Source: an uncultured Candidatus Saccharibacteria bacterium (lineage in GTDB: Bacteria > Patescibacteriota > Minisyncoccia > Phycocordibacterales > PALSA-1337). From it: a stretch of DNA of 64,000 nucleotides. The stretch covers positions 853 through 64,852 of the forward strand of contig CAZYBH010000004.1 in assembly GCA_964645315.1 (NCBI GenBank), given 5' to 3'. Under the pieces are notes generated by a model. That model saw nothing but the letters and a program-made list of their open reading frames with translations, was not told the origin of the DNA and did no database searches. Shown one piece after another: positions 1 through 64,000 of this stretch. The position numbers were made by a program, and so were the translations under genes. How positions within the stretch are numbered: position 1 is the first letter of the stretch; each line of letters opens with the position of its first letter.

Positions 1-112
1 CGTACCGCGGGGCCGGAGCCCCGCCCCCGACCGTGGCCACATAGGTGCTGGAGCAACCAGCACCCACAATGGCCAGCCAGGCCAGAGAAATCAAACCAAA
101 AATCATTTTCAT
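1..112 (-). CDS. Partial CDS (N-terminal 37 aa only, runs off the window): secreted or lipoprotein-like signal peptide MKMIFGLISLAWLAIVGAGCSS...
   Basis: Reverse-strand ATG at 112-110 preceded by an AAGGAA-like RBS; hydrophobic signal peptide ending in AGC (lipobox-like). The first ~100 nt are about 70% GC, which is strongly atypical for this window. Confidence 0.35.
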   Translation of the reverse strand, partial: MKMIFGLISLAWLAIVGAGCSSTYVATVGGGAPAPRY

Positions 113-343
113 TTCAACGTTCCTTTCCCTAATATTATATCATATTAAAGCATATTGTCAAGCACACAACAAATGAGAGAGCTTGGTCGATATTTCTATT
201 GATATTAGGTCTAATACTTCTCAACTAGGACATTATTTACATATTAAAATTGATCTTAAATTAGATTATTTTTGCAACAAAAATGCGGGAAATCCCGCAC
301 TTTGCGCGTATCTTTGATGGGAGTTGTGTGCCGTTACGTCGAG

Positions 344-471
344 GGAATAGGAACACAACTTGCAATGATAACGGCCAGAACCAAGAAGGTCACGACCGAT
401 CCGATAACAACCTTGATGCGATCACGAAGAACACCACAACTGATTCCGTACTCATCGTTTTTGACGCTCAT
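344..471 (-). CDS. Small hydrophobic protein (42 aa), MSVKNDEYGISCGVLRDRIKVVIGSVVTFLVLAVIIASCVPIPST
   Basis: Reverse-strand ATG at 471 with a GGAGG Shine-Dalgarno 6 nt upstream; one predicted TM helix. It lies in a locally GC-elevated stretch and is not in the ORF track because it is shorter than 60 aa. Confidence 0.3.
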
Positions 472-564
472 ATTTCCTCCTGCAGATAGATTAGCAAAAT
501 CACTTTTTTATGCAAGATTTATAGTCGCTAGGTATAACCTCACAATTTTTGTATAATATAACAA

Positions 565-2238
565 ATGACAATCATATTTGATGAAGATAAACAAAAAAGA
601 AAACTAAATGATCTTTTGCACAAAGAGGAAGAGGAGCTTGTAAGCATACTGGCAAACAAATTTGGTCTTGAATACACAAACCTCATCACTACACCCATAA
701 ACGCTGATGCAATAAAACTCATAAACGAACAAAAAGCTCGCGATGCTCAAGTTGTAGCTTTTGCTCTTATAGATAAGAAAGTGAAGGTTGCAACAAGAAA
801 TCCAGAAAATCCATTACTAAATGAGATTCTTAGCGACCTCAAAAGCGCCGGTTACTATCCGGAGCTTTTCATGACCTCGACCGAAAGCCTGACAAAAGCT
901 TGGCAGACTTACAAAGATCTTTCATTTGCTTACGAAAGCAAATCTGGGTCATTGGAAATTTCAAATGAAGAGATAAACCGCATAATAAGCGAACAAAAAA
1001 GTCTTCCCCAAATAATATCAACACTAGAAAGTTTACTCGGATCAAAGATGAGCTATAGGATATCGAGAATATTGGAGACTACTATAGCCGGAGCTTTGGC
1101 TGTCGACGCTTCAGATATTCACTTCGAACCAGAGGAAAAGTACTGTCTTTTGAGATACAGATTGGATGGAGTACTTCACGATATTATCCATTTTGATAAT
1201 GAAACCTATGCCCTTCTCATTTCCCGTATCAAGTTGATTTCTGGCATGAAATTAAATATCAAAAAAGAAAATCAAGATGGCCGATTTAGTATTCGTTTGC
1301 CGATCGGTGATGTAGAGGTCCGTTCTTCTATTTTGCCAGGAGCATACAATGAGTCGATCGTCCTTAGACTTCTCAATCCAAAATCAATCGACGTCCCACT
1401 CGAAAATCTAGGCATTCATCCGAAGTTACTTGCTATCATACAAAAGTCTATTGATATGCCAGACAAAATGATATTGACCACTGGCCCGACCGGATCCGGC
1501 AAAACCACAACACTTTATGCTATTTTGAAAAAAATAAAATCTCCTGATTTGAAAATCATTACTCTAGAAGATCCGATCGAATACCATCTCGAGGGTATAG
1601 TCCAAACCCAGGTCAATGACAAAGGCTACAATTTTGCTGAAGGTTTGAGAGCTACCGTCAGACAAGATCCGGATGTTATTATGATTGGAGAAATAAGAGA
1701 CAGCGATACGGCAAATATTGCGGTCAATTCCGCCCTAACTGGACACTTGGTCTTCTCTACCCTACACACAAATGATGCGGCAGGCACATATCCAAGACTT
1801 ATCGATCTTGGCGTAAATTCAAAAGTTCTTACATCAGCAATCAGAATTGCCATGGCCCAAAGGTTGGCTCGTAAACTCTGCAATAATTGCAAAAAAGAAA
1901 TTGCAGTAGAAGGTCAAATAAAAACTTCTATTGATACAATATTGAATGAAATTGAAGATAAAACTCTAATTCCAAAAGACTATTCCAAAATATACGAAGC
2001 GACAGGTTGTGATCAGTGCAATAACACAGGATACAAAGGAAGAATTGGTATTTACGAAGCAATACTTACCGATCAAAATATCGAAAAAGTCGTAGAGATG
2101 AATCCAAGCGAAAGAGAGATTTGGCAAGCGGCCAAGGGTCAGGGATTATTGACCATGAAGCAAGATGGCATACTCAAGGTTTTGGGTGGTATCACCTCCA
2201 TACTAGAGCTAGAAAGAGTCATTGCCCTTACGGATTAG
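565..2238 (+). CDS. pilB: Type IV pilus / type II secretion family assembly ATPase (PilB/GspE-like), paralog 1
   Basis: N-terminal GSPII_E_N-like domain; Walker A GPTGSGKTTTLYA; Asp box DPDVIMIGEIRD; His box TGHLVFSTLHTND; tetracysteine CNNC...CDQC zinc motif. A TATAAT-like element at 552-557 sits only 7 nt before the ATG. Confidence 0.85.
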   Translation: MTIIFDEDKQKRKLNDLLHKEEEELVSILANKFGLEYTNLITTPINADAIKLINEQKARDAQVVAFALIDKKVKVATRNPENPLLNEILSDLKSAGYYPELFMTSTESLTKAWQTYKDLSFAYESKSGSLEISNEEINRIISEQKSLPQIISTLESLLGSKMSYRISRILETTIAGALAVDASDIHFEPEEKYCLLRYRLDGVLHDIIHFDNETYALLISRIKLISGMKLNIKKENQDGRFSIRLPIGDVEVRSSILPGAYNESIVLRLLNPKSIDVPLENLGIHPKLLAIIQKSIDMPDKMILTTGPTGSGKTTTLYAILKKIKSPDLKIITLEDPIEYHLEGIVQTQVNDKGYNFAEGLRATVRQDPDVIMIGEIRDSDTANIAVNSALTGHLVFSTLHTNDAAGTYPRLIDLGVNSKVLTSAIRIAMAQRLARKLCNNCKKEIAVEGQIKTSIDTILNEIEDKTLIPKDYSKIYEATGCDQCNNTGYKGRIGIYEAILTDQNIEKVVEMNPSEREIWQAAKGQGLLTMKQDGILKVLGGITSILELERVIALTD

Positions 2239-2644
2239 TTGTGTTTTTATTTAACTTTTTTAGTCCAAATTAGATTTATCCACCGTGTCAATTGATTTTT
2301 TGCTGTGGACAAGGTTAGGATGATTTCAGACGAGAAATTAAGGAGACTTGAAGATCTTCAAATTTAAATACTATTGAGGATCAACGTCGAGAACGTAAAT
2401 CTCTAAGCAATATCATATCGCGTGATGCGGTATGCGAGGCATAGTCCCGAGGATAATGCCAGTACGCAATGACAAGCATTGCAACCAATATGTCCTTAGC
2501 ACTATGCCCAAACCTCGGAAGGCCATTGCTTAGAGGTTTACAGTCTCGAATTCAAAAAGGCACAAAAAATAAAACTCAATGAGTCTTTTTATTACAAAAT
2601 GTCATCAAACTGATACACCAGTATACTAGCATACAGCATCACAA

Positions 2645-3652
2645 ATGTCAAGGACTAATAACAATCCAAATAATGTCGAGAAGGAGGCGGGATTTCTAGA
2701 TCAAACCTTGCGACCTTATAGCTGGAGCGAATACATTGGTCAAAAAAACATAAAAGACAATCTTCACATCCTTCTTACCGCTGCAAAAGAACGCAATCAC
2801 CCACCAGAACATATACTTTTTTATGGTCCTCCTGGACTAGGCAAGACTACCCTAGCCCACCTCATAGCAAAAGAGACCGGCGCTCAAATGAAGGTTACTT
2901 CTGGTCCAGCAATACTCAAAGTTGGCGACCTCGCTTCTGTCCTAACAAACCTTTCCGCTGGCGATATTTTATTTATCGATGAAATTCACAGATTAAATAA
3001 GGCCATAGAGGAAGTCCTCTATCCAGCAATGGAAAGTGGCAAATTGGACATAATCATAGGCAAAGGACCTTCTGCAAGGACCATCCAACTCGACTTGCCA
3101 CCTTTCACTCTTATCGCAGCCACCACCCGGATAGCGATGATTTCTGCCCCGCTTCGCTCGAGGTTTTCTGGTGGTGTTTTCAAATTGGAATTTTATACAA
3201 ATGATGAAATAAGTGAGATTATCAAACGCTCATCGAAGATTTTGGATATCGGTATAGAGCCAGAAGCTATAAGAGAGATCGCTATACGCTCACGCTTTAC
3301 ACCTCGCACAGCAAACTATCATCTCAAACGCTGTCGAGATTTCGCTCAGATAAACAAATCGTCTCTGACAAAAAATATTGTAGAGAAGGCTTTGTCTATG
3401 CTTGGTGTAGACAATATTGGTCTAAACAATGCCGATAGAGAAATTATCAAAACCGTTATAGACAAATTCAATGGTGGTCCTGTAGGTCTAAATACCATAG
3501 CCGCTGCCCTATCAGAAGAACAAGCTACTATCGAAGAAGTTTATGAACCATATCTTATCCAGATGGGTTTATTGGAAAGAACCCCAAGAGGCAGGATCGT
3601 AACAGACAAAGGCTACAAACATCTCGGTATGATCAATGATCGATTGCTCTAA
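2645..3652 (+). CDS. ruvB: Holliday junction branch-migration helicase RuvB
   Basis: AAA+ Walker A LFYGPPGLGKTTLAHLIA, Walker B ILFIDEIHRL, sensor and arginine-finger regions; length is typical (335 aa). Confidence 0.95.
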   Translation: MSRTNNNPNNVEKEAGFLDQTLRPYSWSEYIGQKNIKDNLHILLTAAKERNHPPEHILFYGPPGLGKTTLAHLIAKETGAQMKVTSGPAILKVGDLASVLTNLSAGDILFIDEIHRLNKAIEEVLYPAMESGKLDIIIGKGPSARTIQLDLPPFTLIAATTRIAMISAPLRSRFSGGVFKLEFYTNDEISEIIKRSSKILDIGIEPEAIREIAIRSRFTPRTANYHLKRCRDFAQINKSSLTKNIVEKALSMLGVDNIGLNNADREIIKTVIDKFNGGPVGLNTIAAALSEEQATIEEVYEPYLIQMGLLERTPRGRIVTDKGYKHLGMINDRLL

Positions 3653-4112
3653 TTTTTAAAAAACTAACTATTACTTATCTATAGACTAAATTGCTGCTTT
3701 ATAGTATTAATTTGACGGACTTTGATTAGTTGTACTATCAAAACAAAAAGCGCCCCCCACAGGCGACGCTGATAATTTTTTCGCTAGGTTTTTTCCTAGT
3801 GATCCTTTATTTGCTCCTTTGGATCTCCCAATTTATATTCCGCTTGCGTCTTACTTCGCAAACAAGCGGTCGTACTTGGTGGATCTTAATGATCCCGTTC
3901 CGAGAGAATACTTTCGTATTCTTCCTCGGTCACCCAAGTACCATCAGGAAGCAAACGGCGCTTCATGGTACTTGAATATTATACCATATTATAATCCTAT
4001 GTCAAGTACCAAGAAATGCCCCTAAAAATATAGAAAACGGAGACATAAAATGCTAGAGTAAGAGTAATTAATAAACAGATTTAATGTTTTAGATTTTAAA
4101 TTTAAGATTTAT

Positions 4113-4643
4113 ATGGCTGGACACAATAAATATTCAAAAATAAAGCATATCAAAGCCAAGAATGATGCCCAAAAGAGCAAACAATTCGGCAAATTGGTGA
4201 GATTGATAACCGTAGAAGCAAAAGCTGCAAAAGGTAATGTGGCATCACCGGGACTTGCAAATGCCATCGAAAAAGCTCGCAAAGAAAATATGCCAAATGA
4301 CACTATAGATCGAGCGATCAAAAAGGCAATTACCGACAATAGTGCATCCATGGAAAGTGTAGTATATGAGACTTATGGACCAGGAGGAGTAGCAATCCTT
4401 ATTTCCGCCCTCACCGACAATCGCAACAAAACCGCCCAGGAGATCAAGCATATCTTATCCCTAAATGGTTTCGAATTGGCTTCTCCAGGAAGTGCATCAT
4501 GGGCTTTCGAAAAAGACCACAATGGTTACAAAGCTACTTCTACCCTACCACTCGAGGACAATGATATAGAAATTCTTACAAAACTTGTAGAGGACTTAGA
4601 AAATAACGATGATGTCCAAGAAGTCTTCACCAATGCCGAATAA
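4113..4643 (+). CDS. yebC: YebC/PmpR (TACO1) family probable transcriptional regulator, short form
   Basis: N-terminus MAGHNKYSKIKHIKA...; middle YETYGPGGVAILISALTDNRNKT; C-terminus NNDDVQEVFTNAE. These match the YebC signature regions. At 176 aa it is shorter than the typical ~240 aa. It overlaps the ruvC start. Confidence 0.8.
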   Translation: MAGHNKYSKIKHIKAKNDAQKSKQFGKLVRLITVEAKAAKGNVASPGLANAIEKARKENMPNDTIDRAIKKAITDNSASMESVVYETYGPGGVAILISALTDNRNKTAQEIKHILSLNGFELASPGSASWAFEKDHNGYKATSTLPLEDNDIEILTKLVEDLENNDDVQEVFTNAE

Positions 4644-5124
4644 AGACAATGTGCGAGTCATAGGTATCGACCCTGGTTACGGTCGTTTGGGTATTTGTAT
4701 TGTAGAAAAAGGACTAAATAAAAAAGAAGAGGTTATATACTCAAATTGTATTGAAACGGGAGCTTCAGAAGATATTTATTCTCGATTTTTGGATATAGGT
4801 AAAGCTGTAGGAAAAGTAATAGATCAATTCAAGCCAAGTGAAATGGCTTTGGAATCACTTTTTATTTCAAAAAATAAAAAAACGGCTATGAGAGTGGCTG
4901 AAGTAAGAGGTATTGTTATATTTCAAGGCTTATCAAAAGATCTTACTATACACGAATACACTCCCCTTCAAATAAAGATGGCAATAACAGGTGACGGCAC
5001 AAGCGACAAAAGCAGAATAATAAAAATGATCCATTTACTGACAAAAATTACCAAAAAAATAAAACTAGATGATGAATACGATGCAATTGCAGTAGCTTTG
5101 ACACATTTTGCAAGAAAAAGATAA
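4609..5124 (+). CDS. ruvC: Crossover junction endodeoxyribonuclease RuvC
   Basis: N-terminal VIGIDPGYGRLGICIV catalytic Asp motif; C-terminal DEYDAIAVALTHF motif; located next to the yebC-family gene as in the classical yebC-ruvC arrangement. Confidence 0.88.
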   Translation: MMSKKSSPMPNKDNVRVIGIDPGYGRLGICIVEKGLNKKEEVIYSNCIETGASEDIYSRFLDIGKAVGKVIDQFKPSEMALESLFISKNKKTAMRVAEVRGIVIFQGLSKDLTIHEYTPLQIKMAITGDGTSDKSRIIKMIHLLTKITKKIKLDDEYDAIAVALTHFARKR

Positions 5125-5266
5125 ATGATCGGGTGATTAAATCTTTGATATTATTTTGCATAATTTTTTATTATTAATTTTTAAAATTTAATTTTGAAAC
5201 TTATCAACATTTATTAACTCTTGCAAAAAAGATAGGATTTGATAAAAGTATTGCATTATTTGTTTA

Positions 5267-5590
5267 ATGAAAAATGAGATGGCTCCTAAGAAAAAAATAA
5301 TCAAAAGCAAGGCAAAAAAGGTAAAAGGTAAAGAAGAAGAACCAAAAGAAACCGAAAACGAAGCAGAATTGGAGGATGAAGAAGAATCAGAAGACGAAGA
5401 TATAGTCCCAGCCGGACCAAAAGCCAAGAAATCCCCTATTGATATCGAGTCTGTACTTGAGCCAGCGCCTATCATTGACGAAAAAGAAGATGATGTTCCA
5501 GTAGCAGGAGATGATGATGAATTGAACACTGAGGATCTAACTTTGGACGATGACGATCTAAATCCATTTGGTGATAAGTGGGAGCAGTAG
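5267..5590 (+). CDS. Small highly acidic protein (Lys-rich N-terminus, Glu/Asp-rich body)
   Basis: ORF with GAA/GAT-rich codon usage consistent with the host. The opposite-strand Ser-rich ORF looks like its antisense shadow. No recognisable domain. Confidence 0.4.
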   Translation: MKNEMAPKKKIIKSKAKKVKGKEEEPKETENEAELEDEEESEDEDIVPAGPKAKKSPIDIESVLEPAPIIDEKEDDVPVAGDDDELNTEDLTLDDDDLNPFGDKWEQ

Positions 5591-5621
5591 CAAAGTACAA
5601 AGTTTGCTACAATATAAATAA

Positions 5622-8144
5622 ATGATCTCTAGAAAAAAGGTAAGGTTACATCATATCAAGTCAGGAATATTACTGATCGCCTCTTTTGTTTTGATTTTTA
5701 TTGGACTTTTTTCATTGTGGCTTGCAACACTCAAAATCCCAGACCTTAGTTCATTCCAAAATCGCAAGGTGGTCGAATCGACAAAAATCTATGATCGAAC
5801 TGGCGAAGTCTTGCTCTACGATACAGGATCTAAGACCAAATCTACTTCGGTGCCACTTACCCAGATTTCTCCTTATATCCAAAAAGGCACAATAGCCATA
5901 GAAGATGCAAATTTTTATAATAATGTCGGAGTAGAACCAACTTCCATTATCCGTGCTGTTATTGCAAACTTTCTGACCGCAAACTATAGCCAAGGCGCAT
6001 CGACCATCACTCAGCAGGTCATAAAAAATTCTCTTTTGACCACAGACAAAACCTTTACCCGAAAGATAAAGGAGGCGATTTTGGCAATAAAGCTTACTCG
6101 AACAATGAGTAAAGATCAGATTTTGGAAGTTTATCTCAATGAATCACCTTATGGTGGTACGATTTACGGAGTCGAACAGGCTAGTCAGACATTTTTCGGC
6201 AGGCCGGCAAAAGAAGTTTCCTTGGCTCAAGCAGCATATATAGCCGCTATACCAAAAGCTCCGACTTATTATTCTCCTTATGGTACACACAGAGAAGCTC
6301 TTGATGCTCGCCAAAAAGCTGTTCTCCAAAAAATGCTTTCTCTTGGCATGATTACAAAAGATGATTACAAAAAAGCAATTGACGAAAAGGTTCAATTTTT
6401 GGCCAAAAATTCCGAAAATATCCGTGCTCCCCACTTCGTCATGTATGTTCGCGACTATCTTGTCCAAAAATATGGCGAGGATGCTGTCACGAGTGGCGGA
6501 CTAAGGGTCAAAACCACACTTGATTATGGTATGCAACAAAAAGCTGAGGATGTAATAGAAAAATTCGCTCCTACTATTGCCGAAACATACAATGCAAACA
6601 ATGCCGGTATGATCGCTATAGACCCAAAATCTGGAGATATTTTGACTATGGTTGGTTCAAAAGACTATTTTAGTAGGACGATCGAAGGAAATTTCAATGT
6701 AACTCTAGCAAAGAGACAACCAGGATCAACTTTCAAACCTTTTGTCTACGCTACCCTATTCAAAAAAGGCTATACACCAGAAACTGTTCTCTATGACTAT
6801 CAAATGGAATTTTCTCAATATTGTAATCCAGACGGAACTCCGAAAAATAGTAGTGATGATCCACAAAAAGTCTGTTACTCACCTCAAGAATTCGACAAAA
6901 TCTATACTGGACCAATGACAATACGCCAAGCCTTGGCTCAATCTAGAAATATTCCGGCAGTTCAAGGTTTGTATTTGGCTGGTATGAGAGATTCTTTGCA
7001 GACTGCTGAAGATTTGGGTATTACAACCCTTGATGATCCAAATCGCTATGGCCTAACTCTTGTTTTGGGTGGAGGAGAAGTAAGTCCTCTAGAAATCACT
7101 AGCGCATATGGAGTATTTGCAAATGATGGAATAAGAAACCCAACCAGATCAGTACTAGAAGTCAAAGATAGTAAAGGTAATGTTTTAGAACAGTCTACAC
7201 TGACACCATTCAAAGCTCTGGAACCAGATGTGGCGAGACAAATTACAAGTATACTATCCGACAATACAGTAAGAATGGCCAGCCTAAAACCTATTACAGA
7301 TGCAATAGGTCGCAAAGTAGCAATGAAGACAGGTACAACAAACGATTTTAGAGATGTTTGGGCTATAGGCTACACACCAAGTCTTGTAGTCGGTGCTTGG
7401 GCCGGAAACAATGACAATAGTCCTATGAGCCAAAACATTGCCGGCCTCATTATCTCACCGCTTTGGGGAGCTTATATGAGCCAGGTTGCCAAGAATTTCC
7501 CTCCAGAGGACTTCCCTCTCGCCCCTACACCAAAGACCGATACAAAGCCTGTTATGCGCGGAATCTGGCAAGGCGGACTTTCTTATAGGATTGATACCGT
7601 ATCAGGCAAACTTGCTACCGAATATACTCCAAAAGAAACAACAAAAGAAAATGTTTTCAATAGTATTCATTCAATTTTGCACTGGGTAGATAAGAGTGAT
7701 CCGAACGGGCCTATTCCTACAAATCCATCACAAGATCCTCAATATGACCATTGGGAATATGCTGTGAGAAAATGGTTTGATCAATGGAAAACTGTTCATC
7801 CAGAATTCAAAGAATCCACGGATATCCGAATACCAACAGAAAAAGATGATGTCCATGTACCAGAAAAGGCACCCAAGGTAAGCATTATATCTCCAGCAAA
7901 CGGCTTGATAGTTAATCCAAATAACACTCTATTCGTAAAGATTCAATCAATGGGTAATTTCCCTGCAAAAAAGACTGAATTATACTTAAATGGTAAATAT
8001 ATTTTGACCAATGAAACTTCGCCTACAGATATATCATTTATCCCTGCGGATGTCGGCGATTTACAAAGCATAAACACAATAAAAGTTAAACTATTTGACT
8101 CGGTCTACAATAGCAGCGAGGCTAGTGTACAATTTGGAATATAA
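5622..8144 (+). CDS. mrcA: Class A penicillin-binding protein (bifunctional glycosyltransferase/transpeptidase, PBP1A-like) with a C-terminal extension
   Basis: N-terminal TM anchor; GT51 motifs EDANFYNNVG and GASTITQQ; transpeptidase SxxK (STFKPF), SRN and KTGTT motifs. Confidence 0.9.
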   Translation: MISRKKVRLHHIKSGILLIASFVLIFIGLFSLWLATLKIPDLSSFQNRKVVESTKIYDRTGEVLLYDTGSKTKSTSVPLTQISPYIQKGTIAIEDANFYNNVGVEPTSIIRAVIANFLTANYSQGASTITQQVIKNSLLTTDKTFTRKIKEAILAIKLTRTMSKDQILEVYLNESPYGGTIYGVEQASQTFFGRPAKEVSLAQAAYIAAIPKAPTYYSPYGTHREALDARQKAVLQKMLSLGMITKDDYKKAIDEKVQFLAKNSENIRAPHFVMYVRDYLVQKYGEDAVTSGGLRVKTTLDYGMQQKAEDVIEKFAPTIAETYNANNAGMIAIDPKSGDILTMVGSKDYFSRTIEGNFNVTLAKRQPGSTFKPFVYATLFKKGYTPETVLYDYQMEFSQYCNPDGTPKNSSDDPQKVCYSPQEFDKIYTGPMTIRQALAQSRNIPAVQGLYLAGMRDSLQTAEDLGITTLDDPNRYGLTLVLGGGEVSPLEITSAYGVFANDGIRNPTRSVLEVKDSKGNVLEQSTLTPFKALEPDVARQITSILSDNTVRMASLKPITDAIGRKVAMKTGTTNDFRDVWAIGYTPSLVVGAWAGNNDNSPMSQNIAGLIISPLWGAYMSQVAKNFPPEDFPLAPTPKTDTKPVMRGIWQGGLSYRIDTVSGKLATEYTPKETTKENVFNSIHSILHWVDKSDPNGPIPTNPSQDPQYDHWEYAVRKWFDQWKTVHPEFKESTDIRIPTEKDDVHVPEKAPKVSIISPANGLIVNPNNTLFVKIQSMGNFPAKKTELYLNGKYILTNETSPTDISFIPADVGDLQSINTIKVKLFDSVYNSSEASVQFGI

Positions 8145-8399
8145 TTATCTTATATCAGTAACATTTAGGCCTTTATCTATAAGTACTTGGACTATTTTGG
8201 GTTTCTTTATAAAAATAGCAGATAAAACTGCTGGACTTTGTCTTTTTATACTTATTACCCCATCACTAACTGATATATCTTCTATTTTTAATTCTATATT
8301 TGTCTGATTCTTGATAGAGTCTTTGATTGCATTTCGTACAAAAAACTCTTTTGCAAAAGTTTTTTGGATATTACTAAAAAATTGCGATAAACCAAACAT
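8145..8399 (-). CDS. Small protein immediately downstream of dnaN, possibly DUF721/DciA-like
   Basis: 84-aa ORF starting 2 nt after the dnaN stop. The segment DGVISIKRQSPAVLSAIFIKKPKIVQVLIDKG resembles the DUF721 core (DGVL-V-V-S-W-QEL--LK--IL-KLN). Pattern-level resemblance only. Confidence 0.35.
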   Translation of the reverse strand: MFGLSQFFSNIQKTFAKEFFVRNAIKDSIKNQTNIELKIEDISVSDGVISIKRQSPAVLSAIFIKKPKIVQVLIDKGLNVTDIR

Positions 8400-8400
8400 A

Positions 8401-9507
8401 TTATCTATTCATTGGCATAGCCAAGTACATAAAGGTCTGATCACCTGAAATTGGTCTTATAACCATCGGTCGATTTGTACCAGAGAATTGCATAGTCAAA
8501 CTATCAGAATCGATGGACTGGAAACTATCAGCCACATATTTGTAATTAAAATTGATATCTACAGAATCTCCCGATAATGCCCCATCGACAAGGGTGTTAT
8601 TTTCTCCTATGTCGCTATTTTTTGTTTGAATTTTGAATTGTTTTGCTTTTGGATCTATAGAGAAGCTTATTTTATTGAATTTGTCTGAGAAAATGTTTGA
8701 AACTTTCAAACTTGAAACCAAATCTTGCTTCAAAACAACAACTTCTGTAGAAAAGGTCTTGGGAATAATCTGTCTATAATCTGGGAAAACACCGTCGATC
8801 AATCTGGAAACAAGATAAATCTCACCTGAAGAAAAAGATATTAGGTTCTTATTCAAACAGATTTCTACATTTCCATGGATATTTTCTAAAACCCTGAGTA
8901 TATCTGGGATGTTTTTGAATGGAATGAGAATATCCCCAAAGTCTATATTACCTGTTAGTTTTATTTTCTTTTCTGCGAGACGAAATGAATCTGTAGCAAC
9001 GAAAACCAGGTTTTGACTATCTTTGTAGATATAAACACTAGATAATTCTGGTTTAACACTTGAAATAGATGAGCTATACCAAACTGATTTCAAACCTTTC
9101 AAAAAAGCTTCTGCTGGCAAAGAAAGCTTTTTGCCGTCCAAAACACGAGGAATCGATGGAAAATCATCAAATGCTTGGGTTTTGATTGTTCCCTTTGTTT
9201 TTTGGGTGGATATCAAAAGATTTTGCTCTACATCTTCCAATCGAACAATTTGATCATCTCCAGAAATTTGGGAAATGAAAGAAGATAAGATTGAGGCGGG
9301 TACAGCCAACTGACCATTGCCAGTTGATTTGACTGGCAAAACAATCTCCAAACCAACATCCAAATTTGTAGCCTTGATCGTAGCTGTATTATCTTTTACT
9401 TCAAGAAGGATACAAGAAAGCACTGGTAGGGTCATGTGTTTGCCGGCGACCCTATCCACAATCTGCACAGATTCTTTTAGTTTCTTTAGTGTTAGTTCTA
9501 ATTTCAT
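8401..9507 (-). CDS. dnaN: DNA polymerase III beta sliding clamp
   Basis: Typical N-terminus MKLELTLKKLKESVQIV...TLPVLSCILLEV; three-domain length (368 aa); positioned after dnaA. Confidence 0.95.
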   Translation of the reverse strand: MKLELTLKKLKESVQIVDRVAGKHMTLPVLSCILLEVKDNTATIKATNLDVGLEIVLPVKSTGNGQLAVPASILSSFISQISGDDQIVRLEDVEQNLLISTQKTKGTIKTQAFDDFPSIPRVLDGKKLSLPAEAFLKGLKSVWYSSSISSVKPELSSVYIYKDSQNLVFVATDSFRLAEKKIKLTGNIDFGDILIPFKNIPDILRVLENIHGNVEICLNKNLISFSSGEIYLVSRLIDGVFPDYRQIIPKTFSTEVVVLKQDLVSSLKVSNIFSDKFNKISFSIDPKAKQFKIQTKNSDIGENNTLVDGALSGDSVDINFNYKYVADSFQSIDSDSLTMQFSGTNRPMVIRPISGDQTFMYLAMPMNR

Positions 9508-9725
9508 ATTTTTTAAAGTTTATTACTATTAAGGCTGTGAATATGTTGATTGGTATATGGTGGCTTGGTTAACTGCTTGTTTGAAATGCTCTGTAAAATT
9601 TCTTGTGAATAATTTTTTATAACTAATCGTTCTGTAATTTGATACTATTTTCTCAACTTCTTATTAATTTATTATCCCAATACTTTTCCCCAACAAAATC
9701 CTTATTATCAACAACATTTCCACAG

Positions 9726-11078
9726 TTACAACATAGAACGAAGCTGATTTATTTCTTGTTCTAAGACAGTATCAGTCTTGATCTCCCCTTTTATCTTTTC
9801 GTAGGAGTGAATGGCTGTCGTATGGTCGCGACCACCAAGCTTCTCGCCGATCGAAGGGAAAGATACACCAAAATCTTCTCTCAAAAGGAAAATGATAACT
9901 TGTCTTGGTCTTACAACCTCTTTTCTACGGGTTTTATTGTAAATACTTTCTTCATCAATATTGTAAAATTCGGATACAACCTTGACGACATCTTTGATCA
10001 TAACCGTCTTTTTTGGTTTCGAGCTATTTTTGAGGATGTTTTTTACTTCATTTACGGTCAATTCTCGATTTCTAAGTTGGGTCTGACAAGCAATGACATT
10101 GATTATACCTTCTATCTCACGGATATTGTCGCTTATGGCTTCGGTAATAAGACCAATAGCTTCTTCTGGTAGAGATATAGAATGAGTAGCGCACTTTGTT
10201 TTGACTATGGCATTTCGAGATTCATTGTCTGGTTCGGGTATATCGACTATCATACCGACACTAAACCTACCTCTCAAACGATCCTCAAGGCCAGGAATGA
10301 CATTTGGGTGGCGATCAGAAGAAAAGATAAGTTGTCTTCCGGTATCGTGGAATGTATTGAAGAAATGAAATAATTCTTCTTGAAACTTCTCTTTATTTGA
10401 GAAGAATTGGACATCATCCATGATAATAACGTCGTATTTCCTGTATTTGTCTTTGAATGGCTGGACCTTACCTTCTTGGATGGCGACGAAAAACTCTGAT
10501 CCGAACTTTTCGGAGGTAAGATAATAGACTTTTTTGTTTGGGAAACTAGTCTTGATCTGATTGCCAATAGCTTGGATAAGGTGGGTTTTGCCTCTACCAG
10601 TAGAACCATAGACGAAAAGCGGGTTATAGACCATTCCTGGGCTTTTGATGACCGCTTGGGATGCTGCATGAGCCAATTCATTGAATGGGCCAACAACGAA
10701 ATTTTCGAAGGTATATCTGGGATTGAGATTGTCTTCTTTGTTTATGTAGAAATCCTGCAAAGGCATGGATATAGTCTGAGCAGAAAGGAGCTTTTTGTTC
10801 ATTTCTCCCCTCTTTTGGGCATCATCTTTGATAATAATGTACTCCAAAGCCCTGACATGATCATTTAGCTGTCTTAATATTCTTAAAATAGAATTGTGGA
10901 ATTTCTTATGAAGCCATTCTTGAGTAAAAGAATTTGGAACACCAAGATATACAACACCGTCTTCTTCCCTAATAATATTTGTCTCCTTGAACCATGTAGA
11001 AAAGTTTGCCTGGGAAACTCCAGATTGAATCTCGATCAAAGCCGTTTGCCACATCTTTGAAAAGTCTTGCATGCACAT
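9726..11078 (-). CDS. dnaA: Chromosomal replication initiator DnaA
   Basis: AAA+ Walker A GSTGRGKTHLIQAIGN, Walker B VIIMDDVQF, C-terminal DNA-binding helix GRDHTTAIHSYEKI. Start set at the ATG (MCMQDFSKMWQTAL) rather than the TTG-extended ORF reaching 11150. Confidence 0.93.
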   Translation of the reverse strand: MCMQDFSKMWQTALIEIQSGVSQANFSTWFKETNIIREEDGVVYLGVPNSFTQEWLHKKFHNSILRILRQLNDHVRALEYIIIKDDAQKRGEMNKKLLSAQTISMPLQDFYINKEDNLNPRYTFENFVVGPFNELAHAASQAVIKSPGMVYNPLFVYGSTGRGKTHLIQAIGNQIKTSFPNKKVYYLTSEKFGSEFFVAIQEGKVQPFKDKYRKYDVIIMDDVQFFSNKEKFQEELFHFFNTFHDTGRQLIFSSDRHPNVIPGLEDRLRGRFSVGMIVDIPEPDNESRNAIVKTKCATHSISLPEEAIGLITEAISDNIREIEGIINVIACQTQLRNRELTVNEVKNILKNSSKPKKTVMIKDVVKVVSEFYNIDEESIYNKTRRKEVVRPRQVIIFLLREDFGVSFPSIGEKLGGRDHTTAIHSYEKIKGEIKTDTVLEQEINQLRSML

Positions 11079-11268
11079 AGTATATACTTGTTTATAATTC
11101 TGAAAACTTGTGGAATGGTACAAAATATGTTGATAAGATGTTGATAACAATTTTTTAGTCTATTTTTAAAATAAATTATTAATTTTCCAAATTTCTAATT
11201 GTTTTGAACTGGATTTAATATAATTATTTTAAACTTGAAAAAATTTATAAATACTGTATAGTGTCTCC
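11079..11268. promoter_or_regulatory. Putative oriC / dnaA promoter region with tandem DnaA-box-like repeats and an AT-rich unwinding stretch
   Basis: Two direct TGTTGATAA repeats (one mismatch to TGTGGATAA) at 11128-11136 and 11139-11147. The same 9-mer occurs in inverted orientation at 9706-9714 between dnaA and dnaN. An AT-rich block follows at 11150-11268. Divergent rpmH/dnaA gene organisation. Confidence 0.5.
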
Positions 11269-11403
11269 ATGTCATTTACGTATAATCCAAACAAAAGAAA
11301 AAGAGCAAAGACTCACGGTTTTCGTGTCCGCATGAAAAGTCCTGGAGGCAAGAACGTCTTGGCTCGTCGCAGATCCAAGGGTCGTGCGCGCCTAGCTGTA
11401 TAA
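11269..11403 (+). CDS. rpmH: 50S ribosomal protein L34
   Basis: 44-aa [47 protein letters not shown] matching the L34 consensus. Missing from the ORF track because it is short. Confidence 0.9.
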
Positions 11404-11405
11404 TT

Positions 11406-11741
11406 ATGCTTCCTAGCTCAAATAGGCTATCGGTAAAAGAGTTTAATGAAGTATTAGAAAAAGGAAGGGTTGTACACAATCCCCTTTTTTGGCTAAGAAC
11501 AATAAACTCCACAGACAAAACCCAAGTTTCGGTTATTTGCCCAAAAAAGGTTGGTAAAAATGCTGTTATTAGAAATAGATTTCGTAGGGTCGTTTACAGA
11601 TTAATTCAAGAAAATATCTTCAATTCTCTAGTTAATTCAAAAAATATCATATGTTTGAAAGATCCGGTAATTAAGGCCAACAGTACAGATTTGAGCCAAA
11701 ATTTAAAAGATATTTTTGTAAAAGCTAAGCTTTTGAAGTAG
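11406..11741 (+). CDS. rnpA: Ribonuclease P protein component
   Basis: RnpA RNR motif (VIRNRFRRVVYRLI); position directly after rpmH. Confidence 0.85.
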   Translation: MLPSSNRLSVKEFNEVLEKGRVVHNPLFWLRTINSTDKTQVSVICPKKVGKNAVIRNRFRRVVYRLIQENIFNSLVNSKNIICLKDPVIKANSTDLSQNLKDIFVKAKLLK

Positions 11742-11750
11742 AATAAGCCA

Positions 11751-12512
11751 ATGTACAATACACTAATATTTACTCCTCTCTATAATATTTTGGTAGAGAT
11801 AATGAATCTAATTCCAGGTATCGGTCTTGGTGTGGCAGTGATTATATTTACTATAGTTATAAAGGTTATTCTCTTCCCTTTGACCAAGAAGGCGCTTATT
11901 ACACAAGTCAAAATGAAGGCTATAGAACCCGAAGTCAATAAGATCAGGCTTCAGTATGCAAATAATAAGCAAGAGCAGGCCATCAAAATAATGGAATTTT
12001 ACAAAGCAAAAAATATTAAGCCTTTATTCGGTGTTTTGCTCATGTTTATTCAGTTGCCAATACTTTTTGCTTTGATTTCGGTTATTTATCATGTTATCCC
12101 TGAGGTCAATCCACAATATTTGTATTCTTTTGTAACCGTTCCTCATATTAGTACAACATTGTTTGGTATAGATATTACAAACAAAAGTTTGATTTTGGCT
12201 TTGCTTGTGGCTGTTTCTCAATATATTCAGCTCAAATACTCTGTTTCGATGCGCCAACAAAAATCCGTTAGTGACAAAATTTTGAAGAATGGTGGCAAAC
12301 TAGATGCACCATCCGAGATAGCAAACAATCTAAACAGTCAGATGAAAATCATGATGCCTATTTTGGCCTTTGTTTCGGTTTATTGGCTTATTCCTATCAA
12401 GTTCCCTGCCGCTTCGTCGGTTATCGCCATATATTGGATAGTAAGTTCACTCTTCACTCTTGCTCAAGAGTTGTATATCAAACGCAAACATCTAGGAGAA
12501 GAGATTGCTTAG
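11751..12512 (+). CDS. yidC: Membrane protein insertase YidC/Oxa1 (short form)
   Basis: Multi-TM 253-aa protein with a YidC-like core (KAL...QVKMKAIEPEVNKIRLQYANNKQEQ...FYK...NIKP); canonical rpmH-rnpA-yidC order. Confidence 0.88.
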   Translation: MYNTLIFTPLYNILVEIMNLIPGIGLGVAVIIFTIVIKVILFPLTKKALITQVKMKAIEPEVNKIRLQYANNKQEQAIKIMEFYKAKNIKPLFGVLLMFIQLPILFALISVIYHVIPEVNPQYLYSFVTVPHISTTLFGIDITNKSLILALLVAVSQYIQLKYSVSMRQQKSVSDKILKNGGKLDAPSEIANNLNSQMKIMMPILAFVSVYWLIPIKFPAASSVIAIYWIVSSLFTLAQELYIKRKHLGEEIA

Positions 12513-13798
12513 ATACCGACAAGATCTAGAGACCAAAGACTTAGATCGTCTTTGTTCATGAAGAATAGATAATCATCTTTGCTATCAGTGCTTAAATTGA
12601 AAGCATTTATTAGGCTATTACTGTTTAGGAGATTTGCTATCAATCGTACATCAGCGGATTTTATATTGTATTGCCAGATTTTGTCATTTGAAGTGACAAT
12701 TCCCTTATACCAATCATCTGGATAGACAGCGTTTGTAGGCAAAGAAGGTGTAGCACAATACAATAGCTCTTTATAGAAATTACCCCAAGTACATTTTTCT
12801 GCCAAGGTGCGCAATGTAGTCTCTATTGGCGTGCTTGAACCAACTTTGTATATATTTGTAAGAATATTTTGTTCCTTACCGGTTGAAGAGGTCAAAACAT
12901 ATTTTGCATCTTTACTGGTCTTTGTTGCTAGACCATTTATCGGACCAAGGATTTTTTTGAATAGGCCGGTTTTTGGATTGACGAAATATAAATATCCAGA
13001 GACATAAGCGCCTGCTTTTGTAGTGATTGAAATAGTATTTTCTTCCGGCCACTCAGATACTACTTGAGTAAGTGGTTGAGTGAAGATTTTTGTTACAGAA
13101 GTACCGTCAAATTTGGATATATAACCGACTCCTTGACCGTTTTCTTTTATTAGCATGAAAATCCTATCTCTCTTGGGAGAAACAGCATAAGCAATCATGT
13201 TTTCTGGCAGATTTTTGCCTCTCAAATTGTAAGGGGTAATGTTTGTCGTTGTGGCTTGAGTCGAACTGGCTTGTTTATTGAGTTTTGCATAGACAACATT
13301 TGGTGTATCAGAATTTGCTGGTATGATCGTGCCGATAAGAGCACCCAAATCTTTGCTCCAAACACTTTCATACATTCTAGGTATAACAGTGTTTGATAGT
13401 GTAGCAATCTCTGTACTATCGCCTTTGGTCTCCAAGACATTGCCCCTACCCCTCTCTATCCAGCGTATAATAGTCGTACTTGCAGTCGTGCTTGCTCCAT
13501 AACCACCGACGGGCTCTTGGCTCAATTGCCTAAGGCTTGGGGCTTTCTCATTTGAGATTGTAGATTGATTGCTTGAGCTTGTGGCCTCGGTTGTCTGGTT
13601 TGTATCGGGAGTTGTGGTGTTTTGTTGATCAACCATCTTGCCTCCAATAGGTACGAAACCTCCACTACTGCCATTGTTTGGATTTTGATTGGTTTGTAGA
13701 GTGCCATTGCCTGGTCCATAGAAGAACATATACCAATATACCCCACCAGCGATGAGTAGAAGTAGTACCGTGAAAATTATTATTTTTGTGGGTTTCAT
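12509..13798 (-). CDS. Bitopic protein: N-terminal TM anchor, Ser/Thr/Asn-rich linker, beta-rich extracytoplasmic domain (last gene of the T4SS-like operon)
   Basis: N-terminal hydrophobic helix IIIFTVLLLLIAGGVYWYMFFY; low-complexity linker; no recognisable catalytic motifs. Confidence 0.5.
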   Translation of the reverse strand: MKPTKIIIFTVLLLLIAGGVYWYMFFYGPGNGTLQTNQNPNNGSSGGFVPIGGKMVDQQNTTTPDTNQTTEATSSSNQSTISNEKAPSLRQLSQEPVGGYGASTTASTTIIRWIERGRGNVLETKGDSTEIATLSNTVIPRMYESVWSKDLGALIGTIIPANSDTPNVVYAKLNKQASSTQATTTNITPYNLRGKNLPENMIAYAVSPKRDRIFMLIKENGQGVGYISKFDGTSVTKIFTQPLTQVVSEWPEENTISITTKAGAYVSGYLYFVNPKTGLFKKILGPINGLATKTSKDAKYVLTSSTGKEQNILTNIYKVGSSTPIETTLRTLAEKCTWGNFYKELLYCATPSLPTNAVYPDDWYKGIVTSNDKIWQYNIKSADVRLIANLLNSNSLINAFNLSTDSKDDYLFFMNKDDLSLWSLDLVGI

Positions 13799-13800
13799 AA

Positions 13801-15030
13801 TTATTTTAGATACTCATTTTGATCTATGTCATTTATCATTGAATCACAATCTGAATCGAAAAGCTTTTTTAATTCAGGATCAGGACTTAATGATTGGCCA
13901 TTAGATTTTATTATTCTGGTCCAGGATTTCAAAAACTTAGTAGCTGCATCTTTGGAAGGAAAAGTTACGATCGTACCATCCGCATTGACCATTTCAACTT
14001 TTCCAGACGGTTTAATTTCTCTTACAGACATATTTGCAAGTTTAATCCTCTGAAGATTCAAGAGGTTTTGTCCGTAGGTGTCCAAGCGGTTAATTGGTTC
14101 AATGTCTACGGCTCCTACTTCTTGCAAATTTTTTATTCTCCTGTTTTTTAATTCAGTCAATGAGTCCTTATTTTTTCCTATTTCTTTCATTGCACGTTGC
14201 ATATCTTCCTGATTATACTTGTCTTCAAATGCTCCATCTATTCTGTTCAATGAGTCTCTTATGAGTCCATTTACATCTATCTTAAATTCGCTAATATTTA
14301 GACTTATAATTTTTTCGCTTACAATTTGAAGCTCACTTGCCCATTGTTTTTCGAGTTCTGATATTAGTTTTGCGTTTTCGGTAGAAGAAGCGGCGCTTTT
14401 GAGCTCGTTAATTTTTTTGGCAGTTTCGTTTGCTTTCGCAATAGCTTCTCGCAGCTCTGTTTTATCAGCACTAACCTCATTACCTATTTCATATCCTCGC
14501 ATCGTGTATTTTGATGTATCAGAAGCAACTGAATTCATAAGTTTTGCATACGCGTCATTTGCAAGTTCTGAATTAAAAGTTATTTCTGGTACCAAAGTAT
14601 TTGGTATTTCGGTAAGTCGAGGATCGACGGTGCGAAGAATTATAAATGAAGTTAGAACTAAGACAAGGCCTATAATGGCATTCTTTGCTCGATCAAGACT
14701 AGATTTTTTGTTTGTAACCGAGGTTGTGATTATGTATTCAAGACCTCCCCAGACCAATTGGACTACAGCGAAAGCGGCAGAAAGAGCGATGAGTAGATTG
14801 AAGGTATATTGAACATAAGTTTTGAAGTCTACTGTTTCCACCAATGAACCATTGCCATCTTTACAAGAGATTCCATTTCCCTCTATACATGGAAGTGGTG
14901 CTAGTACTGTATATTTACCATCAGAAGTGGTTTCGGCACCTCTCGATATGTGTGGCGTTGCTACAAGGCCAAGTCCTATCGATAAGGTTATAGTTAGAGC
15001 AAGGAGATTTTTTTTGAAATTATAAGACAT
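13801..15030 (-). CDS. Signal peptide + VirB2/TrbC-like two-helix pilin module fused to a ~270-aa coiled-coil C-terminal domain
   Basis: Cleavable signal peptide (…PHISRGAE), then two hydrophobic helices (FNLLIALSAAFAVVQLVWGGLEYI / IIGLVLVLTSFIILRTV) separated by a short basic loop (TNKKSSLDRAKNA). This is the topology of VirB2/TrbC pilins. The C-terminus is predicted coiled coil. The call rests on topology only. Confidence 0.4.
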   Translation of the reverse strand: MSYNFKKNLLALTITLSIGLGLVATPHISRGAETTSDGKYTVLAPLPCIEGNGISCKDGNGSLVETVDFKTYVQYTFNLLIALSAAFAVVQLVWGGLEYIITTSVTNKKSSLDRAKNAIIGLVLVLTSFIILRTVDPRLTEIPNTLVPEITFNSELANDAYAKLMNSVASDTSKYTMRGYEIGNEVSADKTELREAIAKANETAKKINELKSAASSTENAKLISELEKQWASELQIVSEKIISLNISEFKIDVNGLIRDSLNRIDGAFEDKYNQEDMQRAMKEIGKNKDSLTELKNRRIKNLQEVGAVDIEPINRLDTYGQNLLNLQRIKLANMSVREIKPSGKVEMVNADGTIVTFPSKDAATKFLKSWTRIIKSNGQSLSPDPELKKLFDSDCDSMINDIDQNEYLK

Positions 15031-15031
15031 A

Positions 15032-16048
15032 TTAATTATTGTTGGTGTCTATAGAATTAAACCTAATGGTAAAGTTTGAGCTGGCTTTTTGGAGTATGTC
15101 TTTTTTGTTTTTGATTGTTAATTCGATATTTGATGCACCGGATGAATTTTCTGGAGCACGGAGAGTAACTGATTGATTTTGAGATAATTCTGGTTTTTCG
15201 TAGTTATTTATCATCCATGTAAGTAGAAGATTGCCCAATCCATTGATTGGTTTATTGAAACCATAAGGTTGCATTATGACACTAACCTCTTTTTCTTTGC
15301 CGATAACGATATTTTCTGGCAAGATTTTGTTGTAAAGTGGTCCATATAGCGGATCATCGATATAAAAATTGAGACTAGGTGAGGCATAGCTTATGTTTAT
15401 GTATCCGGAGACTTTTTTCTGACCATCTCTTGTAAAAGCCGTGACTGTAATGGTCGTATCTCTGGGCACGATTTCACCCACTAGATTGAAACTTTGTTTG
15501 CCATAGCCACTTTGATCTTCGACACTTCGACTATTTCTCTTCCATTCATAAACAAGATTTTTTGGATCGTATTCTACACCTTTGGAATCAGCCAAATGAG
15601 GAATAGCAATAATATTTAGAGAATTTTGATAGGACACTGGTAATTTGCCCAAAAAGAGCGGTGGTGTATGGCCATCATTTTCTACAATCAAGTCTATAGA
15701 ACCAGAGCCGACTGACAATTTTCCTGAAACGCTAATGCCGTTTGATGAAAGGGCTTGGACTGTGACCAATGTCTCTTTGCCAAGAGCTGGGGCGGTGATC
15801 TCGTAGGAAGTTAGACCTGTACCCTTTTGGACTACCTTGTCATTTACTGACCAGGTCACATTTGCAGAATCTATATCTATGCTATAGCTACGCGCTCGGA
15901 TTGAGACTTTTTGACCTGGAGCGGGACTATCTATAGATGCGGTAAGCTCTAGACTATTTGCACTTACAGGTACACCTTGAGCATGAGCAAAGTCAAACTG
16001 AAATATAGAAAATGTTAGAGAAAATAATAAGAACAGAATTCTATTCAT
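15032..16048 (-). CDS. Secreted beta-rich protein (signal peptide), T4SS-like operon member
   Basis: Signal peptide MNRILFLLFSLTFSIFQFDFAHAQG; no TM beyond it; no identifiable domain. Confidence 0.55.
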   Translation of the reverse strand: MNRILFLLFSLTFSIFQFDFAHAQGVPVSANSLELTASIDSPAPGQKVSIRARSYSIDIDSANVTWSVNDKVVQKGTGLTSYEITAPALGKETLVTVQALSSNGISVSGKLSVGSGSIDLIVENDGHTPPLFLGKLPVSYQNSLNIIAIPHLADSKGVEYDPKNLVYEWKRNSRSVEDQSGYGKQSFNLVGEIVPRDTTITVTAFTRDGQKKVSGYINISYASPSLNFYIDDPLYGPLYNKILPENIVIGKEKEVSVIMQPYGFNKPINGLGNLLLTWMINNYEKPELSQNQSVTLRAPENSSGASNIELTIKNKKDILQKASSNFTIRFNSIDTNNN

Positions 16049-16081
16049 GGCTATATTTTAGCACAACAATTACAAAAACTA

Positions 16082-16519
16082 TTAGTCCAATCTTGGTGGA
16101 CGCACACCATTTTCATTGACCGGACTGGAACTATTGTAATTTGCATTTGAAGGCAATCTTACACCATCTTGGTATGCTGGCTTTCTTGGGTTGGAATATA
16201 TCTCTTCTTCGGCTTGTCGTTGTTTAAATTGAGCGTTGTCTTTTCGTGAAGCTTGATGAATGTAGAAAATATCTACTATCCAGGCCGGTGCAATTCCAAC
16301 AGAAAAAAACTCAGCTGCAGCAGTAAAACCAAGAAGTGAAATCAGTCTTGTGGGATGTTTTGTTAGATCTAAACCCCGCAATTTAAAATAACCAAAGAAT
16401 CCAATACCTATAAAAACATCAGCTAATAGATCAGCACCAGGAAAAAATATCTGAACAATATCGATTATAATAGCTACTATATAAACAAATATCCACTCGA
16501 TTATTCCTATTTTTGACAT
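16082..16519 (-). CDS. Small polytopic membrane protein (about 3 TM) with a Pro/Asn-rich tail, T4SS-like operon member
   Basis: Hydrophobic segments IIEWIFVYIVAIIIDIVQIFF, VFIGIGFFGYF, LISLLGFTAAAEFFSVGIAPAWIV. Confidence 0.55.
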   Translation of the reverse strand: MSKIGIIEWIFVYIVAIIIDIVQIFFPGADLLADVFIGIGFFGYFKLRGLDLTKHPTRLISLLGFTAAAEFFSVGIAPAWIVDIFYIHQASRKDNAQFKQRQAEEEIYSNPRKPAYQDGVRLPSNANYNSSSPVNENGVRPPRLD

Positions 16520-16520
16520 A

Positions 16521-18332
16521 TTATTGACCGGATTGCTCCAATTGCTTCTTTGCTTCCTTGATCTGCATAACTTGGGCTGGATTTGTGGTAATGATCTGAT
16601 CCTCGGTGTACGAACCTACGATTTTGATGGCGACATGCTTGAGTCCTACGAAGAATATACCCTCTCCCACGTCAGATTCTAGTAATAGATATTTCTCTTC
16701 ATCAGTAAGATTGAAGGTTTTTTGGATATGATCAATAACGGTTGGAGATTGCTTGAGTAGGATTTGCATTGAAGAGTTGGTAAGAATTGGCAAACCGTAA
16801 GGAGATTTGAGGAAGTCGTCCACGTCTTGGGTAATAGTTGCAAGACCAAGGAAATATTTGCGACCTCTCTTCGCTAGACCGAAAAGGAATGAGGCAGTAT
16901 CTTCTGATTTCATCATCCACCACGCCTCATCAATAACAAGAAGTCTTTTCTTGAGATTTTTGCGGATTGCATTCCAAATATAGTGAGTAACGATGTACAT
17001 AGCTACTGGTTTCAATTCGTCTTCCATGTCTCTTAGTGAAAAGACCACGAAGCGCTTATTGATATCGACATTTGTGGGACGATTGATGAAACTTGACCAG
17101 GTACCCTTTGTATATTTTGTAAGTCTTTGGACCAAAGATTCGGTGCCTTCCATTCCTGTCAAAACTAATTCGAAATCGGAAAGAAGCGGTGGCTCTATAT
17201 TGGCAAAATTGGATTCTGGAGTTATGTCTTTCAAAGCGTAGGTTTCGGTTATTGCCCTATCGATAATAGCGTCTTCTTCTTGAGTAAGCCCACCAAGCAT
17301 GATGCGGAATAGTCCAACTAGGTTTATTATATTTGAACGCAGAACATCACTAGCGGATTCATCTTCTCTTGGTATTGGTAGATCAAAAGGATTGATATGG
17401 TGTTCGGAATTGAGAGAAATGTTGAAATATTTGCCACCAGTAGCTGTGGACATATACTCATATTCTTTTTCGGGATCGATAACTATAACATCTGTATCAA
17501 ACATCAATGTTCTCAATATTTCTAGCTTGGTACAGTAGGATTTACCAGAACCAGCAACGGCAAAAGTAACTGAATTGTAATTTTCTAGGCTAAATCGATC
17601 AAATAAGACCAAAGAAGAATTGTGTCTATTTATGCCATAAAGTATGCCTTTGTCTGAAGTCAGGTCAAAAGAAACAAATGGAAATAGTGAAGAAAGTGGT
17701 GATGAATTGAGCTTTGAATTGACTTGAAGCATATCGTCACCTATCGGTATTACACTCTTGAAACCCTCTTCTTGTTGGAATAGGGCTGGTTTTACATAGA
17801 CAAGTTTGGATTCTAGTATTGATTTTATTTCTGATTCCAATTTGTCTAGCTCATTTTCATTGTCGGCAAAGATTGTAATATAAACACCAACATCAAAAAG
17901 GTGCTCTTGAGCTTGCATCAATTGATCGCGAAGATTTTCGAGATCTTGATAGGCTGTATCGAGCGATGGTTCGCGGACTAGACCCTTCTCTTCTCTTCTT
18001 GCTATCTGGCTTTGGACTTCAGCTACTTTCTTTTTGAAATGATGGAGAATCTTGGCTGTATCGACTGGATGAATGAAAATTGAAACATTAAAAACCTTGT
18101 CGAGATTGATTATTGGAGCAAACCAACCTTCATCGACAAATCTTGGATATGAAATGACGAAAAGTGTTCTGCCGATCTTTTCGCCTAAGTTGATATCTTT
18201 TGGGCTAATTTTGAGGGCGGAAGGAGCGATAATGTCTCTCAATTCCAAAACTCCAGCTTGATATATCTCTTCAGGCAAAACTGAGACTATTGGATCCTCT
18301 TTTTTACCAAATAATTTTGAAAAAAATGCCAT
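16521..18332 (-). CDS. virB4: VirB4/TrbE/CagE-family type IV secretion ATPase, ATPase (C-terminal) portion
   Basis: Walker A FAVAGSGKSYCTK; hallmark VirB4 Walker B LLVIDEAWWMM (DEAW); motif GLATITQDVDDF. Its start lies 1 nt after the stop of the upstream N-domain ORF. Confidence 0.8.
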   Translation of the reverse strand: MAFFSKLFGKKEDPIVSVLPEEIYQAGVLELRDIIAPSALKISPKDINLGEKIGRTLFVISYPRFVDEGWFAPIINLDKVFNVSIFIHPVDTAKILHHFKKKVAEVQSQIARREEKGLVREPSLDTAYQDLENLRDQLMQAQEHLFDVGVYITIFADNENELDKLESEIKSILESKLVYVKPALFQQEEGFKSVIPIGDDMLQVNSKLNSSPLSSLFPFVSFDLTSDKGILYGINRHNSSLVLFDRFSLENYNSVTFAVAGSGKSYCTKLEILRTLMFDTDVIVIDPEKEYEYMSTATGGKYFNISLNSEHHINPFDLPIPREDESASDVLRSNIINLVGLFRIMLGGLTQEEDAIIDRAITETYALKDITPESNFANIEPPLLSDFELVLTGMEGTESLVQRLTKYTKGTWSSFINRPTNVDINKRFVVFSLRDMEDELKPVAMYIVTHYIWNAIRKNLKKRLLVIDEAWWMMKSEDTASFLFGLAKRGRKYFLGLATITQDVDDFLKSPYGLPILTNSSMQILLKQSPTVIDHIQKTFNLTDEEKYLLLESDVGEGIFFVGLKHVAIKIVGSYTEDQIITTNPAQVMQIKEAKKQLEQSGQ

Positions 18333-18333
18333 A

Positions 18334-18975
18334 TTATCTAATTTGAATTGGCTTTTCGGTCTCGCCAGGATTGAAAAGCTTATAATATAATTCTACCACT
18401 TCTTCGGTACCTAGCTCGGCTGTTCTTATCCCACATCTTACAAGTCCTTGCTCTACGACAGCTATTCTCTGCTCAAGCTGGCTTCTATTTTCTTTGAATT
18501 GCATTTCGGCCGTCTCTTTTTGATCTTTGCCATGCGATCTACCAGGGAGAATCCTGGTAAGAGGATTGTTCGATATGCTTTGAGGGATCGGATCATAAGG
18601 CACTACGACAAAGAAACTTTTTGACATAATGTTTGTATTTTCTACAAAAGCCTTTACGAATTCTATATACTCGCGGACTTGAATTTTCATCAATTCGCTA
18701 ACCTGCTCTTTGTATCGATCTTCCAATAAAGCAATATATGGCCTTATATCGAGCTTTTTTGATTGGATTACAATTTGAACTGAGAAATCCAATGAGTTTA
18801 GGAAATTTTGGAATTGGAGAAGTATCGAAGCTTGCTCATCTTGAGACTTAAGAGCGAAGTTTAGAGATGAGGCCAATACAATAGATCTCATGCCTCCGTT
18901 TTTGAGGATAATAACCCCATCGCGAATCTCTTGAATGGGAACAAATTCTTGAGTTGTTTTTGAAGCTGTAGCCAT
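18334..18975 (-). CDS. VirB4 N-terminal domain encoded as a separate ORF (split VirB4)
   Basis: The pattern QEIRDGVIILKNGGMRSIVLASSLNFALKSQDEQ... matches the conserved start of VirB4/TraC N-domains (I-x-DG-x-I-x-x-x-G-x-x-x-x-x-I-x-L-x-G-x-x-F-x-L). 213 + 603 aa equals a typical full-length VirB4. Confidence 0.6.
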   Translation of the reverse strand: MATASKTTQEFVPIQEIRDGVIILKNGGMRSIVLASSLNFALKSQDEQASILLQFQNFLNSLDFSVQIVIQSKKLDIRPYIALLEDRYKEQVSELMKIQVREYIEFVKAFVENTNIMSKSFFVVVPYDPIPQSISNNPLTRILPGRSHGKDQKETAEMQFKENRSQLEQRIAVVEQGLVRCGIRTAELGTEEVVELYYKLFNPGETEKPIQIR

Positions 18976-19433
18976 TATTTTTGATTTTGATTAGAGTACA
19001 TACTCTCTTTGATATCCAATGACCATGTGAGATCTTTGAGTTTGCTGTCGGAGATTTTTGGTACCATAACTGAAGCGTAATTTTGATTTTCTTGAGCTTT
19101 ATCTTGCTTTTTGATGGGTTTATCGGACTTTTTCCAGATATATAGTTTGCTATTTGTATAATAATGAAAAGCTGATTCTAGTACACTGACGAAAGGTTTG
19201 TTGTTTATCTTGAGAAATGCCAAAGCGCTAGATGCTCCCATGATTATTGCTGCTGGGAATAATGAAAGGATGAAGTTGTCCAATATGACATATATGATAA
19301 ACGACAACCCTGCCCCACCGACGAGATAAATAAACTGCTTTAGGGTTAATTGCCCAAAGATCTTATCTTCCACTTCAATAAATTGAGGAACTTGGAATCG
19401 CATCGAATATATTATAACCCAAGCACAAAACAA
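18975..19433 (-). CDS. VirB3-like small membrane protein
   Basis: Immediately precedes the VirB4 N-domain ORF with a TAATG stop/start overlap. Contains a FGQLTLKQFIYLVGGAGLSFIIYVIL segment followed by a second hydrophobic helix, as in VirB3/TrbD/PrgI-type proteins. Confidence 0.5.
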   Translation of the reverse strand: MFCAWVIIYSMRFQVPQFIEVEDKIFGQLTLKQFIYLVGGAGLSFIIYVILDNFILSLFPAAIIMGASSALAFLKINNKPFVSVLESAFHYYTNSKLYIWKKSDKPIKKQDKAQENQNYASVMVPKISDSKLKDLTWSLDIKESMYSNQNQK

Positions 19434-19441
19434 AGTCTTGT

Positions 19442-21199
19442 TTATTCTATTGGTTCGCGATACGGATCGCCTTTATTGGATGTGCTTGGTCTTGAAATTG
19501 GACTAGGAATTGGCTTCGATTGATCAGTGAAGACCTTGTCACTGATGAAATGTGGCTTTGCCGGCTCCTCCACTTTGTCTTCAAGCATTTTTTCGGCCTG
19601 TTTGAAGTTATTTGGATCACTGATATCTATCGAAGGACTATTTTGGGCGATTTGCGATCTGATATCATTCCTCAATTCTTCTTGACTAGGTTCTGGCTTT
19701 TTTTCTTCCACTTTTGGTTCTTCGGTTTTCTTGATATTTTGCTTATCAAGTAAATTGATCGATTCTGCTGGAGGATTGCTTTCTATTGCTTTTATTGTTT
19801 CTTCGGCGACCTTTATATTGGCATCTTTTTTTGGCTCTTCGGCTGGAATCTGGCTAATTAATTTATTTAGCTCTACATCAATTGGCTTGGGGTTTGGCGT
19901 TTGTACTGGTATTGATGTTTGTATTGGTGTTTCTGTCGGAGTAGGTATGGTATCTGGAGTAGAAACTGGTGCTTGCACAGGTTCTGGCATATGTCTGACT
20001 TCTGCTGTGTCTGGTCTTACAACTTCTACGGATTCTTCTGTTGGCAAATTTGCTGGTATAGCAACCTCCTCTTTTTGCGGTTTAAACTCGTTTGTTCCTC
20101 CTTCTACAGTATTTTTGACCGTTTCTTCTTCAGTCTGATGTTCTTTTATTGCATCGTATAAATCAAAACTTGGTTTTGCATTTTCATCATCTTCTATATC
20201 AGAGTATTCGCCACTTTTGTTATCACTTTCATTATTATCGACTTCACCTTCTTCTTCCTCTTCCTTATCTGACTTCGTTTCCGTGTATTCATTTTTTCCC
20301 TCATCCTCTTCAATATCTGACTTCACTTCCCCATCTTCAATTTTTTCTTGATCCGCTTCTACTGTTTCCTCGTTTTTCTTTTCTCTTTTGTCCTCTGCTA
20401 TCTTTGCACTTTCATCGGTGTTTTCTGATTTTGATTCTGTTTCTGTATTTTGCTCTTCCCTGCTTTCTTCATTTGCACTAGAAAAATTGTAGTAAGTATG
20501 AGGATCAAAGTTTGATGCAACTTCATTTTCTGTGCTTACTATCTTTTCCTCCGTAATAGGTTTAATTTCTTCAGCTTTTATTTTTTGTTCAGGAATTTTC
20601 GCTTCCTCTATTTTTGTAATTGGTACATCTACTTTTGGTTTTGGAGCAATGCTATAAGCTTCTGAAGCTTTTTGTTCTTCCATAGCTCTTTGTTTTGCCA
20701 AGTATTCCCTTCTCTCTTGCATCATTTCTAATTCTGTCGGTACTGTAGTTTCAATTTTGAAATCACCAGCGCTTTCGAGGTCGGCGTGAGGAGACTCCTC
20801 CGCATCTTCTTTATCAATTCTGCCAAATTGACCAGAATTGGTCTTATAAGTTTCATTTACAATTTTTGGCGATGGAGCAGTATGGTTTTCGGATGATCTC
20901 ATAGACTCTCTTATTGAAGAGAATACTTTATCGCTAATCTCGGCAGTAATAATTCGGGCTTGTTTTTCGCCAATATTTAGTTCTCGAGCTAATGTTTGAG
21001 TGAATTGATTTTGTGGTATCAAGCCGAGCATTACATAGCTAGTAACATCAAATAAAATATCCATTTGGTCCAAAAGCAAGCCAAATTTACTGGATATTTC
21101 TTTTATATTTTCTGCGACTTGCGGAGAAGTCATGGCGAATTTGACTTCATCTGGAAGTGAAAGAAATTTATCTTCTATTGTTGAATAATCGAATTCCAT
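19442..21199 (-). CDS. Large acidic, low-complexity protein with a ~100-aa structured N-terminal domain (T4SS-like operon member)
   Basis: 585 aa; the N-terminal region looks globular; the remainder is E/K/D/T/P-rich and predicted disordered. The opposite-strand ORFs at 19520-20481 are compositional shadows. Confidence 0.6.
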   Translation of the reverse strand: MEFDYSTIEDKFLSLPDEVKFAMTSPQVAENIKEISSKFGLLLDQMDILFDVTSYVMLGLIPQNQFTQTLARELNIGEKQARIITAEISDKVFSSIRESMRSSENHTAPSPKIVNETYKTNSGQFGRIDKEDAEESPHADLESAGDFKIETTVPTELEMMQERREYLAKQRAMEEQKASEAYSIAPKPKVDVPITKIEEAKIPEQKIKAEEIKPITEEKIVSTENEVASNFDPHTYYNFSSANEESREEQNTETESKSENTDESAKIAEDKREKKNEETVEADQEKIEDGEVKSDIEEDEGKNEYTETKSDKEEEEEGEVDNNESDNKSGEYSDIEDDENAKPSFDLYDAIKEHQTEEETVKNTVEGGTNEFKPQKEEVAIPANLPTEESVEVVRPDTAEVRHMPEPVQAPVSTPDTIPTPTETPIQTSIPVQTPNPKPIDVELNKLISQIPAEEPKKDANIKVAEETIKAIESNPPAESINLLDKQNIKKTEEPKVEEKKPEPSQEELRNDIRSQIAQNSPSIDISDPNNFKQAEKMLEDKVEEPAKPHFISDKVFTDQSKPIPSPISRPSTSNKGDPYREPIE

Positions 21200-23151
21200 T
21201 ATCTAATTAATTTTGCATTATCAATCATATCTTGTAGATCATCTGTTCCCATTTGTGTAATATCGGTCGATCCTGCTGGTCCCCTTGTTGCCGCAGCAAT
21301 TTTTGCCTGCAAATCGCCCTCCTCGCGTAAGTTTAATGGACTAGCTGCTCCAAACCTAGCTTTCTCTCTTCTAATGTCAACTTGAACAGTCTCAAGTTTC
21401 TTCTTAAGATCGCCAATTGCCTCCTTCTTTTTATCGAGCTGCTTTTGCCAGACATCGATATTGATTTTTGCTGCAGCTGCTTTATTTTTTCTAGCTATTT
21501 TTGTAAATAAAGTTTCCGGATTAGCCATTCTACCCGCAATTCTTTTGGCGTAATCTGCCTGTCTTTCTTTTTGCTTGTTTGTTACGGCAGTTCCTAGCTG
21601 TCTCTTGAGATTTTCAACGTTTGCTTTATGCATATCGGCCATAGCTGTTCGTCCGGCTGCCCTCTCAATCTTCTCCATTGCAGACTCATCACGAATTAAT
21701 TCACCAGCTTCTCTTTTCATTTTTTGTACAGCTCCCTCATCAAAACCAAGAGAATTAGCAAAGTCTGTTCGCTCTTTTACCTGTTTATCAAGTTTTTCAT
21801 TGTAACTTTTTGCAGCACCGCGCAAATTATTTAGGGCAAATTGGCCTAAAGCATTTTTGGCTGCAAAATTTTTGACACCTTCAAGATTTGCCAACTTGCT
21901 AGCGGCTCTTCCTCCTGTATTTTGCCAAGCAGTGGCACCGGTACTATTCCAAGTTCTATTTCCAATAGTTTTCCAAATAGACAAAGCATCAAACTTACCT
22001 TTGTACTTGCTAATTATTTGTGTAGACCAGCCACCCATACTCAAAGCAACGAAAAGCGGTAGGTTTAGGACGACAATAACTATAGCGAAATTTACACCGA
22101 TTATAATAAATGGAAGAAGCCAGTTTGTACCTGTCATAGATGCATCATTCAGTGTATTACCGGTATCGAAAAATTCACTACCATTCAGAATAGAAAGCCC
22201 GACATACATAAGTAGTAGATATGTAGGCAAAAATATCAATTGTGCTTTGAGTTGAGTGGTAAAAAATGAAAAATGCTTCTTTACATCTGGTAATACCATG
22301 CCCGCCCAGTGCATAGATGAAAAGGCTAAGAGGAAAATTAGAACAACGGTTCTTGCCATCACTGCTATGGAGGCTAGAAGGAAGCTAATTCCAGTGGTAA
22401 ACATCATGACTACTCCAGCTAGACTAATGAGAGCAATTTTGACTGGATTTCCAAGGTTTGTACCAAGTTTATTGCCATTTGAATCGTATATTTTTTGAAT
22501 TCTAAGACTATTCATAAATATATTGGAAATATTGGCTTTTGAGTCACTTGCGACAATAGATGTTAGATTATTATCTTTATCAATTTTCACAACATTGTGT
22601 GTTGGTAGTATTGCATTGTATATTGCCTGAGAGACAATATTTGAAGCATCGATACCTACACTTGTAATGAAGAAGCTAAAATTAACAAGTACACCGGCAA
22701 TTACTATGTTTTTTATGGTTTTGCCATAATTACCCTCTCCCCAACCAGTGATCATCTGTATGGCTGCATAAAGCAAGTAGAAGATAAAGGCCATACCTGT
22801 AATGTCTCTCAATATTCTCCAAGTAGAAAATACGGCTGGGGTGGCATTGACAAAGTCTTTTATATTGAGAGTTAATCTCATGGCAACATCGAAGATATAG
22901 GCGCAAAAACCGAGGAATGTGGCGGTCGTAGACATTGCGAAAACTCCAATCATTGCCACTAGAGAATTGAACATATCTTGCAAACTCTCCGAACCAAATA
23001 TTTTTGCAAGCACGCTATTTCCTTGATTGTTAACATTTGACTGTACAGCTGAGCCAGTAGGTTTGTCTTGAGCAAATACAGGTGAAGCAATAGCAAAAAC
23101 ACTTGTTATTATCAGACTAAATATTAAGATTTTTGCTAATGTTTTTTTCAT
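21199..23151 (-). CDS. VirB6/TrbL-like polytopic membrane protein with signal peptide and a long charged coiled-coil C-terminal tail
   Basis: Signal peptide (…SPVFAQD); at least 6 predicted TM helices across residues ~60-380; about 270-aa K/E/R/A-rich C-terminal region. Co-operonic with VirB3/VirB4. Confidence 0.55.
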   Translation of the reverse strand: MKKTLAKILIFSLIITSVFAIASPVFAQDKPTGSAVQSNVNNQGNSVLAKIFGSESLQDMFNSLVAMIGVFAMSTTATFLGFCAYIFDVAMRLTLNIKDFVNATPAVFSTWRILRDITGMAFIFYLLYAAIQMITGWGEGNYGKTIKNIVIAGVLVNFSFFITSVGIDASNIVSQAIYNAILPTHNVVKIDKDNNLTSIVASDSKANISNIFMNSLRIQKIYDSNGNKLGTNLGNPVKIALISLAGVVMMFTTGISFLLASIAVMARTVVLIFLLAFSSMHWAGMVLPDVKKHFSFFTTQLKAQLIFLPTYLLLMYVGLSILNGSEFFDTGNTLNDASMTGTNWLLPFIIIGVNFAIVIVVLNLPLFVALSMGGWSTQIISKYKGKFDALSIWKTIGNRTWNSTGATAWQNTGGRAASKLANLEGVKNFAAKNALGQFALNNLRGAAKSYNEKLDKQVKERTDFANSLGFDEGAVQKMKREAGELIRDESAMEKIERAAGRTAMADMHKANVENLKRQLGTAVTNKQKERQADYAKRIAGRMANPETLFTKIARKNKAAAAKINIDVWQKQLDKKKEAIGDLKKKLETVQVDIRREKARFGAASPLNLREEGDLQAKIAAATRGPAGSTDITQMGTDDLQDMIDNAKLIR

Positions 23152-23152
23152 T

Positions 23153-24742
23153 TTATTGAACGTAACCTATACACATATAATTGTATTGACTCAATCTACC
23201 ATCGAGTTCCCTTGCTTTTGCTCTTGCTTCTGCAAGTTCGGTATCTGCCGAATCTATCTTAGATATCACACTAGCACCTCCGTTTGTAAGATAATCTGTA
23301 TACTTTACTGTTTGAGGTTGAATTTGATTTGAAGGATCATTTTCTACAGCATTGAGCATATCTTGAAGAGTTTTCTTTTCTTTCATACCGTCGTCATATT
23401 TCTTTTGATATTTTTGAATTAGAGGATCAATTTCATTGAATACAGTATTATCTATATCAGTAAGACCACCATTGAATCCTGTGCTATTTTGTCGTTCTGC
23501 AAGGCAAGATCTTACCGAGGTATATTTATTTCTTATAGCTGTCAATTCTGCTACAGCTACTTTATATTGATCTGTATACTTCGGAACTTGGGCTATAGAA
23601 GTGCTTATCGAATCCTTAAGCGATCCGGCTGTGTTCTTTAGAGCTTCTTGAGAGCTAATTTCTTTTGCCATAATTGATGAAGCAGAATTACTACCTCCAG
23701 AACTAAAGTTTTTCAAACCGCCACCCAAAACTTCCATTGTTAGTCTTGATACTAGTGCGGAGATGATTGCGTTTATATCATTTGCAAGCTCGAGTTCTAC
23801 AGTTGGAACATTGAGGCTTGTGTGTAGCTGATTTGCAATGACCGAACCTGGAGTCTGTGTTTCGCAAGTCTGGACTGTCTCAGTACCATTTTTATTTTTC
23901 TTGACTCTAGTACCAGCATCATTGCCTACAATGCCGTTAACTTCTTGTACTTGACCTGCATCTTCAGGATCATAAGTACCACCGGGCACATCCTTACAGC
24001 TTTGCCATGACATGAATCCTTGACCAAGCTGGAGATCGGCTCTTATAACATTTTGTCTTGAATTTATCCTTGCATCCAAATCAGCTTGAGCAGAAAGGAA
24101 TGCTCCATAAGGATTGTTTTGTGGTTCGGTAGTGAGAGCGAGGAATGCTGGCCAGCCACCTTGATTGAAATCACCTTTTAGGAATCCATTGTATGAGCTA
24201 TTGCTTGATCGTACTACTTTGCCATTTACTATTATGTCCGGACCATTCTTCTGGGCTTCTATTATTTTGCCAACCGTACATGTATATCTTTCGGTTGTCA
24301 GATTTGTCTTGCTTAGAGCAAGTGAAAGTCTAATATCTATTGCAAAAGGTGAACAGAGTGCTGATAGTGGTCCATTTGTAGCTAAGAATGCTCCGGTCAC
24401 TTGATCTGCGGCATCTAGGAAAAATGCTCCAGGATTGGACAAAAATGCTGGACTTCCCTCAAAGCCGTGATTTATCCAGTTGATGACATCTAGAGTAATT
24501 TTGTGTAATAGTTGTTTTGCTGCCAAAACCGCTGCTTTGTTTAGGACGAAATCTTTTAGATGGGTCCAAGTCAAGTTTAGGTAATTGGAAATACCTGTTG
24601 GGCTAGTATCTGCATTGACTATTACGCTATCTGCAACTCCGGCAACAGCATGAACTCTTCCAATATTTACAAATATGCTAGAAATAAAAATTGACAATAC
24701 AAGCAGTTTTAATATTAATTTTTTTGTTGAGGAAAAATTCAT
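23153..24742 (-). CDS. Secreted 529-aa protein (signal peptide), T4SS-like operon member
   Basis: Signal peptide MNFSSTKKLILKLLVLSIFISSIFVNIGRVHA; no TM afterwards; no recognisable catalytic motif. Confidence 0.55.
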   Translation of the reverse strand: MNFSSTKKLILKLLVLSIFISSIFVNIGRVHAVAGVADSVIVNADTSPTGISNYLNLTWTHLKDFVLNKAAVLAAKQLLHKITLDVINWINHGFEGSPAFLSNPGAFFLDAADQVTGAFLATNGPLSALCSPFAIDIRLSLALSKTNLTTERYTCTVGKIIEAQKNGPDIIVNGKVVRSSNSSYNGFLKGDFNQGGWPAFLALTTEPQNNPYGAFLSAQADLDARINSRQNVIRADLQLGQGFMSWQSCKDVPGGTYDPEDAGQVQEVNGIVGNDAGTRVKKNKNGTETVQTCETQTPGSVIANQLHTSLNVPTVELELANDINAIISALVSRLTMEVLGGGLKNFSSGGSNSASSIMAKEISSQEALKNTAGSLKDSISTSIAQVPKYTDQYKVAVAELTAIRNKYTSVRSCLAERQNSTGFNGGLTDIDNTVFNEIDPLIQKYQKKYDDGMKEKKTLQDMLNAVENDPSNQIQPQTVKYTDYLTNGGASVISKIDSADTELAEARAKARELDGRLSQYNYMCIGYVQ

Positions 24743-25695
24743 TATTTTTTATTTGTAATGAAAACCAAGCCATACTGATCAAATATAGTCTTCATATCAT
24801 CGACGGCCGAGCTGACTTTTTGGATTGAATCTAATTCGTGTCTGATGCCATTTAGAGCAGGAAGAGGATCTTTCTCTATATTTCTGATTACTTTTGCATT
24901 ATATATCTGCATCGAGACACCGTTTATAAGATTAAGATGTGGCAGTGCGAGCGTCTCTGGTACAGTGAGTGATTTGAGGCTATTGAGAGTTTTTTGGTAG
25001 CCAGAGATTATAGGATCGATATCCTTCAACAATTCCATATTGTCGGTTTCAAGAGCGCTCGTGACTATCTCTGCTTCATTTTTGTCAGGCATCCATTTGC
25101 TCAAAATACTCATGAGAGTTTCGGCGTAGTTTTTTATTGATTGAGCATCATTTGCATTTGGATTTATTTTTATGTCTTTGAGATCATAAACTTTTGCCCC
25201 GTCCATTTTGTCCAAACTTTCATTGATCAGTTGATTGGTTACTGATTCTACGGCACTGGCATTGTTGTTTAGGCCGGATTGTCTAAGTTCTGCGTATTTT
25301 GTAAAGAAATTTCTACTGAAAACTTCTGTGGCGGTTAGTTTTTGGTTTTGATTGGATTTGCTTATGTCGGTGGCTTTTTTTGTATCGACTTTTTGTTGTT
25401 TTTGATCGAAGAATTCTTTTTGCCAAGGCTCTTCCTTGAAACTTGTATCTTCTTTGACATTTATGATTGGTTTTACAGATTCGTTTTTGAATGAAACCTG
25501 TTTTGAGGAAGAAGGAAGGCCGTTTATCGCTATGTATGTACCAATAACAAAGAAGCCTGAAACAATAAATGTAATAAAAGTTTGGCTGCGTGGGTAGTAT
25601 TTAGCCATGCTATAAAGAATTATAGCAAAGAACCAAGCAAAATCGTATTTTTCTGTGGACAGTTTTATTGAATTTCTTTTGCAATCAAAAACCAA
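24742..25695 (-). CDS. Bitopic membrane protein (N-terminal TM helices + ~250-aa extracytoplasmic domain), first gene of the T4SS-like operon
   Basis: N-terminal hydrophobic helices FAWFFAIILYSMA / FITFIVSGFFVIGTYIAI. It overlaps the ksgA 3' end by 31 nt if the first ATG is used; a later start (M30) is possible. VirB8-like topology only. Confidence 0.45.
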   Translation of the reverse strand: MVFDCKRNSIKLSTEKYDFAWFFAIILYSMAKYYPRSQTFITFIVSGFFVIGTYIAINGLPSSSKQVSFKNESVKPIINVKEDTSFKEEPWQKEFFDQKQQKVDTKKATDISKSNQNQKLTATEVFSRNFFTKYAELRQSGLNNNASAVESVTNQLINESLDKMDGAKVYDLKDIKINPNANDAQSIKNYAETLMSILSKWMPDKNEAEIVTSALETDNMELLKDIDPIISGYQKTLNSLKSLTVPETLALPHLNLINGVSMQIYNAKVIRNIEKDPLPALNGIRHELDSIQKVSSAVDDMKTIFDQYGLVFITNKK

Positions 25696-26456
25696 GTCTC
25701 AACTGCTATTTCCTCTGCCCTAATTTTGGGATTAAGATTCAATTTTTGCCATATCGAGGCCAGCTTTTCTTTATTGGAAATGAAATTTTCGAGATTTTTT
25801 ATGGCAAATTTCCTCTTGTGAGCAAAAGCGGACTTGATCATTTGGAAAAAGGAGGAAATTTGGATATTTGATCTCTTGAATTGTTCGTCATTTATATCTT
25901 CTATTGATAAAATTGCAGAATCGACTGTTGGTGCTGGACTAAAAGCATTTCTCGATACTTTTGAGATGATCTTTGGTCGACCAAACGCTTTGACTGATAT
26001 AGATAGTATACTTTCTTTATTATCTTTTGTAATAATCCTATCGGCCACCTCTTTTTGGACTAGAAGAACCATTTTTGTAGGCCTTTTTTGACCTTCAAGA
26101 AACTTTTCTAGTATAGCTCCAGTAATATAATAAGGGATATTGGCTATAACCTTGAACGCAGAATCAGGAATATGGCTATCTGAAATCAAAATATCATCCT
26201 CAATAAGCTTTAATTGGTCATTATTTATATAATTGCTGAATTTTTGATCAAGTAAAGCTATTGCCCTACTGTCTTTTTCGATGGCTATGACTTTTGCTCC
26301 AGCATCGAGTAATCCTTGAGTCAAAATGCCCGTTCCGGGGCCAATTTCCAAGATAATTTCGTCTTTTTGAATGTTTCCAGCGGAAATAATCTCATCAAGA
26401 GCTTTTTTTGATGTTAGGAAATGTTGCCCCAGAGTTTTTTTTGCTTGCAAATTCAT
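25665..26456 (-). CDS. rsmA: 16S rRNA (adenine1518/1519-N6)-dimethyltransferase RsmA/KsgA
   Basis: N-terminus KKTLGQHFLTSKKALDEI; SAM-binding motif LEIGPGTGILT; length 263 aa. Confidence 0.9.
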   Translation of the reverse strand: MNLQAKKTLGQHFLTSKKALDEIISAGNIQKDEIILEIGPGTGILTQGLLDAGAKVIAIEKDSRAIALLDQKFSNYINNDQLKLIEDDILISDSHIPDSAFKVIANIPYYITGAILEKFLEGQKRPTKMVLLVQKEVADRIITKDNKESILSISVKAFGRPKIISKVSRNAFSPAPTVDSAILSIEDINDEQFKRSNIQISSFFQMIKSAFAHKRKFAIKNLENFISNKEKLASIWQKLNLNPKIRAEEIAVETWFLIAKEIQ

Positions 26457-26531
26457 TGTTTTATCTTAACTTATATTTATGATTTGTGAATGGTATTTTC
26501 AAATACAACTCTATTTCAATCTATAAATATT

Positions 26532-28466
26532 TTAAAAATCTATAAAAATAGCTTTGACTCCAGATGGTTTCTCTACCACACCCTCTTCAATCAGATTTTT
26601 CTCAATATCTTGGATGAATTCTGATGGATTATTGACTTTTTGGGCACCATAAACGCTTCTGATAAGAGCATAACTCAAAAAAACTTTTTTCTTGGCTCTA
26701 GTCAAGGCTACATAGAACAATCTCCTTTCTTCTTCCTCTTCATTTTTATTTATCTCTGCTTCGTCCATGTGTTTGTATGGGAATAGATCTTGTTCCATGC
26801 CAGCAATGAAGACATATTCAAACTCTAGACCTTTCGAAGCGTGGATGGTCATTAGTTTTACGGCGTTTTCATTTTTTTCTAAATCGTCTTGATCGGTGGC
26901 AAGCGCAGTGTTTGTAAGAAGAGCTTGTATACCCTCTTCACCGATTAGTGTGTCATATTGTGAAGCTACGCTGACCAATTCGCGAACGTTTAGCAACCTT
27001 TCTTCACCTTCACTATCACCTTCCCTCAATGATTTCTCAATTCCAGTTTCTTGGATGATAAATTTTATAACTTCACTAGGTTTTTTATTTTGAGCTTCAG
27101 TTTTTATATCATCAAGTAATTTCCAAAAATTACTGATTTTGATTTGCATATTTTGGGGTAAGTCGGCTGTATTGTTTGAGGCTACCTTTGCTATAGTAGC
27201 TTTGCCTATACCACGCACTGGGACATTGATTATCCTATTTATATCGCTCCAACTATCGCGATTTAGAGCAGATCTTAGATAAGATAAGACATCCTTGATC
27301 TCTTTTCGATCAAAGAATTTTGTACCAAGCATTTGGTATTTGATATTTTTTTTGATGAAGGCTTCTTCTATGGCTCTAGATTGGAAGTTTGTCCTGTACA
27401 AAACTGCTATTTCTCTAGGATCTACACCTTTTTCTACTAGATTTCTTGCTTCATCGGCTATATTTCTGGCCTCATCTGTCTCGGTATATGAAGTAGAAAG
27501 TGAAATCTTCTCACCACCGTCATTGTCTGTATATAGATTTTTCTTTTTGCGCAGTTTATTTTGTTTGATTATTCCATTTGCCGCCTCCAAGATTATTTTT
27601 GTCGAACGGTAGTTCTTTTCTAGGGTTATAACGCTTGCATTTGGATAATCCTTTTCGAAATTTAGAATATTTTCGATTGTGGCACCTCTCCAACTATAGA
27701 TATTTTGATCGGCGTCACCGACTACGCAAATATTATTGTGAAATTGTGTCAAATACCTAACTATCTTGTATTGGACGCGGTTTGTATCTTGATATTCATC
27801 GACATGGATGTATTTCCAGGTCTCACTGTATTTCTTTTTTACTTCCGGATGACTTTCCAATAAATTTGCTGTTTTCAATAACAGATCATCGAAGTCCAAA
27901 GCTTTTTCTTTTGCCAATTGATTGTCGTATTTTTCCCAAACTTCGGCGACAACTTCTTCCATATAGCCTTTTGCATGATCTTTGTAGGTCAATAGATTGA
28001 TACCATCACCTTTTGCTCTTGAAATCATATTTAATATTATTCCCGGATCGTACTGTTTTGGGTCAAGAGAAAGGTTTTGGAGAGATTCTTTGATAACTCT
28101 TTTTGAATCTGATCTATCAAATATGGTGAAGTTTTTGTTTAGGCCAAGCAAGATGGAATTTTCACGAATGATATGTACTCCAAGTGCATGGAATGTACTA
28201 ATAAAGGGTCTTTCGGCAAAAGAAATAGGGCGATTTAGCTCTTTGTCTCTGGAAAGAGCATGATTTACCCTCTCTCGCATCTCGCTCGCCGCTTTATTTG
28301 TAAAGGTTATAGCCAAAATATTGAATGGAGCAGTGCCAGACTTAATAATATTTACGATCCTTTCGGTTATTACTCTGGTCTTGCCTGTGCCCGCTCCAGC
28401 GACAATGAGCACCGGTCCCTCGGTCGTTTTTACTGCTTTTTCTTGTGCTTCATTTAGATTTTGCAT
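26532..28466 (-). CDS. uvrD: ATP-dependent DNA helicase UvrD/PcrA family
   Basis: N-terminus LNEAQEKAVKTTEGPVLIVAGAGTGKTRVITERI (Walker A); motifs II-VI of SF1 helicases (VDEYQDTN, YRS, TIHASKGLEF). Confidence 0.9.
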   Translation of the reverse strand: MQNLNEAQEKAVKTTEGPVLIVAGAGTGKTRVITERIVNIIKSGTAPFNILAITFTNKAASEMRERVNHALSRDKELNRPISFAERPFISTFHALGVHIIRENSILLGLNKNFTIFDRSDSKRVIKESLQNLSLDPKQYDPGIILNMISRAKGDGINLLTYKDHAKGYMEEVVAEVWEKYDNQLAKEKALDFDDLLLKTANLLESHPEVKKKYSETWKYIHVDEYQDTNRVQYKIVRYLTQFHNNICVVGDADQNIYSWRGATIENILNFEKDYPNASVITLEKNYRSTKIILEAANGIIKQNKLRKKKNLYTDNDGGEKISLSTSYTETDEARNIADEARNLVEKGVDPREIAVLYRTNFQSRAIEEAFIKKNIKYQMLGTKFFDRKEIKDVLSYLRSALNRDSWSDINRIINVPVRGIGKATIAKVASNNTADLPQNMQIKISNFWKLLDDIKTEAQNKKPSEVIKFIIQETGIEKSLREGDSEGEERLLNVRELVSVASQYDTLIGEEGIQALLTNTALATDQDDLEKNENAVKLMTIHASKGLEFEYVFIAGMEQDLFPYKHMDEAEINKNEEEEERRLFYVALTRAKKKVFLSYALIRSVYGAQKVNNPSEFIQDIEKNLIEEGVVEKPSGVKAIFIDF

Positions 28467-28703
28467 CGTATAAGTCTATCATATTTATTTTTTTATTTTT
28501 TAAATAAAATTATAGCAACGAAAATTGACCAAGTATCAAATATTGTGTCTGTGTATAATGGTTATTGACTTTGTTTATGACCTTGCTAACCTATTGAGGT
28601 GTCAATATGATATATTGATACTATACGGCTTAGTAGAGCCATATCGCAATTTTAAAGATTTAGCATTTTGGATGAATTAACTGCTTTCGGCTATTGATAA
28701 AGT

Positions 28704-29804
28704 TTGCGATTTGTTATGAAATATTCTATTAAAAACTTAAGAAAAATAAAAATAAATCCTCATATAAGGATTCCACTTTTTCTATTTATTTTTTTACTTT
28801 TTGCTTTAATTGGTTTTAATTCAAATCAGCAACAGTTCGCCTATCAGTATTTATCGATTTCCAAACCAGTTATAGCAAAATCGATTACTACAACTAGATT
28901 AACTTCCCAAAACATCCCCCTCCCTATTGTTGCAGTCAATATCGATCCAAACCCTGAGAAAAAGTACGAAATCATCCCTGTGGTCGGTGGCAAAACCCTT
29001 GCTTCTGATTTGGCCAGTGCAAATATCAATCAAAATGATTCAAATATTATTAGCGTGTATACAGTAAGAGAGGGAGATACGATTGATAGCATCGCAAAAA
29101 TGTTTGGTGTTTCTGTGAACACTATTATTTGGGCAAATGATTTGGTCAATAAAAAAGATATTAAAGTTGGCGATAATATTACTATCCTTCCAGTCTCTGG
29201 TATCAAGTATTCAATAAAAAAGGGTGACAATATCGAGTCAATTGCCAAGAAATATAATGCAGATATCGATGAAATTTATAAATTCAATGATTTGGATAAA
29301 AATACCAAGCTATCGATCGGTATGAGTATTATTATCCCAGATGCTGAATTATCTTTTGGATCAAATGGAGTTGTCCGTGCTTTGAATGGCATGATCGTCC
29401 CAGATGATCCTCTTTTGGTTAATGTTCGAAAACTAGCTGATCTTGAAGATTATTATTCTTGCCCAGTTGTAGGAAGGTTGACTCAGGGATTACACGGTAG
29501 AAATTCGGTTGATTTGGGTGCACCGATAGGTACAGCAGTACACGCTTCCGCAGAAGGAAGTGTTACGGTTAGCAAAAATTCTGGTTGGAATGGAGGTTAC
29601 GGTAATTTCGTTGTAATCTCTCATCAAAACGGCACCCAAACTCTTTATGCTCATATGCAAAAATCAGTTGTATCGATCGGTGATAAAGTAAAAAGCGGTG
29701 ATATTATAGGCTATGTCGGTGTTTCTGGTATGACGACTGGTCCGCATCTTCATTTCGAAGTTAGAGGAGCAAAGAATCCTTTTGCGGGCAAAAAGTGTAT
29801 ATAA
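28704..29804 (+). CDS. Peptidoglycan endopeptidase: signal/TM anchor + 2x LysM + M23 (LytM) peptidase domain
   Basis: Two LysM repeats (YTVREGDTIDSIAKMFGVSVNTIIWANDL; YSIKKGDNIESIAKKYNADIDEIYKFNDL) and the M23 metal-binding motifs HxxxD ... HLHFEVR. Confidence 0.85.
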   Translation: MRFVMKYSIKNLRKIKINPHIRIPLFLFIFLLFALIGFNSNQQQFAYQYLSISKPVIAKSITTTRLTSQNIPLPIVAVNIDPNPEKKYEIIPVVGGKTLASDLASANINQNDSNIISVYTVREGDTIDSIAKMFGVSVNTIIWANDLVNKKDIKVGDNITILPVSGIKYSIKKGDNIESIAKKYNADIDEIYKFNDLDKNTKLSIGMSIIIPDAELSFGSNGVVRALNGMIVPDDPLLVNVRKLADLEDYYSCPVVGRLTQGLHGRNSVDLGAPIGTAVHASAEGSVTVSKNSGWNGGYGNFVVISHQNGTQTLYAHMQKSVVSIGDKVKSGDIIGYVGVSGMTTGPHLHFEVRGAKNPFAGKKCI

Positions 29805-29806
29805 AT

Positions 29807-31324
29807 TTAGATATTAGTCCTATATTGTAATGCTTCTAAAATATGATTTGTACCGACGATGGGTACACCTTCAAGATCGGCTATGGTCCTGGCTACTTTC
29901 ATAATGCGATGAAATGTTCTACCAGATAAATTTAGTTTTTGTCCATATTGGATCAGAATATTTCGGGCATCATTTTCCAAAATAATTGCCTTTTCCATTT
30001 CGCTACTGCTTATCTCAGAATTGTAATTTTTGACTATTCCTAGTTGCTTGAATCTCTCTTTTTGGATATTTCTTGCTATGGCAATCCTTTGTCTTACGGT
30101 CTTAGAATCTTCATTCGAATTGTTTGTTGCACCAAGTTTGTCATAATCTACTTTGTCTACATTGATCCAGAGATCGATGCGATCTTTGATCGGCCCCGAA
30201 ATCTTCTTTGAGTATCTTTCGAGTGAGGCTTTTGTACAGGTACAACCGGTATTGGTCGGTCTTCCGCAAGGACATGGATTCATCGATATTATAAGGATGC
30301 ATTGTGCTGGAAATGTAACACTACCCCTGGCACGGGATATTGTTATTTCACGATTTTCGAGAGGCTGTCTTAGGGCTTCGATAACATTTTGTTCAAATTC
30401 TGGAAATTCATCTAGAAATAACACTCCTCTATGAGCAAGAGTAAGTTCTCCTGGTTTGGGTATATTGCCACCACCGACTATTGCTGGATATGAAGCGGTA
30501 TGATGGGGTGCACGAAATGGTGGTCGTATGATCAGATTTGAATTGCTGTGATTTGTGATGGAATGAATGCCGGTAACTTCTATTGATTGGTGATAGTCTA
30601 GGTCAGGGAGAATAGATTGGAAACATTGTGCAAGAAGTGTCTTGCCTGTACCTGGAGGTCCGTACAAAGCTATATTGTGAGCACCGGCTCCAGCTATCTC
30701 CAATCCCCTCTTTGCGCTTTCATTGCCTCGCACGGTACTTATATCAAAACGATCTTTGTTGTCGCTAGAAATATTTGGATTGAATATTATTTTATCAATA
30801 GACGATATACCCTTTAGATGGTTTATGACTTCATTTATGTCTTCAGCTGGGTATATGTCAATATTGTCTATCAGGCTAGCTTCCAAACTATTTGATTTAG
30901 GAATTATTGCACAAGTAAAACCGAGGTTTTGTATAGCGGATAGTATAGGTAAAATACCGCTTATTCTATTTATTTTGCCTTCAAGAGATAGTTCTCCAAG
31001 AAATATAATGTTGCCTGAATCAAAACCTATGTCTCCCGAGACCTTGAGGTAGGCCATGGTCATACCAAGGTCAAAAGATGATCCTTCTTTGCGAATGTCT
31101 GCTGGACCAAGAGATATAATGATCTTTTCGTTCTTTTGTTTGGGTGAAGTAAAACCACTATTTTTGATACTAGCACTAATGCGGTCTTTTGCCTCTTCGA
31201 TCGAACGGTCGCCTAGTCCAACTATAGAAAATGAATGAAGACCTTTTGAAATGTCTACTTCAATTGTAATAATCTCAGTTTCTAATCCAATAACTTGGGC
31301 GCTATATGTTTTTGCAATACTCAT
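29807..31324 (-). CDS. comM: YifB/ComM family Mg-chelatase-like AAA+ ATPase
   Basis: N-terminal Lon-like domain; Walker A LYGPPGTGKTLLAQ; Walker B VLFLDEFPEF; typical ~505 aa. Confidence 0.9.
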   Translation of the reverse strand: MSIAKTYSAQVIGLETEIITIEVDISKGLHSFSIVGLGDRSIEEAKDRISASIKNSGFTSPKQKNEKIIISLGPADIRKEGSSFDLGMTMAYLKVSGDIGFDSGNIIFLGELSLEGKINRISGILPILSAIQNLGFTCAIIPKSNSLEASLIDNIDIYPAEDINEVINHLKGISSIDKIIFNPNISSDNKDRFDISTVRGNESAKRGLEIAGAGAHNIALYGPPGTGKTLLAQCFQSILPDLDYHQSIEVTGIHSITNHSNSNLIIRPPFRAPHHTASYPAIVGGGNIPKPGELTLAHRGVLFLDEFPEFEQNVIEALRQPLENREITISRARGSVTFPAQCILIISMNPCPCGRPTNTGCTCTKASLERYSKKISGPIKDRIDLWINVDKVDYDKLGATNNSNEDSKTVRQRIAIARNIQKERFKQLGIVKNYNSEISSSEMEKAIILENDARNILIQYGQKLNLSGRTFHRIMKVARTIADLEGVPIVGTNHILEALQYRTNI

Positions 31325-31386
31325 TACCCAATCATACTATTGTCGTATGAAAAAATAATGAAAAACTTATTAAGAAAAGATAAAAT

Positions 31387-31734
31387 CTATTTTAGGGCAA
31401 GGCGAGCTGATGGATTTGCTTCCAATCTTTCTCTTGGAATTGGTTTGTTTGTAACTTCATCCAAACCATAAGTACCCTTTGATATCCTGTCCAATGCATC
31501 GTTGACCTCTGAGAGTTGTTTTTGGAGTTTGTCTACTAGACCCTTATTTGTCTCGTATTCTTCAAATTTGTCAGCGACTTCATTTTCGTCAGCGGAATCA
31601 ACCTCAATCTCACCGGATGTAGCTTCCCAGCCCTGACCAGGTTCGTTTGTGGCGACTTCACCAAGCTCTTCTTCGAGCTCTTTCTTCTCGTCTAGTAGTC
31701 GTTTTTTGAAATATTCGAGGTCTTTTTTATTCAT
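31387..31734 (-). CDS. DksA/TraR-family protein lacking the zinc-finger cysteines
   Basis: Coiled-coil N-terminal region; C-terminal GTYGLDEVTNKPIPRERLEANPSARLALK aligns with the DksA C4 region, but all four Cys are absent. Confidence 0.55.
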   Translation of the reverse strand: MNKKDLEYFKKRLLDEKKELEEELGEVATNEPGQGWEATSGEIEVDSADENEVADKFEEYETNKGLVDKLQKQLSEVNDALDRISKGTYGLDEVTNKPIPRERLEANPSARLALK

Positions 31735-31743
31735 GCCTTTATT

Positions 31744-33510
31744 CTATCGAACAAAAGCATTTTTTTCAAGCCTTAAAATTATATTTTCGAGAGCTTGTTC
31801 ATCGTTGGTAATTATAAGCTTATCGTTGCTCAAGAATGAGTAAAGAAAGATAATATGGTCATTTTCGGATATATATTCACGAACGTCCTTATTGCGTACT
31901 ATCTTGTCTTTGTAGCTACCTTTTAGGGTAAATTGGGTGGTATTGTCAAATAAGAAGTCTTTGAGGTCTTCTGGAATGTTCTTTTCCCATTCGATCATGC
32001 CGGCAAATGTATTTTGGAAGAAATTGTTTGTTGTAATAGCGAAGAAATTCTTTTGACCACCAATACCATTGTAGACACCGAGCATATAATCTTCGGTAAG
32101 AGATCTGGTGATAAGGCTTGGAGCGTCTATTTTCAAGATTTCCTGTAATTCACTGGCCGTAGCCTTTCTTATTGTATTATTTTCATTTTTTGTTGGTATG
32201 ATCTCTTCTATGGTATTTTCTTGGCCGACTTTGTCTATCTGATTTCGGATCGAAGTAATAATTTGATTTTTATTTTTGGCATCGATAGATATCTTAGTTT
32301 GCTTATCTGCTGGAAAAATAGAATTTGTGGCAATAACATTTGGATTTGAAGCTGTAGTTGGCTTTGGAGAAGTAAATTGAACCAATGAAAGAGGGCTTTT
32401 TTTGTAGAGATAATATCCTGCATAAGCACCACCAGCTATTAGTGCAAGGCTAATAATGATCAAAATAATATTTCTAAAAACATGAGAATCTTGCTTTCTC
32501 TCTGATTCTGGCGCTTTTGCATTTTTCAAATAGTCATTTTTTGCTACAAATGAGGCATTTGGACTAAGGGGAGCTTTTGCTACTGGATTTTGTGGAATAG
32601 GATTAGGATTTAGATTTCTTGCGGGATTTGAATTTTGACTCTGCAAAAAGTTTTCTATTGATGATGCTGGCTTGTCCGAATTGTTTGGATTTGAAAATAG
32701 TGGATTTGATGGTTTCTTTGCTATAGGCATATTGTCTGCAATAGAATTGCTTCTAGGTATAGCAAAACTACTCAAGGTATTTGGTAGAGGTTTTTCGATA
32801 TTGTTTTGTACTTGAACTTCTTTATGGACTTCTTCTTTCTTTTGTTCGGCTATAATGGCTGATGTTGTGGTAATGCGCTTTCTAGCCATAGCTTCGGCAA
32901 AATCGGTCTCATATGTCCTAAGAGGTCGTAACTTACTATCCTTCTTCCCTTCATAAGGACGGGGTGGGATTGTGGCTGGGGTTTTTTGGTCTGGGCTAAG
33001 TTTGATAGATGAAACTGCATCTTGAAGGTTCGAAGGTTCGGTCTTATTTGGCTCAACAAATTCTTTATTGAAAGATATTTTGTTCATACCAATAGTCTTT
33101 GCAGGAGGGTTTGCTGGACCGAAGCTAGGGACTGGTTCAACGGTGTTATTTTGCAATTGACCAGTAAAGCCGGTAGGCTTTTGATTTTCAACAATTTTGT
33201 CTATGGTCAATTCGGTAAGTTGTGGGGCGCTCTGATCTTTTTGATTTGAAGGTGGGAGGACGGTGACTTTGCCTAGATTTTTCTCAGAAATGTCGACTAT
33301 ATTTGGAATATTGACCTTTTCTTGAGGCAAATTGCTTGGTATTGGAGTCGGTGCATTTTGATTTTCTTCATCTTTGACTGGAGAAATATTGAGATCGGGG
33401 GTTATGTCGAAAACTCTCGAACTTGCCGGATTGTCGGATTTCGATTCTTCACTATCAGCATCTGTAGATGTCATATCCTGAGCTCGAACTTTTGAGATAT
33501 CATCGTTCAT
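31744..33510 (-). CDS. Bitopic protein: ~330-aa Pro/Asn/Ser-rich disordered cytoplasmic region, single TM (IILIIISLALIAGGAYAGYYLY), ~190-aa extracytoplasmic domain
   Basis: Composition and hydropathy only; no catalytic motifs. Confidence 0.5.
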   Translation of the reverse strand: MNDDISKVRAQDMTSTDADSEESKSDNPASSRVFDITPDLNISPVKDEENQNAPTPIPSNLPQEKVNIPNIVDISEKNLGKVTVLPPSNQKDQSAPQLTELTIDKIVENQKPTGFTGQLQNNTVEPVPSFGPANPPAKTIGMNKISFNKEFVEPNKTEPSNLQDAVSSIKLSPDQKTPATIPPRPYEGKKDSKLRPLRTYETDFAEAMARKRITTTSAIIAEQKKEEVHKEVQVQNNIEKPLPNTLSSFAIPRSNSIADNMPIAKKPSNPLFSNPNNSDKPASSIENFLQSQNSNPARNLNPNPIPQNPVAKAPLSPNASFVAKNDYLKNAKAPESERKQDSHVFRNIILIIISLALIAGGAYAGYYLYKKSPLSLVQFTSPKPTTASNPNVIATNSIFPADKQTKISIDAKNKNQIITSIRNQIDKVGQENTIEEIIPTKNENNTIRKATASELQEILKIDAPSLITRSLTEDYMLGVYNGIGGQKNFFAITTNNFFQNTFAGMIEWEKNIPEDLKDFLFDNTTQFTLKGSYKDKIVRNKDVREYISENDHIIFLYSFLSNDKLIITNDEQALENIILRLEKNAFVR

Positions 33511-33560
33511 CTCTTAATTATATCAGATAGTTTTATTTCTGAAGAATTTTTGTGGATACT

Positions 33561-35696
33561 TTAGAACTTTTTGTGTGGTGCTCTAGGCTTCGGAGTCTCT
33601 TCCTTTTTTGTAAAGAAGTTTGAATCTGCGGATTTGATGGATAGATTTAGTCTGCCCTTCTCGTCTTTTTCTTTTACGACAACTGGGACTTTGTCTCCTT
33701 CTTTGAGGTATGTTTCTACTCTTTCTACTCTAAATGGTGCTATTTCGGAAACATGAACCAAGCCTTCTGCATTTGGACCAATCTTTACGAATGCTCCGAA
33801 ATCCATCATCTTGACCACTTCCCCTTCGAACCTTTCACCGGGCAAATACTCTCTTGTCATGCCGTATATAATATCCTTGGCTTTTTGAGCGGTTTCATTC
33901 TTGCCAGTAATGAAGACGGTACCATCGTCTTCTATCGTAATATCTTCTACTTGAGTAACTTCTCTAATTTCATTTATAGTTTTACCACCAGTACCGATAA
34001 CGAGACCGATTTGATCGACTTTGATCTTCATCACGATGATTTCTGGTGCATTTGGTGAAATCTTCTCTCTTGGTTTGCTTATCTCCTTTTCGATAACATC
34101 AAGAATCCTTAGTCTTGCACTTTTTGCTTTTTCGAAGGCTTCGCTAAGTATTTTGAGTGGTATTCCACCGACTTTGACATCCATCTGGACTGCAGTGACT
34201 CCATCTCTTGTGCCCGCAACTTTGAAATCCATATCACCATGATGATCTTCTGGACCTTGAATATCGGTAAGAACCTTGTACTCTTTGTCATTTTTCATCA
34301 TAAGTCCAGAAGCGATACCTGCTACCGGAGCCTTGATAGGTACACCACCGTCCATAAGAGCTAGTGTAGAACCGCAAACCGAACCCATCGATGTTGAACC
34401 ATTTGAAGCTAGAGCTTCTGATACAAGACGGATTGTATATGGAAATACTTCTTTGTCTGGTATCACTGCTTGCAAAGCTTTTTCTGCCAAAGCGCCGTGG
34501 CCGATCATTCTTCTATTTGTACCACCCATCCTTCCCACTTCACCAGTCGAAAATGGTGGAAAATTGTAATGATGCATGAATCGCTTATTTTCTTGGACTG
34601 TTAGACCATCAATGAGTAGAGCATCTCCTGGTGATCCCAAAGTGAGAATAGAAAGAACGTGAGTACCTCCACGATAAAACGTACCCGCTCCATGAATAAT
34701 CGGTGAAATACCGCCAGCTTTTGCAAAAAGTGGTCTTATCTCATCCATAGTACGTCCATCAGGTCTACGATTGTTATTTATAGCTTGTTCGTGTAGCAAA
34801 TCATTGACCGCTTCATCGAAAATCATCATAGCCATGCCTAGATTTCCTTCTGGGAAGTTTTGTATGAATACTTTTTCCCATTTATCGGTTATTTCTTCTA
34901 GTTTTTTCTTGCCCGGTCCACTGAAAACATAATCAGGTAAGTCATTTTTGATTTCTTTATCAAATAGTTCTCTAGTACCAGGAGTCTCTTCGGGCAATTG
35001 GACCTGTCTTTTTGTCTTGCCTATTTCTTTTATAATATTTTTTTGCCAGACTTGAATCTTCTCTATCTCGCTACTTGCCAAAGCCAAAGCTTCGTTTATG
35101 AGATCTTCTTTTACTTCTTTACTACCAACTTCAATCATATTTATCATGCCATCTTTACCGCAAGCTATAAGATCAAGGCTAGAATCAACAGCTTCCCTGT
35201 CTTTTGTTAGAGGGTTAACGATCAAAGCTTCCTTTTTTGCAATTCTTACAGCCGAAGCGGGTCCATTCCATGGAATATCGGATGTACCAAGCGCAAGTGA
35301 TGCGGCTATTACAGAGATTGGATCAGGATCTTCTTCTCCTATAGAAATAGTAGTCACAACGACCTGTACTTCATTGCGGATTTTCTGATCAAATAAAGGG
35401 CGAATTGTACGATCGACAATTCTTCCAGAAAGTATTGCCTCCGTGGAAGGTCTACCCTCTCTTCTCATGAATCTTGAGCCTAGGATCTTACCTGTTGCAT
35501 AAAAACGCTCTTCATAATCGACAGTCAATGGGAAAAAGTCTCCGTCTTTTGGATTTTTGCCCATAACAGATGTTGCTAATATTACGGTATTGCCGTATTT
35601 CAAACTAACAGAACCGTGGCTTTGATCTGCCAAGTCATTAAATTCGGCTGTAAGTGTCTTACCTCCGATTTCTATTGAGTATTCTTTTTTTGTCAT
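33561..35696 (-). CDS. pnp: Polyribonucleotide nucleotidyltransferase (PNPase)
   Basis: Two RNase PH domains, KH and S1 C-terminal domains; motifs such as GGTNRRMIGHGALAE; 711 aa. Confidence 0.95.
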   Translation of the reverse strand: MTKKEYSIEIGGKTLTAEFNDLADQSHGSVSLKYGNTVILATSVMGKNPKDGDFFPLTVDYEERFYATGKILGSRFMRREGRPSTEAILSGRIVDRTIRPLFDQKIRNEVQVVVTTISIGEEDPDPISVIAASLALGTSDIPWNGPASAVRIAKKEALIVNPLTKDREAVDSSLDLIACGKDGMINMIEVGSKEVKEDLINEALALASSEIEKIQVWQKNIIKEIGKTKRQVQLPEETPGTRELFDKEIKNDLPDYVFSGPGKKKLEEITDKWEKVFIQNFPEGNLGMAMMIFDEAVNDLLHEQAINNNRRPDGRTMDEIRPLFAKAGGISPIIHGAGTFYRGGTHVLSILTLGSPGDALLIDGLTVQENKRFMHHYNFPPFSTGEVGRMGGTNRRMIGHGALAEKALQAVIPDKEVFPYTIRLVSEALASNGSTSMGSVCGSTLALMDGGVPIKAPVAGIASGLMMKNDKEYKVLTDIQGPEDHHGDMDFKVAGTRDGVTAVQMDVKVGGIPLKILSEAFEKAKSARLRILDVIEKEISKPREKISPNAPEIIVMKIKVDQIGLVIGTGGKTINEIREVTQVEDITIEDDGTVFITGKNETAQKAKDIIYGMTREYLPGERFEGEVVKMMDFGAFVKIGPNAEGLVHVSEIAPFRVERVETYLKEGDKVPVVVKEKDEKGRLNLSIKSADSNFFTKKEETPKPRAPHKKF

Positions 35697-35722
35697 TTTA
35701 GTATTACTACTTAATCCCTTGT

Positions 35723-35778
35723 CTCCAGATTACAGATTGCAATTTATACAAATTGCTATCAAACCTGTTTATCTGGAG
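35723..35778 (-). promoter_or_regulatory. pnp 5'-leader stem-loop (candidate RNase III / autoregulatory hairpin)
   Basis: Inverted repeat CTCCAGAT ... ATCTGGAG enclosing an inner hairpin TTGCAATTT/AAATTGC, located 27-82 nt upstream of the pnp start codon. Confidence 0.4.
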
Positions 35779-35844
35779 GCAATTATTACTAATCCAAAGA
35801 GGGTTCTTTGGTTTTATAAATTTAGCACAATATCTATATAAAGG

Positions 35845-36372
35845 CTACGACTTCTCTTTGCCTCTTATTTTCATCAAATATTTCTCTGGATGTTGGTCCA
35901 AATCCATAAAATGATCGGCCACCTCTATGAGCTTTGCTGAAGTAGATTTGCCGAAGCAGGCTACTTCTACCTGGCAACCCTGATTCATTTGGAGGAATTC
36001 TACAAGCGGTACGAAGTCTCCATCTCCTGTCACAAGTACGACAGAGTCGAGTTTTGGGGCCATCTTGACTGCATCTATAGCAAGACCGACATCCCAGTCT
36101 GCCTTCTTTGCTCCAGAACTAAATATCTGTAGATCTTTGACTTTTGTTTCGATGCCGACCTTTGTCAAAGCATCAAAAAAAGCATTTTCATCTCCTGATT
36201 CTGTAGAGATTACATAAGCGACGGCGCGGACAAGCTTCCTTCCGTCCAAGGCGTCTTTCAAAATTTGGCCAAAATTGACCTTTGAATGATAAATGTTTTT
36301 GCCACTATGATAGAGGTTTTGCGTGTCTATAAAAATGCCGACACGCTGTTCTTTATGTTTAATTATTGACAT
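35845..36372 (-). CDS. NYN-domain (LabA/DUF88, PIN-like) protein, predicted RNase-fold
   Basis: VGIFIDTQNLYHS ... VLVTGDGDFVPLVE: the conserved acidic residues of the NYN/PIN fold. It sits between rpsO and pnp. Confidence 0.7.
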   Translation of the reverse strand: MSIIKHKEQRVGIFIDTQNLYHSGKNIYHSKVNFGQILKDALDGRKLVRAVAYVISTESGDENAFFDALTKVGIETKVKDLQIFSSGAKKADWDVGLAIDAVKMAPKLDSVVLVTGDGDFVPLVEFLQMNQGCQVEVACFGKSTSAKLIEVADHFMDLDQHPEKYLMKIRGKEKS

Positions 36373-36422
36373 ATGAAAATTATTAATAACTTATTAAAAT
36401 GATTCTAATTGAATTATAGCAG

Positions 36423-36525
36423 ATTCCGCGGTGCAGGCATATTTTATTTTTATGCGCCCTGCATAACTCGCTTCGCTCAAACATGCTCGGACTCATAAAA
36501 ATAAAATATGCCTGCACCGCGGAAT
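36423..36525. repeat. Perfect 32-bp inverted repeat (arms 36423-36454 and 36494-36525) with a 39-nt spacer
   Basis: ATTCCGCGGTGCAGGCATATTTTATTTTTATG and its exact reverse complement. Read on the - strand it lies in the rpsO 3'UTR / NYN-gene 5' region. Confidence 0.8.
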
Positions 36526-36548
36526 TTATCTACTCTAGACAGATTGAA

Positions 36549-36662
36549 GTTGCGGTAATGTATATTTTTAAAAAATCTTGCGCAGGCACACAGGTGCCGA
36601 GCAAAAGGAAAAATCCTAGCAAGGATTTATTCCGGTTTTTTAAAAATATACATTAACGCAAC
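36549..36662. repeat. 27-bp inverted repeat with one mismatch (arms 36549-36575 and 36636-36662), 60-nt spacer containing two inner hairpins
   Basis: GTTGCGGTAATGTATATTTTTAAAAAA versus TTTTTTAAAAATATACATTAACGCAAC. The spacer contains AAATCCTAGCAAGGATTT and GCAGGCACACAGGTGCC stems. It starts 7 nt after the rpsO stop. Confidence 0.75.
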
Positions 36663-36668
36663 GAGAGA

Positions 36669-36935
36669 CTACTTCTTGAGGTCTAGTTTCTTGATCAAAG
36701 ATGAGTATCTTCGAGGATGATTCTTCTTGAGATAGTTGAGGTGGTTTTGACGATCTGCAACCATACCTAGCAATCCCCTTCTTGAGTGATTGTCCTTGCG
36801 ATGTTTGCGTAGATGATCGGTCAATTCGTCAATTCGCTTTGTGAGAAGAGCAATCTGCACTTCAGGAGAGCCATTGTCCTTATCGTGAATGGCTGTTTCT
36901 TTTATAATTTTGCTCTTTTGTCTTGGGGTTAACAT
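36669..36935 (-). CDS. rpsO: 30S ribosomal protein S15
   Basis: …GSPEVQIALLTKRIDELTDHLRKHRKDNHSRRGLLGMVADRQNHLNYLKK matches the S15 consensus. Start placed at MLTPRQK; the track ORF extends 24 codons further upstream. Confidence 0.9.
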   Translation of the reverse strand: MLTPRQKSKIIKETAIHDKDNGSPEVQIALLTKRIDELTDHLRKHRKDNHSRRGLLGMVADRQNHLNYLKKNHPRRYSSLIKKLDLKK

Positions 36936-37045
36936 GTGCAACATCATAGCATGAATAAAAAATAGACGCAAGGCTTCGTTTTGTCTATGCAAAAACAAAC
37001 TCGGCATCTCATTCTGATGCCGAGCTGGAAACGGTGATGTTTTGC

Positions 37046-37261
37046 CTAGTATGTTTGGCTAAACTGTTGCGTGAAGACCCTGATCGGTCCGTACCAAGAG
37101 TAGCCACCTATGTCGTTTGAGTTGAGTGGATAACTCCACGTTGTGATCCACACAAGTCCATCGGACACATTCCTTCCGAGATCGGTAATAATATGCCTCA
37201 TTCCTTTGCCTGCTCCCGGGCCGTTATACTGCCAAACCTGACCTTGTTTTATTTCATTCAT
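37046..37261 (-). CDS. Small conserved-looking protein (71 aa), unknown function
   Basis: ORF only; Gly/Trp/Tyr-rich (QGQVWQYNGPGAGKG...GLVWITTWSYP); no motif recognised. Confidence 0.3.
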   Translation of the reverse strand: MNEIKQGQVWQYNGPGAGKGMRHIITDLGRNVSDGLVWITTWSYPLNSNDIGGYSWYGPIRVFTQQFSQTY

Positions 37262-37325
37262 CTAAATAGCAGTATATTCAAATTTATTTAATTGGCAATA
37301 TAAAAAAATTAAAATATCGTATAAT

Positions 37326-38249
37326 ATGAACATGTCGCACAATATCGAGGAAGCAAAACAGCAATTTTTGGAATATGTTGAGATAGAAAAAGGCCGATCT
37401 TTGAATACGGTTCGCAATTATGATCAGTACTTGACCCGTTTTATAGACTATACAAAACTCAAAAACGCCGAGGATATTACAGAAAAAGTTGTGCGAGAGT
37501 TCCATCTATGGCTCAATAGACAACTAAGTGACAAAAAGCAAAAGACGACCCTAAAAAGAAAAACTCAAAACTATTATCTAATTGCTTTACGATCCTTCCT
37601 CAAATTTCTTGCAAAAAGAGGTATAAAATCCCTTTCTCCAGAACATATAGAATTAGCTAAGGTTGGTGAAAGACCTCTCGATCTGATATCAGGTGAAGAG
37701 CTAAAAAGGTTGATGAATTCGTCAAATGGTCAGGATCTTAAGTCTTTGCGTGATAAAGCTATATTGGAATTACTATTTTCTACTGGTTTGCGTGTATCCG
37801 AGCTTTGTTCCCTATCTAGAGATGTAGATATTGATGCAGATGAATTATCGATAAGAGGCAAAGGTGAGAAAATTCGAGTGGTTTTCATTTCTCCTGAAGC
37901 TAGAAAGGCAGTCAAAGAATATTTGAATAAAAGAGCAGATATAGACGACGCTTTATTTATTAGGATGAATCGTGAAGAAGCAAAAGGTGGTGATATGGCT
38001 CTAGATACCCGTTCGGTACAGAGGATTATCAAGCAATGCGCCATTAAGGCCGGTATTTCAAAAAAAGTTACTCCTCACGTAATTCGCCATTGTTTTGCCA
38101 CTGACCTACTATCAAATGGAGCCGATCTACGCTCTGTACAGATGCTTTTGGGTCATTCAAATATAAGTACGACGCAGATATATACTCATATAACAGATTC
38201 GGAACTCAAAAGGGTTCATAAGCAGTTTCATAATAAAAAACGGGGGTAA
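37326..38249 (+). CDS. xerD: Tyrosine site-specific recombinase XerC/XerD family
   Basis: Core-binding N-domain; catalytic R...HxxR...Y motifs: LRVSELCSL, HVIRHCFATDLLSNGADLRSVQMLLGHSNISTTQIYTH. Confidence 0.9.
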   Translation: MNMSHNIEEAKQQFLEYVEIEKGRSLNTVRNYDQYLTRFIDYTKLKNAEDITEKVVREFHLWLNRQLSDKKQKTTLKRKTQNYYLIALRSFLKFLAKRGIKSLSPEHIELAKVGERPLDLISGEELKRLMNSSNGQDLKSLRDKAILELLFSTGLRVSELCSLSRDVDIDADELSIRGKGEKIRVVFISPEARKAVKEYLNKRADIDDALFIRMNREEAKGGDMALDTRSVQRIIKQCAIKAGISKKVTPHVIRHCFATDLLSNGADLRSVQMLLGHSNISTTQIYTHITDSELKRVHKQFHNKKRG

Positions 38250-38315
38250 TTACGCAGGTTGCACCTCTACAAATAATATTTATTCAGGGCTTTATTTATT
38301 AGCAAACAAAAAAGG

Positions 38316-38340
38316 GACCGGTCGTATAGACCAGTCCCTG
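38316..38340. terminator. Bidirectional intrinsic terminator between convergent xerD and the 38368-38817 gene
   Basis: GGGACCGGTC-gtata-GACCAGTCCC hairpin preceded by an A-run. Confidence 0.5.
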
Positions 38341-38367
38341 TGTGGCTTTCAGTGAGATCTTCAACTC

Positions 38368-38817
38368 TTACGAGCCAAAGACCTTGATTAGATCGGCACA
38401 GTATGAGACAGCTTCTTTGGTACAGGGCCCGAACTCATAGTAGTGCTTGATCATTGTAGCCGGGTTGTTGATACTATAATACCGGTCGAAATGTGGAACG
38501 GCACTTACCTTTTCCATCATTTCTTTGGCCAGTCTGTGAGCATTATCCCATGCCGCAAGTTCCCTTTTGAAAGCTTTTTCGAACTCTTTATGTGCTTCAT
38601 CGTATAGACGATATGGTACACGAGATTGTTCGGCACTTTTCTTACTAGCTTCTCTCCAGAGGTCTACATAATCCTTTAAGTCGGATTGGATCTGTGGCAC
38701 ATATTTCGCCACGATCACACTGACCTGCTTTCGAACAGATTCCCGTTCCGCACGGAAGTGAGGAATCGCAAGTAGGATGCTGAGGATGATACCAGTCTTC
38801 TCGATGTTATTTTTCAT
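38368..38817 (-). CDS. Hypothetical protein, 149 aa (N-terminal hydrophobic segment)
   Basis: ORF only; no motif recognised. Confidence 0.45.
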   Translation of the reverse strand: MKNNIEKTGIILSILLAIPHFRAERESVRKQVSVIVAKYVPQIQSDLKDYVDLWREASKKSAEQSRVPYRLYDEAHKEFEKAFKRELAAWDNAHRLAKEMMEKVSAVPHFDRYYSINNPATMIKHYYEFGPCTKEAVSYCADLIKVFGS

Positions 38818-38911
38818 AGATCAATGATTGTTGACTTTCTGTTATAAGTATAGCATAGTGTATCTTATTTGTCAACTAGACAGGGTGACAAAATATGATA
38901 ATATATATAAT

Positions 38912-39673
38912 ATGGCTATAAATAAGGATATTATAGAGTTGCAGAAGATAGGTTTTTTGGCAAATGATGCAATCGTTTACTTGAAACTTATAGAGATTGG
39001 GACCTCCAGCGCCGGGCCTATTATTACCGGTACTGCCCTTCATAGAAATGTCGTATATACGTCTTTAGACCATCTTATTAGCCGTAAACTTGTCGAAGTT
39101 AAGGAAATTAGAGGTGTAAAGACATTTTCTGCGGTCGAACCATCAGTATTGTTGACAGAATTTGATGAAAAGAAGCGGATTGCTGACAATATAGTACAGA
39201 CTTTGAGTCAGAGAATTGGTAGTAATAAACAAGAAATTACAATACATGAAGGTAATGATGAATACCTTTTATTGTTGACCAATTTGATCGGCGCAATGCC
39301 AAAATATTCAACCAAGTACGTCCTAGGCACAGGTGGCCAAGATTTTATGGACGCCACGATGATCCCTATTTGGAAAAAATACCACAAAGTCGCCCATTCT
39401 CGCGGTATATCCATAAAAATGATCGGATACGACTTGCAAAGAAAGATAATTCAATCATATACAGATTCCGAAAAGATATATGATATTCGTTACCTTCCAT
39501 CAGACCAAGAAAATCCTGCAGGTGTCCACATCTATCCAGAACTTGGTGTTGTGCTAAATATTATCTACTCAACAAAAAATACTCCAGTAACAGCTATTAA
39601 AATAAAAAACAAAGCTTTTGTAGAAAGTTATCTTTCTATGTTCAAAAATCTCTGGGAAAAGGCAATAGCTTAG
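38912..39673 (+). CDS. TrmB-family-like transcriptional regulator (wHTH N-domain + C-terminal domain)
   Basis: N-terminal ELQKIGFLANDAIVYLKLIEIGTSSAGPIITGTALHRNVVYTSLDHLISRKLVEV resembles the TrmB wHTH. Start chosen at M29 of the track ORF. Confidence 0.5.
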   Translation: MAINKDIIELQKIGFLANDAIVYLKLIEIGTSSAGPIITGTALHRNVVYTSLDHLISRKLVEVKEIRGVKTFSAVEPSVLLTEFDEKKRIADNIVQTLSQRIGSNKQEITIHEGNDEYLLLLTNLIGAMPKYSTKYVLGTGGQDFMDATMIPIWKKYHKVAHSRGISIKMIGYDLQRKIIQSYTDSEKIYDIRYLPSDQENPAGVHIYPELGVVLNIIYSTKNTPVTAIKIKNKAFVESYLSMFKNLWEKAIA

Positions 39674-39776
39674 ACAAAATAGTTTGTGTTGTTTTACTAT
39701 ATACTCAGTTAGCTATTTTGAGACTGTATGTAGCCAATTTTGCTATAAATATAAATAATGATGCTATAATCTCTCC

Positions 39777-40571
39777 ATGCGCATAATATCTTGGAATGTA
39801 AACGGCCTTCGCGCCAATATAAAAAAGGGTGGCTTTGATTGGTTTTTGAATGAAAGTCCGGATATATATTGTCTTCAGGAAGTCAAAGCGGAAGCTCAGC
39901 AATTGGAACAAAATATTGTTAAACCAGCTGGATATTTTGCCTATTTTGATCATTCAAAAGGTCGCAAAGGATATAGCGGAGTGGCTGTATACAGCAAAGT
40001 TGAACCAAAAAAGGTCGAATATGGCATGGGCAAACAGGATTACGATCAAGAAGGACGATTTTTGGCTCTATTTTTCGAAAAAAATGCTTTTGGAAATGGT
40101 ATGGATAAGTTCGTCTTACTCAATGTCTACTTCCCCAATGGTGGTGGAGGTCCAGATAGATTGAAATTTAAGCTCGAGTATTATGATCATTTCCTAGAAT
40201 ACATAAATAATCTTCGCAAAGATGGATACGAGATTATTTTTTGTGGTGATGTAAATACGGCTCATATGGAGATAGATCTCGCTAGGCCAAAGGAAAATGT
40301 AGACAATACAGGCTTTCTACCTATCGAACGTGCGTGGTTGGATAGGGTTGTGAACTCAGGATATGTTGACGTTTTTCGCCATTTTTTTCCAAAAGATGTT
40401 GGAAAATATACATACTGGGATATGAAAACCTTTGCTCGTGAAAGAAATGTTGGCTGGCGTATAGATTATTTCTTTGTAACGCCAGAAATTCTCAAAAAAG
40501 TGCGAAATACCAAGATTCTTGAACATGTTATGGGGAGCGATCATTGCCCTATTTATTTGGAACTTAGGTAG
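39777..40571 (+). CDS. xth: Exodeoxyribonuclease III (AP endonuclease, Xth family)
   Basis: MRIISWNVNGLRA N-terminus; LQEVK; catalytic C-terminal GSDHCPIYLEL; 264 aa. Confidence 0.93.
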   Translation: MRIISWNVNGLRANIKKGGFDWFLNESPDIYCLQEVKAEAQQLEQNIVKPAGYFAYFDHSKGRKGYSGVAVYSKVEPKKVEYGMGKQDYDQEGRFLALFFEKNAFGNGMDKFVLLNVYFPNGGGGPDRLKFKLEYYDHFLEYINNLRKDGYEIIFCGDVNTAHMEIDLARPKENVDNTGFLPIERAWLDRVVNSGYVDVFRHFFPKDVGKYTYWDMKTFARERNVGWRIDYFFVTPEILKKVRNTKILEHVMGSDHCPIYLELR

Positions 40572-41167
40572 GTTAGGAGCATAGCAAATGTTAGTTTTTC
40601 AGACACGCGAAGTCTTGCAAGACTTTGCTCTGTTTCGGAAATTTCTTGCTAGAAATTTCCTGCAAACGGTCTTCAAAACCAACATTTGCAATGCCGATTA
40701 CTCACTGAATTAGTCGTAAAGAATTAGAAGTAAAAAACCGCGTGGAGCGCAGTCTAGGAAAGACTGGTCACGCGGTTTATAGTCTTCCCGAAAGAAGACG
40801 AAAGGGACCAAAGAACAAGGGGTACGAAAACCCTGTGGCCATAAATGAATAGGCCATTTCCTGACAAGACGATTCCTAATGGGAGATCAAACGCATTGCT
40901 ACTCTACATGCTGTGCTCTCCAGATTGGAGGCAATTTTTTTATTGAGAGAGAATGTTTGACCTTTGACCCCGAGCAATCGAACGTCGGAAAAAAGTTTCG
41001 GAAAGACTTCGAACGGAGTATGAAGCCTACCACACACATTTTCCAAAGAACATTTTCATCTGATTGTGGAACTTTAAAAACAAATATATTTTTATTTTCA
41101 AAATTCCACAATCTCCTCGGTCGATGAACTTGTCTGGGTATATTTTATGTCCTTAATAAAAAAGTGT

Positions 41168-41207
41168 AAAGGACATACTGTGGATAACTCAAAATATTGT
41201 GTCCTTT
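41168..41207. terminator. Hairpin AAAGGACA-N24-TGTCCTTT (candidate cca terminator on the - strand) carrying a perfect DnaA box TGTGGATAA in its loop
   Basis: 8-bp stem; on the - strand it is followed by a T-run. The loop contains TGTGGATAA (41179-41187). Confidence 0.4.
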
Positions 41208-41263
41208 ATATATTTGAATTTTGACTTTTATTTTGTTAGCCAAAAATACCCTTATTTATAGGC

Positions 41264-42748
41264 TTATTTTACTCTATGCTTTTGTCTTATTTCTTCCAAC
41301 TCTTTTTCTTCTGCTTGATATTTTTTATTTTTTCCTGCTTCAGATAGTTTTATTAATTCATCATTTTCCATTTTATTGAGATCAATTGCTCTATTGGATA
41401 AATATTCTTCAGTATTAAGTTTTGGATCTTCCAATACTTCTTCCATTAGAGCATTAAGTATGTATCCGATTTTCGGACCTGGTTGAATATTGAGCTTGTC
41501 CATAATCATTTTTCCGTCAATTCTTAGCATTTTTACGGAAATTGGGTCTCTTAAGGCCTCCTCTATCATTGCGTGGTACTTCCTAAGTCTATATGGGTCT
41601 TCTTTTGGTCTACCTGTACCGATTCTATCGCAAATCCTTAGATTCATTAGGTCCCAGATATTTTCAGGTCCAACGTTTACAATCATTCTTCTTACAGCTG
41701 ATAGGGTAATATGCTCGGTATCAGCAAAAAACATGTGCCAACGCACCATTTTTACAACTTTTTCTATTGTTCCACGTGAAAACTTCATTCTTTCAAGTAT
41801 TTTGCGTGTTTCACGTGAACCAACTATTTCATGGCCATAAAACGTCGGTTGATTTGTTACACGTGAAAAACCTTTAGTTTTTGGCTTTCCTATATCGTGA
41901 AATAGGGCAGAAAGCCTCATTTCTAGGTTATACCCCTTATCGGCAGAATGCTGTAATGTTCTAAGTAAATGTTCCCAAACGTCATAAGAGTGCGCTTGGG
42001 GTTGAATAACACCCTTTCCAATTTCGAGCTCAGGTGCAATATATTGGAGCAGACCGAATACACTAAGCATTTCTAGGCCTAGTTTCGGTTGATCGGACAT
42101 TATAATTCGTGAAAATTCGTCCCTCACTCTTTCCATAGAGACCTCTTTAATCAATGAATTATGGCTCTGTATAGCCAAAACCGTATCTTTGTTACACGTG
42201 AAATCTAGTTCTACAGATAGTCTGACCGCACGCATCATCCTAAGAGCATCTTCATTGAATCTTTCCAAAGGATCACCAACTGTCCTTAAAATTTTTGCGT
42301 TCATGTCTGATATGCCTCCGTAAAGGTCTATAACGTCCTTTATTGCTCCATTGGACAAACTTATGGCAATGGCATTGATTGTGAAATCTCTACGCTTCAA
42401 ATCGTCGTTAATCGAGTCGCTGAATTTGACTTGATCAGGATGTCTTCGATCTGAATATGTTGTCTCCGTTCTATAAGGAGTAATCTCAACAATTTTTAGA
42501 CTTTCATCCTCGGTATTTTCATTTACTACAGCTACGGTACCGAATACATTTTCGTATACTGTTTTTGGAAATAGACTTTGTATGGCTTCGGGCTTAGCAT
42601 TTGTCGTAATATCCCAGTCTTTTGGCTTCTTGCCCAAAAATATATCTCTTACACAACCACCGACCAAATAAGCCTGAAAACCAGCGTTTTCAAGGGTTTT
42701 AACGCAATTTACTATCTCATTTGGAATGGCCTGTTCGTTCCTATTCAT
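41264..42748 (-). CDS. cca: CCA-adding tRNA nucleotidyltransferase with HD domain
   Basis: N-terminal Pol-beta NT motif GGCVRDIFLGKKPKDWDITT; RxxRxxRF-type region; C-terminal HD motif (HSYDVWEHL, LFHDIGKP). Confidence 0.88.
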   Translation of the reverse strand: MNRNEQAIPNEIVNCVKTLENAGFQAYLVGGCVRDIFLGKKPKDWDITTNAKPEAIQSLFPKTVYENVFGTVAVVNENTEDESLKIVEITPYRTETTYSDRRHPDQVKFSDSINDDLKRRDFTINAIAISLSNGAIKDVIDLYGGISDMNAKILRTVGDPLERFNEDALRMMRAVRLSVELDFTCNKDTVLAIQSHNSLIKEVSMERVRDEFSRIIMSDQPKLGLEMLSVFGLLQYIAPELEIGKGVIQPQAHSYDVWEHLLRTLQHSADKGYNLEMRLSALFHDIGKPKTKGFSRVTNQPTFYGHEIVGSRETRKILERMKFSRGTIEKVVKMVRWHMFFADTEHITLSAVRRMIVNVGPENIWDLMNLRICDRIGTGRPKEDPYRLRKYHAMIEEALRDPISVKMLRIDGKMIMDKLNIQPGPKIGYILNALMEEVLEDPKLNTEEYLSNRAIDLNKMENDELIKLSEAGKNKKYQAEEKELEEIRQKHRVK

Positions 42749-42803
42749 TTTGTGATTTTACAATAGTTTGGGATTTTATCAAAGTTATTGTAGTATTGAC
42801 TTA

Positions 42804-42875
42804 CGCCCTCGTGGTGAAATGGATATCACATCGGTCTTCGGAACCGCTATTGGGGGTTCGAATCCCTCCGAGGGC
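42804..42875 (+). tRNA. tRNA-Arg (anticodon TCG)
   Basis: Manual cloverleaf: acceptor GCCCTCG/CGAGGGC; D-arm GTGA-AATGGATA-TCAC; anticodon loop CTTCGGA; T-arm GGGGG-TTCGAAT-CCCTC; discriminator A; CCA not encoded. Confidence 0.75.
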
Positions 42876-43027
42876 ACATTTTTAACGTATTGATAAAATA
42901 ATAGTAAATAGCACGTACTATTAGTTTTTGTTATATAAATAAAAAAACATTTGTAAAAAAATAATATTAGGTTATACTAGGTCATTATAGTTTGTAGGGA
43001 ATTGTAAGGAGACCTACAAATATTAAT

Positions 43028-43098
43028 GCGGGTATAGTTTAGTGGTAGAACGTATCGTTGCCAACGATAAGATGGGAGTTCGATTCTCCCTACCCGCA
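43028..43098 (+). tRNA. tRNA-Gly (anticodon GCC)
   Basis: Acceptor GCGGGTA/TACCCGC; anticodon stem TATCG/CGATA; loop TTGCCAA; T-arm GGGAG-TTCGATT-CTCCC. Confidence 0.88.
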
Positions 43099-43226
43099 CA
43101 GGAATAAATCAAATTGGTCTTTTTCTTATTCACATCGTGAAAATGTGGTTAATTGTTCTATAGTCCTTGAAATATGGCTATAAATATAGGAATTATTATT
43201 CCTATACTCAAAACTAACAGACAACT

Positions 43227-43246
43227 GTGGATAACTTTGTGGATTA
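43227..43246 (+). promoter_or_regulatory. Pair of DnaA boxes (TGTGGATAA perfect, TGTGGATTA one mismatch) in direct orientation, 11 bp apart, upstream of yraN
   Basis: Exact consensus 9-mer at 43227-43235 and a near-consensus at 43238-43246, about 30-50 nt upstream of the yraN ATG. Confidence 0.4.
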
Positions 43247-43276
43247 TGTTAATAAAAGACGGCTTTTATGGCTTAA

Positions 43277-43672
43277 ATGCGTAGAATTTTGAATAGAAAT
43301 ACACATGAAAAGGGTATTATTGGAGAGAAAATAGCCTCAAAATACTTGATAAATAAGGGTTATTCTATAATTGATCGAAATTTTCGAAAAAGATGGGGTG
43401 AAATAGACATTATTGCTAATAAGGACAGCGTGATCCATTTTATAGAGGTCAAAAGCATCATAGACAATGAAAAAACTGAAGGGGATATACATAGACCAGA
43501 AGATAATGTTAGCGGCAGGAAAATTCATAAAATACGCCGGATGGTCGAGACTTATTTTGATGAAAAAATAAAAGACACTAGCCAGAATTTTGCTTTTCAT
43601 GTAATCTGTGTATACTTGAATTTCGTAAAGAGAAAGGCAAGGATAAAGATGATAGAGAATATTATCCTATGA
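43277..43672 (+). CDS. yraN: YraN-family (UPF0102) predicted endonuclease
   Basis: GEKIASKYLINKGYSIIDRNFRKRWGEIDIIANKDSVIHFIEVKS matches the YraN core (G-E-A-YL-G--IL-RN-R---GEID-IA----V-FVEVK). Confidence 0.75.
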   Translation: MRRILNRNTHEKGIIGEKIASKYLINKGYSIIDRNFRKRWGEIDIIANKDSVIHFIEVKSIIDNEKTEGDIHRPEDNVSGRKIHKIRRMVETYFDEKIKDTSQNFAFHVICVYLNFVKRKARIKMIENIIL

Positions 43673-43691
43673 TATGTTAGGATAATACAAA

Positions 43692-43764
43692 CGGAGCGTG
43701 GTGTAACGGCTAACATTCCTCTTTTGGGAAGAGGCGACTCCGGGTTCGAATCCCGGCGCTCCGA
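43692..43764 (+). tRNA. tRNA-Pro (anticodon TGG)
   Basis: Acceptor CGGAGCG/CGCTCCG; D-loop with GG; anticodon stem CCTCT/AGAGG; loop TTTGGGA; T-arm CCGGG-TTCGAAT-CCCGG; discriminator A. Confidence 0.85.
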
Positions 43765-43835
43765 CAAGAAAGTCCAAAGTTTTGGTAATCTTTGTCTATT
43801 AATTGTTTTGAAATAGTGAAAAGTGCAAAGTTTGC

Positions 43836-44288
43836 ATGCAAATATGTTATTATTTAATCATGATTAGGAAAGTAATTAATTTTTTTGATAAATTTGAAGA
43901 TTATGTTAGGGGGCATCTAAGTCGTTATCCTATCGCTTATACGATGATTGGCGGTGTAGCGATCGTGCTGTTTTGGAGAGGGGTTTGGCATACTGCCGAT
44001 CTATTGCAAGAGAAGGGAGGTTGGTTGGGTTGGTTATTTTATGAGCCTACAAATCTAGCTATTGTTACGATTATTCTTCTTGCTACTGGTCTATTTGTCT
44101 CTTATTTTATCGGAGATACGATACTTATGAGTGGAATGAGGGGGGAAAAGAAGATTGCTGATAAGACCGAAAGGGAAATAAGGGAAGAAGAGGAAGAACT
44201 AAAAAAGATTCAAGATACAATAAAGGTTATAGAAAAGGACGTAGAAGCTATAAAGGAGGCGGTTATCGGTGGAGAAAAAAAGGTTTAG
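43836..44288 (+). CDS. Small membrane protein (2-3 TM) with a charged coiled-coil C-terminus
   Basis: Hydrophobic helices IAYTMIGGVAIVLFW and LAIVTIILLATGLFVSYFI; EEEEELKK tail. The start may be at a downstream Met (MIRKV). Confidence 0.45.
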   Translation: MQICYYLIMIRKVINFFDKFEDYVRGHLSRYPIAYTMIGGVAIVLFWRGVWHTADLLQEKGGWLGWLFYEPTNLAIVTIILLATGLFVSYFIGDTILMSGMRGEKKIADKTEREIREEEEELKKIQDTIKVIEKDVEAIKEAVIGGEKKV

Positions 44289-44345
44289 TTTGTTTTGCTG
44301 AATTTATGATATAATAGCAGTTATTCAACTCTATTTTGTTCATAA

Positions 44346-45008
44346 ATGCACAAGCAATTAATTAAAGAAAAGGCGATAGAATTGAGAAAACAAGGTAATT
44401 CCTTTGCCTTTATCTCTTCAAAATTAAATATTGCAAAAAGTACGTTAAGCATTTGGCTTAAAGGAATTAATTTTATGCCAAATGAAGCTTATGTAAATAA
44501 TGTTTTGCGTAATACCCAAAAACTCGTTGAAATAAAGAGGGTCGATAAAATGGCTTCACTAAGAGCGGCGCGTTTATATGCTGACACAAGTGTTGGTAAA
44601 ACCGATAAAAGAGATAACTTTATATTTGGACTGGGTATTTATCTTGGTGAAGGGAGTAAGTCAGACATAAGAATTTCTAATTCAGATCCAAGAATAATAA
44701 AATTTTCAATAAATTGGTTTAAAGAACATTTTGGCCTAACAGACAGCAATTTTCGTATTAGGCTACATATTTATCCAGATAAAGATAAAACCGAACTTAT
44801 TGAATTCTGGAGTAAGGCTGTTGACTTAAGCGAGAAGTATTTTTTTGATTGTTACGTAGATATACGCACGAACAAGAAGAAAGATAGACGAGGGATTTTG
44901 CCGTATGGAACTGCTCATCTAAGTATTGTAAGTAATGGTAATAAAAACTTCGGCGTCTTGTTACACAGGAAAATTATTGCTAGTATTGATCGAGTTCTTC
45001 AATTGTAG
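44346..45008 (+). CDS. HTH-domain protein with a LAGLIDADG-like motif (possible free-standing homing-endonuclease-like gene) embedded in the tRNA cluster
   Basis: N-terminal HTH-like LRKQGNSFAFISSKLNIAKSTLSIWLKG; central FIFGLGIYLGEGSK resembles LAGLIDADG (LAG-IDGDGS). Flanked by tRNA genes on both sides. Confidence 0.35.
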   Translation: MHKQLIKEKAIELRKQGNSFAFISSKLNIAKSTLSIWLKGINFMPNEAYVNNVLRNTQKLVEIKRVDKMASLRAARLYADTSVGKTDKRDNFIFGLGIYLGEGSKSDIRISNSDPRIIKFSINWFKEHFGLTDSNFRIRLHIYPDKDKTELIEFWSKAVDLSEKYFFDCYVDIRTNKKKDRRGILPYGTAHLSIVSNGNKNFGVLLHRKIIASIDRVLQL

Positions 45009-45015
45009 GGTATTT

Positions 45016-45089
45016 GCGGGTATGGTTTAGTGGTAGAATGACACACTTCCAATGTGTAGACGGGAGTTCGATTCTCCCTACCCGCACCA
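45016..45089 (+). tRNA. tRNA-Gly (anticodon TCC), 3' CCA encoded
   Basis: Acceptor GCGGGTA/TACCCGC; anticodon stem ACACA/TGTGT; loop CTTCCAA; T-arm GGGAG-TTCGATT-CTCCC; ACCA at the 3' end. Confidence 0.88.
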
Positions 45090-45091
45090 AT

Positions 45092-45130
45092 AAGCAAACC
45101 GTCCCTAGATAAACTAGGGACGGTTTGCTT
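45092..45130 (+). terminator. Intrinsic terminator after tRNA-Gly(TCC)
   Basis: Perfect hairpin GCAAACCGTCCCTAG-ataaa-CTAGGGACGGTTTGC followed by a T-rich tract. Confidence 0.7.
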
Positions 45131-45232
45131 TGTATTATAGATATAATTCGTCACGATTAATCGTTTAATCACAAAAACACACAAATAACCGTTATCATGT
45201 ATAATAATAAAGTTAATAATTAACTAATCATA

Positions 45233-45778
45233 ATGGATTATTATATTGGTGCGTTTAATAAGTATGCGGTGTTTAGTGGAAGAGCTACAAGGAAAGAGTA
45301 TTGGATGTTTATTTTGATAAACTCCATAATAACGGTAGCCCTTTCTTTTTTATTCGATAATATTAAAGGTCTAGCTTTCATACCTACTATCTATGGTTTG
45401 GCTACACTAATTCCAATATTGGCAATTGGTTGCAGAAGACTTCATGATGTTGGTAAGTCAGGTTGGTGGCTTCTAATAATGTTGGTTCCTTTTATTGGAA
45501 GTTTAGTATTGCTTGTGTTCGCTGTTATGGATAGTCAAACTGGTACAAATAAATACGGACCAAATCCGAAGGGTGAAGGTTATGTACAAAAGAGTGCTGG
45601 AGGACTAATTGCATTAGTGATTTCAGTCTATGTTATTGGAATTGCTATTATGGTTATACTTGTCAGTGTTGTATTTGCTGCTCTTTCGGAATCAAGAAAT
45701 GCAAAGAGTGCTGGTAGCGGGGCAATAGAGAAGCAAGTTCAGCAAGAAATTCAACAAAAGCTCGAATCAAATAAGTAA
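45233..45778 (+). CDS. DUF805 family inner-membrane protein
   Basis: FSGRATRKEYWMFILIN ... GCRRLHDVGKSGWWLL: the diagnostic DUF805 motifs (GR-xR-EYW, RRLHD-G-SGWW). Confidence 0.75.
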   Translation: MDYYIGAFNKYAVFSGRATRKEYWMFILINSIITVALSFLFDNIKGLAFIPTIYGLATLIPILAIGCRRLHDVGKSGWWLLIMLVPFIGSLVLLVFAVMDSQTGTNKYGPNPKGEGYVQKSAGGLIALVISVYVIGIAIMVILVSVVFAALSESRNAKSAGSGAIEKQVQQEIQQKLESNK

Positions 45779-45822
45779 GAAGCATAAATACATAAGTCTG
45801 ACATATGTATGTTGATCAAAAC

Positions 45823-45853
45823 AAAATCCCCGAGAAAGGGGATTTTGTTTTTC
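45823..45853. terminator. Bidirectional intrinsic terminator between the DUF805 gene (+) and hup (-)
   Basis: AAAATCCCC-gagaaa-GGGGATTTT followed by GTTTTTC. Confidence 0.65.
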
Positions 45854-45887
45854 TTATATATAAGAACTAAAATAGGCTGTAAGAGTG

Positions 45888-46160
45888 TTATTTTACAGCG
45901 TCCTTTAGAGCCTTTGCGGCACGGAACTTAGGAACTTTCATTGCTGGGACTTTGATTGTTTCACCAGTGCGAGGATTTCGGGCTTCGCGAGCAGCTCTCT
46001 GCTTGACTGAGAAGATACCGAGACCAGCGATAGATACTTCATCACCCTTCTTTAGGGAGTCGATGACTGAATTGATAACTGCTTCTACGGCCTGTTCTGC
46101 TTGGACCTTTGTGCTTCCAAGAACTGCGTGAACTGCATCAACAATACTTGCTTTGTTCAT
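45888..46160 (-). CDS. hup: Nucleoid-associated DNA-binding protein HU
   Basis: MNKASIVDAV...GDEVSIAGLGIFSVKQRAAREARNPRTGETIKVPAMKVPKFRAAKALKDAV: the canonical HU/IHF fold signature (GFGxF, RNPxTGE). Confidence 0.95.
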   Translation of the reverse strand: MNKASIVDAVHAVLGSTKVQAEQAVEAVINSVIDSLKKGDEVSIAGLGIFSVKQRAAREARNPRTGETIKVPAMKVPKFRAAKALKDAVK

Positions 46161-46544
46161 TTGTTTATTTATTATCTATTAATTTTTAATGGTCTCGATC
46201 ATATTCATAAAACAATGAACCTGAATCGAGTTTCGTACCACGGCATAATTATATAATAAGCCATTTTTTAAGCAACAGGTAACTGTGAGTTGACATATTA
46301 GATAAATATTGTTACAATTCTATAAGAAATTTTAAATTGTTGTATTTGAGGTGAGGGGTGCCAGGTGGTAAATCTTCTGAGTCGACGAGTCCGATTTCGC
46401 TGAGTTTTTTCCTTGTGGAAAGTTGATCCGGCGAACAGGATTTTTAAATTCACGACACAATGATGAAAACACCTCGTCCTTGCCCATGCCCTGGATGACG
46501 AATCGCAGGGCTTACCTCAAATATTGCAATTTAGTAAAATTAAC

Positions 46545-46571
46545 AAAAAACACCATTTCACGGTGTTTTTT
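46545..46571. terminator. Intrinsic terminator downstream of rny (-); may also close a + strand transcript
   Basis: AAAAAACACC-atttcac-GGTGTTTTTT: a perfect stem flanked by A- and T-runs, bidirectional in form. Confidence 0.65.
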
Positions 46572-46614
46572 GTTTATAATTGTTATTCTACTTGGCTTTA
46601 CCTTCTTGAAGACC

Positions 46615-48144
46615 CTACCTCGCAAACTCGATTGTTCTAGTTTCACGAATGACGATAACTTTGATTTCACCAGGGTATTTGAGATCTTTTTCGATTTTGA
46701 GGGCTATATCTCGAGCTAGTGTTTTGGATTCTACATCGCCCAATTCTTCTGGTTTAACGAAAATACGTATTTCACGGCCAGCTTGTAGCGCATATGTCTT
46801 TTCTATTCCTGGGAATGAATTTGCCAATGCTTCTAGATCTGCAAGTCTCTTGAGGTAGTTTTCGATATTGTCTCTTCTTGCTCCTGGCCTTGCTCCAGAT
46901 ATAGCATCTGCGGTCTGGACTATGCGTGATTCGACGGTCTCATAAGGATATTCTTCATGATGAGCTTGCATGGCCTTGATAATATCTTCTGAGGCACCGA
47001 ATTTTTGTAATATACGACGACCGATCTCGACGTGAGTTCCAGCGACTTCATGATCGAGAGCCTTACCTATATCATGAAGTAGGGCACCGGCCTTTGCTAC
47101 ATGGACATTTGCTCCGAGCTCTTCTGCTATCATGCCGGCTATATGAGCCATCTCAACAGAGTGTTGTAAGACATTTTGACCGAAGCTTGTGCGGAAGTGC
47201 AAACGACCAAGGACAAGTAATATCCTTGGATCAAGACCGATAACTCCGCAATCATATGCAGCTTGTTCACCTTTTTCTTTGATTGTTTTGTTTATGTCTT
47301 GTTTTGCTTTTTCTACGATTTGCTCGATTTTGGCTGGTTGGATACGGCCATCTTTGATAAGTTCGGCTAAAGCAAGCTTTGCTACATGCCTTCTTACTGG
47401 GTCAAATGAAGATATTGTGATAGCTCCAGGTGTATCGTCGACCAAAACTTCGACTCCAGTTATCCTTTCGAAAGCTTTGATATTTCTACCTTCCTTTCCA
47501 ATAATCTTACCCTTTATATCATCGCTTGGAATCTCGAGGGTTGTGGACATGACATCTTGAGCCACTGATGAAGCAAGTCTTTGGATGGAAATAGCCAAGA
47601 TATCTTTTGCTTTTTGGGCAAGCATATCCTCACCCTGATTTTCGAGCTTATTTAGCCTTACCATTATGTCTTCTTCATGTTGTTTCTCGGCAAGCTTAAT
47701 AATCTGCTCTCTAGCTTCTTCGGTGGTCAATTTTGCTATGCGTTCTAATTCTTGCTTTCTTTCTTCTTCCAATTTATCGGTTTTCTCTCGAATAGCCTTG
47801 ATTTCGGCTACTCTCTGCTTGATCATTTCCACCTCTTTGTCTATATCTGATTGACGTTTGTCCAAAAGATCCTCTCTTTTCATGAGGCGATCTTCGGTTT
47901 GGTGGATTTTATCTTCTTTTTCTTTGATTTCTAACCTTGCATCATCGTGGATTTTGGTGGCTTTGGCTTCTGCATCGGCGGTGATCTTCTTGGCTTCTTC
48001 TTTGGCTGCAAGGAGCATCTCTTTGATCTCTAGCTCCATCGAACCCTTTTTGCCCAATGATATGATCAAACGCAAATAGTAACCAATAGCTACACCTGCT
48101 ATTCCAGCAATGGAAAGGTAAAGTGCGACTAATTTGAGTGACAT
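46615..48144 (-). CDS. rny: Ribonuclease Y
   Basis: N-terminal TM anchor, coiled coil, KH domain (IGKEGRNIKAFERITGV), HD domain (HSVEMAHIAGMIAEELG...LLHDIGK). Confidence 0.93.
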   Translation of the reverse strand: MSLKLVALYLSIAGIAGVAIGYYLRLIISLGKKGSMELEIKEMLLAAKEEAKKITADAEAKATKIHDDARLEIKEKEDKIHQTEDRLMKREDLLDKRQSDIDKEVEMIKQRVAEIKAIREKTDKLEEERKQELERIAKLTTEEAREQIIKLAEKQHEEDIMVRLNKLENQGEDMLAQKAKDILAISIQRLASSVAQDVMSTTLEIPSDDIKGKIIGKEGRNIKAFERITGVEVLVDDTPGAITISSFDPVRRHVAKLALAELIKDGRIQPAKIEQIVEKAKQDINKTIKEKGEQAAYDCGVIGLDPRILLVLGRLHFRTSFGQNVLQHSVEMAHIAGMIAEELGANVHVAKAGALLHDIGKALDHEVAGTHVEIGRRILQKFGASEDIIKAMQAHHEEYPYETVESRIVQTADAISGARPGARRDNIENYLKRLADLEALANSFPGIEKTYALQAGREIRIFVKPEELGDVESKTLARDIALKIEKDLKYPGEIKVIVIRETRTIEFAR

Positions 48145-48466
48145 ATTCGGTTGGATTCGCCAAAAGCGAACTTCTATTGTGAATGTAACTTATGATCTTT
48201 TATGAAGGTTTCAAAATCAATATATTTCATAGGTTTATAACAATTTCAGTTCGTTAAAGCGATATCAAAATTAAAATTTAGTAACAAATTCATCTTATAA
48301 CTAAATGGAGTTATTGTCTAGTTTTTGTGATTTATAGGTAGGGTATGGAGGTATTTTCTTTGATTGTGGTTGAGAAAAATACTACTTCCGAACTTTACAT
48401 ACGGAAACTTGAAAAAAAGCGTCACATGATATATGATATGTCAATAAGCTTAATTATATAAATAAT

Positions 48467-49048
48467 ATGTTAATCCCTACAGTCATAGAAAAATCAAGTT
48501 TTGGCGAGCGAGCATACGATATATATTCGAGGCTTCTTCGAGATAATATTATTTTCTTGGGTGGCCCTATAGATGATCATTCAGCAAATCTTATTATTGC
48601 ACAGTTGCTATTCTTGCAATCCGAAGATCCAAAGAAAGACATTTATCTATATATCAATTCTCCAGGAGGCTCCGTAACATCGACATTGGCTATTATCGAT
48701 ACAATGAATCATATAAAGAACGACATATATACTGTTTGTGTCGGTATCGCTGCTTCTGGTGCTGCTTTGATCCTTTCATCTGGCACAAAAGGCAAGAGGA
48801 TGGCTTTACCAAATTCTGAAGTGATGATCCATCAGCCACTTGGTGGGGCAGAAGGTCAAGCTTCTGATATTGAGATTAGTGCAAAGCATATCTTGAAGAC
48901 AAGATCATCTCTAAATAAGCTCTTGGCAAAGAATACTGGTCAAAGTCTTTCAAGAATTGAGAAAGATGTCGATCGTGACTTCTTCATGGATGCAGAAGAA
49001 GCGAAGAAATACGGTATTATCGATCAGGTAGCATCAGTCAAGAAATAA
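48467..49048 (+). CDS. clpP: ATP-dependent Clp protease proteolytic subunit
   Basis: Catalytic triad context GxSxxG (AASGAALI) ... MIHQPLGG; [10 protein letters not shown] motif. Confidence 0.95.
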
Positions 49049-49053
49049 TAAAT

Positions 49054-49755
49054 ATGAGATTACACCGTTTCTATTTATCAGAGAAAATAGGTGATAGAAA
49101 AGAGGTGGCGATAAACTCGGCAGACTTTATTCATCAAGTCGGTCGAGTTTTTCGCTTGAATGTAGGTGATTTGATAATATTATTTGATGGTTCGGGAAGT
49201 GATTTTATTTCTACGATCAAAAATTTATCCAAAAGCGAAATAATTCTTGAAATAGTAGAAATCAGACCGAGCGAATACATGCCGAGTAAGAGAGTTTTTC
49301 TATTTCAGTCAATTATAAAGAAGGATAAATTTGAATGGGTAGTAGAAAAAGCTGCTGAGCTAGGAATTACTGATATTGTGCCAGTATTATCGGAAAGAAG
49401 TGAGAAAAAAGACTTGAATTTATATAGATTGAATAAAATAGCGATCGAAGCTAGTGAACAATGTCATAGAGGTGATGTGCCGGTAATCCATAATCCTATG
49501 AAATTAGATCTCGCAATCAGAAATAATTTTGATTGCAATATGGTGGTTATGCACATGGTCGGTGAAAATTTGTCTCTTATGAGGTTAAATCTGGCAAAAA
49601 GTGATATTGGAGTTTTCATAGGTCCTGAAGGAGGCTGGTCTCCTAGAGAATTGGAGATGTTTCACAGTGCAAATATACCTATATATAGCTTGGGTAAACA
49701 GGTTTTGAGAGCAGAAACAGCTTCAGTCTCTACTCTTTCTTTGTTAATGTTATAG
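49054..49755 (+). CDS. rsmE: 16S rRNA (uracil1498-N3)-methyltransferase RsmE family
   Basis: MRLHRFYL N-terminus; PUA-like N-domain; SPOUT C-terminal motifs (FIGPEGGWSPREL). Confidence 0.85.
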   Translation: MRLHRFYLSEKIGDRKEVAINSADFIHQVGRVFRLNVGDLIILFDGSGSDFISTIKNLSKSEIILEIVEIRPSEYMPSKRVFLFQSIIKKDKFEWVVEKAAELGITDIVPVLSERSEKKDLNLYRLNKIAIEASEQCHRGDVPVIHNPMKLDLAIRNNFDCNMVVMHMVGENLSLMRLNLAKSDIGVFIGPEGGWSPRELEMFHSANIPIYSLGKQVLRAETASVSTLSLLML

Positions 49756-49851
49756 CTTTTTTATTTTTCACTGGATAAAGTTTCACAAATACTTAGTATT
49801 TTTGATTTTGATAAATATCATTTTCATGTAAAATGATTGAGGAGGTTTCAC

Positions 49852-50094
49852 ATGATCGACATTGCAAGAATTACCAAAACTCTGCGCGAAGAAGGGTGTA
49901 CGGATGGTGTGATGCGGGAGGTGGTTCAATACTGCGAGAACCATCCTTCGGTATCACTTGCCGACATCGGTCGTTTTTTGAATACGATTGCTGCAAGGAA
50001 TGGGTATTCGGATTATCATGCGTTCGCGAGTCATGGATTTCGTCCTATCAAACGTGATGAACGTCTTGTTACGAAGATCTATTCTCCTGCGTGA
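49852..50094 (+). CDS. Small protein (80 aa) encoded in a GC-rich island; unknown function
   Basis: ATG at 49852 with a GAGGAGG Shine-Dalgarno 7 nt upstream. Local GC is about 50% versus roughly 33% in the flanks. Codons such as GCG/CGC/CGG are atypical for this genome. Followed by GC-rich hairpins (50095-50150). Confidence 0.4.
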   Translation: MIDIARITKTLREEGCTDGVMREVVQYCENHPSVSLADIGRFLNTIAARNGYSDYHAFASHGFRPIKRDERLVTKIYSPA

Positions 50095-50151
50095 TACTCC
50101 GCAGGTTTACAGTGTGCGCACAAAGCGGGATTTGATCCCGCTTTTGTTTTC

Positions 50152-51228
50152 CTACTTAACCCCCTCCAACATTGCAAATACCTTCTCATTTGTAAGCACG
50201 GTCTCGGCATATATGGCAGCGCGTTCGCGATCCGCATCTTTGTAGTGTTCGACAATATGATTTACTTCTTCATCAATCTCTTTTTGATCTGGCCTTATCT
50301 TTTCTGCGGAAGCGATAGAATTTAGAATGATTTGGAGCTTAGCTTTCTTTTCGGCATGAGGTGCCCAATCTTTTCTGATTTCATCTAGAGATTTTTTGGC
50401 ATGTTTGAGATAATCTTCAAGCTTGACGCCCATTCTTTCGATATCGCTTTCAAATTGAGCTTGGGTTCGGTCGATTTCGCTTTGAATCATGATTTCTGGT
50501 ATCTCTACAGATGTTTTTTCGGCAATAGCATCAGCAATCTTGATCCTGGTCTTTTCTTTTGCTTCATCGGTCTTATTTTGTCCGATCATTTCTCTAACTT
50601 TGGTCTTGAAGTCAGCGATATCTTTGAAATCACCCAAGGTCCTGACAAATTCATCATTAAATTCTGGTAGAGAATCCATAATGACTTTTTCATGTTCTTC
50701 TGGAGTCAATTTGTCATGATCATGATCTTCATGTGAGACTCTAGACTTTCGAATCTTCAATATAGCTTCATCGACATCCTTATCTTCTACTTTTATTTCA
50801 TTTTTTGATTCTTTTGTTGCTATATCTTTTGCAATCTTCTTGTAATCAGGAAGTTTAACTTCTGGCATAACAGCAGTTACGGCTTTGAATTCCAAAGGAT
50901 TACCATGAGCCAATTTTGTAATTTGGACCTGAGGTTTGCCGATAGCATCTATTTGATTGTCTATGACGATCTGAATATAGACTTTTGATAGGGCAATTTC
51001 TGCCATTTCTTCATTGATGACCTGTTCACCGACTTTACTTATAAGAATGTTTTCTGGCACCATGCCCTTGCGGAAACCGTCGATGGTAACAGTTTCATTA
51101 ATGTTTTTTAGGGCTTTATTTCTATTTTGCTCCCAAAATGAAGCGGGAATTGAAGCGACAATCTCGATTTGAGATTTATCAAGCTTAGTTATTTTTAGAT
51201 TTTCGTAGTTTTTATTTGTATTTGTCAT
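50152..51228 (-). CDS. tig: Trigger factor (short form)
   Basis: N-terminal ribosome-binding signature TIDGFRKGMVP; C-terminal chaperone arm. About 358 aa from the MTNTNK start, shorter than the typical ~430 aa. Confidence 0.82.
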   Translation of the reverse strand: MTNTNKNYENLKITKLDKSQIEIVASIPASFWEQNRNKALKNINETVTIDGFRKGMVPENILISKVGEQVINEEMAEIALSKVYIQIVIDNQIDAIGKPQVQITKLAHGNPLEFKAVTAVMPEVKLPDYKKIAKDIATKESKNEIKVEDKDVDEAILKIRKSRVSHEDHDHDKLTPEEHEKVIMDSLPEFNDEFVRTLGDFKDIADFKTKVREMIGQNKTDEAKEKTRIKIADAIAEKTSVEIPEIMIQSEIDRTQAQFESDIERMGVKLEDYLKHAKKSLDEIRKDWAPHAEKKAKLQIILNSIASAEKIRPDQKEIDEEVNHIVEHYKDADRERAAIYAETVLTNEKVFAMLEGVK

Positions 51229-51270
51229 GAAGGCCAGTCTATAGCAAGATTTGCTACTTGGCAAGTAAAC

Positions 51271-51299
51271 AAAAAACTGACATATTTTGTCAGTTTTTT
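51271..51299. terminator. Bidirectional intrinsic terminator (perfect 12-bp stem AAAAAACTGACA / TGTCAGTTTTTT)
   Basis: Perfect stem with a 5-nt loop and flanking A/T runs; sits between the 51319-51699 gene and the tig start. Confidence 0.7.
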
Positions 51300-51318
51300 G
51301 CTTTGATTTTGATAAAAA

Positions 51319-51699
51319 TTAAATTCCGGTCGAGTCTAAGCCCTTAATAGAGGCATTTAGATCACTTTGCAAGCTATCTACATCATCTTTTGTATTTGTG
51401 ATAGGGGTCAAAGTCTCTTGTGGAACTACGGCCTTGCTTGTTGTATCACTTACAACAGTATTTACATTTGCACCGGTCTGGGCCTGTTCATTTGTAGGGC
51501 TAACTACGGTGTATCTTGAAGAATACATATATATAGCAACGGCTATAATCACGACTACCGCAACAGCAATAGCGATGATCGGTCCAACTTTCTTTGGGTG
51601 ACTTGCATATTGCAATGGTTCTGGAGCAGGGCTTGGACTAGGTGCTGGAGATTGTGGCATTTGATAATTTTGATTTGATGACATATTTTGTGGGTCCAT
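51319..51699 (-). CDS. Bitopic membrane protein with a Pro-rich N-terminus and a single TM (IIAIAVAVVVIIAVAIYMY)
   Basis: Hydropathy and composition only. Confidence 0.5.
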   Translation of the reverse strand: MDPQNMSSNQNYQMPQSPAPSPSPAPEPLQYASHPKKVGPIIAIAVAVVVIIAVAIYMYSSRYTVVSPTNEQAQTGANVNTVVSDTTSKAVVPQETLTPITNTKDDVDSLQSDLNASIKGLDSTGI

Positions 51700-51716
51700 A
51701 TATTTATTTAATTAAA

Positions 51717-52697
51717 TTATTGATTTGTTGAACCAGTACTTGTACTAGGAGATTGACTTGGCTGTGTCTCTGGTCGGTCATTTCTTGGTGGATTCATACC
51801 AGAAATCTTGGCCAAAGCAACAACAGAATCATTTAGAGCTTTGTGAGCATCTTTTATGGCCATTTGAGCTTTTTCGACTAATTCTCTAACTGGACCCAAA
51901 GCTACTACTTTGAATGGAATCTTGCAGTTTTGCTGAGTTGAAGTGCTTGCATTGTTTTTGTTTAGACAAGGTGCGGGGCAGGTAGAATCCGTACAGTTTG
52001 CTGTTGTTGTACTTACTGCGGAATTTTCTGGCTTATATGCTTTGACCGCATCTACCGCACTCTTTGCTATAGCGAGTTTTTCATCTGCAATTTTGAGTAG
52101 ATTGTTGACTGAAGACATGTCTTTGTTTGAATTTCTATCCTTTTCTACTCTTGCCTGAATTCTTTTTCTCAATTCTGAGAGATTTCTTAGGGCAATATCG
52201 AGATTTTTTGTAACTTCATCTCTCTTTTGTTTGAGATTATCCAAGGCCATTTCTTTGACTTGTTCTCTTCGATCTTGTGGATCGTCTCTTCGGTCTTGTC
52301 TTTCATCTTGCCTATCTTCTCTTCGATCTTGCCTGTCTTCGATCCTCTCTTTCATGTTTTGGAATCGAGTGGATGTGCTTGTTGAAGCCAACTTCTGAAG
52401 CATTGGAGGTCTGCCTAGAGGTCCTCGAGGAGATGTTGTGGCTATTTTGTAGCCATTTTCGATCATTTGATTTCTAAATTCTTGATTGTTCTTTGCATTT
52501 TGCATCTTTGAATCAAGATCGGCCCTAATCTTCTCCCTGATTTGTGGGGGATTGACTGGTCTTGAGTCTAGGGTATTGGAAATACCAGTTGCTCCAGTCG
52601 TTTCAATGAGACTTTGAGCATTGGAGACCTTTGTACTTACTAATATTGATAATACTGCTAATAATACGAAACCTATAGGACTTGTTTTTATTTTCAT
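51717..52697 (-). CDS. Secreted protein with an RQD/RED charged repeat region and predicted coiled coils
   Basis: Signal peptide MKIKTSPIGFVLLAVLSILVSTKVSNAQS; repeats RQDRREDRQDERQDRRDDPQDRRE. Confidence 0.5.
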   Translation of the reverse strand: MKIKTSPIGFVLLAVLSILVSTKVSNAQSLIETTGATGISNTLDSRPVNPPQIREKIRADLDSKMQNAKNNQEFRNQMIENGYKIATTSPRGPLGRPPMLQKLASTSTSTRFQNMKERIEDRQDRREDRQDERQDRRDDPQDRREQVKEMALDNLKQKRDEVTKNLDIALRNLSELRKRIQARVEKDRNSNKDMSSVNNLLKIADEKLAIAKSAVDAVKAYKPENSAVSTTTANCTDSTCPAPCLNKNNASTSTQQNCKIPFKVVALGPVRELVEKAQMAIKDAHKALNDSVVALAKISGMNPPRNDRPETQPSQSPSTSTGSTNQ

Positions 52698-52750
52698 ATA
52701 TATAATTGCCCATGAATAACATGGTTTAGTCTATTGTAACATTTCCAAAC

Positions 52751-52780
52751 AAAAAATCCCCGAATACTGGGGATTCTTTG
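52751..52780 (-). terminator. Intrinsic terminator after hppA
   Basis: AATCCCC-gaatact-GGGGATT hairpin; on the - strand it is followed by a T-run. Confidence 0.6.
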
Positions 52781-52798
52781 TTCTAATTTTGTAACAAA

Positions 52799-54784
52799 CT
52801 AGATAAGGAAAGCGACGATAAGTAGAGCAACAATGTTTAGGATCTTAATCATTGGATTGATAGCAGGTCCTGCTGTATCCTTGTATGGATCTCCGACTGT
52901 ATCTCCGGTGACTGCTGCTTTGTGAGCATCAGAGCCTTTTCCTCCATGATTGCCTTGCTCGATATGCTTCTTTGCATTATCCCAAGCACCTCCACCTGAA
53001 GTCATGGAAATCGCTACGAATAGACCAGTGATAATTGATCCGACCAAGAGACCGCCAAGAGCGATTGGTCCCAAGACGAAACCTACTACTATTGGAGCTA
53101 GGACTGGTATAAGAGCAGGAGCGATCATTTCTTTTATTGCTCCGCTTGTGACGATATCGACACATCGAGCATAATCTGGCTTTGCTGTTCCTTGCATTAT
53201 GCCCTTGATCTCACGGAACTGACGACGGACTTCATCGACGACTTTGCCTGCAGCTTTTCCTACAGCTTCCATACATAGAGCAGCGAAGTAATAAGGTAAT
53301 AGGCCTCCAATGAATAGACCAACAATAACCTTTGGATCACTTAGATTGAAGGTAATGTTTGAACCAATAGCTTCTGTATATGAGGCAAACAAGACAAGAG
53401 CGGCAAGTCCGGCAGAACCGATAGCATAACCCTTTGTAACGGCCTTTGTTGTGTTTCCGACTGCATCAAGAGGGTCAGTAATATCACGGATTTCTTTTGG
53501 AAGATCGGACATTTCTGCAATACCTCCAGCGTTATCTGTGATAGGTCCGTATGAGTCGATAGCAACGATGATACCCGCCATCGAAAGCATACTCATAGCG
53601 GCAATAGCGATACCGTAGAGACCGGCGAAATGATACGCAGCTAGAATACCAGCAACAATAGTAATCAAAGGCCAAGCGGTAGATTTCATAGAAATGGCCA
53701 AACCTTGGATAATGTTTGTTCCATGTCCAGAATTTGAAGCTTGAGCAATAGATTTTACAGGATAGTATTTTGTTGAGGTGTAATATTCTGTAATGAATAC
53801 TAATAGGGCTGTAACAATGAGACCAACAAGAGTTGTACCATATAGATTTAGGACGCTATAAGTACCGTTGCCCTTCATCATGACATTTGTAGTTGGGTAG
53901 AAAGCAAGAGCAGAAAGGATACCTGAAGCGATGAGTCCTTTGTACATAGCACCCATGATGTTTTGAGATTTGCCCAATTTGACAAACCAAGTACCGATAA
54001 TTGATGCAAATATTGCTATTGCACCCAAAGCCAGAGGGTAAAGAATAGCACTATCAAATGATTTGAATATTGTCGCACCCAAGATCATTGCAGCAATTGT
54101 AGTTACGGCATATGTCTCAAATAGGTCTGCGGCCATACCAGCACAGTCACCGACATTGTCACCGACATTGTCTGCGATAACACCAGGATTTCTTGGATCA
54201 TCTTCTGGAATACCAGCCTCTACTTTTCCGACTAAGTCTGTACCGACATCGGCTGCCTTTGTGAATATACCTCCACCAAGTCTAGCGAAGACGGAGATAA
54301 GACTAGAACCGAAAGCAAGACCAATCATTGAATCGACGTCTTTTGTGAAAGCATAGAATGCTGTTACACCCAAAAGAGCAAGACCTACGACTAGAAGTCC
54401 TGTAACGGATCCGCCCTTGAAAGCCAATGATAGGGCATTGCCAAGGCCGTGTTTTGCAGCCTCCGCAGTCCTAACATTTGTGCGGACTGATACATTCATG
54501 CCAATATAACCAGCCAAAGCCGATAATACAGCACCGACTACGAAACCGATGGCGATCTTGATGTCTAGGAAAATCCAAAGGACAATGAAGAGCACCAAAG
54601 CGATAATTGTAATGGTCTTGTACTGGCGATTTAGATAAGCTTTTGCTCCGGCCTGGATAGCGGAAGCGATTTCTCTCATCTTTTCGTTACCAGCAGGCTT
54701 TTTCATGATTGTTGAAACCAAGAAAAGTCCGTAAACGATTGCAATAATCGAAGCGATTAATGCGAAAATTTCTGACGTTTGCAT
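52799..54784 (-). CDS. hppA: Membrane-bound proton- or sodium-translocating pyrophosphatase (H+-PPase)
   Basis: About 15 TM; signature motifs [24 protein letters not shown] and [10 protein letters not shown]; 661 aa. Confidence 0.95.
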
Positions 54785-55009
54785 TTTATTAATTGTTACT
54801 ATTAATTAAACAATATGACGGATTTTAGCAGAAATTAGGCCATTTGTTATATTGACACAGTATATATTATGTATTGCCGTTATTTAAATAAAATTTCATT
54901 TTTCAAAAAAATTCTATATTTTTATGAAAGTTTTTTATTACAATAAAATATTATTTCTGAATAGATTTCATTTTAATTACTAATGATATAATTATCCTGC
55001 CTGCCAAAG

Positions 55010-55366
55010 ATGCAAAACAATATGATAAACAAAAATAACACTTTGGTTTCGAAGCACGAGCTTTTGGATTATGTATCCAAGAGAGATTTCAACGATTTTG
55101 TCGAAGAAATGAGAGATTTTAGGGATGTTACTGGTACTAGATTCAATTCAGTAGATATAAGGTTTGAATCTATAGAAAGAAGACTAGATTCAATCGAAAG
55201 GAGACTAGATAACCTCGAAAGAAGATTTGATGAATTAAAAAATGACTTTAGGATTCAAGTTGGGGCAGTACTCGATCAATTCAAAGAAAATATGAAGATA
55301 AATATGGAGTATATGCAGGGATTAGAATCCAGACTCTTGCTCAAGATCGGCGAAAGATATTCATGA
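55010..55366 (+). CDS. Small coiled-coil protein with RRLD heptad repeats
   Basis: ERRLDSIERRLDNLERRFDELK repeats; no other motif. Confidence 0.45.
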   Translation: MQNNMINKNNTLVSKHELLDYVSKRDFNDFVEEMRDFRDVTGTRFNSVDIRFESIERRLDSIERRLDNLERRFDELKNDFRIQVGAVLDQFKENMKINMEYMQGLESRLLLKIGERYS

Positions 55367-55424
55367 TCCAAAACTACAAACAAAAAAGGCTCTAAGCCTT
55401 TTTTGTGAATATTCTATTACTAGA

Positions 55425-56582
55425 TTATTTTGTGTTCTCTTCGGTTTCAGGTAGCTCTATTTCTTCTGCACTACCTATAGCTTTTATGTCTATCTTCCAG
55501 CCAGTAAGTTTTGCTGCTAAGCGTACATTTTGGCCACCTTTACCGATAGCTAGAGATTGTTCATCTTCGGTAACAGTAACTATTGCTTTGTGGTCTTTCT
55601 CATCAAGTTCAAGTGATACTACTTCTGCTGGTGATAGAGCCTCTTCGATAAATAGGGCAGGATCTTCATTCCACTCTACTATATCGATTTTTTCTCCAGA
55701 TAGTTCGCTTGTAACTGTTGTAACTCTGACGCCTCTTTGACCAACCATAGAACCTATTGGGTCGATATGAGAATCATGAGAAATTACGGCAATCTTGGAT
55801 CTAGAGCCTGGTTCGCGAGCAATGCTCTTTATTTCGACTATACCAGAAGCGATTTCTGGTGTTTCTGTTTCAAATAGCTTTGCTAAGAATTTTGGATGAG
55901 CTCTTGAGAGCTTGAGAACGATGCCTTTTGGAGATTCTTCTACGGCATATAGATATGCGCGGATTCTGTCTCCAGTCTTCCAGTGTTCGGATGGGATCTG
56001 TTCTTCGTAAGGTATAAGGCCCAAAGCTCGTCCCATATCGACATAGATCACACCTCTTTCTACTCTTTCGACTGTACCGACGACTATTTGACCCTCTTTT
56101 TCGCCATATTCTCCCATAACTGAGACTTTTTCGGCTTCGCGGATCTTTTGAATTATGACCTGTTTTGCTGTTTGAGCGGCAATTCTTCCGAAATCAGCTT
56201 TATTTTCGAGTGGGAAGATTATTTCATCTCCAACTACTGCATCACGCTTGATCCTTTGTGCATCTTCAAGAAGCATGTGCTGTTCTGGATTAAAGCGGAT
56301 CTTGATATCTTCAAGATTTGCATCTTTGAGATTTTCTTCCACTTCTTCATCGCCCTCCATGATGACTTGGTTGCGGTCTACTACTATTTTGACCTGCCAA
56401 AACTCGACACTTCCAGAATTATTGTCGAAAGAGGCGCGTACTATCTGGCCTTTTTTGCCGTACTCTTTTTTGTAAGCTGTGGCAAGAGCCATAGAAATAG
56501 CTTCTAGGCTTTTTTCCCTAGGGATACCACGCTCTTCTTCGAGCTGTTGTACGACAGAATTTATTACTTTTAGATCGAACAT
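55425..56582 (-). CDS. nusA: Transcription termination/antitermination factor NusA (without C-terminal AR repeats)
   Basis: N-terminal domain, S1 domain, KH1/KH2 (GSRSKIAVISHDSHIDPIGSMVGQRGVRV ... GKGGQNVRLAAKLTGWKIDI). Confidence 0.95.
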   Translation of the reverse strand: MFDLKVINSVVQQLEEERGIPREKSLEAISMALATAYKKEYGKKGQIVRASFDNNSGSVEFWQVKIVVDRNQVIMEGDEEVEENLKDANLEDIKIRFNPEQHMLLEDAQRIKRDAVVGDEIIFPLENKADFGRIAAQTAKQVIIQKIREAEKVSVMGEYGEKEGQIVVGTVERVERGVIYVDMGRALGLIPYEEQIPSEHWKTGDRIRAYLYAVEESPKGIVLKLSRAHPKFLAKLFETETPEIASGIVEIKSIAREPGSRSKIAVISHDSHIDPIGSMVGQRGVRVTTVTSELSGEKIDIVEWNEDPALFIEEALSPAEVVSLELDEKDHKAIVTVTEDEQSLAIGKGGQNVRLAAKLTGWKIDIKAIGSAEEIELPETEENTK

Positions 56583-56776
56583 ATTTAGTTTTTATTTAAT
56601 TGTTATTTAATTGTAAGTTTGTTAATTGACCTATTAACAAAAGATTCGCCACAAGGCGAACTTCATACTCCTATAGTGTATCACAAATATTAGAAAAAGC
56701 AATACCTGGAGGATGTCTGACATTCTAGGAGAATCCCCAAGAGATTTAATTTTTTATATTTGATATAATTGTTACG

Positions 56777-58525
56777 ATGTACGTTGAAGATACTCAACTC
56801 TATAAATTTATTTTGGACTCTGGCTTAGTAAGCAAGGAGGATCTTGAGGTCGCAAAAAAAGAAAGCGAATCATCAAAGAAGCATTTGGGGGATGTTTTGG
56901 TAAGTTCCGGCAAGATAAATGCAGACAATCTCCGCAGAATGCAGGCATATAGCCTCGGCATTCCATTCGTCGACCTCAAAGGCAAGAAACTCCCTTTCGA
57001 GACCTTGACCCTTATCCCTGAGCCTATTGCAAGAGCGCACAATATCGTAGCTTTCAAAAAGACCGATGTTGCTCTTGAAGTAGCAATGCTTGATGTAAAT
57101 GACTTGTCTGCTATCGATTTTATTAAGAAAAAAGTCAATCTCAAGATTTTGCCTAGACTTACTGATTCTGATTCAATCAAGGAGGTTTTGGTCCAATACC
57201 AAAAAAGCTTGAAGGCAGAATTTGGCGATTTGATCCAAAAAGAGACCGCTTCTCTAAAGATGATATCAGAAGAGAAGGGTGATGCGGTTACAGAAGCCGA
57301 CCTCAAAAAGATCGCCGAAGACTTACCTGTGGTCCGTATAGTCGACACACTTATCAAGCATGCAATATTGCAAAATGCTTCAGATATTCATATTGAGCCG
57401 ATGGAAGAACAGGTCTTGGTCCGATATCGTATAGATGGACTTCTACATGATGCCATGGTTTTGCCGAAGAAGGCCGGTCCATCGGTCTCTGCTCGTATCA
57501 AGGTCTTGGCAAATCTAAAACTCGACGAAAAAAGACTTCCTCAAGACGGTCGTTTCAAAGTTGATATGAATAGTGAGAAGGTCTCTTTCCGTGTCTCTAT
57601 TCTACCTACTTACTATGGAGAAAAGATCGTCATGCGTCTACTTCGCGAAAGTATATCTGGTTTTACATTGGAATATCTCAATTTCCACGGCCAAGGTCTC
57701 GAAGATATTCACAAAGTTTTGAAGAAGACGACTGGCATGATCCTCATGACTGGACCTACAGGATCAGGTAAGACTACTACTTTGTATACCATGCTTGATA
57801 TTTTGAATACTCCAGACGTAAATATTTCTACAATCGAAGACCCTATCGAATATCAAATGGCTAGGATCAATCAGACTCAAGTCAAACCAGAAATAGGTTT
57901 TTCATTCCCACAAGGTATTAGGACACTAGTTCGTCAGGACCCAGACGTGATCATGGTGGGAGAAATACGCGACAATGAAACCGCAGCTTTGGCCGTAAAT
58001 GCAGCCTTGACTGGTCACTTAGTGCTTTCTACATTGCACACAAACTCTGCCGCTGGTGCTATGCCAAGATTGCTAGATATGAAAGTAGAGCCATTCTTGC
58101 TGGTCTCGACCCTTGATGTTGTTATTGGTCAAAGATTGGTCAGACGTCTAAATGATTTGAAACAACAATACAAACTTACAAAAGACGAATTGGCTCAATT
58201 GGATAAGATTGTCGATCTAAAAAGAATACTAAATTTCTTGAGAGAAGAGAAAATAGTCAAATCGAGCGACGATTGGGATAGTATTAAGTTTTGGAAGGCA
58301 GTACCAGGACCAGATGATGATGGTTTCAAGAGTCGTGTCGGTATACATGAAGTACTTACGATGACTCCTGCCATCAAAAACCTGATTATGAAAAATGCCA
58401 CTGCTCAAGAAATAGAAGATCAAGCAAAAAAAGACGGCATGCTTACTATGCTAGAAGACGGAATATTCAAATGCGTTCAAGGTTTGACCACAATAGAAGA
58501 AGTCCTAAGAGTTATTACTGATTAA
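56777..58525 (+). CDS. pilB: Type IV pilus assembly ATPase PilB (paralog 2, lacks the tetracysteine zinc motif)
   Basis: GSPII_E_N-like N-domain; Walker A GPTGSGKTTTLYTML; DPDVIMVGEIRD; TGHLVLSTLHTNS. No Cys residues in the C-terminal region. Confidence 0.9.
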   Translation: MYVEDTQLYKFILDSGLVSKEDLEVAKKESESSKKHLGDVLVSSGKINADNLRRMQAYSLGIPFVDLKGKKLPFETLTLIPEPIARAHNIVAFKKTDVALEVAMLDVNDLSAIDFIKKKVNLKILPRLTDSDSIKEVLVQYQKSLKAEFGDLIQKETASLKMISEEKGDAVTEADLKKIAEDLPVVRIVDTLIKHAILQNASDIHIEPMEEQVLVRYRIDGLLHDAMVLPKKAGPSVSARIKVLANLKLDEKRLPQDGRFKVDMNSEKVSFRVSILPTYYGEKIVMRLLRESISGFTLEYLNFHGQGLEDIHKVLKKTTGMILMTGPTGSGKTTTLYTMLDILNTPDVNISTIEDPIEYQMARINQTQVKPEIGFSFPQGIRTLVRQDPDVIMVGEIRDNETAALAVNAALTGHLVLSTLHTNSAAGAMPRLLDMKVEPFLLVSTLDVVIGQRLVRRLNDLKQQYKLTKDELAQLDKIVDLKRILNFLREEKIVKSSDDWDSIKFWKAVPGPDDDGFKSRVGIHEVLTMTPAIKNLIMKNATAQEIEDQAKKDGMLTMLEDGIFKCVQGLTTIEEVLRVITD

Positions 58526-58569
58526 TTTTTAATTTTTAAATTTTGATTTTTCATTTTTAAATTTGAAAC

Positions 58570-59787
58570 ATGTCCCACTTTATTTTTAAAGCAAGGAAAC
58601 TGTCTGGAGAAGTCTATAAGGGCGAAAGAGATGCCAATGATCATTTCGAATTGTACAAAATGATGCGTGATCAGGGTGATGAAGTCATAGAATACAAAGA
58701 GAAAAAATCTCGAAGCAAGTTGAATTTCAATATATCGATTCCTTTTTTTGGTGGTGTAAAACCCTTGGAAAAAATCAATTTTGCTAGAAATCTAGGAGCA
58801 ATGCTTGAAGCGGGTCTAGCTTTGTCTCGTGCTTTGGTAGTTATCGAAAAGCAGACCAAAAATCCAGCATTCAAAAAAGTCATTGGTAGTCTTATATCAG
58901 AAGTTGATACTGGTGTGACTTTGGCTGATGCTTTGGATAAATTTCCAAAAGTTTTCCCAAAACTCTTCGTTTCAATGGTCAAAGCTGGTGAACAAAGCGG
59001 TACTTTGGCTGAATCTTTGAAAATTGTTGCTCAGCAGATGGACAGTGCCTATGCTCTAGATAAGAGGATAAAGGGAGCAATGTTGTATCCAGCTGTTATC
59101 GTGACTGCAATGATCATAATTGCTATTTTGATGTTTATTTATGTTGTTCCTACTCTTTTGAAGACATTTACCGAGCTTCATATCAAGTTGCCAGCGACTA
59201 CCCAGTTTGTTTTGGATGTTAGCAATCTTATTAGAGATCATGGTTTGGTAGTACTTATTGTATTTATAATGGTGGCGCTTTTCCTTATTTGGTGGTCCAA
59301 GAAACCTTTGGGTAAGAGAGTTATACATTCTTTGGTATTGAAAATGCCAATTTTTGGAGCCTTGGTTCAAGAAGTCAATACGGCAAGGACGGCAAGGACG
59401 ATGTCTTCTTTGTTGGGTTCTGGTGTCGATGTGGTCGAGACGGTCAATATTACATCTGAAGTTGTTCAAAATGTTTATTTCCAAGAAGTTTTGCAAAAAG
59501 CATCTGCTTCAATCAAAAATGGAGATTTGATGTCAAAAACATTTAGCCAATATTCCAAATATTATCCAATATTTTTTATCGAGATGATGACAGTTGGAGA
59601 GGAGACAGGTAAGACTGGGGAAATGCTAATGGGAGTAGCCAAATATTATGAAGATGATGTCAATCAAAAGACAAAAGATATGTCTACGATTATCGAACCT
59701 ATACTCATCTTGATGATTGGAGGTGCGGTCGGATTCTTCGCAGTTTCTATGATCCAACCTATGTACTCACTCATGGATGCAATATAA
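58570..59787 (+). CDS. pilC: Type IV pilus platform protein PilC / GspF family
   Basis: Two T2SSF repeats, three TM; motifs such as NLGAMLEAGLALSRAL and EMMTVGEETGKTGEML. Confidence 0.9.
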   Translation: MSHFIFKARKLSGEVYKGERDANDHFELYKMMRDQGDEVIEYKEKKSRSKLNFNISIPFFGGVKPLEKINFARNLGAMLEAGLALSRALVVIEKQTKNPAFKKVIGSLISEVDTGVTLADALDKFPKVFPKLFVSMVKAGEQSGTLAESLKIVAQQMDSAYALDKRIKGAMLYPAVIVTAMIIIAILMFIYVVPTLLKTFTELHIKLPATTQFVLDVSNLIRDHGLVVLIVFIMVALFLIWWSKKPLGKRVIHSLVLKMPIFGALVQEVNTARTARTMSSLLGSGVDVVETVNITSEVVQNVYFQEVLQKASASIKNGDLMSKTFSQYSKYYPIFFIEMMTVGEETGKTGEMLMGVAKYYEDDVNQKTKDMSTIIEPILILMIGGAVGFFAVSMIQPMYSLMDAI

Positions 59788-59788
59788 A

Positions 59789-61558
59789 ATGTACAAAAAT
59801 ATAAGAAATAATAGCGGTTTTACTTTGGTAGAAGTAGTAGTCGGCTCTGCTATATTTCTCATTGTTGCCCTTGCTGTCTATAGTACTTTCGTCAGTATTA
59901 TCAATTTGGCAAGTGGAGGTCAATCTAGAAGTCTTGCGGTTGAGCTTGCTGATGAACAATTTGAAATAATTAGAAATTTACCGTATTCAAGTATCGGTCT
60001 TACAAACGGTATACCTGTAGGAGTTTTGCCACAAAATCAAACTCTGAATAGGGGAGGTGTTAGTTTCAATGTATTACTTACTATCAGAAATATAAATTTG
60101 TCTACTTCTACGGTACAGGCCAGTGATAAATTGGTAGAAGTAGAAGTTTCTTGTCCGAAGTGCAAGGATTTCGAAACTGTAACTCTAACCGGACAAGTCT
60201 CTCCAGCCAATCTCCAATCTGCTGGAAGTGGTGGTGCATTGGTTACTCAGGTTTTCGATGGTAGTGGTCAACCGGTCCAAGGTGCTACGGTTTTTTTGCA
60301 AAGTGCAGCCACTGGAACAATTACAAATACTGATGTAACAAATAATTATGGAATTTTGAATGTTATTGGAGTTGCTCAGGGAAATAATATGTACAAGATT
60401 CGAGTTTCGAAAGACGGTTATTCTACAGAAGAGACATATCCTATAGGCGGGGCAGGCAATCCAAATCCAACAAAGCCAAATGCAACGATCTTGAATCAGC
60501 AAGTTACTCAACTTAGTTTTTCTATTGATAAATTGAGTACTTTGCATGTTTCAAGCGTCTCTCCTATGTGTGTTGCAATTCCAAATATAGATTTCAACCT
60601 ATCTGGCGCAAAAATGATTGGCGCAAATCTCAAAAAATACAGTTCCAGCCTTGCTACAAATGGTTCGGGGATATTGAATTTATCAAATATGGAATGGGAT
60701 ACTTATACATTGGATCCAAATGATGGTTCTTATGATTTGGCAGGCATAAATCCAGACGGTCCATTTTCACTTAGTCCAGATACTACGCAAAATATACAAT
60801 TAGTAATGGTGCCAAAAAATGGTAATAGCTTGATGGTTTCTATAATCGATAGTACTACCAAGTTGCCGGTCTCAGGCGCATCAGTTGAGTTGACAAAGGC
60901 TGGTTATGATGTGACGAAGATTACAGGTCAGGGTTATTTGGATCAAATAGATTGGACAAATGGTCCTGGTCAAACTGATTTTATTGATAGTACAAAATAT
61001 TTTGATGAAAATGGCTTGCTCGACACTTCTACTTCATCAGGTGATGTGCTTATGAAAATGATTTTTGGTGCATATACTACAAATGCTACTGGAACATTGG
61101 AATCTTCTACCTTCGACACTGGTACATCGAGCAATTTTTACACATTTTCTTGGCTACCACTTAGTCAGCCGGCTCAAACTGGCCAAAATAGCTTGAAATT
61201 CCAATTTGCTACAAATGCAAGCTCTACAGATCCTTGGACATTTATAGGTCCAGATGGTACTACAAATTCCTACTATATGACTCCAGGTCAGCCTATCAGC
61301 GTAGCAAACAATGGCAAGCAATATGCTAGATACAAAGCATATTTGACTACCGATTCTGCAACAGCAACACCGAAGCTTTCTAGTGTAAACTTTGTCTATA
61401 CATCCGGTTGTATTCCCCCTGGTCAAGTTATTTTCCAAAACCTTAGTACGGGAAATTACACATTGAATGTTACAAAAGCTGGTTATAACAATTACTCTGT
61501 TCCTGTGACGATCAATAATGGCTGGCAAAGACTAGGTGTTTCTTTTGTAGCTCAATAA
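59789..61558 (+). CDS. Giant type IV pilin-like protein (prepilin leader + ~570-aa beta-rich body with CarboxypepD_reg-like segments)
   Basis: Class III signal MYKNIRNNSG|FTLVEVVVGSAIFLIVALAVY (G-1, F+1, E+5); the body contains GSGQPVQGATVFL-type beta-sandwich motifs. Start taken at M5 of the track ORF. Confidence 0.7.
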   Translation: MYKNIRNNSGFTLVEVVVGSAIFLIVALAVYSTFVSIINLASGGQSRSLAVELADEQFEIIRNLPYSSIGLTNGIPVGVLPQNQTLNRGGVSFNVLLTIRNINLSTSTVQASDKLVEVEVSCPKCKDFETVTLTGQVSPANLQSAGSGGALVTQVFDGSGQPVQGATVFLQSAATGTITNTDVTNNYGILNVIGVAQGNNMYKIRVSKDGYSTEETYPIGGAGNPNPTKPNATILNQQVTQLSFSIDKLSTLHVSSVSPMCVAIPNIDFNLSGAKMIGANLKKYSSSLATNGSGILNLSNMEWDTYTLDPNDGSYDLAGINPDGPFSLSPDTTQNIQLVMVPKNGNSLMVSIIDSTTKLPVSGASVELTKAGYDVTKITGQGYLDQIDWTNGPGQTDFIDSTKYFDENGLLDTSTSSGDVLMKMIFGAYTTNATGTLESSTFDTGTSSNFYTFSWLPLSQPAQTGQNSLKFQFATNASSTDPWTFIGPDGTTNSYYMTPGQPISVANNGKQYARYKAYLTTDSATATPKLSSVNFVYTSGCIPPGQVIFQNLSTGNYTLNVTKAGYNNYSVPVTINNGWQRLGVSFVAQ

Positions 61559-61577
61559 AAGCTATAATATAGACAGC

Positions 61578-62210
61578 ATGAGTGAAAAAAATAAACTTTT
61601 TTCTATCAAAAAAAATAGAGGTTTTACATTTGTGGAGCTTTTATTTTTCGTCGGAATTTTCGTAATGATCTATATAGCAGTCTCTGCTATGGGAGCAAAT
61701 CTCTTTATTTTTAATTCAACCACATCGGGTTCTTATCAAGCCACCCAAAATTCGCAGGTTATTTTGAGAACAATGTTGAAAGAAATAAGAGAAGCCTCTC
61801 CTGGAGCAAATGGTGCCTATCCTTTGGTTACGACAGGTAGTACGACATTATCATTCTTCACCGATGTAGATAATGATGGTGTTACTGAGCAAGTTACATA
61901 TTCATTGATCGGCACAACTCTATACCGATCGGTTATAAAGTCTACTGGTACACCGCCGGTCTATAGTGGGGCAAATCAATCCACTTCTACTCTTATAAAT
62001 AATGTTGTAAATGGCTCGGCTACTCCTTCATTTCAATATTTCGATACTTACTACACAGGCACAAGCTCTCCTTTGGTACAGCCAGTAAATCCATCTCAAG
62101 TTAAGCTAATACAGGTAAATCAAAGGATAGATATAGACCCAAATCGATCACCTCTTCCTATTATCTTTACGGTTCAGGCTAGTTTAAGAAATCTAAAATC
62201 AAATCTATGA
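61578..62210 (+). CDS. Type IV (pseudo)pilin, prepilin-type N-terminal methylation domain
   Basis: KKNRG|FTFVELLFFVGIFVMIYIAV: the canonical GFT-x-x-E prepilin signal. Confidence 0.7.
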   Translation: MSEKNKLFSIKKNRGFTFVELLFFVGIFVMIYIAVSAMGANLFIFNSTTSGSYQATQNSQVILRTMLKEIREASPGANGAYPLVTTGSTTLSFFTDVDNDGVTEQVTYSLIGTTLYRSVIKSTGTPPVYSGANQSTSTLINNVVNGSATPSFQYFDTYYTGTSSPLVQPVNPSQVKLIQVNQRIDIDPNRSPLPIIFTVQASLRNLKSNL

Positions 62211-63676
62211 TTATAAATAAACAAAAGGGCAATATTATACTTACGGTTCTAATTTTCGCAGCAATTTCTGTAACGATTTTGGTAGGCTTAGCAAATTGGG
62301 GAGTTACTATGCTTCGAAGTATAAGGACGGTATCTCAAAAAGAACAAGCATTCCAGATAGCAGAGGCTGGTGCGGATTATTATCAATGGCATTTAGCTCA
62401 ATATCCTACAGATTATAAGGATGGTACGGCCACTTCTGGACCTTATGTACACAATTTTTATGATAAAGATGGGAACCTACTTGGTACATACTCTTTGACC
62501 ATTACTCCTCCACTATCCGGTTCTACTGTGGTAAAGATTACTTCTATAGGCAAGTTGGCAAGTTCAACCATTTCAAAAAAAGTCCAAAAAACTCTGGCAA
62601 TTCCATCTTTGGCAAAATATGCCGTAGTTGCAAATGATAATCTTAGATTTGGAGAGGGTACAGAAGTCTTCGGTCCCATTCATTCAAATGGAGGAATTAG
62701 ATTTGACGGTATTACTCACAATCTAATGACTAGTGCCATGGCAACATATACTGATCCGGATACAGGATTAGTACAATGGGGTGTCTACACAACAAGCGGT
62801 CAAGATGATCCAAGGCCAAATGCTCCTGTAAATAATCGTCCAGATGTATTTATGGCAGGAAGACAGTTCCCGGTTCCAGGTAGCGATTTTGCAGGTTTGA
62901 CTTTGGGTTTGACACAGCTTAGAAATTTGGCACAGCCTGCCGCTGGAGGAAAGGAGTGGACTGCTTCAAATAAAAAGGGTTATCAAATTATTTTCAAAGT
63001 AACAAATGGTGTAACTTCATACGATATTTACAAAGTTACAGCTGTGCAATCTGCTCCAAATGGCTGTGGTTCAGATGCGACAGCACAAAGTCAGCTAAAT
63101 GGTCCAAAATATTATCAATGGGATACTTGGAGTATAAAAAGTCCGATAAATAATAATAGGACTCTCATTGGAAATTATCCAATACCAAGTAATGGTGTAA
63201 TATTTGTCGATGATCATGTCTGGGTAGAGGGTACTATCAATAATGCCAGAGTTACAGTTGCTGCTGGCCTCATAGGTAATACTGATCCTACGAAACATGC
63301 AAATATTACGATAAATGAAAACTTAAGATATACAAATTACGATGGTAGAGATTCTATTGGCCTAATTGCTCAAGGAAATGTAAATGTTGGTATGGTGAGT
63401 GCTGATAATTTGAGGATCGATGCGGCTCTTGTAGCAGAAAACGGAAGAGTTGGCAGGTTCTATTACAATAGTAGTTGTACAAACTCAGTAAGAAATACAG
63501 TCACTCTTTTTGGTATGATTGCTAGTTATGTTCGTTATGGTTTCGCTTATACAGATAATACAGGATATACAAATAGGGACATTATTTATGACAATAACTT
63601 GCTCTACGGTCCGCCACCTTCATTCCCTCAATCTACAAATCAATATGAAGTTATCAATTGGCAACAATTGGATTAG
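62207..63676 (+). CDS. PilX-N-like minor pilin / pilus tip protein (489 aa)
   Basis: N-terminus QKGNIILTVLIFAAISVTILVGLANWGVTMLRSI resembles the PilX N-terminal domain. Overlaps the preceding pilin gene by 4 nt. Confidence 0.5.
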   Translation: MIINKQKGNIILTVLIFAAISVTILVGLANWGVTMLRSIRTVSQKEQAFQIAEAGADYYQWHLAQYPTDYKDGTATSGPYVHNFYDKDGNLLGTYSLTITPPLSGSTVVKITSIGKLASSTISKKVQKTLAIPSLAKYAVVANDNLRFGEGTEVFGPIHSNGGIRFDGITHNLMTSAMATYTDPDTGLVQWGVYTTSGQDDPRPNAPVNNRPDVFMAGRQFPVPGSDFAGLTLGLTQLRNLAQPAAGGKEWTASNKKGYQIIFKVTNGVTSYDIYKVTAVQSAPNGCGSDATAQSQLNGPKYYQWDTWSIKSPINNNRTLIGNYPIPSNGVIFVDDHVWVEGTINNARVTVAAGLIGNTDPTKHANITINENLRYTNYDGRDSIGLIAQGNVNVGMVSADNLRIDAALVAENGRVGRFYYNSSCTNSVRNTVTLFGMIASYVRYGFAYTDNTGYTNRDIIYDNNLLYGPPPSFPQSTNQYEVINWQQLD

Positions 63677-63712
63677 TTTGTCTTTTTTGGCTTTGTTAAC
63701 TATAATTTCTCT

Positions 63713-64000
63713 ATGAATAAAAAACTTATTATAGGGAATTGGAAGATGAATCCGGAGAAAAGTGCAGAAGCAAGAGATATTGGTGAAAAAATAATTGCAG
63801 TTGGTCTAGGTCTAGAAAAAACCATAACAGTAATAGCTCCTTCTTTTTTGCATATTGGACTTTTTGATCTCAAAAAGGGTTTAGACAATGTATTCCTTGG
63901 TGCCCAATCTGTCTCTGTAGATGCAGAGGGTGCACATACTGGTGAGGTTAGTGCAAAAATGCTCAAAGATCAGAATGTAAGTTATGTGATAGTTGGTCAT
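63713..64000 (+). CDS. tpiA: Triosephosphate isomerase (5' part; gene continues past the window end)
   Basis: MNKKLIIGNWKMNP... and GAQSVSVDAEGAHTGEVSAKMLKDQNVSYVIVGH match the TIM N-terminal and catalytic-loop signatures. No stop codon within the window. Confidence 0.88.
   Translation, partial: MNKKLIIGNWKMNPEKSAEARDIGEKIIAVGLGLEKTITVIAPSFLHIGLFDLKKGLDNVFLGAQSVSVDAEGAHTGEVSAKMLKDQNVSYVIVGH

Follow-up and report, generated by a model that had tools for sequence, protein, structure and literature searches.

The eleven-gene cluster on the minus strand at 12509-25695 is best read as a type IV secretion system (T4SS) that the Patescibacteria clade carries on the chromosome and inherits vertically, here in its Paceibacteria/Parcubacteria-type form, related to monoderm MPF_FATA conjugation systems and most likely serving host-cell interaction, a reading to which we assign a probability of about 0.78. 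The cluster is a conserved 11-slot operon bearing VirB4, PrgI and a pilin. An initial annotation of the 64-kb window (the whole stretch of DNA analysed) had proposed a minimised or repurposed T4SS-like apparatus rather than a classical conjugation module, and the housekeeping flanks, the stable synteny, and the lack of a relaxase or coupling protein (T4CP) in the window bear this out. The component HMM searches recommended there placed VirB4, PrgI and the pilin above curated cutoffs, with VirB6 weak.

Results

In the ORF listing of the window, the cluster comprises eleven co-directional, tightly packed ORFs, called, from ORF1 to ORF11, at 24742-25695, 23153-24742, 21199-23151, 19442-21199, 18975-19433, 18334-18975, 16521-18332, 16082-16519, 15032-16048, 13801-15030, and 12509-13798 (all on the minus strand). 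The array is real, with coordinates and junctions as first described (−1 to +2 nt), except that one 33-nt gap (16082/16048) separates the 145-aa ORF8 from the 338-aa ORF9. For comparison we used the loci of the best 80 of at least 591 relatives of ORF7. All eleven slots keep their order and orientation across related genomes, and because eleven positions are so conserved among relatives, a chance arrangement is unlikely. Cleavable signal peptides can be read from the sequences of ORF2, ORF3, ORF9, and ORF10, including the two proteins previously described as secreted (338 aa, ORF9; 529 aa, ORF2), and ORF1 and ORF11 each have one N-terminal transmembrane (TM) segment. The latter two had been called bitopic proteins of 317 and 429 aa; the single TM segment holds for both, whereas the 317-aa length shrinks to ~288 aa when orthologue starts are considered.

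A split VirB4 motor and its membrane partners

ORF7 (16521..18332, minus strand) is a VirB4 ATPase made up of the middle domain followed by the motor domain at the C terminus, as identified by NCBIfam, Pfam, and PDB profiles. It scored 376 bits against NCBIfam conju_CD1110 (cutoff 325; 2.8e-112; profile positions 179-732 of 752) and matched the Pfam TraG P-loop family at 5.5e-26, as well as AAA_10 and DUF87. The GSGKS, DEAW, and TQD motifs on which it had been called a VirB4 are present, with Walker A reading AVAGSGKS and Walker B VIDEAWW. Among PDB chains it matched the Thermoanaerobacter VirB4 (4AG5) at 3e-38 and TrwK at only 2e-4, a distance that sets it apart from MPF_T, and its best plasmid relatives, at most 35% identical, all came from Bacillota or Actinomycetota. 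By NCBIfam family and by best PDB and plasmid matches, its nearest relatives are of the monoderm MPF_FATA type.

The N-terminal domain of VirB4 is encoded separately by ORF6 (18334..18975, minus strand; ~213 aa), a TrsD-like protein that matched NCBIfam VirB4_plasma over positions 100-233 (1.9e-13), TrsD (NF041427, 4.3e-6), and conju_CD1110 over positions 2-111, and that aligned by BLASTP with residues 20-196 of the VirB4 of pCDC3875, which is unsplit and 797 aa long (8e-11). The VirB4 motor is split into two polypeptides, ORF6 and the ATPase ORF7, and the VirB4 N-domain mentioned in the initial annotation can be located in ORF6, which covers the first ~110 VirB4 profile positions and matches TrsD. 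ORF6 is a separate ORF beside virB4 in 79 of the 80 loci (median identity 65%). The earlier description of a VirB3-like small membrane protein upstream of VirB4 likewise fits ORF5 (18975..19403, minus strand), a PrgI-family protein (Pfam PF12666, 2e-9, 38.3 bits, cutoff 27) with two adjacent TM segments, whose gene lies two upstream of VirB4 and whose median identity is 57% in 79 loci. Its start is most likely at 19403 (142 aa), judging from orthologue lengths of 141-146 aa.

ORF3 (21199..23151, minus strand), identified from its TM profile and orthologue matches, is a polytopic membrane protein and a candidate "extended" VirB6/TrbL-like channel subunit, with a signal peptide, ~7 TM segments, and a K/R/E-rich helical C-terminal extension of ~270 aa. 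The VirB6/TrbL-like label given to it earlier is weakly supported. In its favor are the topology, the position directly upstream of the PrgI-VirB4 part (the place of VirB6 in the Clostridium plasmid module), and the matches of 7 of 54 orthologues to Pfam TrbL (PF04610; best E 6e-5), whereas ORF3 itself had no Pfam match, no hhalign match to a single CD1112-type VirB6 or to the TrbL of IncP (R751), no tblastn match among plasmids, and no VirB6 match in the PDB profile search. Its TM core carries an invariant NFS...D..N motif among orthologues. We tentatively regard ORF3 as a VirB6-like membrane channel whose K/R-rich C-terminal extension would be cytoplasmic.

Between ORF3 and ORF5 lies ORF4 (19442..21199, minus strand), which by composition and lack of a TM segment is a soluble, presumably cytoplasmic protein. 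Described at the outset as a 585-aa acidic protein, it is indeed 23% Asp+Glu, with a conserved N-terminal domain of ~100 aa, for which our searches found no family match, and a low-complexity acidic tail, which in this genome is expanded to ~480 aa. Only the first 15-25% can be aligned with relatives, and the slot is occupied by a soluble acidic ORF, usually of ~180-260 aa, in 56 of 60 loci.

Pilin and extracytoplasmic proteins

ORF10 (13801..15030, minus strand), identified by Pfam match and topology, is a VirB2-like T4SS pilin with a helical C-terminal extension of ~270 aa. It matched Pfam T4SS_pilin (PF18895) at 2.1e-7 over residues 77-133, and its 31.4 bits, above the cutoff of 26.6, substantiate the VirB2/TrbC pilin topology originally noted for the mature protein; an NCBIfam match to a Mycoplasma ICE pilin-like family was weak. 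The pilin part comprises a signal peptide and a two-TM hairpin (residues ~32-135), and the K/R-rich loop between the TM segments predicts an extracellular extension. Long extensions had been reported on both the VirB6-like and the VirB2-like proteins, and both ORF3 and ORF10 have them (helical, C-terminal, ~270 aa each). Extended pilins are the rule in related loci, with at least 100 aa following TM2 in 61 of 69 pilin-like ORFs (median 212). ORF10 is the sole pilin-like ORF in the window and lies three genes downstream of virB4.

Four of the remaining conserved proteins are extracytoplasmic, and to none of them was a function assigned. The mechanical TTG start of ORF1 (24742..25608, minus strand) at 25695 overlaps ksgA, and its orthologues are 284-307 aa long, which favors the internal ATG at 25608 as its start and hence a bitopic protein of ~288 aa, whose TM segment (residues 39-57 in long-form numbering) is followed by ~230 aa of extracytoplasmic domain. 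Its orthologues (38-40 related loci, ~29% identity) always directly follow ksgA, and it matched nothing in Pfam, NCBIfam, or PDB-profile searches. ORF2 (23153..24742, minus strand) is secreted, conserved, and 529 aa long; its N-terminal domain is conserved and contains Cys, and long helices form a bundle at the C terminus. It was assigned neither a fold nor a family, and its structure model was poor. ORF9 (15032..16048, minus strand), secreted by virtue of a signal peptide (...FAHA/QG), contains three homologous repeats of ~100 aa that matched one another with hhalign probabilities of 89-96%; weak PDB-profile matches to the Ig-like Hoc protein (0.004) and to an antigen receptor suggest that the repeats are probably Ig-like beta-sandwiches, and the protein is present in 76 of 80 loci. 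ORF11 (12509..13798, minus strand) is bitopic: its TM helix at the N terminus is followed by a disordered linker rich in Q/N/S/T (~30-85) and then by an extracytoplasmic beta-propeller (89-425). Its AF2 model (pLDDT 83, pTM 0.75) matched WD40, TolB, and tricorn propellers in the PDB by Foldseek (E 1e-9 to 4e-10), and a PDB-profile search had hinted at TolB (0.036). All 391 homologues are hypothetical proteins; ORF11 was found in 60 loci and is always last in the operon, convergent with yidC.

The small 145-aa multi-TM protein of the initial annotation corresponds to ORF8 (16082..16519, minus strand), which has the TM segments and no Pfam or NCBIfam family match. Its sequence homologues occur in only 14-15 loci; the slot itself, between VirB4 and ORF9, holds a small multi-TM ORF of variable sequence in 49 of 70 loci. 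VirB8 was not matched by any ORF of the window in Pfam or NCBIfam, and the profile of the bitopic ORF1 retrieved no VirB8, PrgL, or TcpC chain from the PDB. ORF11 was also considered as a VirB8-like NTF2-fold protein and ruled out by the beta-propeller in its AF2 model and Foldseek matches. Pfam, NCBIfam, and PDB-profile searches recognised no cell-wall hydrolase inside the operon. Outside it, a LysM + M23 peptidase is encoded at 28704..29804 on the plus strand (Pfam Peptidase_M23 2.1e-28, LysM 6e-21), at a position shared by only 9 related loci. VirB1-like proteins with M23/LysM domains are associated with virB4 in Paceibacteria (PMC12102498), and this peptidase is a possible VirB1-like cell-wall remodelling partner whose membership in the system is uncertain.

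The large, fast-evolving, predicted extracellular domain of the pilin, the adhesin-like folds of the accessory proteins (Ig-like repeats, beta-propeller), and the absence of a substrate-recruiting T4CP in cis would also suit a machine that makes surface filaments alone, in which VirB4 builds an attachment fibre from the extended pilin without translocating anything. We consider this quite improbable, as ORF3, the candidate VirB6-like channel, and the conserved, presumably cytoplasmic, acidic ORF4 have been kept in the operon, for adhesion the genome has type IV pili already, and secretion without a T4CP has precedents in Bordetella Ptl and Brucella VirB (cited in PMC12102498).

Genomic setting and conservation

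The operon is flanked by yidC-rpmH-dnaA-dnaN on one side and by ksgA-uvrD on the other, and the order and orientation UvrD-KsgA-ORF1..11-YidC-DnaA-DnaN recur in ~80 species-level Paceibacteria-type MAGs; because of this recurrence, we consider the operon part of the vertically inherited chromosome and not a mobile element. The best 80 of the at least 591 ORF7 relatives are 76-93% identical and all from Patescibacteria MAGs, labelled mostly Paceibacterota, Parcubacteria, Taylor-, Zambryski-, or Campbellbacteria. Across the same loci, the median identity of VirB4 is 86%, as compared to 64% for DnaA, 62% for UvrD, and 58% for DnaN, and VirB4 exceeded all three in 13 of 13 fully covered loci, indicating strong purifying selection. 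Conservation relative to DnaA is very high for both VirB4 and the TrsD-like ORF6. The window, uniform in GC content, also contains an XerC/D-like tyrosine recombinase (37326-38249; 11 kb from the operon, with housekeeping genes between) and a separate set of type IV pilus genes; near the operon lie uvrD/pcrA and a ComM-like gene of the Mg-chelatase family.

These data weigh heavily against the operon being a relic, or a functioning portion, of a conjugative element (ICE or plasmid) with its relaxase and coupling protein just beyond the window. Such an origin could be argued from the closest non-Patescibacteria VirB4s, which are CD1110-family conjugation ATPases on Bacillota/Actinomycetota plasmids, from the resemblance of the core gene order to that of pCDC3875, and from the tyrosine recombinase. 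However, the flanks are dnaN-dnaA-rpmH-yidC and ksgA-uvrD and recur with the same order in dozens of species-level genomes, conservation is higher for VirB4 than for DnaA (a decaying mobile element should show the reverse), GC content does not vary, and the recombinase is distant, XerC/D-like, and separated by housekeeping genes. The complete classical conjugative element that the initial annotation had named as the outcome contrary to its proposal is likewise at odds with flanks of dnaA, dnaN, yidC, ksgA, and uvrD that are syntenic across dozens of species. We regard the conjugative-element reading as very improbable and largely refuted.

Consistent with the first description of the window, a profile scan of all its ORFs of at least 120 aa matched no T4CP (VirD4), relaxase, or VirB11. 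A T4CP gene may lie in a part of the genome beyond the 64-kb window; in many Patescibacteria, VirD4 homologues lie far from virB4 (PMC12102498).

A competence-type T4SS such as Helicobacter ComB or archaeal Ced, importing host or environmental DNA as nucleotides or genes, would need neither a relaxase nor a T4CP, and several observations accord with it: the nearby uvrD/pcrA and ComM-like genes, a weak, partial match of the motor domain to NCBIfam CedB (5e-9, far below cutoff), and the co-localisation of T4SS loci with comF, recG, and radA in class ABY1 (PMC12102498). Nevertheless, the CedB match does not reach beyond the generic P-loop region; the neighbouring ksgA, uvrD, and dnaA are housekeeping genes and not a competence regulon; and competence in Saccharibacteria is credited to type IV pili, the genes for which are separate in the window. 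Moreover, deletion of comEC in S. epibionticum ended competence but not viability (PMC12857230), and because that mutant is viable, the essential role of the S. epibionticum T4SS is not ComEC-dependent DNA uptake. DNA import is thus an unlikely function for the operon.

Discussion

We conclude that the most likely role of the machine is host-cell interaction, through transfer of protein or another macromolecule or through contact, rather than plasmid conjugation. We favor this role because the homologous locus of S. epibionticum, with no relaxase or T4CP, is essential for epibiotic growth. In enrichments of Patescibacteria with methanogens, moreover, T4SS pilins belong to the highly expressed genes. 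In the mechanism we propose, VirB4, TrsD, and PrgI would dock on ORF3, the candidate VirB6-like channel, and supply the power to pull the pilin out of the membrane; the extracted pilin would polymerise and cross the cell wall as a short filament or conduit, exposing the fast-evolving ORF10 extension on its outside; and ORF1, ORF2, ORF9 with its Ig-like repeats, and the beta-propeller ORF11 would act as extracytoplasmic scaffold or host-contact parts.

T4SSs of this kind in Patescibacteria have already been published, between 2023 and 2025 (PMC10633639, PMC12102498, PMC12857230), including in a 2025 FEMS review, and the present cluster agrees with those descriptions. What is lineage-specific here is the 11-slot order, the single extended pilin, the anchored beta-propeller, the three-repeat secreted protein, and the conserved 529-aa secreted protein.

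The closest description is that of Quinonero-Coronel et al. (2025, Microb Genom, PMC12102498), in which the Patescibacteria VirB4 clade has TrsD, PrgI, VirB6, and VirB2-like genes near virB4, no relaxase, and a location near dnaA, dnaN, and ksgA. Both systems have an MPF_FATA-related VirB4 with an adjacent TrsD-like gene, and PrgI/VirB3-like and VirB2-like pilin genes close to virB4 (PF18895/PF04956 in the clade, PF18895 here), with ORF3 as the candidate for the VirB6-like gene. Neither has a relaxase or T4CP nearby, and the chromosomal site by dnaA, dnaN, ksgA, and the rpmH region is the stated Paceibacteria pattern. There is no difference in kind; the present locus resolves a pilin extension of ~200-300 aa and other lineage details, and the words "extension" and "coiled" are both absent from the main text of that paper.

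The T4SS of Southlakia epibionticum ML1 (SEML1_0006-0019; Wang et al. 2023, Cell, PMC10633639), described there as closest in composition to Gram-positive conjugative T4SSs, includes pilins and no recognisable coupling protein or relaxase, and its essentiality for epibiotic growth has been shown by Tn-seq, in that organism only. The two loci share an ori-proximal chromosomal site, the core order VirB6-x-PrgI-x-VirB4 (here with ORF3 as the VirB6 candidate), a downstream exported Ig-like protein (PEGA in S. epibionticum), PF18895 VirB2-like pilins, and a cluster devoid of relaxase and T4CP. They differ in that S. epibionticum has six short pilins on the opposite strand, whereas one long pilin lies inside the operon here, and in that its cluster encodes triple lysozyme-like and NTF2-like (VirB8-like) proteins, neither of which was recognised here by Pfam, NCBIfam, or PDB-profile searches. 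S. epibionticum belongs to the Saccharimonadia, a different class from this Paceibacteria-type genome.

Monoderm MPF_FATA modules (CD1110/CD1112/CD1115; Clostridium botulinum pCDC3875) have a VirB4 of the same family (~33% identity), and pCDC3875 has a PrgI-family protein, the order (VirB6)-PrgI-x-VirB4 (with candidate ORF3 in the VirB6 place of the operon), and no VirB7, VirB9, or VirB10 outer-membrane core, as here. In contrast, pCDC3875 has a VirD4-like T4CP, an SLT transglycosylase, and a MOBP relaxase, none of which occurs in the window; its 797-aa VirB4 is unsplit and it has no pilin, whereas the operon has a split VirB4 and a pilin; and ORF3 has no detectable similarity to CD1112 VirB6. 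Finally, Bordetella Ptl, Brucella VirB, and Helicobacter ComB provide precedents for systems encoded with no dedicated coupling protein or relaxase (PMC12102498), but these are diderm MPF_T systems built around VirB7, VirB9, and VirB10 cores.

Results

The eleven minus-strand ORFs that the initial annotation had described as one type IV secretion-like (T4SS-like) operon are present at 12509–25695 exactly where it had placed them, and the features it had read in their translations (the Walker A, Walker B and TQD motifs, the signal peptides, the transmembrane (TM) segments and the acidic 585-aa protein) were all seen again. They are numbered here from ORF1, on the ksgA side, to ORF11, on the yidC side. 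Eight of the junctions between them consist of a 1-nt stop/start overlap or a spacing of 1–2 nt, the exceptions being spacers of 8 nt before ORF5 and 33 nt before ORF9. The mechanically called starts of ORF1 (24742–25695, 317 aa) and ORF5 (18975–19433) are probably too long, as orthologue lengths favor starts at 25608 and 19403, respectively; with the former, the apparent overlap between ORF1 and ksgA disappears. Because a promoter and terminator scan returned the same counts as in shuffled sequence, we claim no transcription-unit boundaries.

ORF7 (16521–18332, 603 aa) encodes a VirB4 ATPase with AVAGSGKS (Walker A), VIDEAWW (Walker B) and TQD motifs in its translation. It scored 376 bits against the NCBIfam profile conju_CD1110 (curated cutoff 325), covering profile positions 179–732 of 752, and matched the Pfam TraG P-loop family at 5.5e-26. 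The TrsD-like ORF6 (18334–18975) matched positions 2–111 of the same conju_CD1110 profile, positions 100–233 of the Mycoplasma-ICE VirB4 profile (1.9e-13) and TrsD (4.3e-6), all in NCBIfam, and aligned with residues 20–196 of the VirB4 of Clostridium botulinum pCDC3875 (8e-11), an unsplit protein of 797 aa. Because ORF6 thus provides the N-terminus absent from ORF7, these alignments indicate that VirB4 is genuinely split into an N-domain and an ATPase, and it is split into two ORFs in 79 of the 80 related loci described below. ORF5 belongs to the PrgI family (VirB3-like), with a score over the Pfam cutoff. The nearest relatives of VirB4 outside Patescibacteria were monoderm conjugation ATPases, at no more than 35% identity; an exact-sequence look-up of VirB4 returned no record, and ORF11 was recorded in the Logan assembly of SRR11567528.

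The window has a single pilin-like gene, ORF10 (13801–15030, 409 aa, with a signal peptide), which carries a T4SS_pilin domain (PF18895) at residues 77–133, over the Pfam cutoff. At least 100 aa follow the second TM segment in 61 of the 69 pilin-like ORFs of the related loci (median 212), and since the loop between the TM segments of ORF10 is rich in Lys and Arg, its C-terminal extension should be extracellular.

Profile searches therefore upheld the VirB4, VirB3-like (PrgI) and VirB2-like pilin calls of the initial annotation, whereas its VirB6 call is tentative. ORF3 (21199–23151, 650 aa) is polytopic with a signal peptide, and 7 of 54 ORF3 orthologues match Pfam TrbL (best 6e-5). ORF3 itself had no Pfam match, hhalign probabilities below 1% against both CD1112-type VirB6 and R751 TrbL, no tblastn match to plasmids and, in a PDB profile search, nothing but coiled-coil noise from its C-terminal extension. 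Precomputed matches of ORF3 homologues to PF19590, which we take to be a TrbL-like family, were not reproducible with the current Pfam copy and were left unused. We regard ORF3 as weakly VirB6-like; the Lys/Arg-rich stretch of ∼270 aa that follows its last TM segment should be cytoplasmic, and “extended VirB6” proteins are an already known class (PMC12857230).

Among the accessory proteins, ORF11 (12509–13798, 429 aa, with a single N-terminal TM segment) gave a confident predicted model (pLDDT 83, pTM 0.75) in which a disordered linker joins a TM helix to a beta-propeller; the structural neighbors were generic WD40, TolB and tricorn propellers. ORF9 (15032–16048, 338 aa, with a signal peptide) is made of three homologous segments of ∼100 aa (hhalign probabilities 89–96%), with weak Ig-like hints in a PDB profile search. 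The family to which ORF2 (23153–24742, 529 aa, also with a signal peptide) belongs numbers at least 299 “hypothetical” proteins, in which certain Trp, Pro and Cys residues are invariant. In the predicted model of ORF2 only a C-terminal helical bundle is confident, the conserved N-terminal domain being modeled poorly, and fold searches were uninformative. DUF4141 (PF13605), matched by 5 of 80 ORF2 homologues (best 8e-6), was rejected, its matches lying on the signal peptide (residues 15–50) and below the gathering score. Profiles of ORF1 (which has a single N-terminal TM segment), the ORF4 N-terminal domain and ORF9 found nothing significant in PDB and Pfam, hints of DUF1825, Hoc and TolB being weak, and no family was detected for ORF1 or the ORF4 N-terminal domain. 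In ORF4 (19442–21199, 585 aa, 23% Asp+Glu) the acidic tail (19442–20870, minus strand) is expanded to ∼480 aa, the whole protein in relatives being typically 180–260 aa, and this expansion accounts for a strong local dip in GC and AT skew at 20–22 kb.

The operon lies among housekeeping genes. On the yidC side are yidC itself (11751–12512), rpmH (about 11269–11403), dnaA (9726–about 11078) and dnaN (8401–9507), and on the other ksgA (25665–26456) and uvrD/pcrA (26532–28466), beyond which come a LysM-M23 peptidase gene, a ComM-like gene and PNPase. The peptidase gene (28704–29804, plus strand) is divergent from uvrD and 3 kb upstream of the operon; by analogy with what has been reported for Paceibacteria its product could provide VirB1-like wall remodeling, and a LysM and M23 peptidase occupies the same position in only 9 related loci. 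We searched one genome per species for VirB4 relatives, found at least 591, and used the best 80, all from Patescibacteria MAGs and 76–93% identical, as loci. These are mostly labeled Paceibacterota, Parcubacteria, Taylor-, Zambryski-, Campbell-, Wolfe- or Nomurabacteria; for some the name is a generic “Saccharibacteria” one. A good number of the nearest MAGs bear the title “uncultured Candidatus Saccharibacteria bacterium”, equally close ones being named Paceibacterota, Parcubacteria or Taylorbacteria. As names, the Saccharibacteria titles seem generic or wrong.

In the best 80 loci the order UvrD-KsgA-ORF1-ORF2-ORF3-(ORF4)-ORF5-ORF6-ORF7-(ORF8)-ORF9-ORF10-ORF11-YidC (opposite strand)-DnaA-DnaN is near-invariant. 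The poorly alignable ORF4 and ORF8 (16082–16519) are kept by position: a soluble acidic ORF fills the ORF3–PrgI interval in 56 of 60 loci, and in 49 of 70 VirB4 is followed by a small multi-TM ORF. Across the 13 loci covering every gene, median identity was 86% for VirB4 (a figure slightly inflated, as loci were ranked by VirB4 similarity), 72% for the TrsD-like protein, 64% for DnaA, 63% for PrgI, 62% for UvrD, 58% for DnaN, 51% for KsgA and 45% for YidC; VirB4 and the TrsD-like protein exceeded DnaA, DnaN, UvrD, KsgA and YidC in all 13. The extracytoplasmic proteins share ∼30% identity among related loci. Taken together, gene order and identities fit a core system that is under strong constraint and inherited vertically, its surface parts evolving fast, and do not fit a mobile element. 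When all ORFs of at least 120 aa in the 64-kb window were scanned against Pfam, and unknowns also against NCBIfam, no VirD4/TcpA coupling protein, relaxase, VirB11 or VirB8/9/10 was matched, the same absences as had been noted by eye. A conjugative element was rejected, and is effectively excluded, because of the housekeeping flanks and the synteny.

Several features elsewhere in the window were recorded. Two tandem TTATCAACA boxes lie at 11128–11147 in the short dnaA–rpmH intergenic region, and dnaA probably starts at 11078 (450-aa product), not at the mechanical TTG at 11150. Four DnaA-box-like 9-mers fall within 120 bp at 43126–43246, including a perfect TTATCCACA at 43226–43234, between tRNA-Gly (43028–43099) and a UPF0102 gene; cumulative GC skew is flat over the 10–42 kb interval, its rise starting at about 42 kb, and genes at 12.5–36 kb are nearly all on the minus strand, so the replication origin could be at 43126–43246 instead of beside dnaA. 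Type IV pilus genes at 565–2238 and 56777–63676 encode two PilB-like T2SSE ATPases, a PilC-like T2SSF protein and a 593-aa protein that combines an N-terminal methylation motif with a CarboxypepD_reg domain, followed by two ORFs without a family. A 588-aa ORF (31744–33510, minus strand) between the ComM-like gene and PNPase had no Pfam and no significant NCBIfam match. This small-genome organism also encodes a membrane H+-translocating pyrophosphatase (52799–54784, minus strand; Pfam H_PPase, 3.6e-276).

Discussion

A split VirB4 motor, its PrgI partner and a pilin are found together in one conserved, chromosomal, ori-proximal operon with no conjugation-specific genes in cis. PrgI, TrsD and VirB4 may assemble on a membrane channel formed by ORF3, VirB4 powering pilin extraction and polymerization and possibly substrate passage as well, while ORF1, ORF2, ORF9 and ORF11 would be wall-spanning or host-contact parts; the role of such a system would be host interaction rather than conjugation. 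The main rival is DNA uptake of the ComB/Ced kind, which we disfavor because deletion of comEC in S. epibionticum abolished competence and not viability (PMC12857230), and because the window holds separate type IV pilus genes. Returning to host interaction, we would give roughly one chance in four to a specific form of it. A single VirB2-like pilin with a rapidly diverging external domain of 200–300 aa would build the extracellular part and, with the anchored beta-propeller, the three-Ig-repeat protein and the ORF2 family, make a decorated filament or contact organelle with which the cell would recognize its host or feed, without counterpart among characterized T4SS pili; its motor (VirB4 and the detached N-domain), under stronger constraint than DnaA, would mark it as a core, possibly essential organelle of the lineage.

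Few “new” T4SSs are at present as much discussed as the Patescibacteria systems, which have pilins despite the monoderm cells and are essential in the sole genetically tractable species. The window offers a clean, complete Paceibacteria-type example, with a fixed 11-gene blueprint common to dozens of species. What it adds is modest: a lineage-specific anatomy (one pilin with a long extension, an anchored propeller, a protein of three repeats and the ORF2 family), a motor conserved beyond DnaA, and first fold-level descriptions for some uncharacterized accessory genes, namely ORF9, ORF10 and ORF11. These should serve target choice in structural or genetic work, and existing knowledge of the system type is unchanged.

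The cluster belongs to an already described kind of T4SS. Wang et al. (2023) showed that the T4SS cluster of S. epibionticum, which resembles Gram-positive conjugative systems and has essential pilins without a recognizable coupling protein or relaxase, is essential for epibiotic growth (PMC10633639). Quinonero-Coronel et al. (2025) found VirB4 in 2,417 of 3,035 Patescibacteria genomes, as a clade nested in MPF_FATA, with TrsD, PrgI/VirB3, VirB6 and VirB2-like genes near virB4, relaxase absent, and the Paceibacteria locus near dnaA, dnaN, ksgA, rnpA and rpmH (PMC12102498); a 2025 FEMS review treats the Patescibacteria systems as a new T4SS group (PMC12857230). The window agrees with these three papers on every point tested, and the initial annotation's interpretation of a minimized or repurposed T4SS is supported, VirB6 being tentative. 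With ORF3 in the tentative VirB6 place, the window shares the core order VirB6-x-PrgI-x-VirB4 with pCDC3875, where VirD4, an SLT hydrolase and a MOBP relaxase are encoded as well.

Follow-up and report, generated by a model that had tools for sequence, protein, structure and literature searches.

A probable ancient two-gene VirB4 in a chromosomal T4SS-like operon of a Patescibacterium

TrsD is the most abundant component of the T4SS in Patescibacteria and is found mostly beside virB4 (PMC12102498). [quoted passage not shown] The patescibacterial T4SS sits near dnaA, dnaN and ksgA, and the TrsD homologues of Gracilibacteria do not adjoin virB4 (PMC12102498). The T4SS cluster of S. epibionticum (SEML1_0006-0019) was found to be essential by Tn-seq (Wang et al. 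2023, PMC10633639). In the single-chain VirB4 protein TrwK, the N-terminal domain comprises residues 15-400, and VirB3 wraps around the TrwK domain (PMC9259494). The location of trsD beside virB4 near dnaA in Patescibacteria was already published in 2025 (PMC12102498), and the arrangement of a TrsD-like gene followed by virB4 is normal and conserved, having been reported both for Patescibacteria and for some Gram-positive plasmids.

The window analyzed here is the whole 64,000-nucleotide stretch of DNA. We concluded that it very probably carries a genuine and ancient two-gene VirB4 in a chromosomal T4SS-like operon of a Paceibacteria-type Patescibacterium, beside dnaA and dnaN. The closest homologues were found in Paceibacteria/Parcubacteria MAGs, with 77-100% identity. 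The features were located as follows, in positions of the window.

18975..19403, minus strand: PrgI family (VirB3-like) membrane protein, 142 aa (Pfam PrgI, E 2e-9)
18975..18334, minus strand: N-piece ORF, TrsD-like/'TraC-like' protein, 213 aa plus stop
18336-18334, minus strand: stop codon TAA of the N-piece (sequence reading)
18333, minus strand: spacer T (sequence reading)
18332-18330, minus strand: start codon ATG of the C-piece (sequence reading)
18330..18336, minus strand: gene junction TAA-T-ATG (sequence; identical in three independent assemblies)
18332..16521, minus strand: C-piece ORF, VirB4-type ATPase, 603 aa plus stop
17655..18332, minus strand: C-piece residues 1-226, second half of the VirB4 N-terminal domain (upstream of the region aligned with 4AG5)
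16587..17654, minus strand: C-piece residues 227-582, VirB4 C-terminal ATPase domain (phmmer against 4AG5)
17535-17555, minus strand: Walker A (motif position)
16920-16943, minus strand: Walker B (motif position)
13801..15030, minus strand: T4SS_pilin (VirB2-like) domain protein (Pfam PF18895, E 2.1e-7, 31.4 bits against a cut-off of 26.6)
9726-11150: dnaA
8401-9507: dnaN
25665-26456: KsgA

Across positions 18320-18345 the minus strand reads CAA ATT AGA TAA T ATG GCA TTT TTT T, which confirmed the initial annotation in that the stop and start codons are 1 nt apart and lie in different frames; the 603-aa ORF is in frame +1 relative to the 213-aa ORF. It had also been claimed that both ORFs together equal a VirB4 of normal length. 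This held, as the sum amounted to 816 aa and the model matches of the two ORFs were colinear and did not overlap.

The assignment of the 213-aa ORF to the VirB4 N-terminus, previously made from a residue pattern, was supported by matches to three models. These were NCBIfam VirB4_plasma (positions 100-233 of 894, E 1.9e-13), the CD1110-family VirB4 (positions 2-111 of 752) and NCBIfam NF041427 (TrsD/TraD; E 4.3e-6), the last with a score of 26.7 bits that is far under the curated cut-off of 200. A local Pfam-A search of the N-ORF returned no family even at E 10; Pfam PF26593 'TraC-like' is present in the precomputed annotation of the exact protein and of its homologues. A search of the N-ORF sequence against PDB chains gave nothing meaningful (best E 1.6), and VirB4 was recovered by the fold search only. 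When the AF2 model (pLDDT 88.6) was compared with the PDB by Foldseek, the top 14 matches were all R388 TrwK/VirB4 (E 1.7e-4 to 7e-3, prob 1.0; query-normalised TM about 0.5), and the first match outside TrwK/VirB4 appeared at E 0.35. In VirB4 terms, the 213-aa protein supplies the first half of the N-terminal domain as a polypeptide of its own. It stands alone between a prgI/virB3-like gene and a 5'-truncated virB4, as do the members of the TrsD/TraD class of ~200-350 aa, and this order recurs at the 79 related loci.

The C-piece is a T4SS ATPase of the VirB4/TraC family, with a P-loop C-terminal domain, Walker motifs and a score above the NF045971 cut-off. Its match to this CD1110-family VirB4 model covered positions 179-732 of 752 (E 2.8e-112, 376.4 bits, cut-off 325), and it scored under the cut-offs of the TIGR00929, TIGR02746 and VirB4_plasma models. 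Pfam matches were obtained to P-loop_TraG (E 5.5e-26), AAA_10 and DUF87. The ATPase motifs ascribed to the 603-aa ORF were located, Walker A (AGSGKSY) at aa 260-266 and Walker B (LLVIDEAW) at aa 464-471. A PADLOC match to mad8 (E 9e-16) was attributed to the similarity that ATPase domains share in general.

The crystallised VirB4 C-terminal domain, 4AG5, served as the reference for the domain limit. By phmmer, C-piece residues 227-582 corresponded to its chain residues 8-388 (E 3e-38). Since 4AG5 aligned to the C-ORF only from residue 227, the break is not at the boundary between the N-terminal and the ATPase domain. Residues 1-226 matched N-domain model positions (TIGR02746 from position 255; Pfam TraC_F_IV 265-351 of 375), and the C-piece lacks the first ~180 residues of full-length VirB4, starting at model position 179. 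The earlier label of 'N-domain + ATPase' was imprecise, as the break falls inside the N-terminal domain. In the VirB4_plasma model the C-ORF occupied positions 293-891, behind the N-ORF range. Judged from such model positions, the two proteins read as colinear, non-overlapping complements of full-length VirB4. A complete VirB4 N-terminal domain of about 400 residues joined to an ATPase domain was found here only as the sum of both proteins.

The immediate surroundings agree with the patescibacterial chromosomal T4SS set, in which VirB4, TrsD, PrgI and a VirB2-like pilin lie near dnaA, dnaN and ksgA. PrgI is encoded immediately upstream of the VirB4 pieces, and the T4SS_pilin protein lies downstream of them in the same minus-strand gene run. 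The probable start of PrgI is the ATG at 19403, the ORF being open from a TTG at 19433, and the homologous gene calls in three related loci (L084-L086) are likewise 142 aa. Its stop overlaps the ATG of the N-piece by 1 nt (TAATG) at 18975. A Pfam scan of the ORFs between 8.4 and 31.3 kb gave no match to a relaxase or VirD4. Genes in this genome have practically no Shine-Dalgarno sequences and follow one another closely, with gaps or overlaps of 1 nt. A TAA-N-ATG geometry was also observed at the junctions near 16520, 15031, 23152 and 8400. TAA-T-ATG is not special, being the habitual gene junction of this operon.

Further, the split was followed in related genomes, and the N and C genes were separate at all 79 orthologous loci. 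The stop-to-start spacing ranged from -4 nt (ATGA overlaps) to +506 nt: -4 nt was recorded at 7 loci, +1 at 12, 2-10 at 34, 11-30 at 11, 31-170 at 11 and >400 at 4. A gene was inserted inside the gap at four loci. The relative frames 0, +1 and +2 were represented by 21, 32 and 26 loci, respectively. The N-piece ended in a conserved KiFNPGeTEKPIqi and the C-piece began with MsiFdkLfgKK, its Met being present at 79 of 79 loci. The T7 run next to the downstream start, which had been pointed out before, is indeed present; it is not conserved, and reflects the codons of a Phe/Leu/Ile-rich start M-[SGA]-[IFL]-[FLI] that is.

Database searches gave the same picture. The best 120 homologues of the N-ORF were all 211-235 aa long, and 149 of the 150 best 50%-identity cluster representatives were short stand-alone proteins (146-443 aa). 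With the concatenated query, 119 of the 120 best matches were C-only proteins of 602-617 aa. The lengths of 213 and 603-604 aa are kept across thousands of homologues. One natural single-chain relative (P0171) was colinear with the pair, as its residues 1-214 matched N and 225-796 matched C. Another protein, P0271 (846 aa), matched the concatenated query along its whole length with 74% identity but was not accepted as a fused homologue: it is a gene-calling artefact in which an in-frame TGA at the junction was read as Trp, and translation under table 11 fails to give the product. Both genes showed purifying selection, with pN of 0.07-0.16 for N and 0.04-0.09 for C; synonymous sites were saturated (pS 0.75-0.98), so that dS was not estimable and pN and pS only were used. 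The N-piece evolves faster, at 53-90% identity compared with 77-93% for the C-piece. Over its 86 nt, T7 run included, the junction showed 100% identity among three independent assemblies, which came from different samples.

The initial annotation had proposed either a genuine split or a frameshift, programmed or due to a sequencing error, with a pseudogene as a further outcome. The alignment to orthologous loci that it recommended strongly favored the genuine split, which is also upheld by the stand-alone representatives and the identical assemblies. A sequencing or assembly error, by which an indel at or close to the T7 run would artificially break a single 816-aa VirB4 gene, has a negligible chance of being the cause. 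The T7 homopolymer does lie 5 nt after the ATG, and a single 1-nt shift would unite the frames, but their fusion also needs removal of the TAA. Moreover, the same junction was recovered from different samples, the genes are separate in the 79 other genomes across many different junction sequences, and the Met start of the C-piece is always kept. It is hardly conceivable that a programmed +1 ribosomal frameshift or stop read-through yields one full-length VirB4. In the window, the C frame is shifted by +1 from that of N and shows no stop for several codons ahead of the ATG; however, the frame relation is not conserved, and at some loci there are wide gaps, inserted genes or ATGA overlaps. No conserved slippery sequence exists, the T-run varying with the Phe/Leu/Ile codons, and the apparent fusion P0271 is an artefact. 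Recent pseudogenisation, in which a decaying VirB4 would have been broken by a nonsense or frameshift mutation, could appeal to an internal TAG in the N-piece of one related MAG (L008). It was given almost no credence, as neither ORF is disrupted, purifying selection on both is strong while synonymous sites are saturated, the protein lengths are conserved, and the homologous cluster of S. epibionticum is essential. Neither scattered disabling mutations nor dN/dS near 1 were seen in orthologues. Therefore, the varied spacing and frames, the conserved split, the selection and the three assemblies exclude frameshifting, sequencing error and pseudogenisation.

A different reading sees in the 213-aa protein an accessory subunit with a role of its own, for example as an adaptor, regulator or assembly factor, and regards it as a paralogue that has diverged from the VirB4 N-terminus. 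The faster evolution of the N-piece and the extra N-terminal extensions of 40-120 residues in the Bacillota versions speak for it, and the Gracilibacteria homologues away from virB4 (PMC12102498) would fit a looser or additional role of TrsD. However, the ATPase piece is without exactly the region that the small protein supplies (model positions 1-178), the summed length is that of a normal VirB4, the natural single-chain relative is colinear, and the genes are adjacent at 79 of 79 loci. An accessory subunit was hence considered improbable, and the genuine two-gene VirB4 was preferred.

For the two-gene VirB4, we proposed that the two polypeptides would be translated separately and may join, without a covalent link, in a VirB4-like unit. 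Since VirB3 of R388 wraps the VirB4 N-terminal domain, the small piece would face PrgI/VirB3 and the membrane. Ribosomes terminating at the TAA one base upstream may reach the downstream ATG by termination-reinitiation, that is, by translational coupling; alternatively, initiation may proceed without a Shine-Dalgarno sequence on the A/U-rich start region. Given the near-absence of Shine-Dalgarno sequences and the 1-nt packing, the ATG is most likely reached in one of these two ways. The geometry of TAA-T-ATG makes coupling plausible. Since gaps of 45-506 nt occur in some lineages, with an inserted gene in four cases, coupling is not obligatory for the family and here is probably a convenience of operon packing rather than a family requirement. 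An AF2 model of the concatenated pair reached a mean pLDDT of only 58, with most of the C part <50, because the C-piece rows of the alignment were all at least 89% identical; the model was unusable for the C part and gave no conclusion on the N/C interface.

It is conceivable, though unlikely, that the mid-domain break is a functional feature and not a neutral relic. It might, for example, permit the PrgI/VirB3-binding half to be produced, inserted or swapped apart from the ATPase half, which would result in another stoichiometry or in a regulated assembly of the hexamer-of-dimers. In that case, the shared split point would be a derived trait that ties the essential patescibacterial T4SS to the pGO1/TrsD subclass of Gram-positive conjugation systems.

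Annotators should treat the 213-aa 'hypothetical protein' jointly with the 603-aa 'DUF87 protein' as one VirB4 equivalent and not as a disrupted or frameshifted gene. The patescibacterial T4SS-like machine is essential for epibiotic life, and that TrsD is the half which the N-terminal domain of VirB4 lacks is a concrete, testable structural hypothesis. The complementarity reading modestly refines what has been published and is no discovery.

The locus was finally compared with known systems. Single-chain VirB4/TraC/TrwK proteins (R388 TrwK, PDB 7O41/8RTD; CD1110-family VirB4) share the N-terminal-domain fold with the small protein and have the ATPase domain, the Walker motifs and the VirB3-like gene partner as in the window. 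In contrast, the window divides the protein over two polypeptides, and the break falls midway through the N-terminal domain, which spans residues 15-400 in TrwK.

The Gram-positive TrsD/TraD-TrsE/TraE pairs (pGO1 subclass of MPF-FATA; NF041427) were represented by Geobacillus pGspE55-1, a Halobacillus plasmid and C. botulinum pCLJ, and the comparison covers these three plasmids. All three encode PrgI, then an N-piece, then a VirB4 of ~620-636 aa named 'DUF87/ATP-binding', in the same order as here. Their C-pieces begin at the same homologous residue, with residues 17, 35 and 55 of the window protein corresponding to residues 20, 32 and 57. The position of the break is conserved, at one homologous site, in Patescibacteria and Bacillota plasmids alike. 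The identity to the window pair is 22-31% only, and the N-pieces, at 257-345 aa, exceed that of the window in length and bear additional sequence at the N-terminus. The Bacillota systems are plasmid-borne conjugation machines, whereas that of the window is chromosomal and located at the origin.

The closest counterpart is the patescibacterial TrsD and VirB4 (Quinonero-Coronel et al. 2025, Microb Genom, PMC12102498). That work does not state that the neighbouring VirB4 lacks the TrsD-like portion, nor does it describe the junction geometry. Both have identical sets of genes in identical order, with PrgI/VirB3-like, TrsD-like, VirB4 and VirB2-like pilin genes; the chromosomal site beside dnaA, dnaN and ksgA is common to both, and nothing substantive is different.

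The two open reading frames and their junction were located as follows, the ORFs by ORF calling and the junction on the window sequence:

18975..18334, minus strand, the small gene (213 aa, TrsD-like/"TraC-like")
18336-18334, minus strand, TAA stop of the small gene
18333, minus strand, spacer T
18332-18330, minus strand, ATG start of the large gene
18332..16521, minus strand, the large gene (603 aa, VirB4-type ATPase)

The minus strand across the junction reads ...CAA ATT AGA TAA T ATG GCA TTT TTT TCA..., and the coordinates, one-base spacer, +1 frame offset and T7 run of the initial annotation were all confirmed. That annotation had left the choice between a true split of VirB4, a frameshift, a sequencing error and a pseudogene.

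The split was recovered throughout the relatives of the window. The best 120 homologues of the small protein were all 211-235 aa long, and of the 150 best representatives of 50%-identity clusters, reaching down to 35% identity, 149 fell within 146-443 aa. When the concatenated pair was used as the query, 119 of the best 120 matches were proteins of 602-617 aa corresponding to the large piece only. Further, 80 related genome loci with a large piece 76-93% identical to that of the window were compared. The alignment to orthologous loci, proposed earlier as a check, showed the two genes to be separate in all 79 loci that included upstream DNA. The stop-to-start spacing was -4 nt (ATGA overlap) in 7 loci, +1 in 12, 2-10 in 34, 11-30 in 11, 31-170 in 11 and 445-506 in 4, and the relative frames 0, +1 and +2 were found in 21, 32 and 26 loci, respectively. 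The C-terminus of the small protein (...FNPGeTEKPIqi) and the N-terminus of the large one (M-[SGA]-[IFL]-[FLI]-[DS]-x-L-[FKL], with Met in 79/79 loci) were both conserved. The T7 run encodes the Phe-rich start of the large protein in the window, and the homopolymer was not conserved among the loci. Comparison of the window with its nearest relatives showed saturated synonymous sites (pS 0.75-0.98) and few non-synonymous differences (pN 0.07-0.16 for the small and 0.04-0.09 for the large gene), therefore both genes are under purifying selection. The same 213-aa sequence was encoded on 12 contigs, and the 86-nt junction, including TAA-T-ATG and the T7 run, was 100% identical in three assemblies, two from ENA and one from Logan, each made from a different sample. 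Based on the protein lengths, the arrangement at 79 loci, the conserved termini, selection and the three identical assemblies together, a sequencing error, a programmed frameshift and a recent pseudogene were excluded, and it was concluded that the split into two genes is genuine.

The four longest gaps, in 4 of the 79 related genomes, each held an inserted gene whose product belongs to TIGR02436 (four-helix-bundle protein; 123-142 aa, E as low as 5e-38), with the trsD-like gene immediately on one side and virB4 on the other:

L038 (related locus), 1560-1934
L043 (related locus), 5619-5990
L059 (related locus), 2592-3020
L064 (related locus), 2999-3382

The same intergenic spot thus looks to be used repeatedly by a small, possibly mobile gene. 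In one MAG (locus L008), the trsD-like gene is interrupted near codon 31 by an internal TAG that follows ...GGMR, and the 111 nt separating this gene from virB4 (at 6001) are occupied by short tandem "cgaaata"-type repeats and an inverted copy; the nonsense codon and the repeats could reflect local decay or assembly noise.

Two database proteins appeared to be fused. The 846-aa P0271 was the top match to the concatenated query; however, at the junction its DNA (L087:2660-2790) carries a TGA in frame, and the protein cannot be translated under table 11, hence it was rejected as an artefact of gene calling with TGA taken for Trp. Wherever code 4/25 is applied to Patescibacteria MAGs, false fusions of this kind may occur. 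The only true single-chain relative found was P0171 (797 aa, L088:544-2937, NCBI GCA_964615945.1), which adjoins PrgI near dnaA. Its residues 1-214 matched the small protein (44% identity) and residues 225-796 matched residues 26-596 of the large one (56% identity), with a linker of ~10 residues and without the usual start motif of the large piece. A single contig of 10.7 kb carries it, so that it may be a re-fusion or the result of an assembly indel; in either case it confirms that the two pieces are colinear and that fusion is rare.

The large protein was assigned by sequence as a VirB4-type ATPase. It scored 376 bits (cut-off 325) against the NCBIfam CD1110-family VirB4 model over positions 179-732 of 752, matched P-loop_TraG, AAA_10 and DUF87 in Pfam, and its residues 227-582 aligned with the crystallised VirB4 C-terminal domain 4AG5 (E 3e-38). 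The ATPase motifs noted earlier were both found, as Walker A (AGSGKSY, residues 260-266) and Walker B (LLVIDEAW, residues 464-471). The PADLOC model mad8 also matched the ATPase domain (16521-18332, minus strand, E 9e-16); this was judged a generic similarity and a defence function was set aside.

The VirB4 N-terminal identity given to the small ORF agreed with both model alignments and fold. The protein aligned to positions 2-111 of the CD1110-family model and 100-233 of VirB4_plasma (E 1.9e-13); its match to the TrsD/TraD family (E 4e-6) was below the curated cut-off, and public annotation of the exact protein carries Pfam PF26593 "TraC-like". Its AlphaFold2 model, built with 94 homologues, was confident (pLDDT 88.6), and in the PDB its best 14 matches (prob 1.0) were all chains of TrwK/VirB4 from the R388 secretion system, the first other match having an E of 0.35. 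Since the model alignments of the two proteins were colinear and complementary, the pair amounts to a single VirB4 equivalent (816 aa). The description as an N-domain plus an ATPase held for the ATPase domain of the large ORF, but the boundary was imprecise. Residues 1-226 of the large protein are still part of the VirB4 N-terminal domain, which in TrwK spans residues 15-400 (PMC9259494), so the break lies mid-domain and not at the boundary with the ATPase.

As judged from these comparisons, two separately encoded, selectively maintained polypeptides together hold every part of VirB4. In R388, VirB4 dimerises through its N-terminal domain, around which VirB3 wraps (PMC9259494). By analogy with that structure, we proposed that the small protein would dock on residues 1-226 of the large one, completing the N-terminal domain, and would sit towards the PrgI/membrane side. 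A single-chain model of both pieces had a mean pLDDT of 58 and was unreliable in the C part. A looser accessory role of the small protein may also be considered: its sequence diverges faster than that of the ATPase piece, the small pieces of Bacillota bear extra N-terminal sequence, and in Gracilibacteria TrsD homologues are not adjacent to virB4 (PMC12102498).

The junction is ordinary for its operon. The minus-strand run at 12509-28466 comprises 14 genes, most of which are separated from the next by a 1-nt gap (TAA-N-ATG) or overlap it by 1 to 4 nt. A PrgI/VirB3-like gene lies directly upstream of the small gene, its stop overlapping the next ATG (TAATG), and a T4SS_pilin-domain gene lies downstream; the TAA-T-ATG configuration is repeated at the end of virB4, and TAA-N-ATG recurs at further junctions in the window. 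A Shine-Dalgarno-like motif was almost never present before genes of the window (e.g., starts at 565, 5622, 33510(-), 39777, 56777 and 61578), so its absence before the large gene is normal. For many genes a TATAAT-like box precedes the ATG by 5-10 nt, suggesting that translation in this genome as a rule begins by leaderless or non-SD initiation. The ATG of the large gene would be reached by re-initiation of terminating ribosomes or, its start region being A/U-rich, by initiation independent of an SD motif. Re-initiation coupling is plausible in the window, but the long gaps in other lineages mean that the family cannot depend on it.

The run mixes T4SS-like genes with KsgA and a UvrD-like helicase, ~1.4 kb from dnaA and dnaN:

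8401-9507, dnaN
9726-11150, dnaA
25665-26456, minus strand, KsgA
26532-28466, minus strand, UvrD-like helicase
12509-13798, 15032-16048, 16082-16519, 19442-21199, 21199-23151 and 23153-24742, minus strand, six T4SS-like operon ORFs with no Pfam or NCBIfam family

Among these six, a 585-aa acidic, Pro/Glu-rich low-complexity protein is encoded by the gene that directly precedes PrgI, and a hydrophobic protein of 650 aa could be a VirB6-like component.

The arrangement of dnaA, dnaN, KsgA, PrgI and T4SS_pilin is that described for Patescibacteria, where the T4SS cluster is often near dnaA, dnaN and ksgA and TrsD is "the most abundant T4SS component", with 2,272 homologues, 1,664 of them associated with virB4 (Quinonero-Coronel et al. 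2025, PMC12102498). The cluster was essential by Tn-seq (Wang et al. 2023, PMC10633639). The same architecture was found on three Bacillota plasmids: Geobacillus pGspE55-1 (318 + 636 aa), a Halobacillus plasmid (345 + 622 aa, the small piece annotated "TrsD") and C. botulinum pCLJ (257 + 620 aa, the small piece annotated "TraC family protein"). The large piece of all three starts at the same homologous residue as in the window, whose residues 17, 35 and 55 align to plasmid residues 20, 32 and 57. This shared split point fits one old fission common to the window's system and the TrsD-containing (pGO1-type) Gram-positive systems. The split itself is already known from the Patescibacteria literature, the Pfam and NCBIfam families and the Gram-positive plasmids; the incremental additions are that the two pieces are shown explicitly to be complementary, that their split point is shared, that the junctions vary and that one database "fusion" is an artefact.

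Follow-up and report, generated by a model that had tools for sequence, protein, structure and literature searches.

The rpsO locus of this bacterium is encoded on the reverse strand and is composed of rpsO, a gene for a NYN-domain protein and pnp, with hairpins and candidate signals in the two spacers between them (Table 1). The window is the whole 64-kb stretch of DNA that was analysed, and its own sequence is labelled WIN in every comparison. Domain searches returned the same identities and orientation for the three genes as a preliminary description of the locus. The window is otherwise ordinary chromosome, encoding dnaA-dnaN-rnpA, ruvABC, a T4SS-like cluster, a CCA enzyme, HU, RNase Y, NusA and a pilus cluster. 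By its NYN protein it belongs to Patescibacteria/Paceibacteria (CPR). None of its 55 ORFs was identified as a transposase, Y1/RAYT or RNase III (rnc) gene, and the only recombinase is a XerC/D-like gene adjoining rpsO.

Table 1. Positions of the genes, inverted repeats and flanking signals within the window
Feature	Position	Strand	Details
pnp (polynucleotide phosphorylase)	33561..35696	-	RNase_PH x2, KH, S1 domains
pnp leader hairpin	35723..35778	-	conserved, covarying lower stem
NYN-domain (LabA/DUF88-type) gene	35845..36372	-	PF01936 E=2e-34
Recurrent word, NYN 5' region	36390..36399	-	TTTTAATAAG, also given as TTTTAATAA
NYN extended -10-like box	36413..36421	-	TGCTATAAT, TGnTATAAT; abuts/overlaps base of IR1 helix; putative promoter
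IR1 element	36423..36525	-	closing stem of 32 bp without mismatch; arms 36494-36525 and 36423-36454
IR1 core (loop)	36455..36493	-	AGUCCGAGCAUGUUUGAGCGAAGCGAGUUAUGCAGGGCG, with the word GCGAAGC inside
Spacer between hairpins IR2 and IR1	36526..36548	-	poorly conserved in the alignment of WIN with L083
IR2 element	36549..36662	-	27-bp closing stem, arms 36636-36662 and 36549-36575, 1 mismatch, 60-nt core
IR2 core	36576..36635	-	P2 GGAAUAAAUCC-UUGCU-AGGAUUUUUCC and P3 UUUUGCUCGGCAC-CUGU-GUGCCUGCGCAAGA
rpsO (ribosomal protein S15)	36669..36935	-	PF00312 E=6e-31, TIGR00952 E=3e-32
Second IR2-type member, probable, diverged	40586..40688	+	15 nt past the stop codon of an exonuclease III-like gene

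Two inverted repeats, IR2 and IR1, directly follow rpsO, with IR2 lying 6 nt from the rpsO stop codon. An inverted-repeat search and folding reproduced the coordinates, lengths and loops first described for both, and the two rank as the longest of all inverted repeats in the window. IR1 encloses a 39-nt loop and stretches to 37 nt at 95% complementarity and to a 37-pair helix that spans 36418-36534, while the 60-nt loop of IR2 is predicted to fold into two inner hairpins and so to form a three-way junction. The minus-strand RNA of 36373-36668 has a predicted folding energy of -124.4 kcal/mol, compared with -61.0 +/- 4.8 for shuffled sequences (z = -13.3). If transcribed, the stems would provide dsRNA of RNase III grade, as the preliminary description held. 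The arms have no further copy in the window at up to 3 mismatches, and none of 100 shuffles gave any match. A 57-aa ORF lies over the hairpins on the forward strand (36483-36656). This ORF has no Pfam match and no record anywhere, and was set aside.

At 36373-36668 a terminator scan gave no call. Downstream of the stems come UUCAAUCUG and CUGCUAUAAU; with no U-tract after either stem, IR1 and IR2 are not canonical intrinsic terminators. In the Rfam scan only tRNAs passed in the window, the best sub-threshold hits, with 25 bits where 100-110 would be required, being miRNA-precursor models; with no score at the gathering threshold, membership of IR1 and IR2 in an Rfam family was rejected. The hammerhead-like words in IR1 (AUGAGUCCG) were likewise dismissed, the catalytic core being unmatched and an Rfam match lacking.

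The NYN gene is preceded by an extended -10-like box, and TGnTAnAnT or TATAAT boxes recur before NYN in relatives. The NYN-proximal block (positions 247-296 of the intergenic region) differs at three positions only between WIN and L083. The region of the recurrent word is the sole intergenic stretch with repeated same-position matches in distant loci, and TTTWAWAA occurs within the final 80 nt of the rpsO-NYN spacer in 48 of 74 relatives. Since IR2 and IR1 are sited between the rpsO stop codon and the putative NYN promoter, they would be transcribed as the rpsO 3' UTR.

The NYN protein has 7366 homologs at E<=1e-60. Within a distant-relative set of 80 species-representative genomes, rpsO lies directly 5' of the NYN gene in 76, and pnp is less than 4 kb away in only 43. 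The preliminary description correctly placed the NYN gene between rpsO and pnp, but its view of a unit interrupted as a peculiarity of this genome does not stand, because the adjacency in 76 of the 80 genomes marks NYN as a conserved rpsO partner in Paceibacteria.

The hairpin upstream of pnp, which had also been described beforehand as the gene's own leader structure, proved real and conserved with covariation. It was found in WIN, L087, L097, L006, L015, L004, L012, L019 and L067, where the words GAUARRCAG...CUGWAAUC are conserved and the lower stem covaries. In E. coli, the pnp leader includes, as a conserved element, the rpsO-pnp intergenic hairpin, which RNase III processes and which takes part in PNPase autoregulation. 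IR1 and IR2 share with it a long stem between rpsO and pnp and dsRNA long enough for RNase III; however, their position is ahead of the NYN gene, and they lack conservation. It is the hairpin at 35723-35778 that probably corresponds to the E. coli pnp leader.

Long perfect inverted repeats can be produced by MDA chimeras, and assemblers break at such repeats, so that IR1 and IR2 could in principle be chimeric inverted duplications created during amplification or assembly. Against this, Logan, ENA and NCBI assemblies, made independently in different projects, show either the same hairpins or diverged orthologs whose changes are compensated. IR2 is complete, and each of the IR1 arms present, in the independent Logan assemblies of two runs, with the k=31 contigs ending precisely within the 32-bp IR1 arm, and the ENA and NCBI assemblies of close relatives contain the orthologous hairpins. 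An artefact is effectively refuted.

Turnover at the rpsO-NYN spacer

The rpsO-NYN spacers of the 76 genomes measure 10-1199 nt, mostly 60-140 nt, and in the typical case contain at most an ordinary small hairpin. A long stem at the orthologous position is missing from most of these 76 spacers, and no homologs of IR1 or IR2 were detected in the 80 distant-relative loci. Long stems are present sporadically (L003, L004, L016, L017, L049, L070), with sequences unrelated to one another and to IR1 and IR2. The spacers of L017 and L049 also feature REPIN-like CCCCGCGAAGGCGGGG doublets.

Very close genomes, obtained by exact-protein look-ups, exhibit four spacer types. The 296-nt spacer of WIN contains IR2 and IR1, and the 297-nt spacer of L088, L089, L090, L093 and L094 contains the same pair with a few uncompensated mismatches. 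The third type (392 nt; L083, which is identical to L087, and L092) has IR1 together with a different 38-bp hairpin, A', where IR2 would be. The last type (about 200 nt; L086 and L097/L098) has the IR2 ortholog alone and no IR1, in genomes whose NYN gene is 94% identical. Orthologs of IR2 were identified in L088, L086, L097 and L077, and those of IR1 are restricted to near-species-level relatives (L083/L087, L088-L094 and L092). Between L087 and L088, identity is 99.4% through rpsO and 95% downstream, and between the same breakpoints 177 nt replaces 85 nt.

The stems that are retained change in sequence and keep their pairing. Five IR1 stem positions differ between WIN and L083, each compensated on the opposite arm, so that 5 of 32 pairs are doubly substituted with 96% of cells paired; the loop is 90% identical and the arms 84%. 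For IR2, WIN and L097 are 83% identical in the core and about 65% in the arms, which are still complementary. Taken over the elements compared between these two genomes, cores are 80-83% and arms 52-66% identical, against about 76% for the flanks. The closing stem is copy-specific in sequence, changes faster than the flanking DNA and is nearly perfectly Watson-Crick paired. In the comparison of WIN with L088, IR2 is 97% identical and the surrounding DNA 84%, which may reflect either constraint or recent recombination.

The preliminary description had suggested a lineage-specific RNA-processing or regulatory module of the rpsO-pnp unit, and had named absence of the structure from orthologous loci as evidence against a conserved regulatory role. 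Most orthologous loci are without the stems, the long stems found elsewhere are unrelated in sequence, and the hairpins are swapped or missing even in relatives that are 94-99% identical, all of which argues against the suggestion. Judged by these comparisons, IR1 and IR2 are not a conserved rpsO-pnp control device, and appear to come, go, swap and flip among close relatives. The conserved structure of regulatory type at this locus is the pnp leader hairpin.

Copies of the IR2 and IR1 cores

The IR2 core was used for an nhmmer profile search, which was followed by covariance models R1 and R2; these give IR2 itself 104.8 and 95.9 bits, respectively. Matches, with E values between 1e-19 and 0.04, were obtained in L051, L077, L034, L061, L040, L074 and L044. 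The core signature of the family reads ...CACG-[P2 with a UGCU loop]-...yGCUCG-[P3b]-CUGCGCrAG..., and every copy has its own near-perfect closing stem of 13-33 bp. In the family alignment 88% of cells are paired, compared with 72% after shuffling and at most 59% with partners slid. Both sides have changed in 19 of 29 pairs and P2 covaries at all 10 of its pairs, these counts coming from a model-fitted alignment of 10 sequences that is biased towards the structure. The MAFFT alignment of all members, which put the P3b of the 40586-40688 element on P2, was excluded from model building.

The copies are located immediately 3' of rpsO, immediately 5' of it on either strand, antisense between NYN and pnp, or kilobases away. 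The L074 copy is antisense, and those of L061 and L040 lie between divergent genes. L051 encodes two confident copies on opposite strands, 2.7 kb apart within 8.5 kb. No sampled stretch has more than two copies and these are diverged, therefore no recent burst is apparent. Four or five independent copies begin 6-43 nt past a stop codon. Five of about eight independent copies directly flank rpsO, a link that is biased because every sampled locus was centred on rpsO.

The window itself contains one confident and one probable copy of the IR2 type. The latter, at 40586-40688, scores 18.4 bits with R1 (E=0.054, filters off), which is marginal by itself. It has the architecture of IR2 together with the CGG-[hairpin]-CCUGC frame, and in comparison with its L097 ortholog the core is 83% identical and the arms are 52-55% identical yet complementary. 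Its P3b hairpin matches the P2 hairpin of IR2, as one small module in a different place. Based on these sequence features, the element is a probable second, diverged member of the IR2 family.

The layout in each case is a conserved apical core on a long closing stem. The IR2 core is a three-way junction of about 60 nt and the IR1 core is about 39 nt with GAGCGAAGCGAG inside. The IR1 core recurs in hairpin A' of L083/L092 as GTCTGAGCGAA ... GCGAGTTCCGCAGG, where a nested palindrome of 85 nt interrupts it, and a 24-nt identical match is present in the unrelated GC-rich contig L085, which was the one match in a metagenome scan with a 22-mer of the IR1 core. Nesting is also observed in L004, which equals L003 plus a 40-nt palindrome, and in L034, which has a palindrome where P3b would be. 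The core of L003/L004 resembles the IR1 core by eye, but BLAST gave no support for homology. No target-site direct repeats were found by inspection around IR1, IR2 or 40586-40688, and no terminal inverted repeat common to the copies was found, only the inner ~10 bp (TTTTTAAAAAC-like) being loosely shared.

One orthologous site is occupied in both L044 and L051. The neighbouring genes are collinear there, at 60% and 69% amino-acid identity, and because the cores are 81% identical on opposite strands, the core has flipped between its arms. Most relatives have a plain A-tract/T-tract terminator at this position, and in L046, the closest relative of L044, the outer T-tract is all that is present of the L044 right arm. 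With these plain terminators and the lone T-tract of L046 in view, the outer arms of the element look like former terminator arms. Comparison of all loci documents dispersal to non-orthologous sites in both orientations, with gain, loss and replacement, nesting and core inversion.

The modelled pairs of the IR2 family include 7 G·U/U·G and 9 A·C/C·A pairs, or about 3-4% wobble on either strand. An RNA selected on one strand is expected to tolerate G·U and not A·C. Folding as ssDNA is equal on both strands (-42.5/-39.4, -35.8/-40.6 and -28.8/-29.0 kcal/mol). The inner helices covary across distant genomes, which points to a selected core structure, although a functional RNA would predict the same. 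A strand-specific cis-RNA is hard to reconcile with these data, since pairing is strand-symmetric without G·U excess and the core is inverted between orthologous sites, and we infer that the constraint acts at the DNA level, on a hairpin, cruciform or ssDNA form, and not on one RNA strand.

Known palindromic elements and candidate explanations

The closest parallels to IR1 and IR2 differ from them in the part that is conserved. The CREE/NEMIS elements of Neisseria are also intergenic, about 100-155 bp long and near genes, with a conserved core flanked by long inverted repeats and with strain-variable presence, and co-transcribed CREE form hairpins that are bound or cleaved by RNase III (PMC2649163). 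They have common 26-bp terminal repeats, TA target duplications and 100-250 copies per genome, whereas the arms of the present elements are copy-specific, the core alone is shared, no duplication was seen and copies are apparently few. REPINs are likewise extragenic, hairpin-forming palindromes that are vertically persistent, in which compensatory changes on both hairpin sides are common; their folded form has been proposed to function in ssDNA or mRNA (PMC3116915). A REPIN consists of two conserved REP 16-mers as arms and a variable spacer, the opposite of the IR1/IR2 layout of variable arms around a conserved core; REPINs also need a RAYT gene, and none is present in the 64-kb window. Compared with MITEs, presence/absence polymorphism was found (IR1 absent from L086 and L097, A' replacing IR2 in L083 and L092, L046 empty and L044 filled), but shared terminal inverted repeats were not, as the stems are 52-66% identical even between orthologs, and target-site duplication was not found either. 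In sequence behaviour IR1 and IR2 thus resemble CREE/MITEs and REPINs, but lack the conserved terminal repeats or REP arms by which these are defined.

Integron attC sites are imperfect palindromes located just 3' of ORFs, whose structure is kept despite a variable stem sequence and which work in folded, single-stranded form. The variable part of attC is the terminal structure and the R boxes read RYYYAAC...GTTRRRY, whereas the apex is the conserved part of IR2. As an attC site IR2 was rejected; it has GTTGCG...CGCAAC on both strands with the boxes reversed in order, and there is no integron integrase. Repetitive hairpin and double-hairpin elements of organelles are alike in their repeated invasion of intergenic regions and differ in belonging to eukaryotic organelles and in having a sequence unrelated to IR1 and IR2 (PMC2800124).

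On balance, and with modest confidence, IR1 and IR2 are taken to be different members of a group of modular, nested palindromic DNA elements in Paceibacteria that occupy intergenic, mostly terminator positions and are MITE/REPIN-like. A palindromic mobile or REP-like element had been listed in the preliminary description as the alternative to a regulatory module, and this came much closer; the dispersed arm copies by which it was to be recognized are nevertheless absent from the window. An arm-copy search would miss the family, in which it is the cores that recur, not the arms. Complementarity of the arms could be kept through arm-to-arm copying, that is, quasipalindrome template switching, and/or through selection for the hairpin. 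Quasipalindromes are known to be perfected by template switching (PMC7202029). New modules may land in the tips of existing hairpins, such as terminators, in which case the outer arms would be target-derived. When transcribed, IR1 and IR2 would form 27-37-bp dsRNA stems that stall 3' exonucleases and serve RNase III, and this dsRNA tail would be the de facto 3'-end structure of rpsO as a side consequence, and not a dedicated regulator. A bolder form of the mobile-element reading is doubtful: it proposes a structure-homing mobile DNA of a new class in CPR bacteria, in which modules with conserved folded cores insert specifically into the tips of terminator hairpins or of other modules to give Russian-doll palindromes, with a structure-specific enzyme and a flippable inter-arm segment.

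It is also doubtful that the hairpins are a cis-acting RNA, forming an rpsO 3'-UTR/NYN-upstream module that ends or stabilises the rpsO mRNA, that is cut by RNase III and whose core binds S15, the NYN RNase or PNPase and thereby couples RNA-metabolism genes. The location right after the rpsO stop codon, the 27-37-bp stems, the lack of another canonical terminator 3' of rpsO and the precedent of E. coli rpsO-pnp biology all fit such a role, as do the core helices that covary in distant genomes and the near-identity of IR2 between WIN and L088 (97% against 84% around it). Such a role is at odds with the absence of hairpins from most orthologous loci and with a sense strand that has no G·U excess. 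The placement of copies also speaks against it, since the one in L074 is antisense, those in L061 and L040 have divergent genes on either side, and at one orthologous site the core is flipped. Five of the roughly eight independent copies directly flank rpsO, which would suit this role, but the association is biased by the rpsO-centred sampling. Neither stem is followed by a U-tract and no Rfam match was obtained. The IR2 apex does form a three-way junction, but as a mimic of the S15-binding site it was rejected by inspection, because conservation of the S15-type G-U/G-C motif is lacking and the family has copies in either orientation.

Resident, non-mobile DNA structures are an unlikely explanation, according to which terminator hairpins have grown in place into long palindromes by replication template switching and the cores bind a host protein (e.g. 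HU/IHF-like, Xer) as part of chromosome biology. Such an origin would account for the strand-symmetric Watson-Crick pairing, the few, old and diverged copies, the lack of a transposase in the window, the Xer-type recombinase adjoining rpsO and the outer T-tract that is all L046 shares with the L044 right arm. The 5' arm of A' in L083 holds GAAGTTGC, an inverted copy of the 3' flank GCAACTTC, which is also in keeping with it. However, homologous cores are found at non-orthologous sites of different genomes, and twice in one genome, so movement or duplication must have occurred at some point, and in near-identical genomes there is a cassette-like swap between identical breakpoints. It is very unlikely that the elements are small RNA genes, or guide-like hairpins, whose variable stem yields small RNAs against targets such as phage. 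A conserved core with variable arms is superficially like a scaffold plus guide, and the sole Rfam near-matches are miRNA-precursor models, but the arms have no other match in the window, and neither a promoter nor a terminator belonging to the hairpins is evident. The arms were rejected as guides or spacers, as two of the three tested against 2.9 million viral contigs were unmatched and the third had a chance-level 19-mer, its four viral matches being one single phage sequence.

CPR/Patescibacteria have small genomes, in which repeats and mobile DNA are believed to be scarce. The searchable literature gave no account of elements of this kind in CPR bacteria. For the locus itself, an over-interpretation is corrected, in that its conserved features are the pnp leader hairpin and the rpsO-NYN pairing and not the giant hairpins. 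A palindromic family would account for contig breaks in CPR assemblies, and its elements would serve as strain-level markers. It would also raise the question of which enzyme recognizes hairpin tips or the three-way-junction core. A family with conserved core and hypervariable arms would add a new flavour of bacterial miniature element, with a layout opposite to that of MITEs and REPINs.

Leader hairpin of pnp and other hairpins in related loci

The hairpin in the 5' leader of pnp is found in the window, in its close relatives L087 and L097, and in the Paceibacteria loci L004, L006, L012, L015, L019 and L067. Comparison of the Paceibacteria loci reveals covariation in the lower stem, and the conserved words of the hairpin are GAUARRCAG...CUGWAAUC. 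The hairpin returned no Rfam match, and it is a candidate autoregulatory leader of PNPase.

Hairpins are also present around rpsO in other genomes. REPIN-like doublets, the arms of which are hairpins in themselves (GTCATCCCCGCGAAGGCGGGGATCC), occur twice in the Paceibacteria locus L017 and once in L049, and the spacer between rpsO and the NYN gene is among their sites. The spacer upstream of rpsO in a Kaiserbacteria genome (L061, 3076-3574) holds a cluster of four hairpins, one of which is a member, on the opposite strand, of the family sharing the three-way-junction core of IR2, one of the two long hairpins of the window's rpsO-NYN spacer. This tandem pile-up is similar to that in the window. 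The core of IR1, the other of these two hairpins, has an exact 24-nt match (CTGAGCGAAGCGAGTTACGCAGGG) within an intergenic hairpin context of a GC-rich, unrelated metagenome contig (L085, 3501-3524), which could be a chance match or a widespread motif.

Features of the window and of related loci
Feature	Sequence	Coordinates	Strand	Remarks
Inverted repeat	Window	2387-2549		25-bp stem
dnaN, dnaA, rnpA	Window	8401-11741		Gene content marks the chromosomal origin region
T4SS-like cluster	Window	12509-25695		TraG/VirB4-like ATPase, PrgI, T4SS pilin; follows the origin region
pnp 5' leader hairpin	Window	35723-35778	-	Kept across many Paceibacteria
Non-coding-looking stretch	Window	~40700-41260		Between exonuclease III-like and CCA-enzyme genes
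Inverted repeat	Window	46333-46533		23-bp stem
REPIN-like doublet	L017	1176-1372		
REPIN-like doublet	L017	3792-3879		
REPIN-like doublet	L049	~3800-3900		

Further elements of the window

The two further long inverted repeats enclose multi-branched interiors of 113 and 155 nt, respectively; a T2SS ATPase gene and ruvB flank one of them, and the RNase Y and HU genes flank the other. They may be more palindromic elements or unknown RNAs. The non-coding-looking stretch is strongly conserved in L097, with portions also in many other loci; it contains no convincing ORF, has no Rfam match, and could represent an unknown RNA or small protein. Within the Xer-type recombinase gene, 289 nt (~37960-38250) are 100% identical to positions 1551-1839 of the close relative L088, in which this gene is truncated, and the surrounding DNA is 84% identical between the two. 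Recent recombination or an assembly chimera could account for this stretch.

Conserved pairing of rpsO with a NYN gene

The order rpsO followed by the NYN gene (35845-36935 in the window) is conserved in 76 of the 80 Paceibacteria genomes (L003-L082). Two contigs carrying the Paceibacteria pair come from records labelled 'Nanoarchaeia archaeon' (L021) and 'Gammaproteobacteria' (L054), which are probably binning or labelling errors. The NYN gene belongs to PF01936 and is of the LabA/DUF88 type. Since the pairing is this frequent and pnp is often not adjacent to it in these genomes, a ribosome- or RNA-linked role is suggested for the NYN protein.
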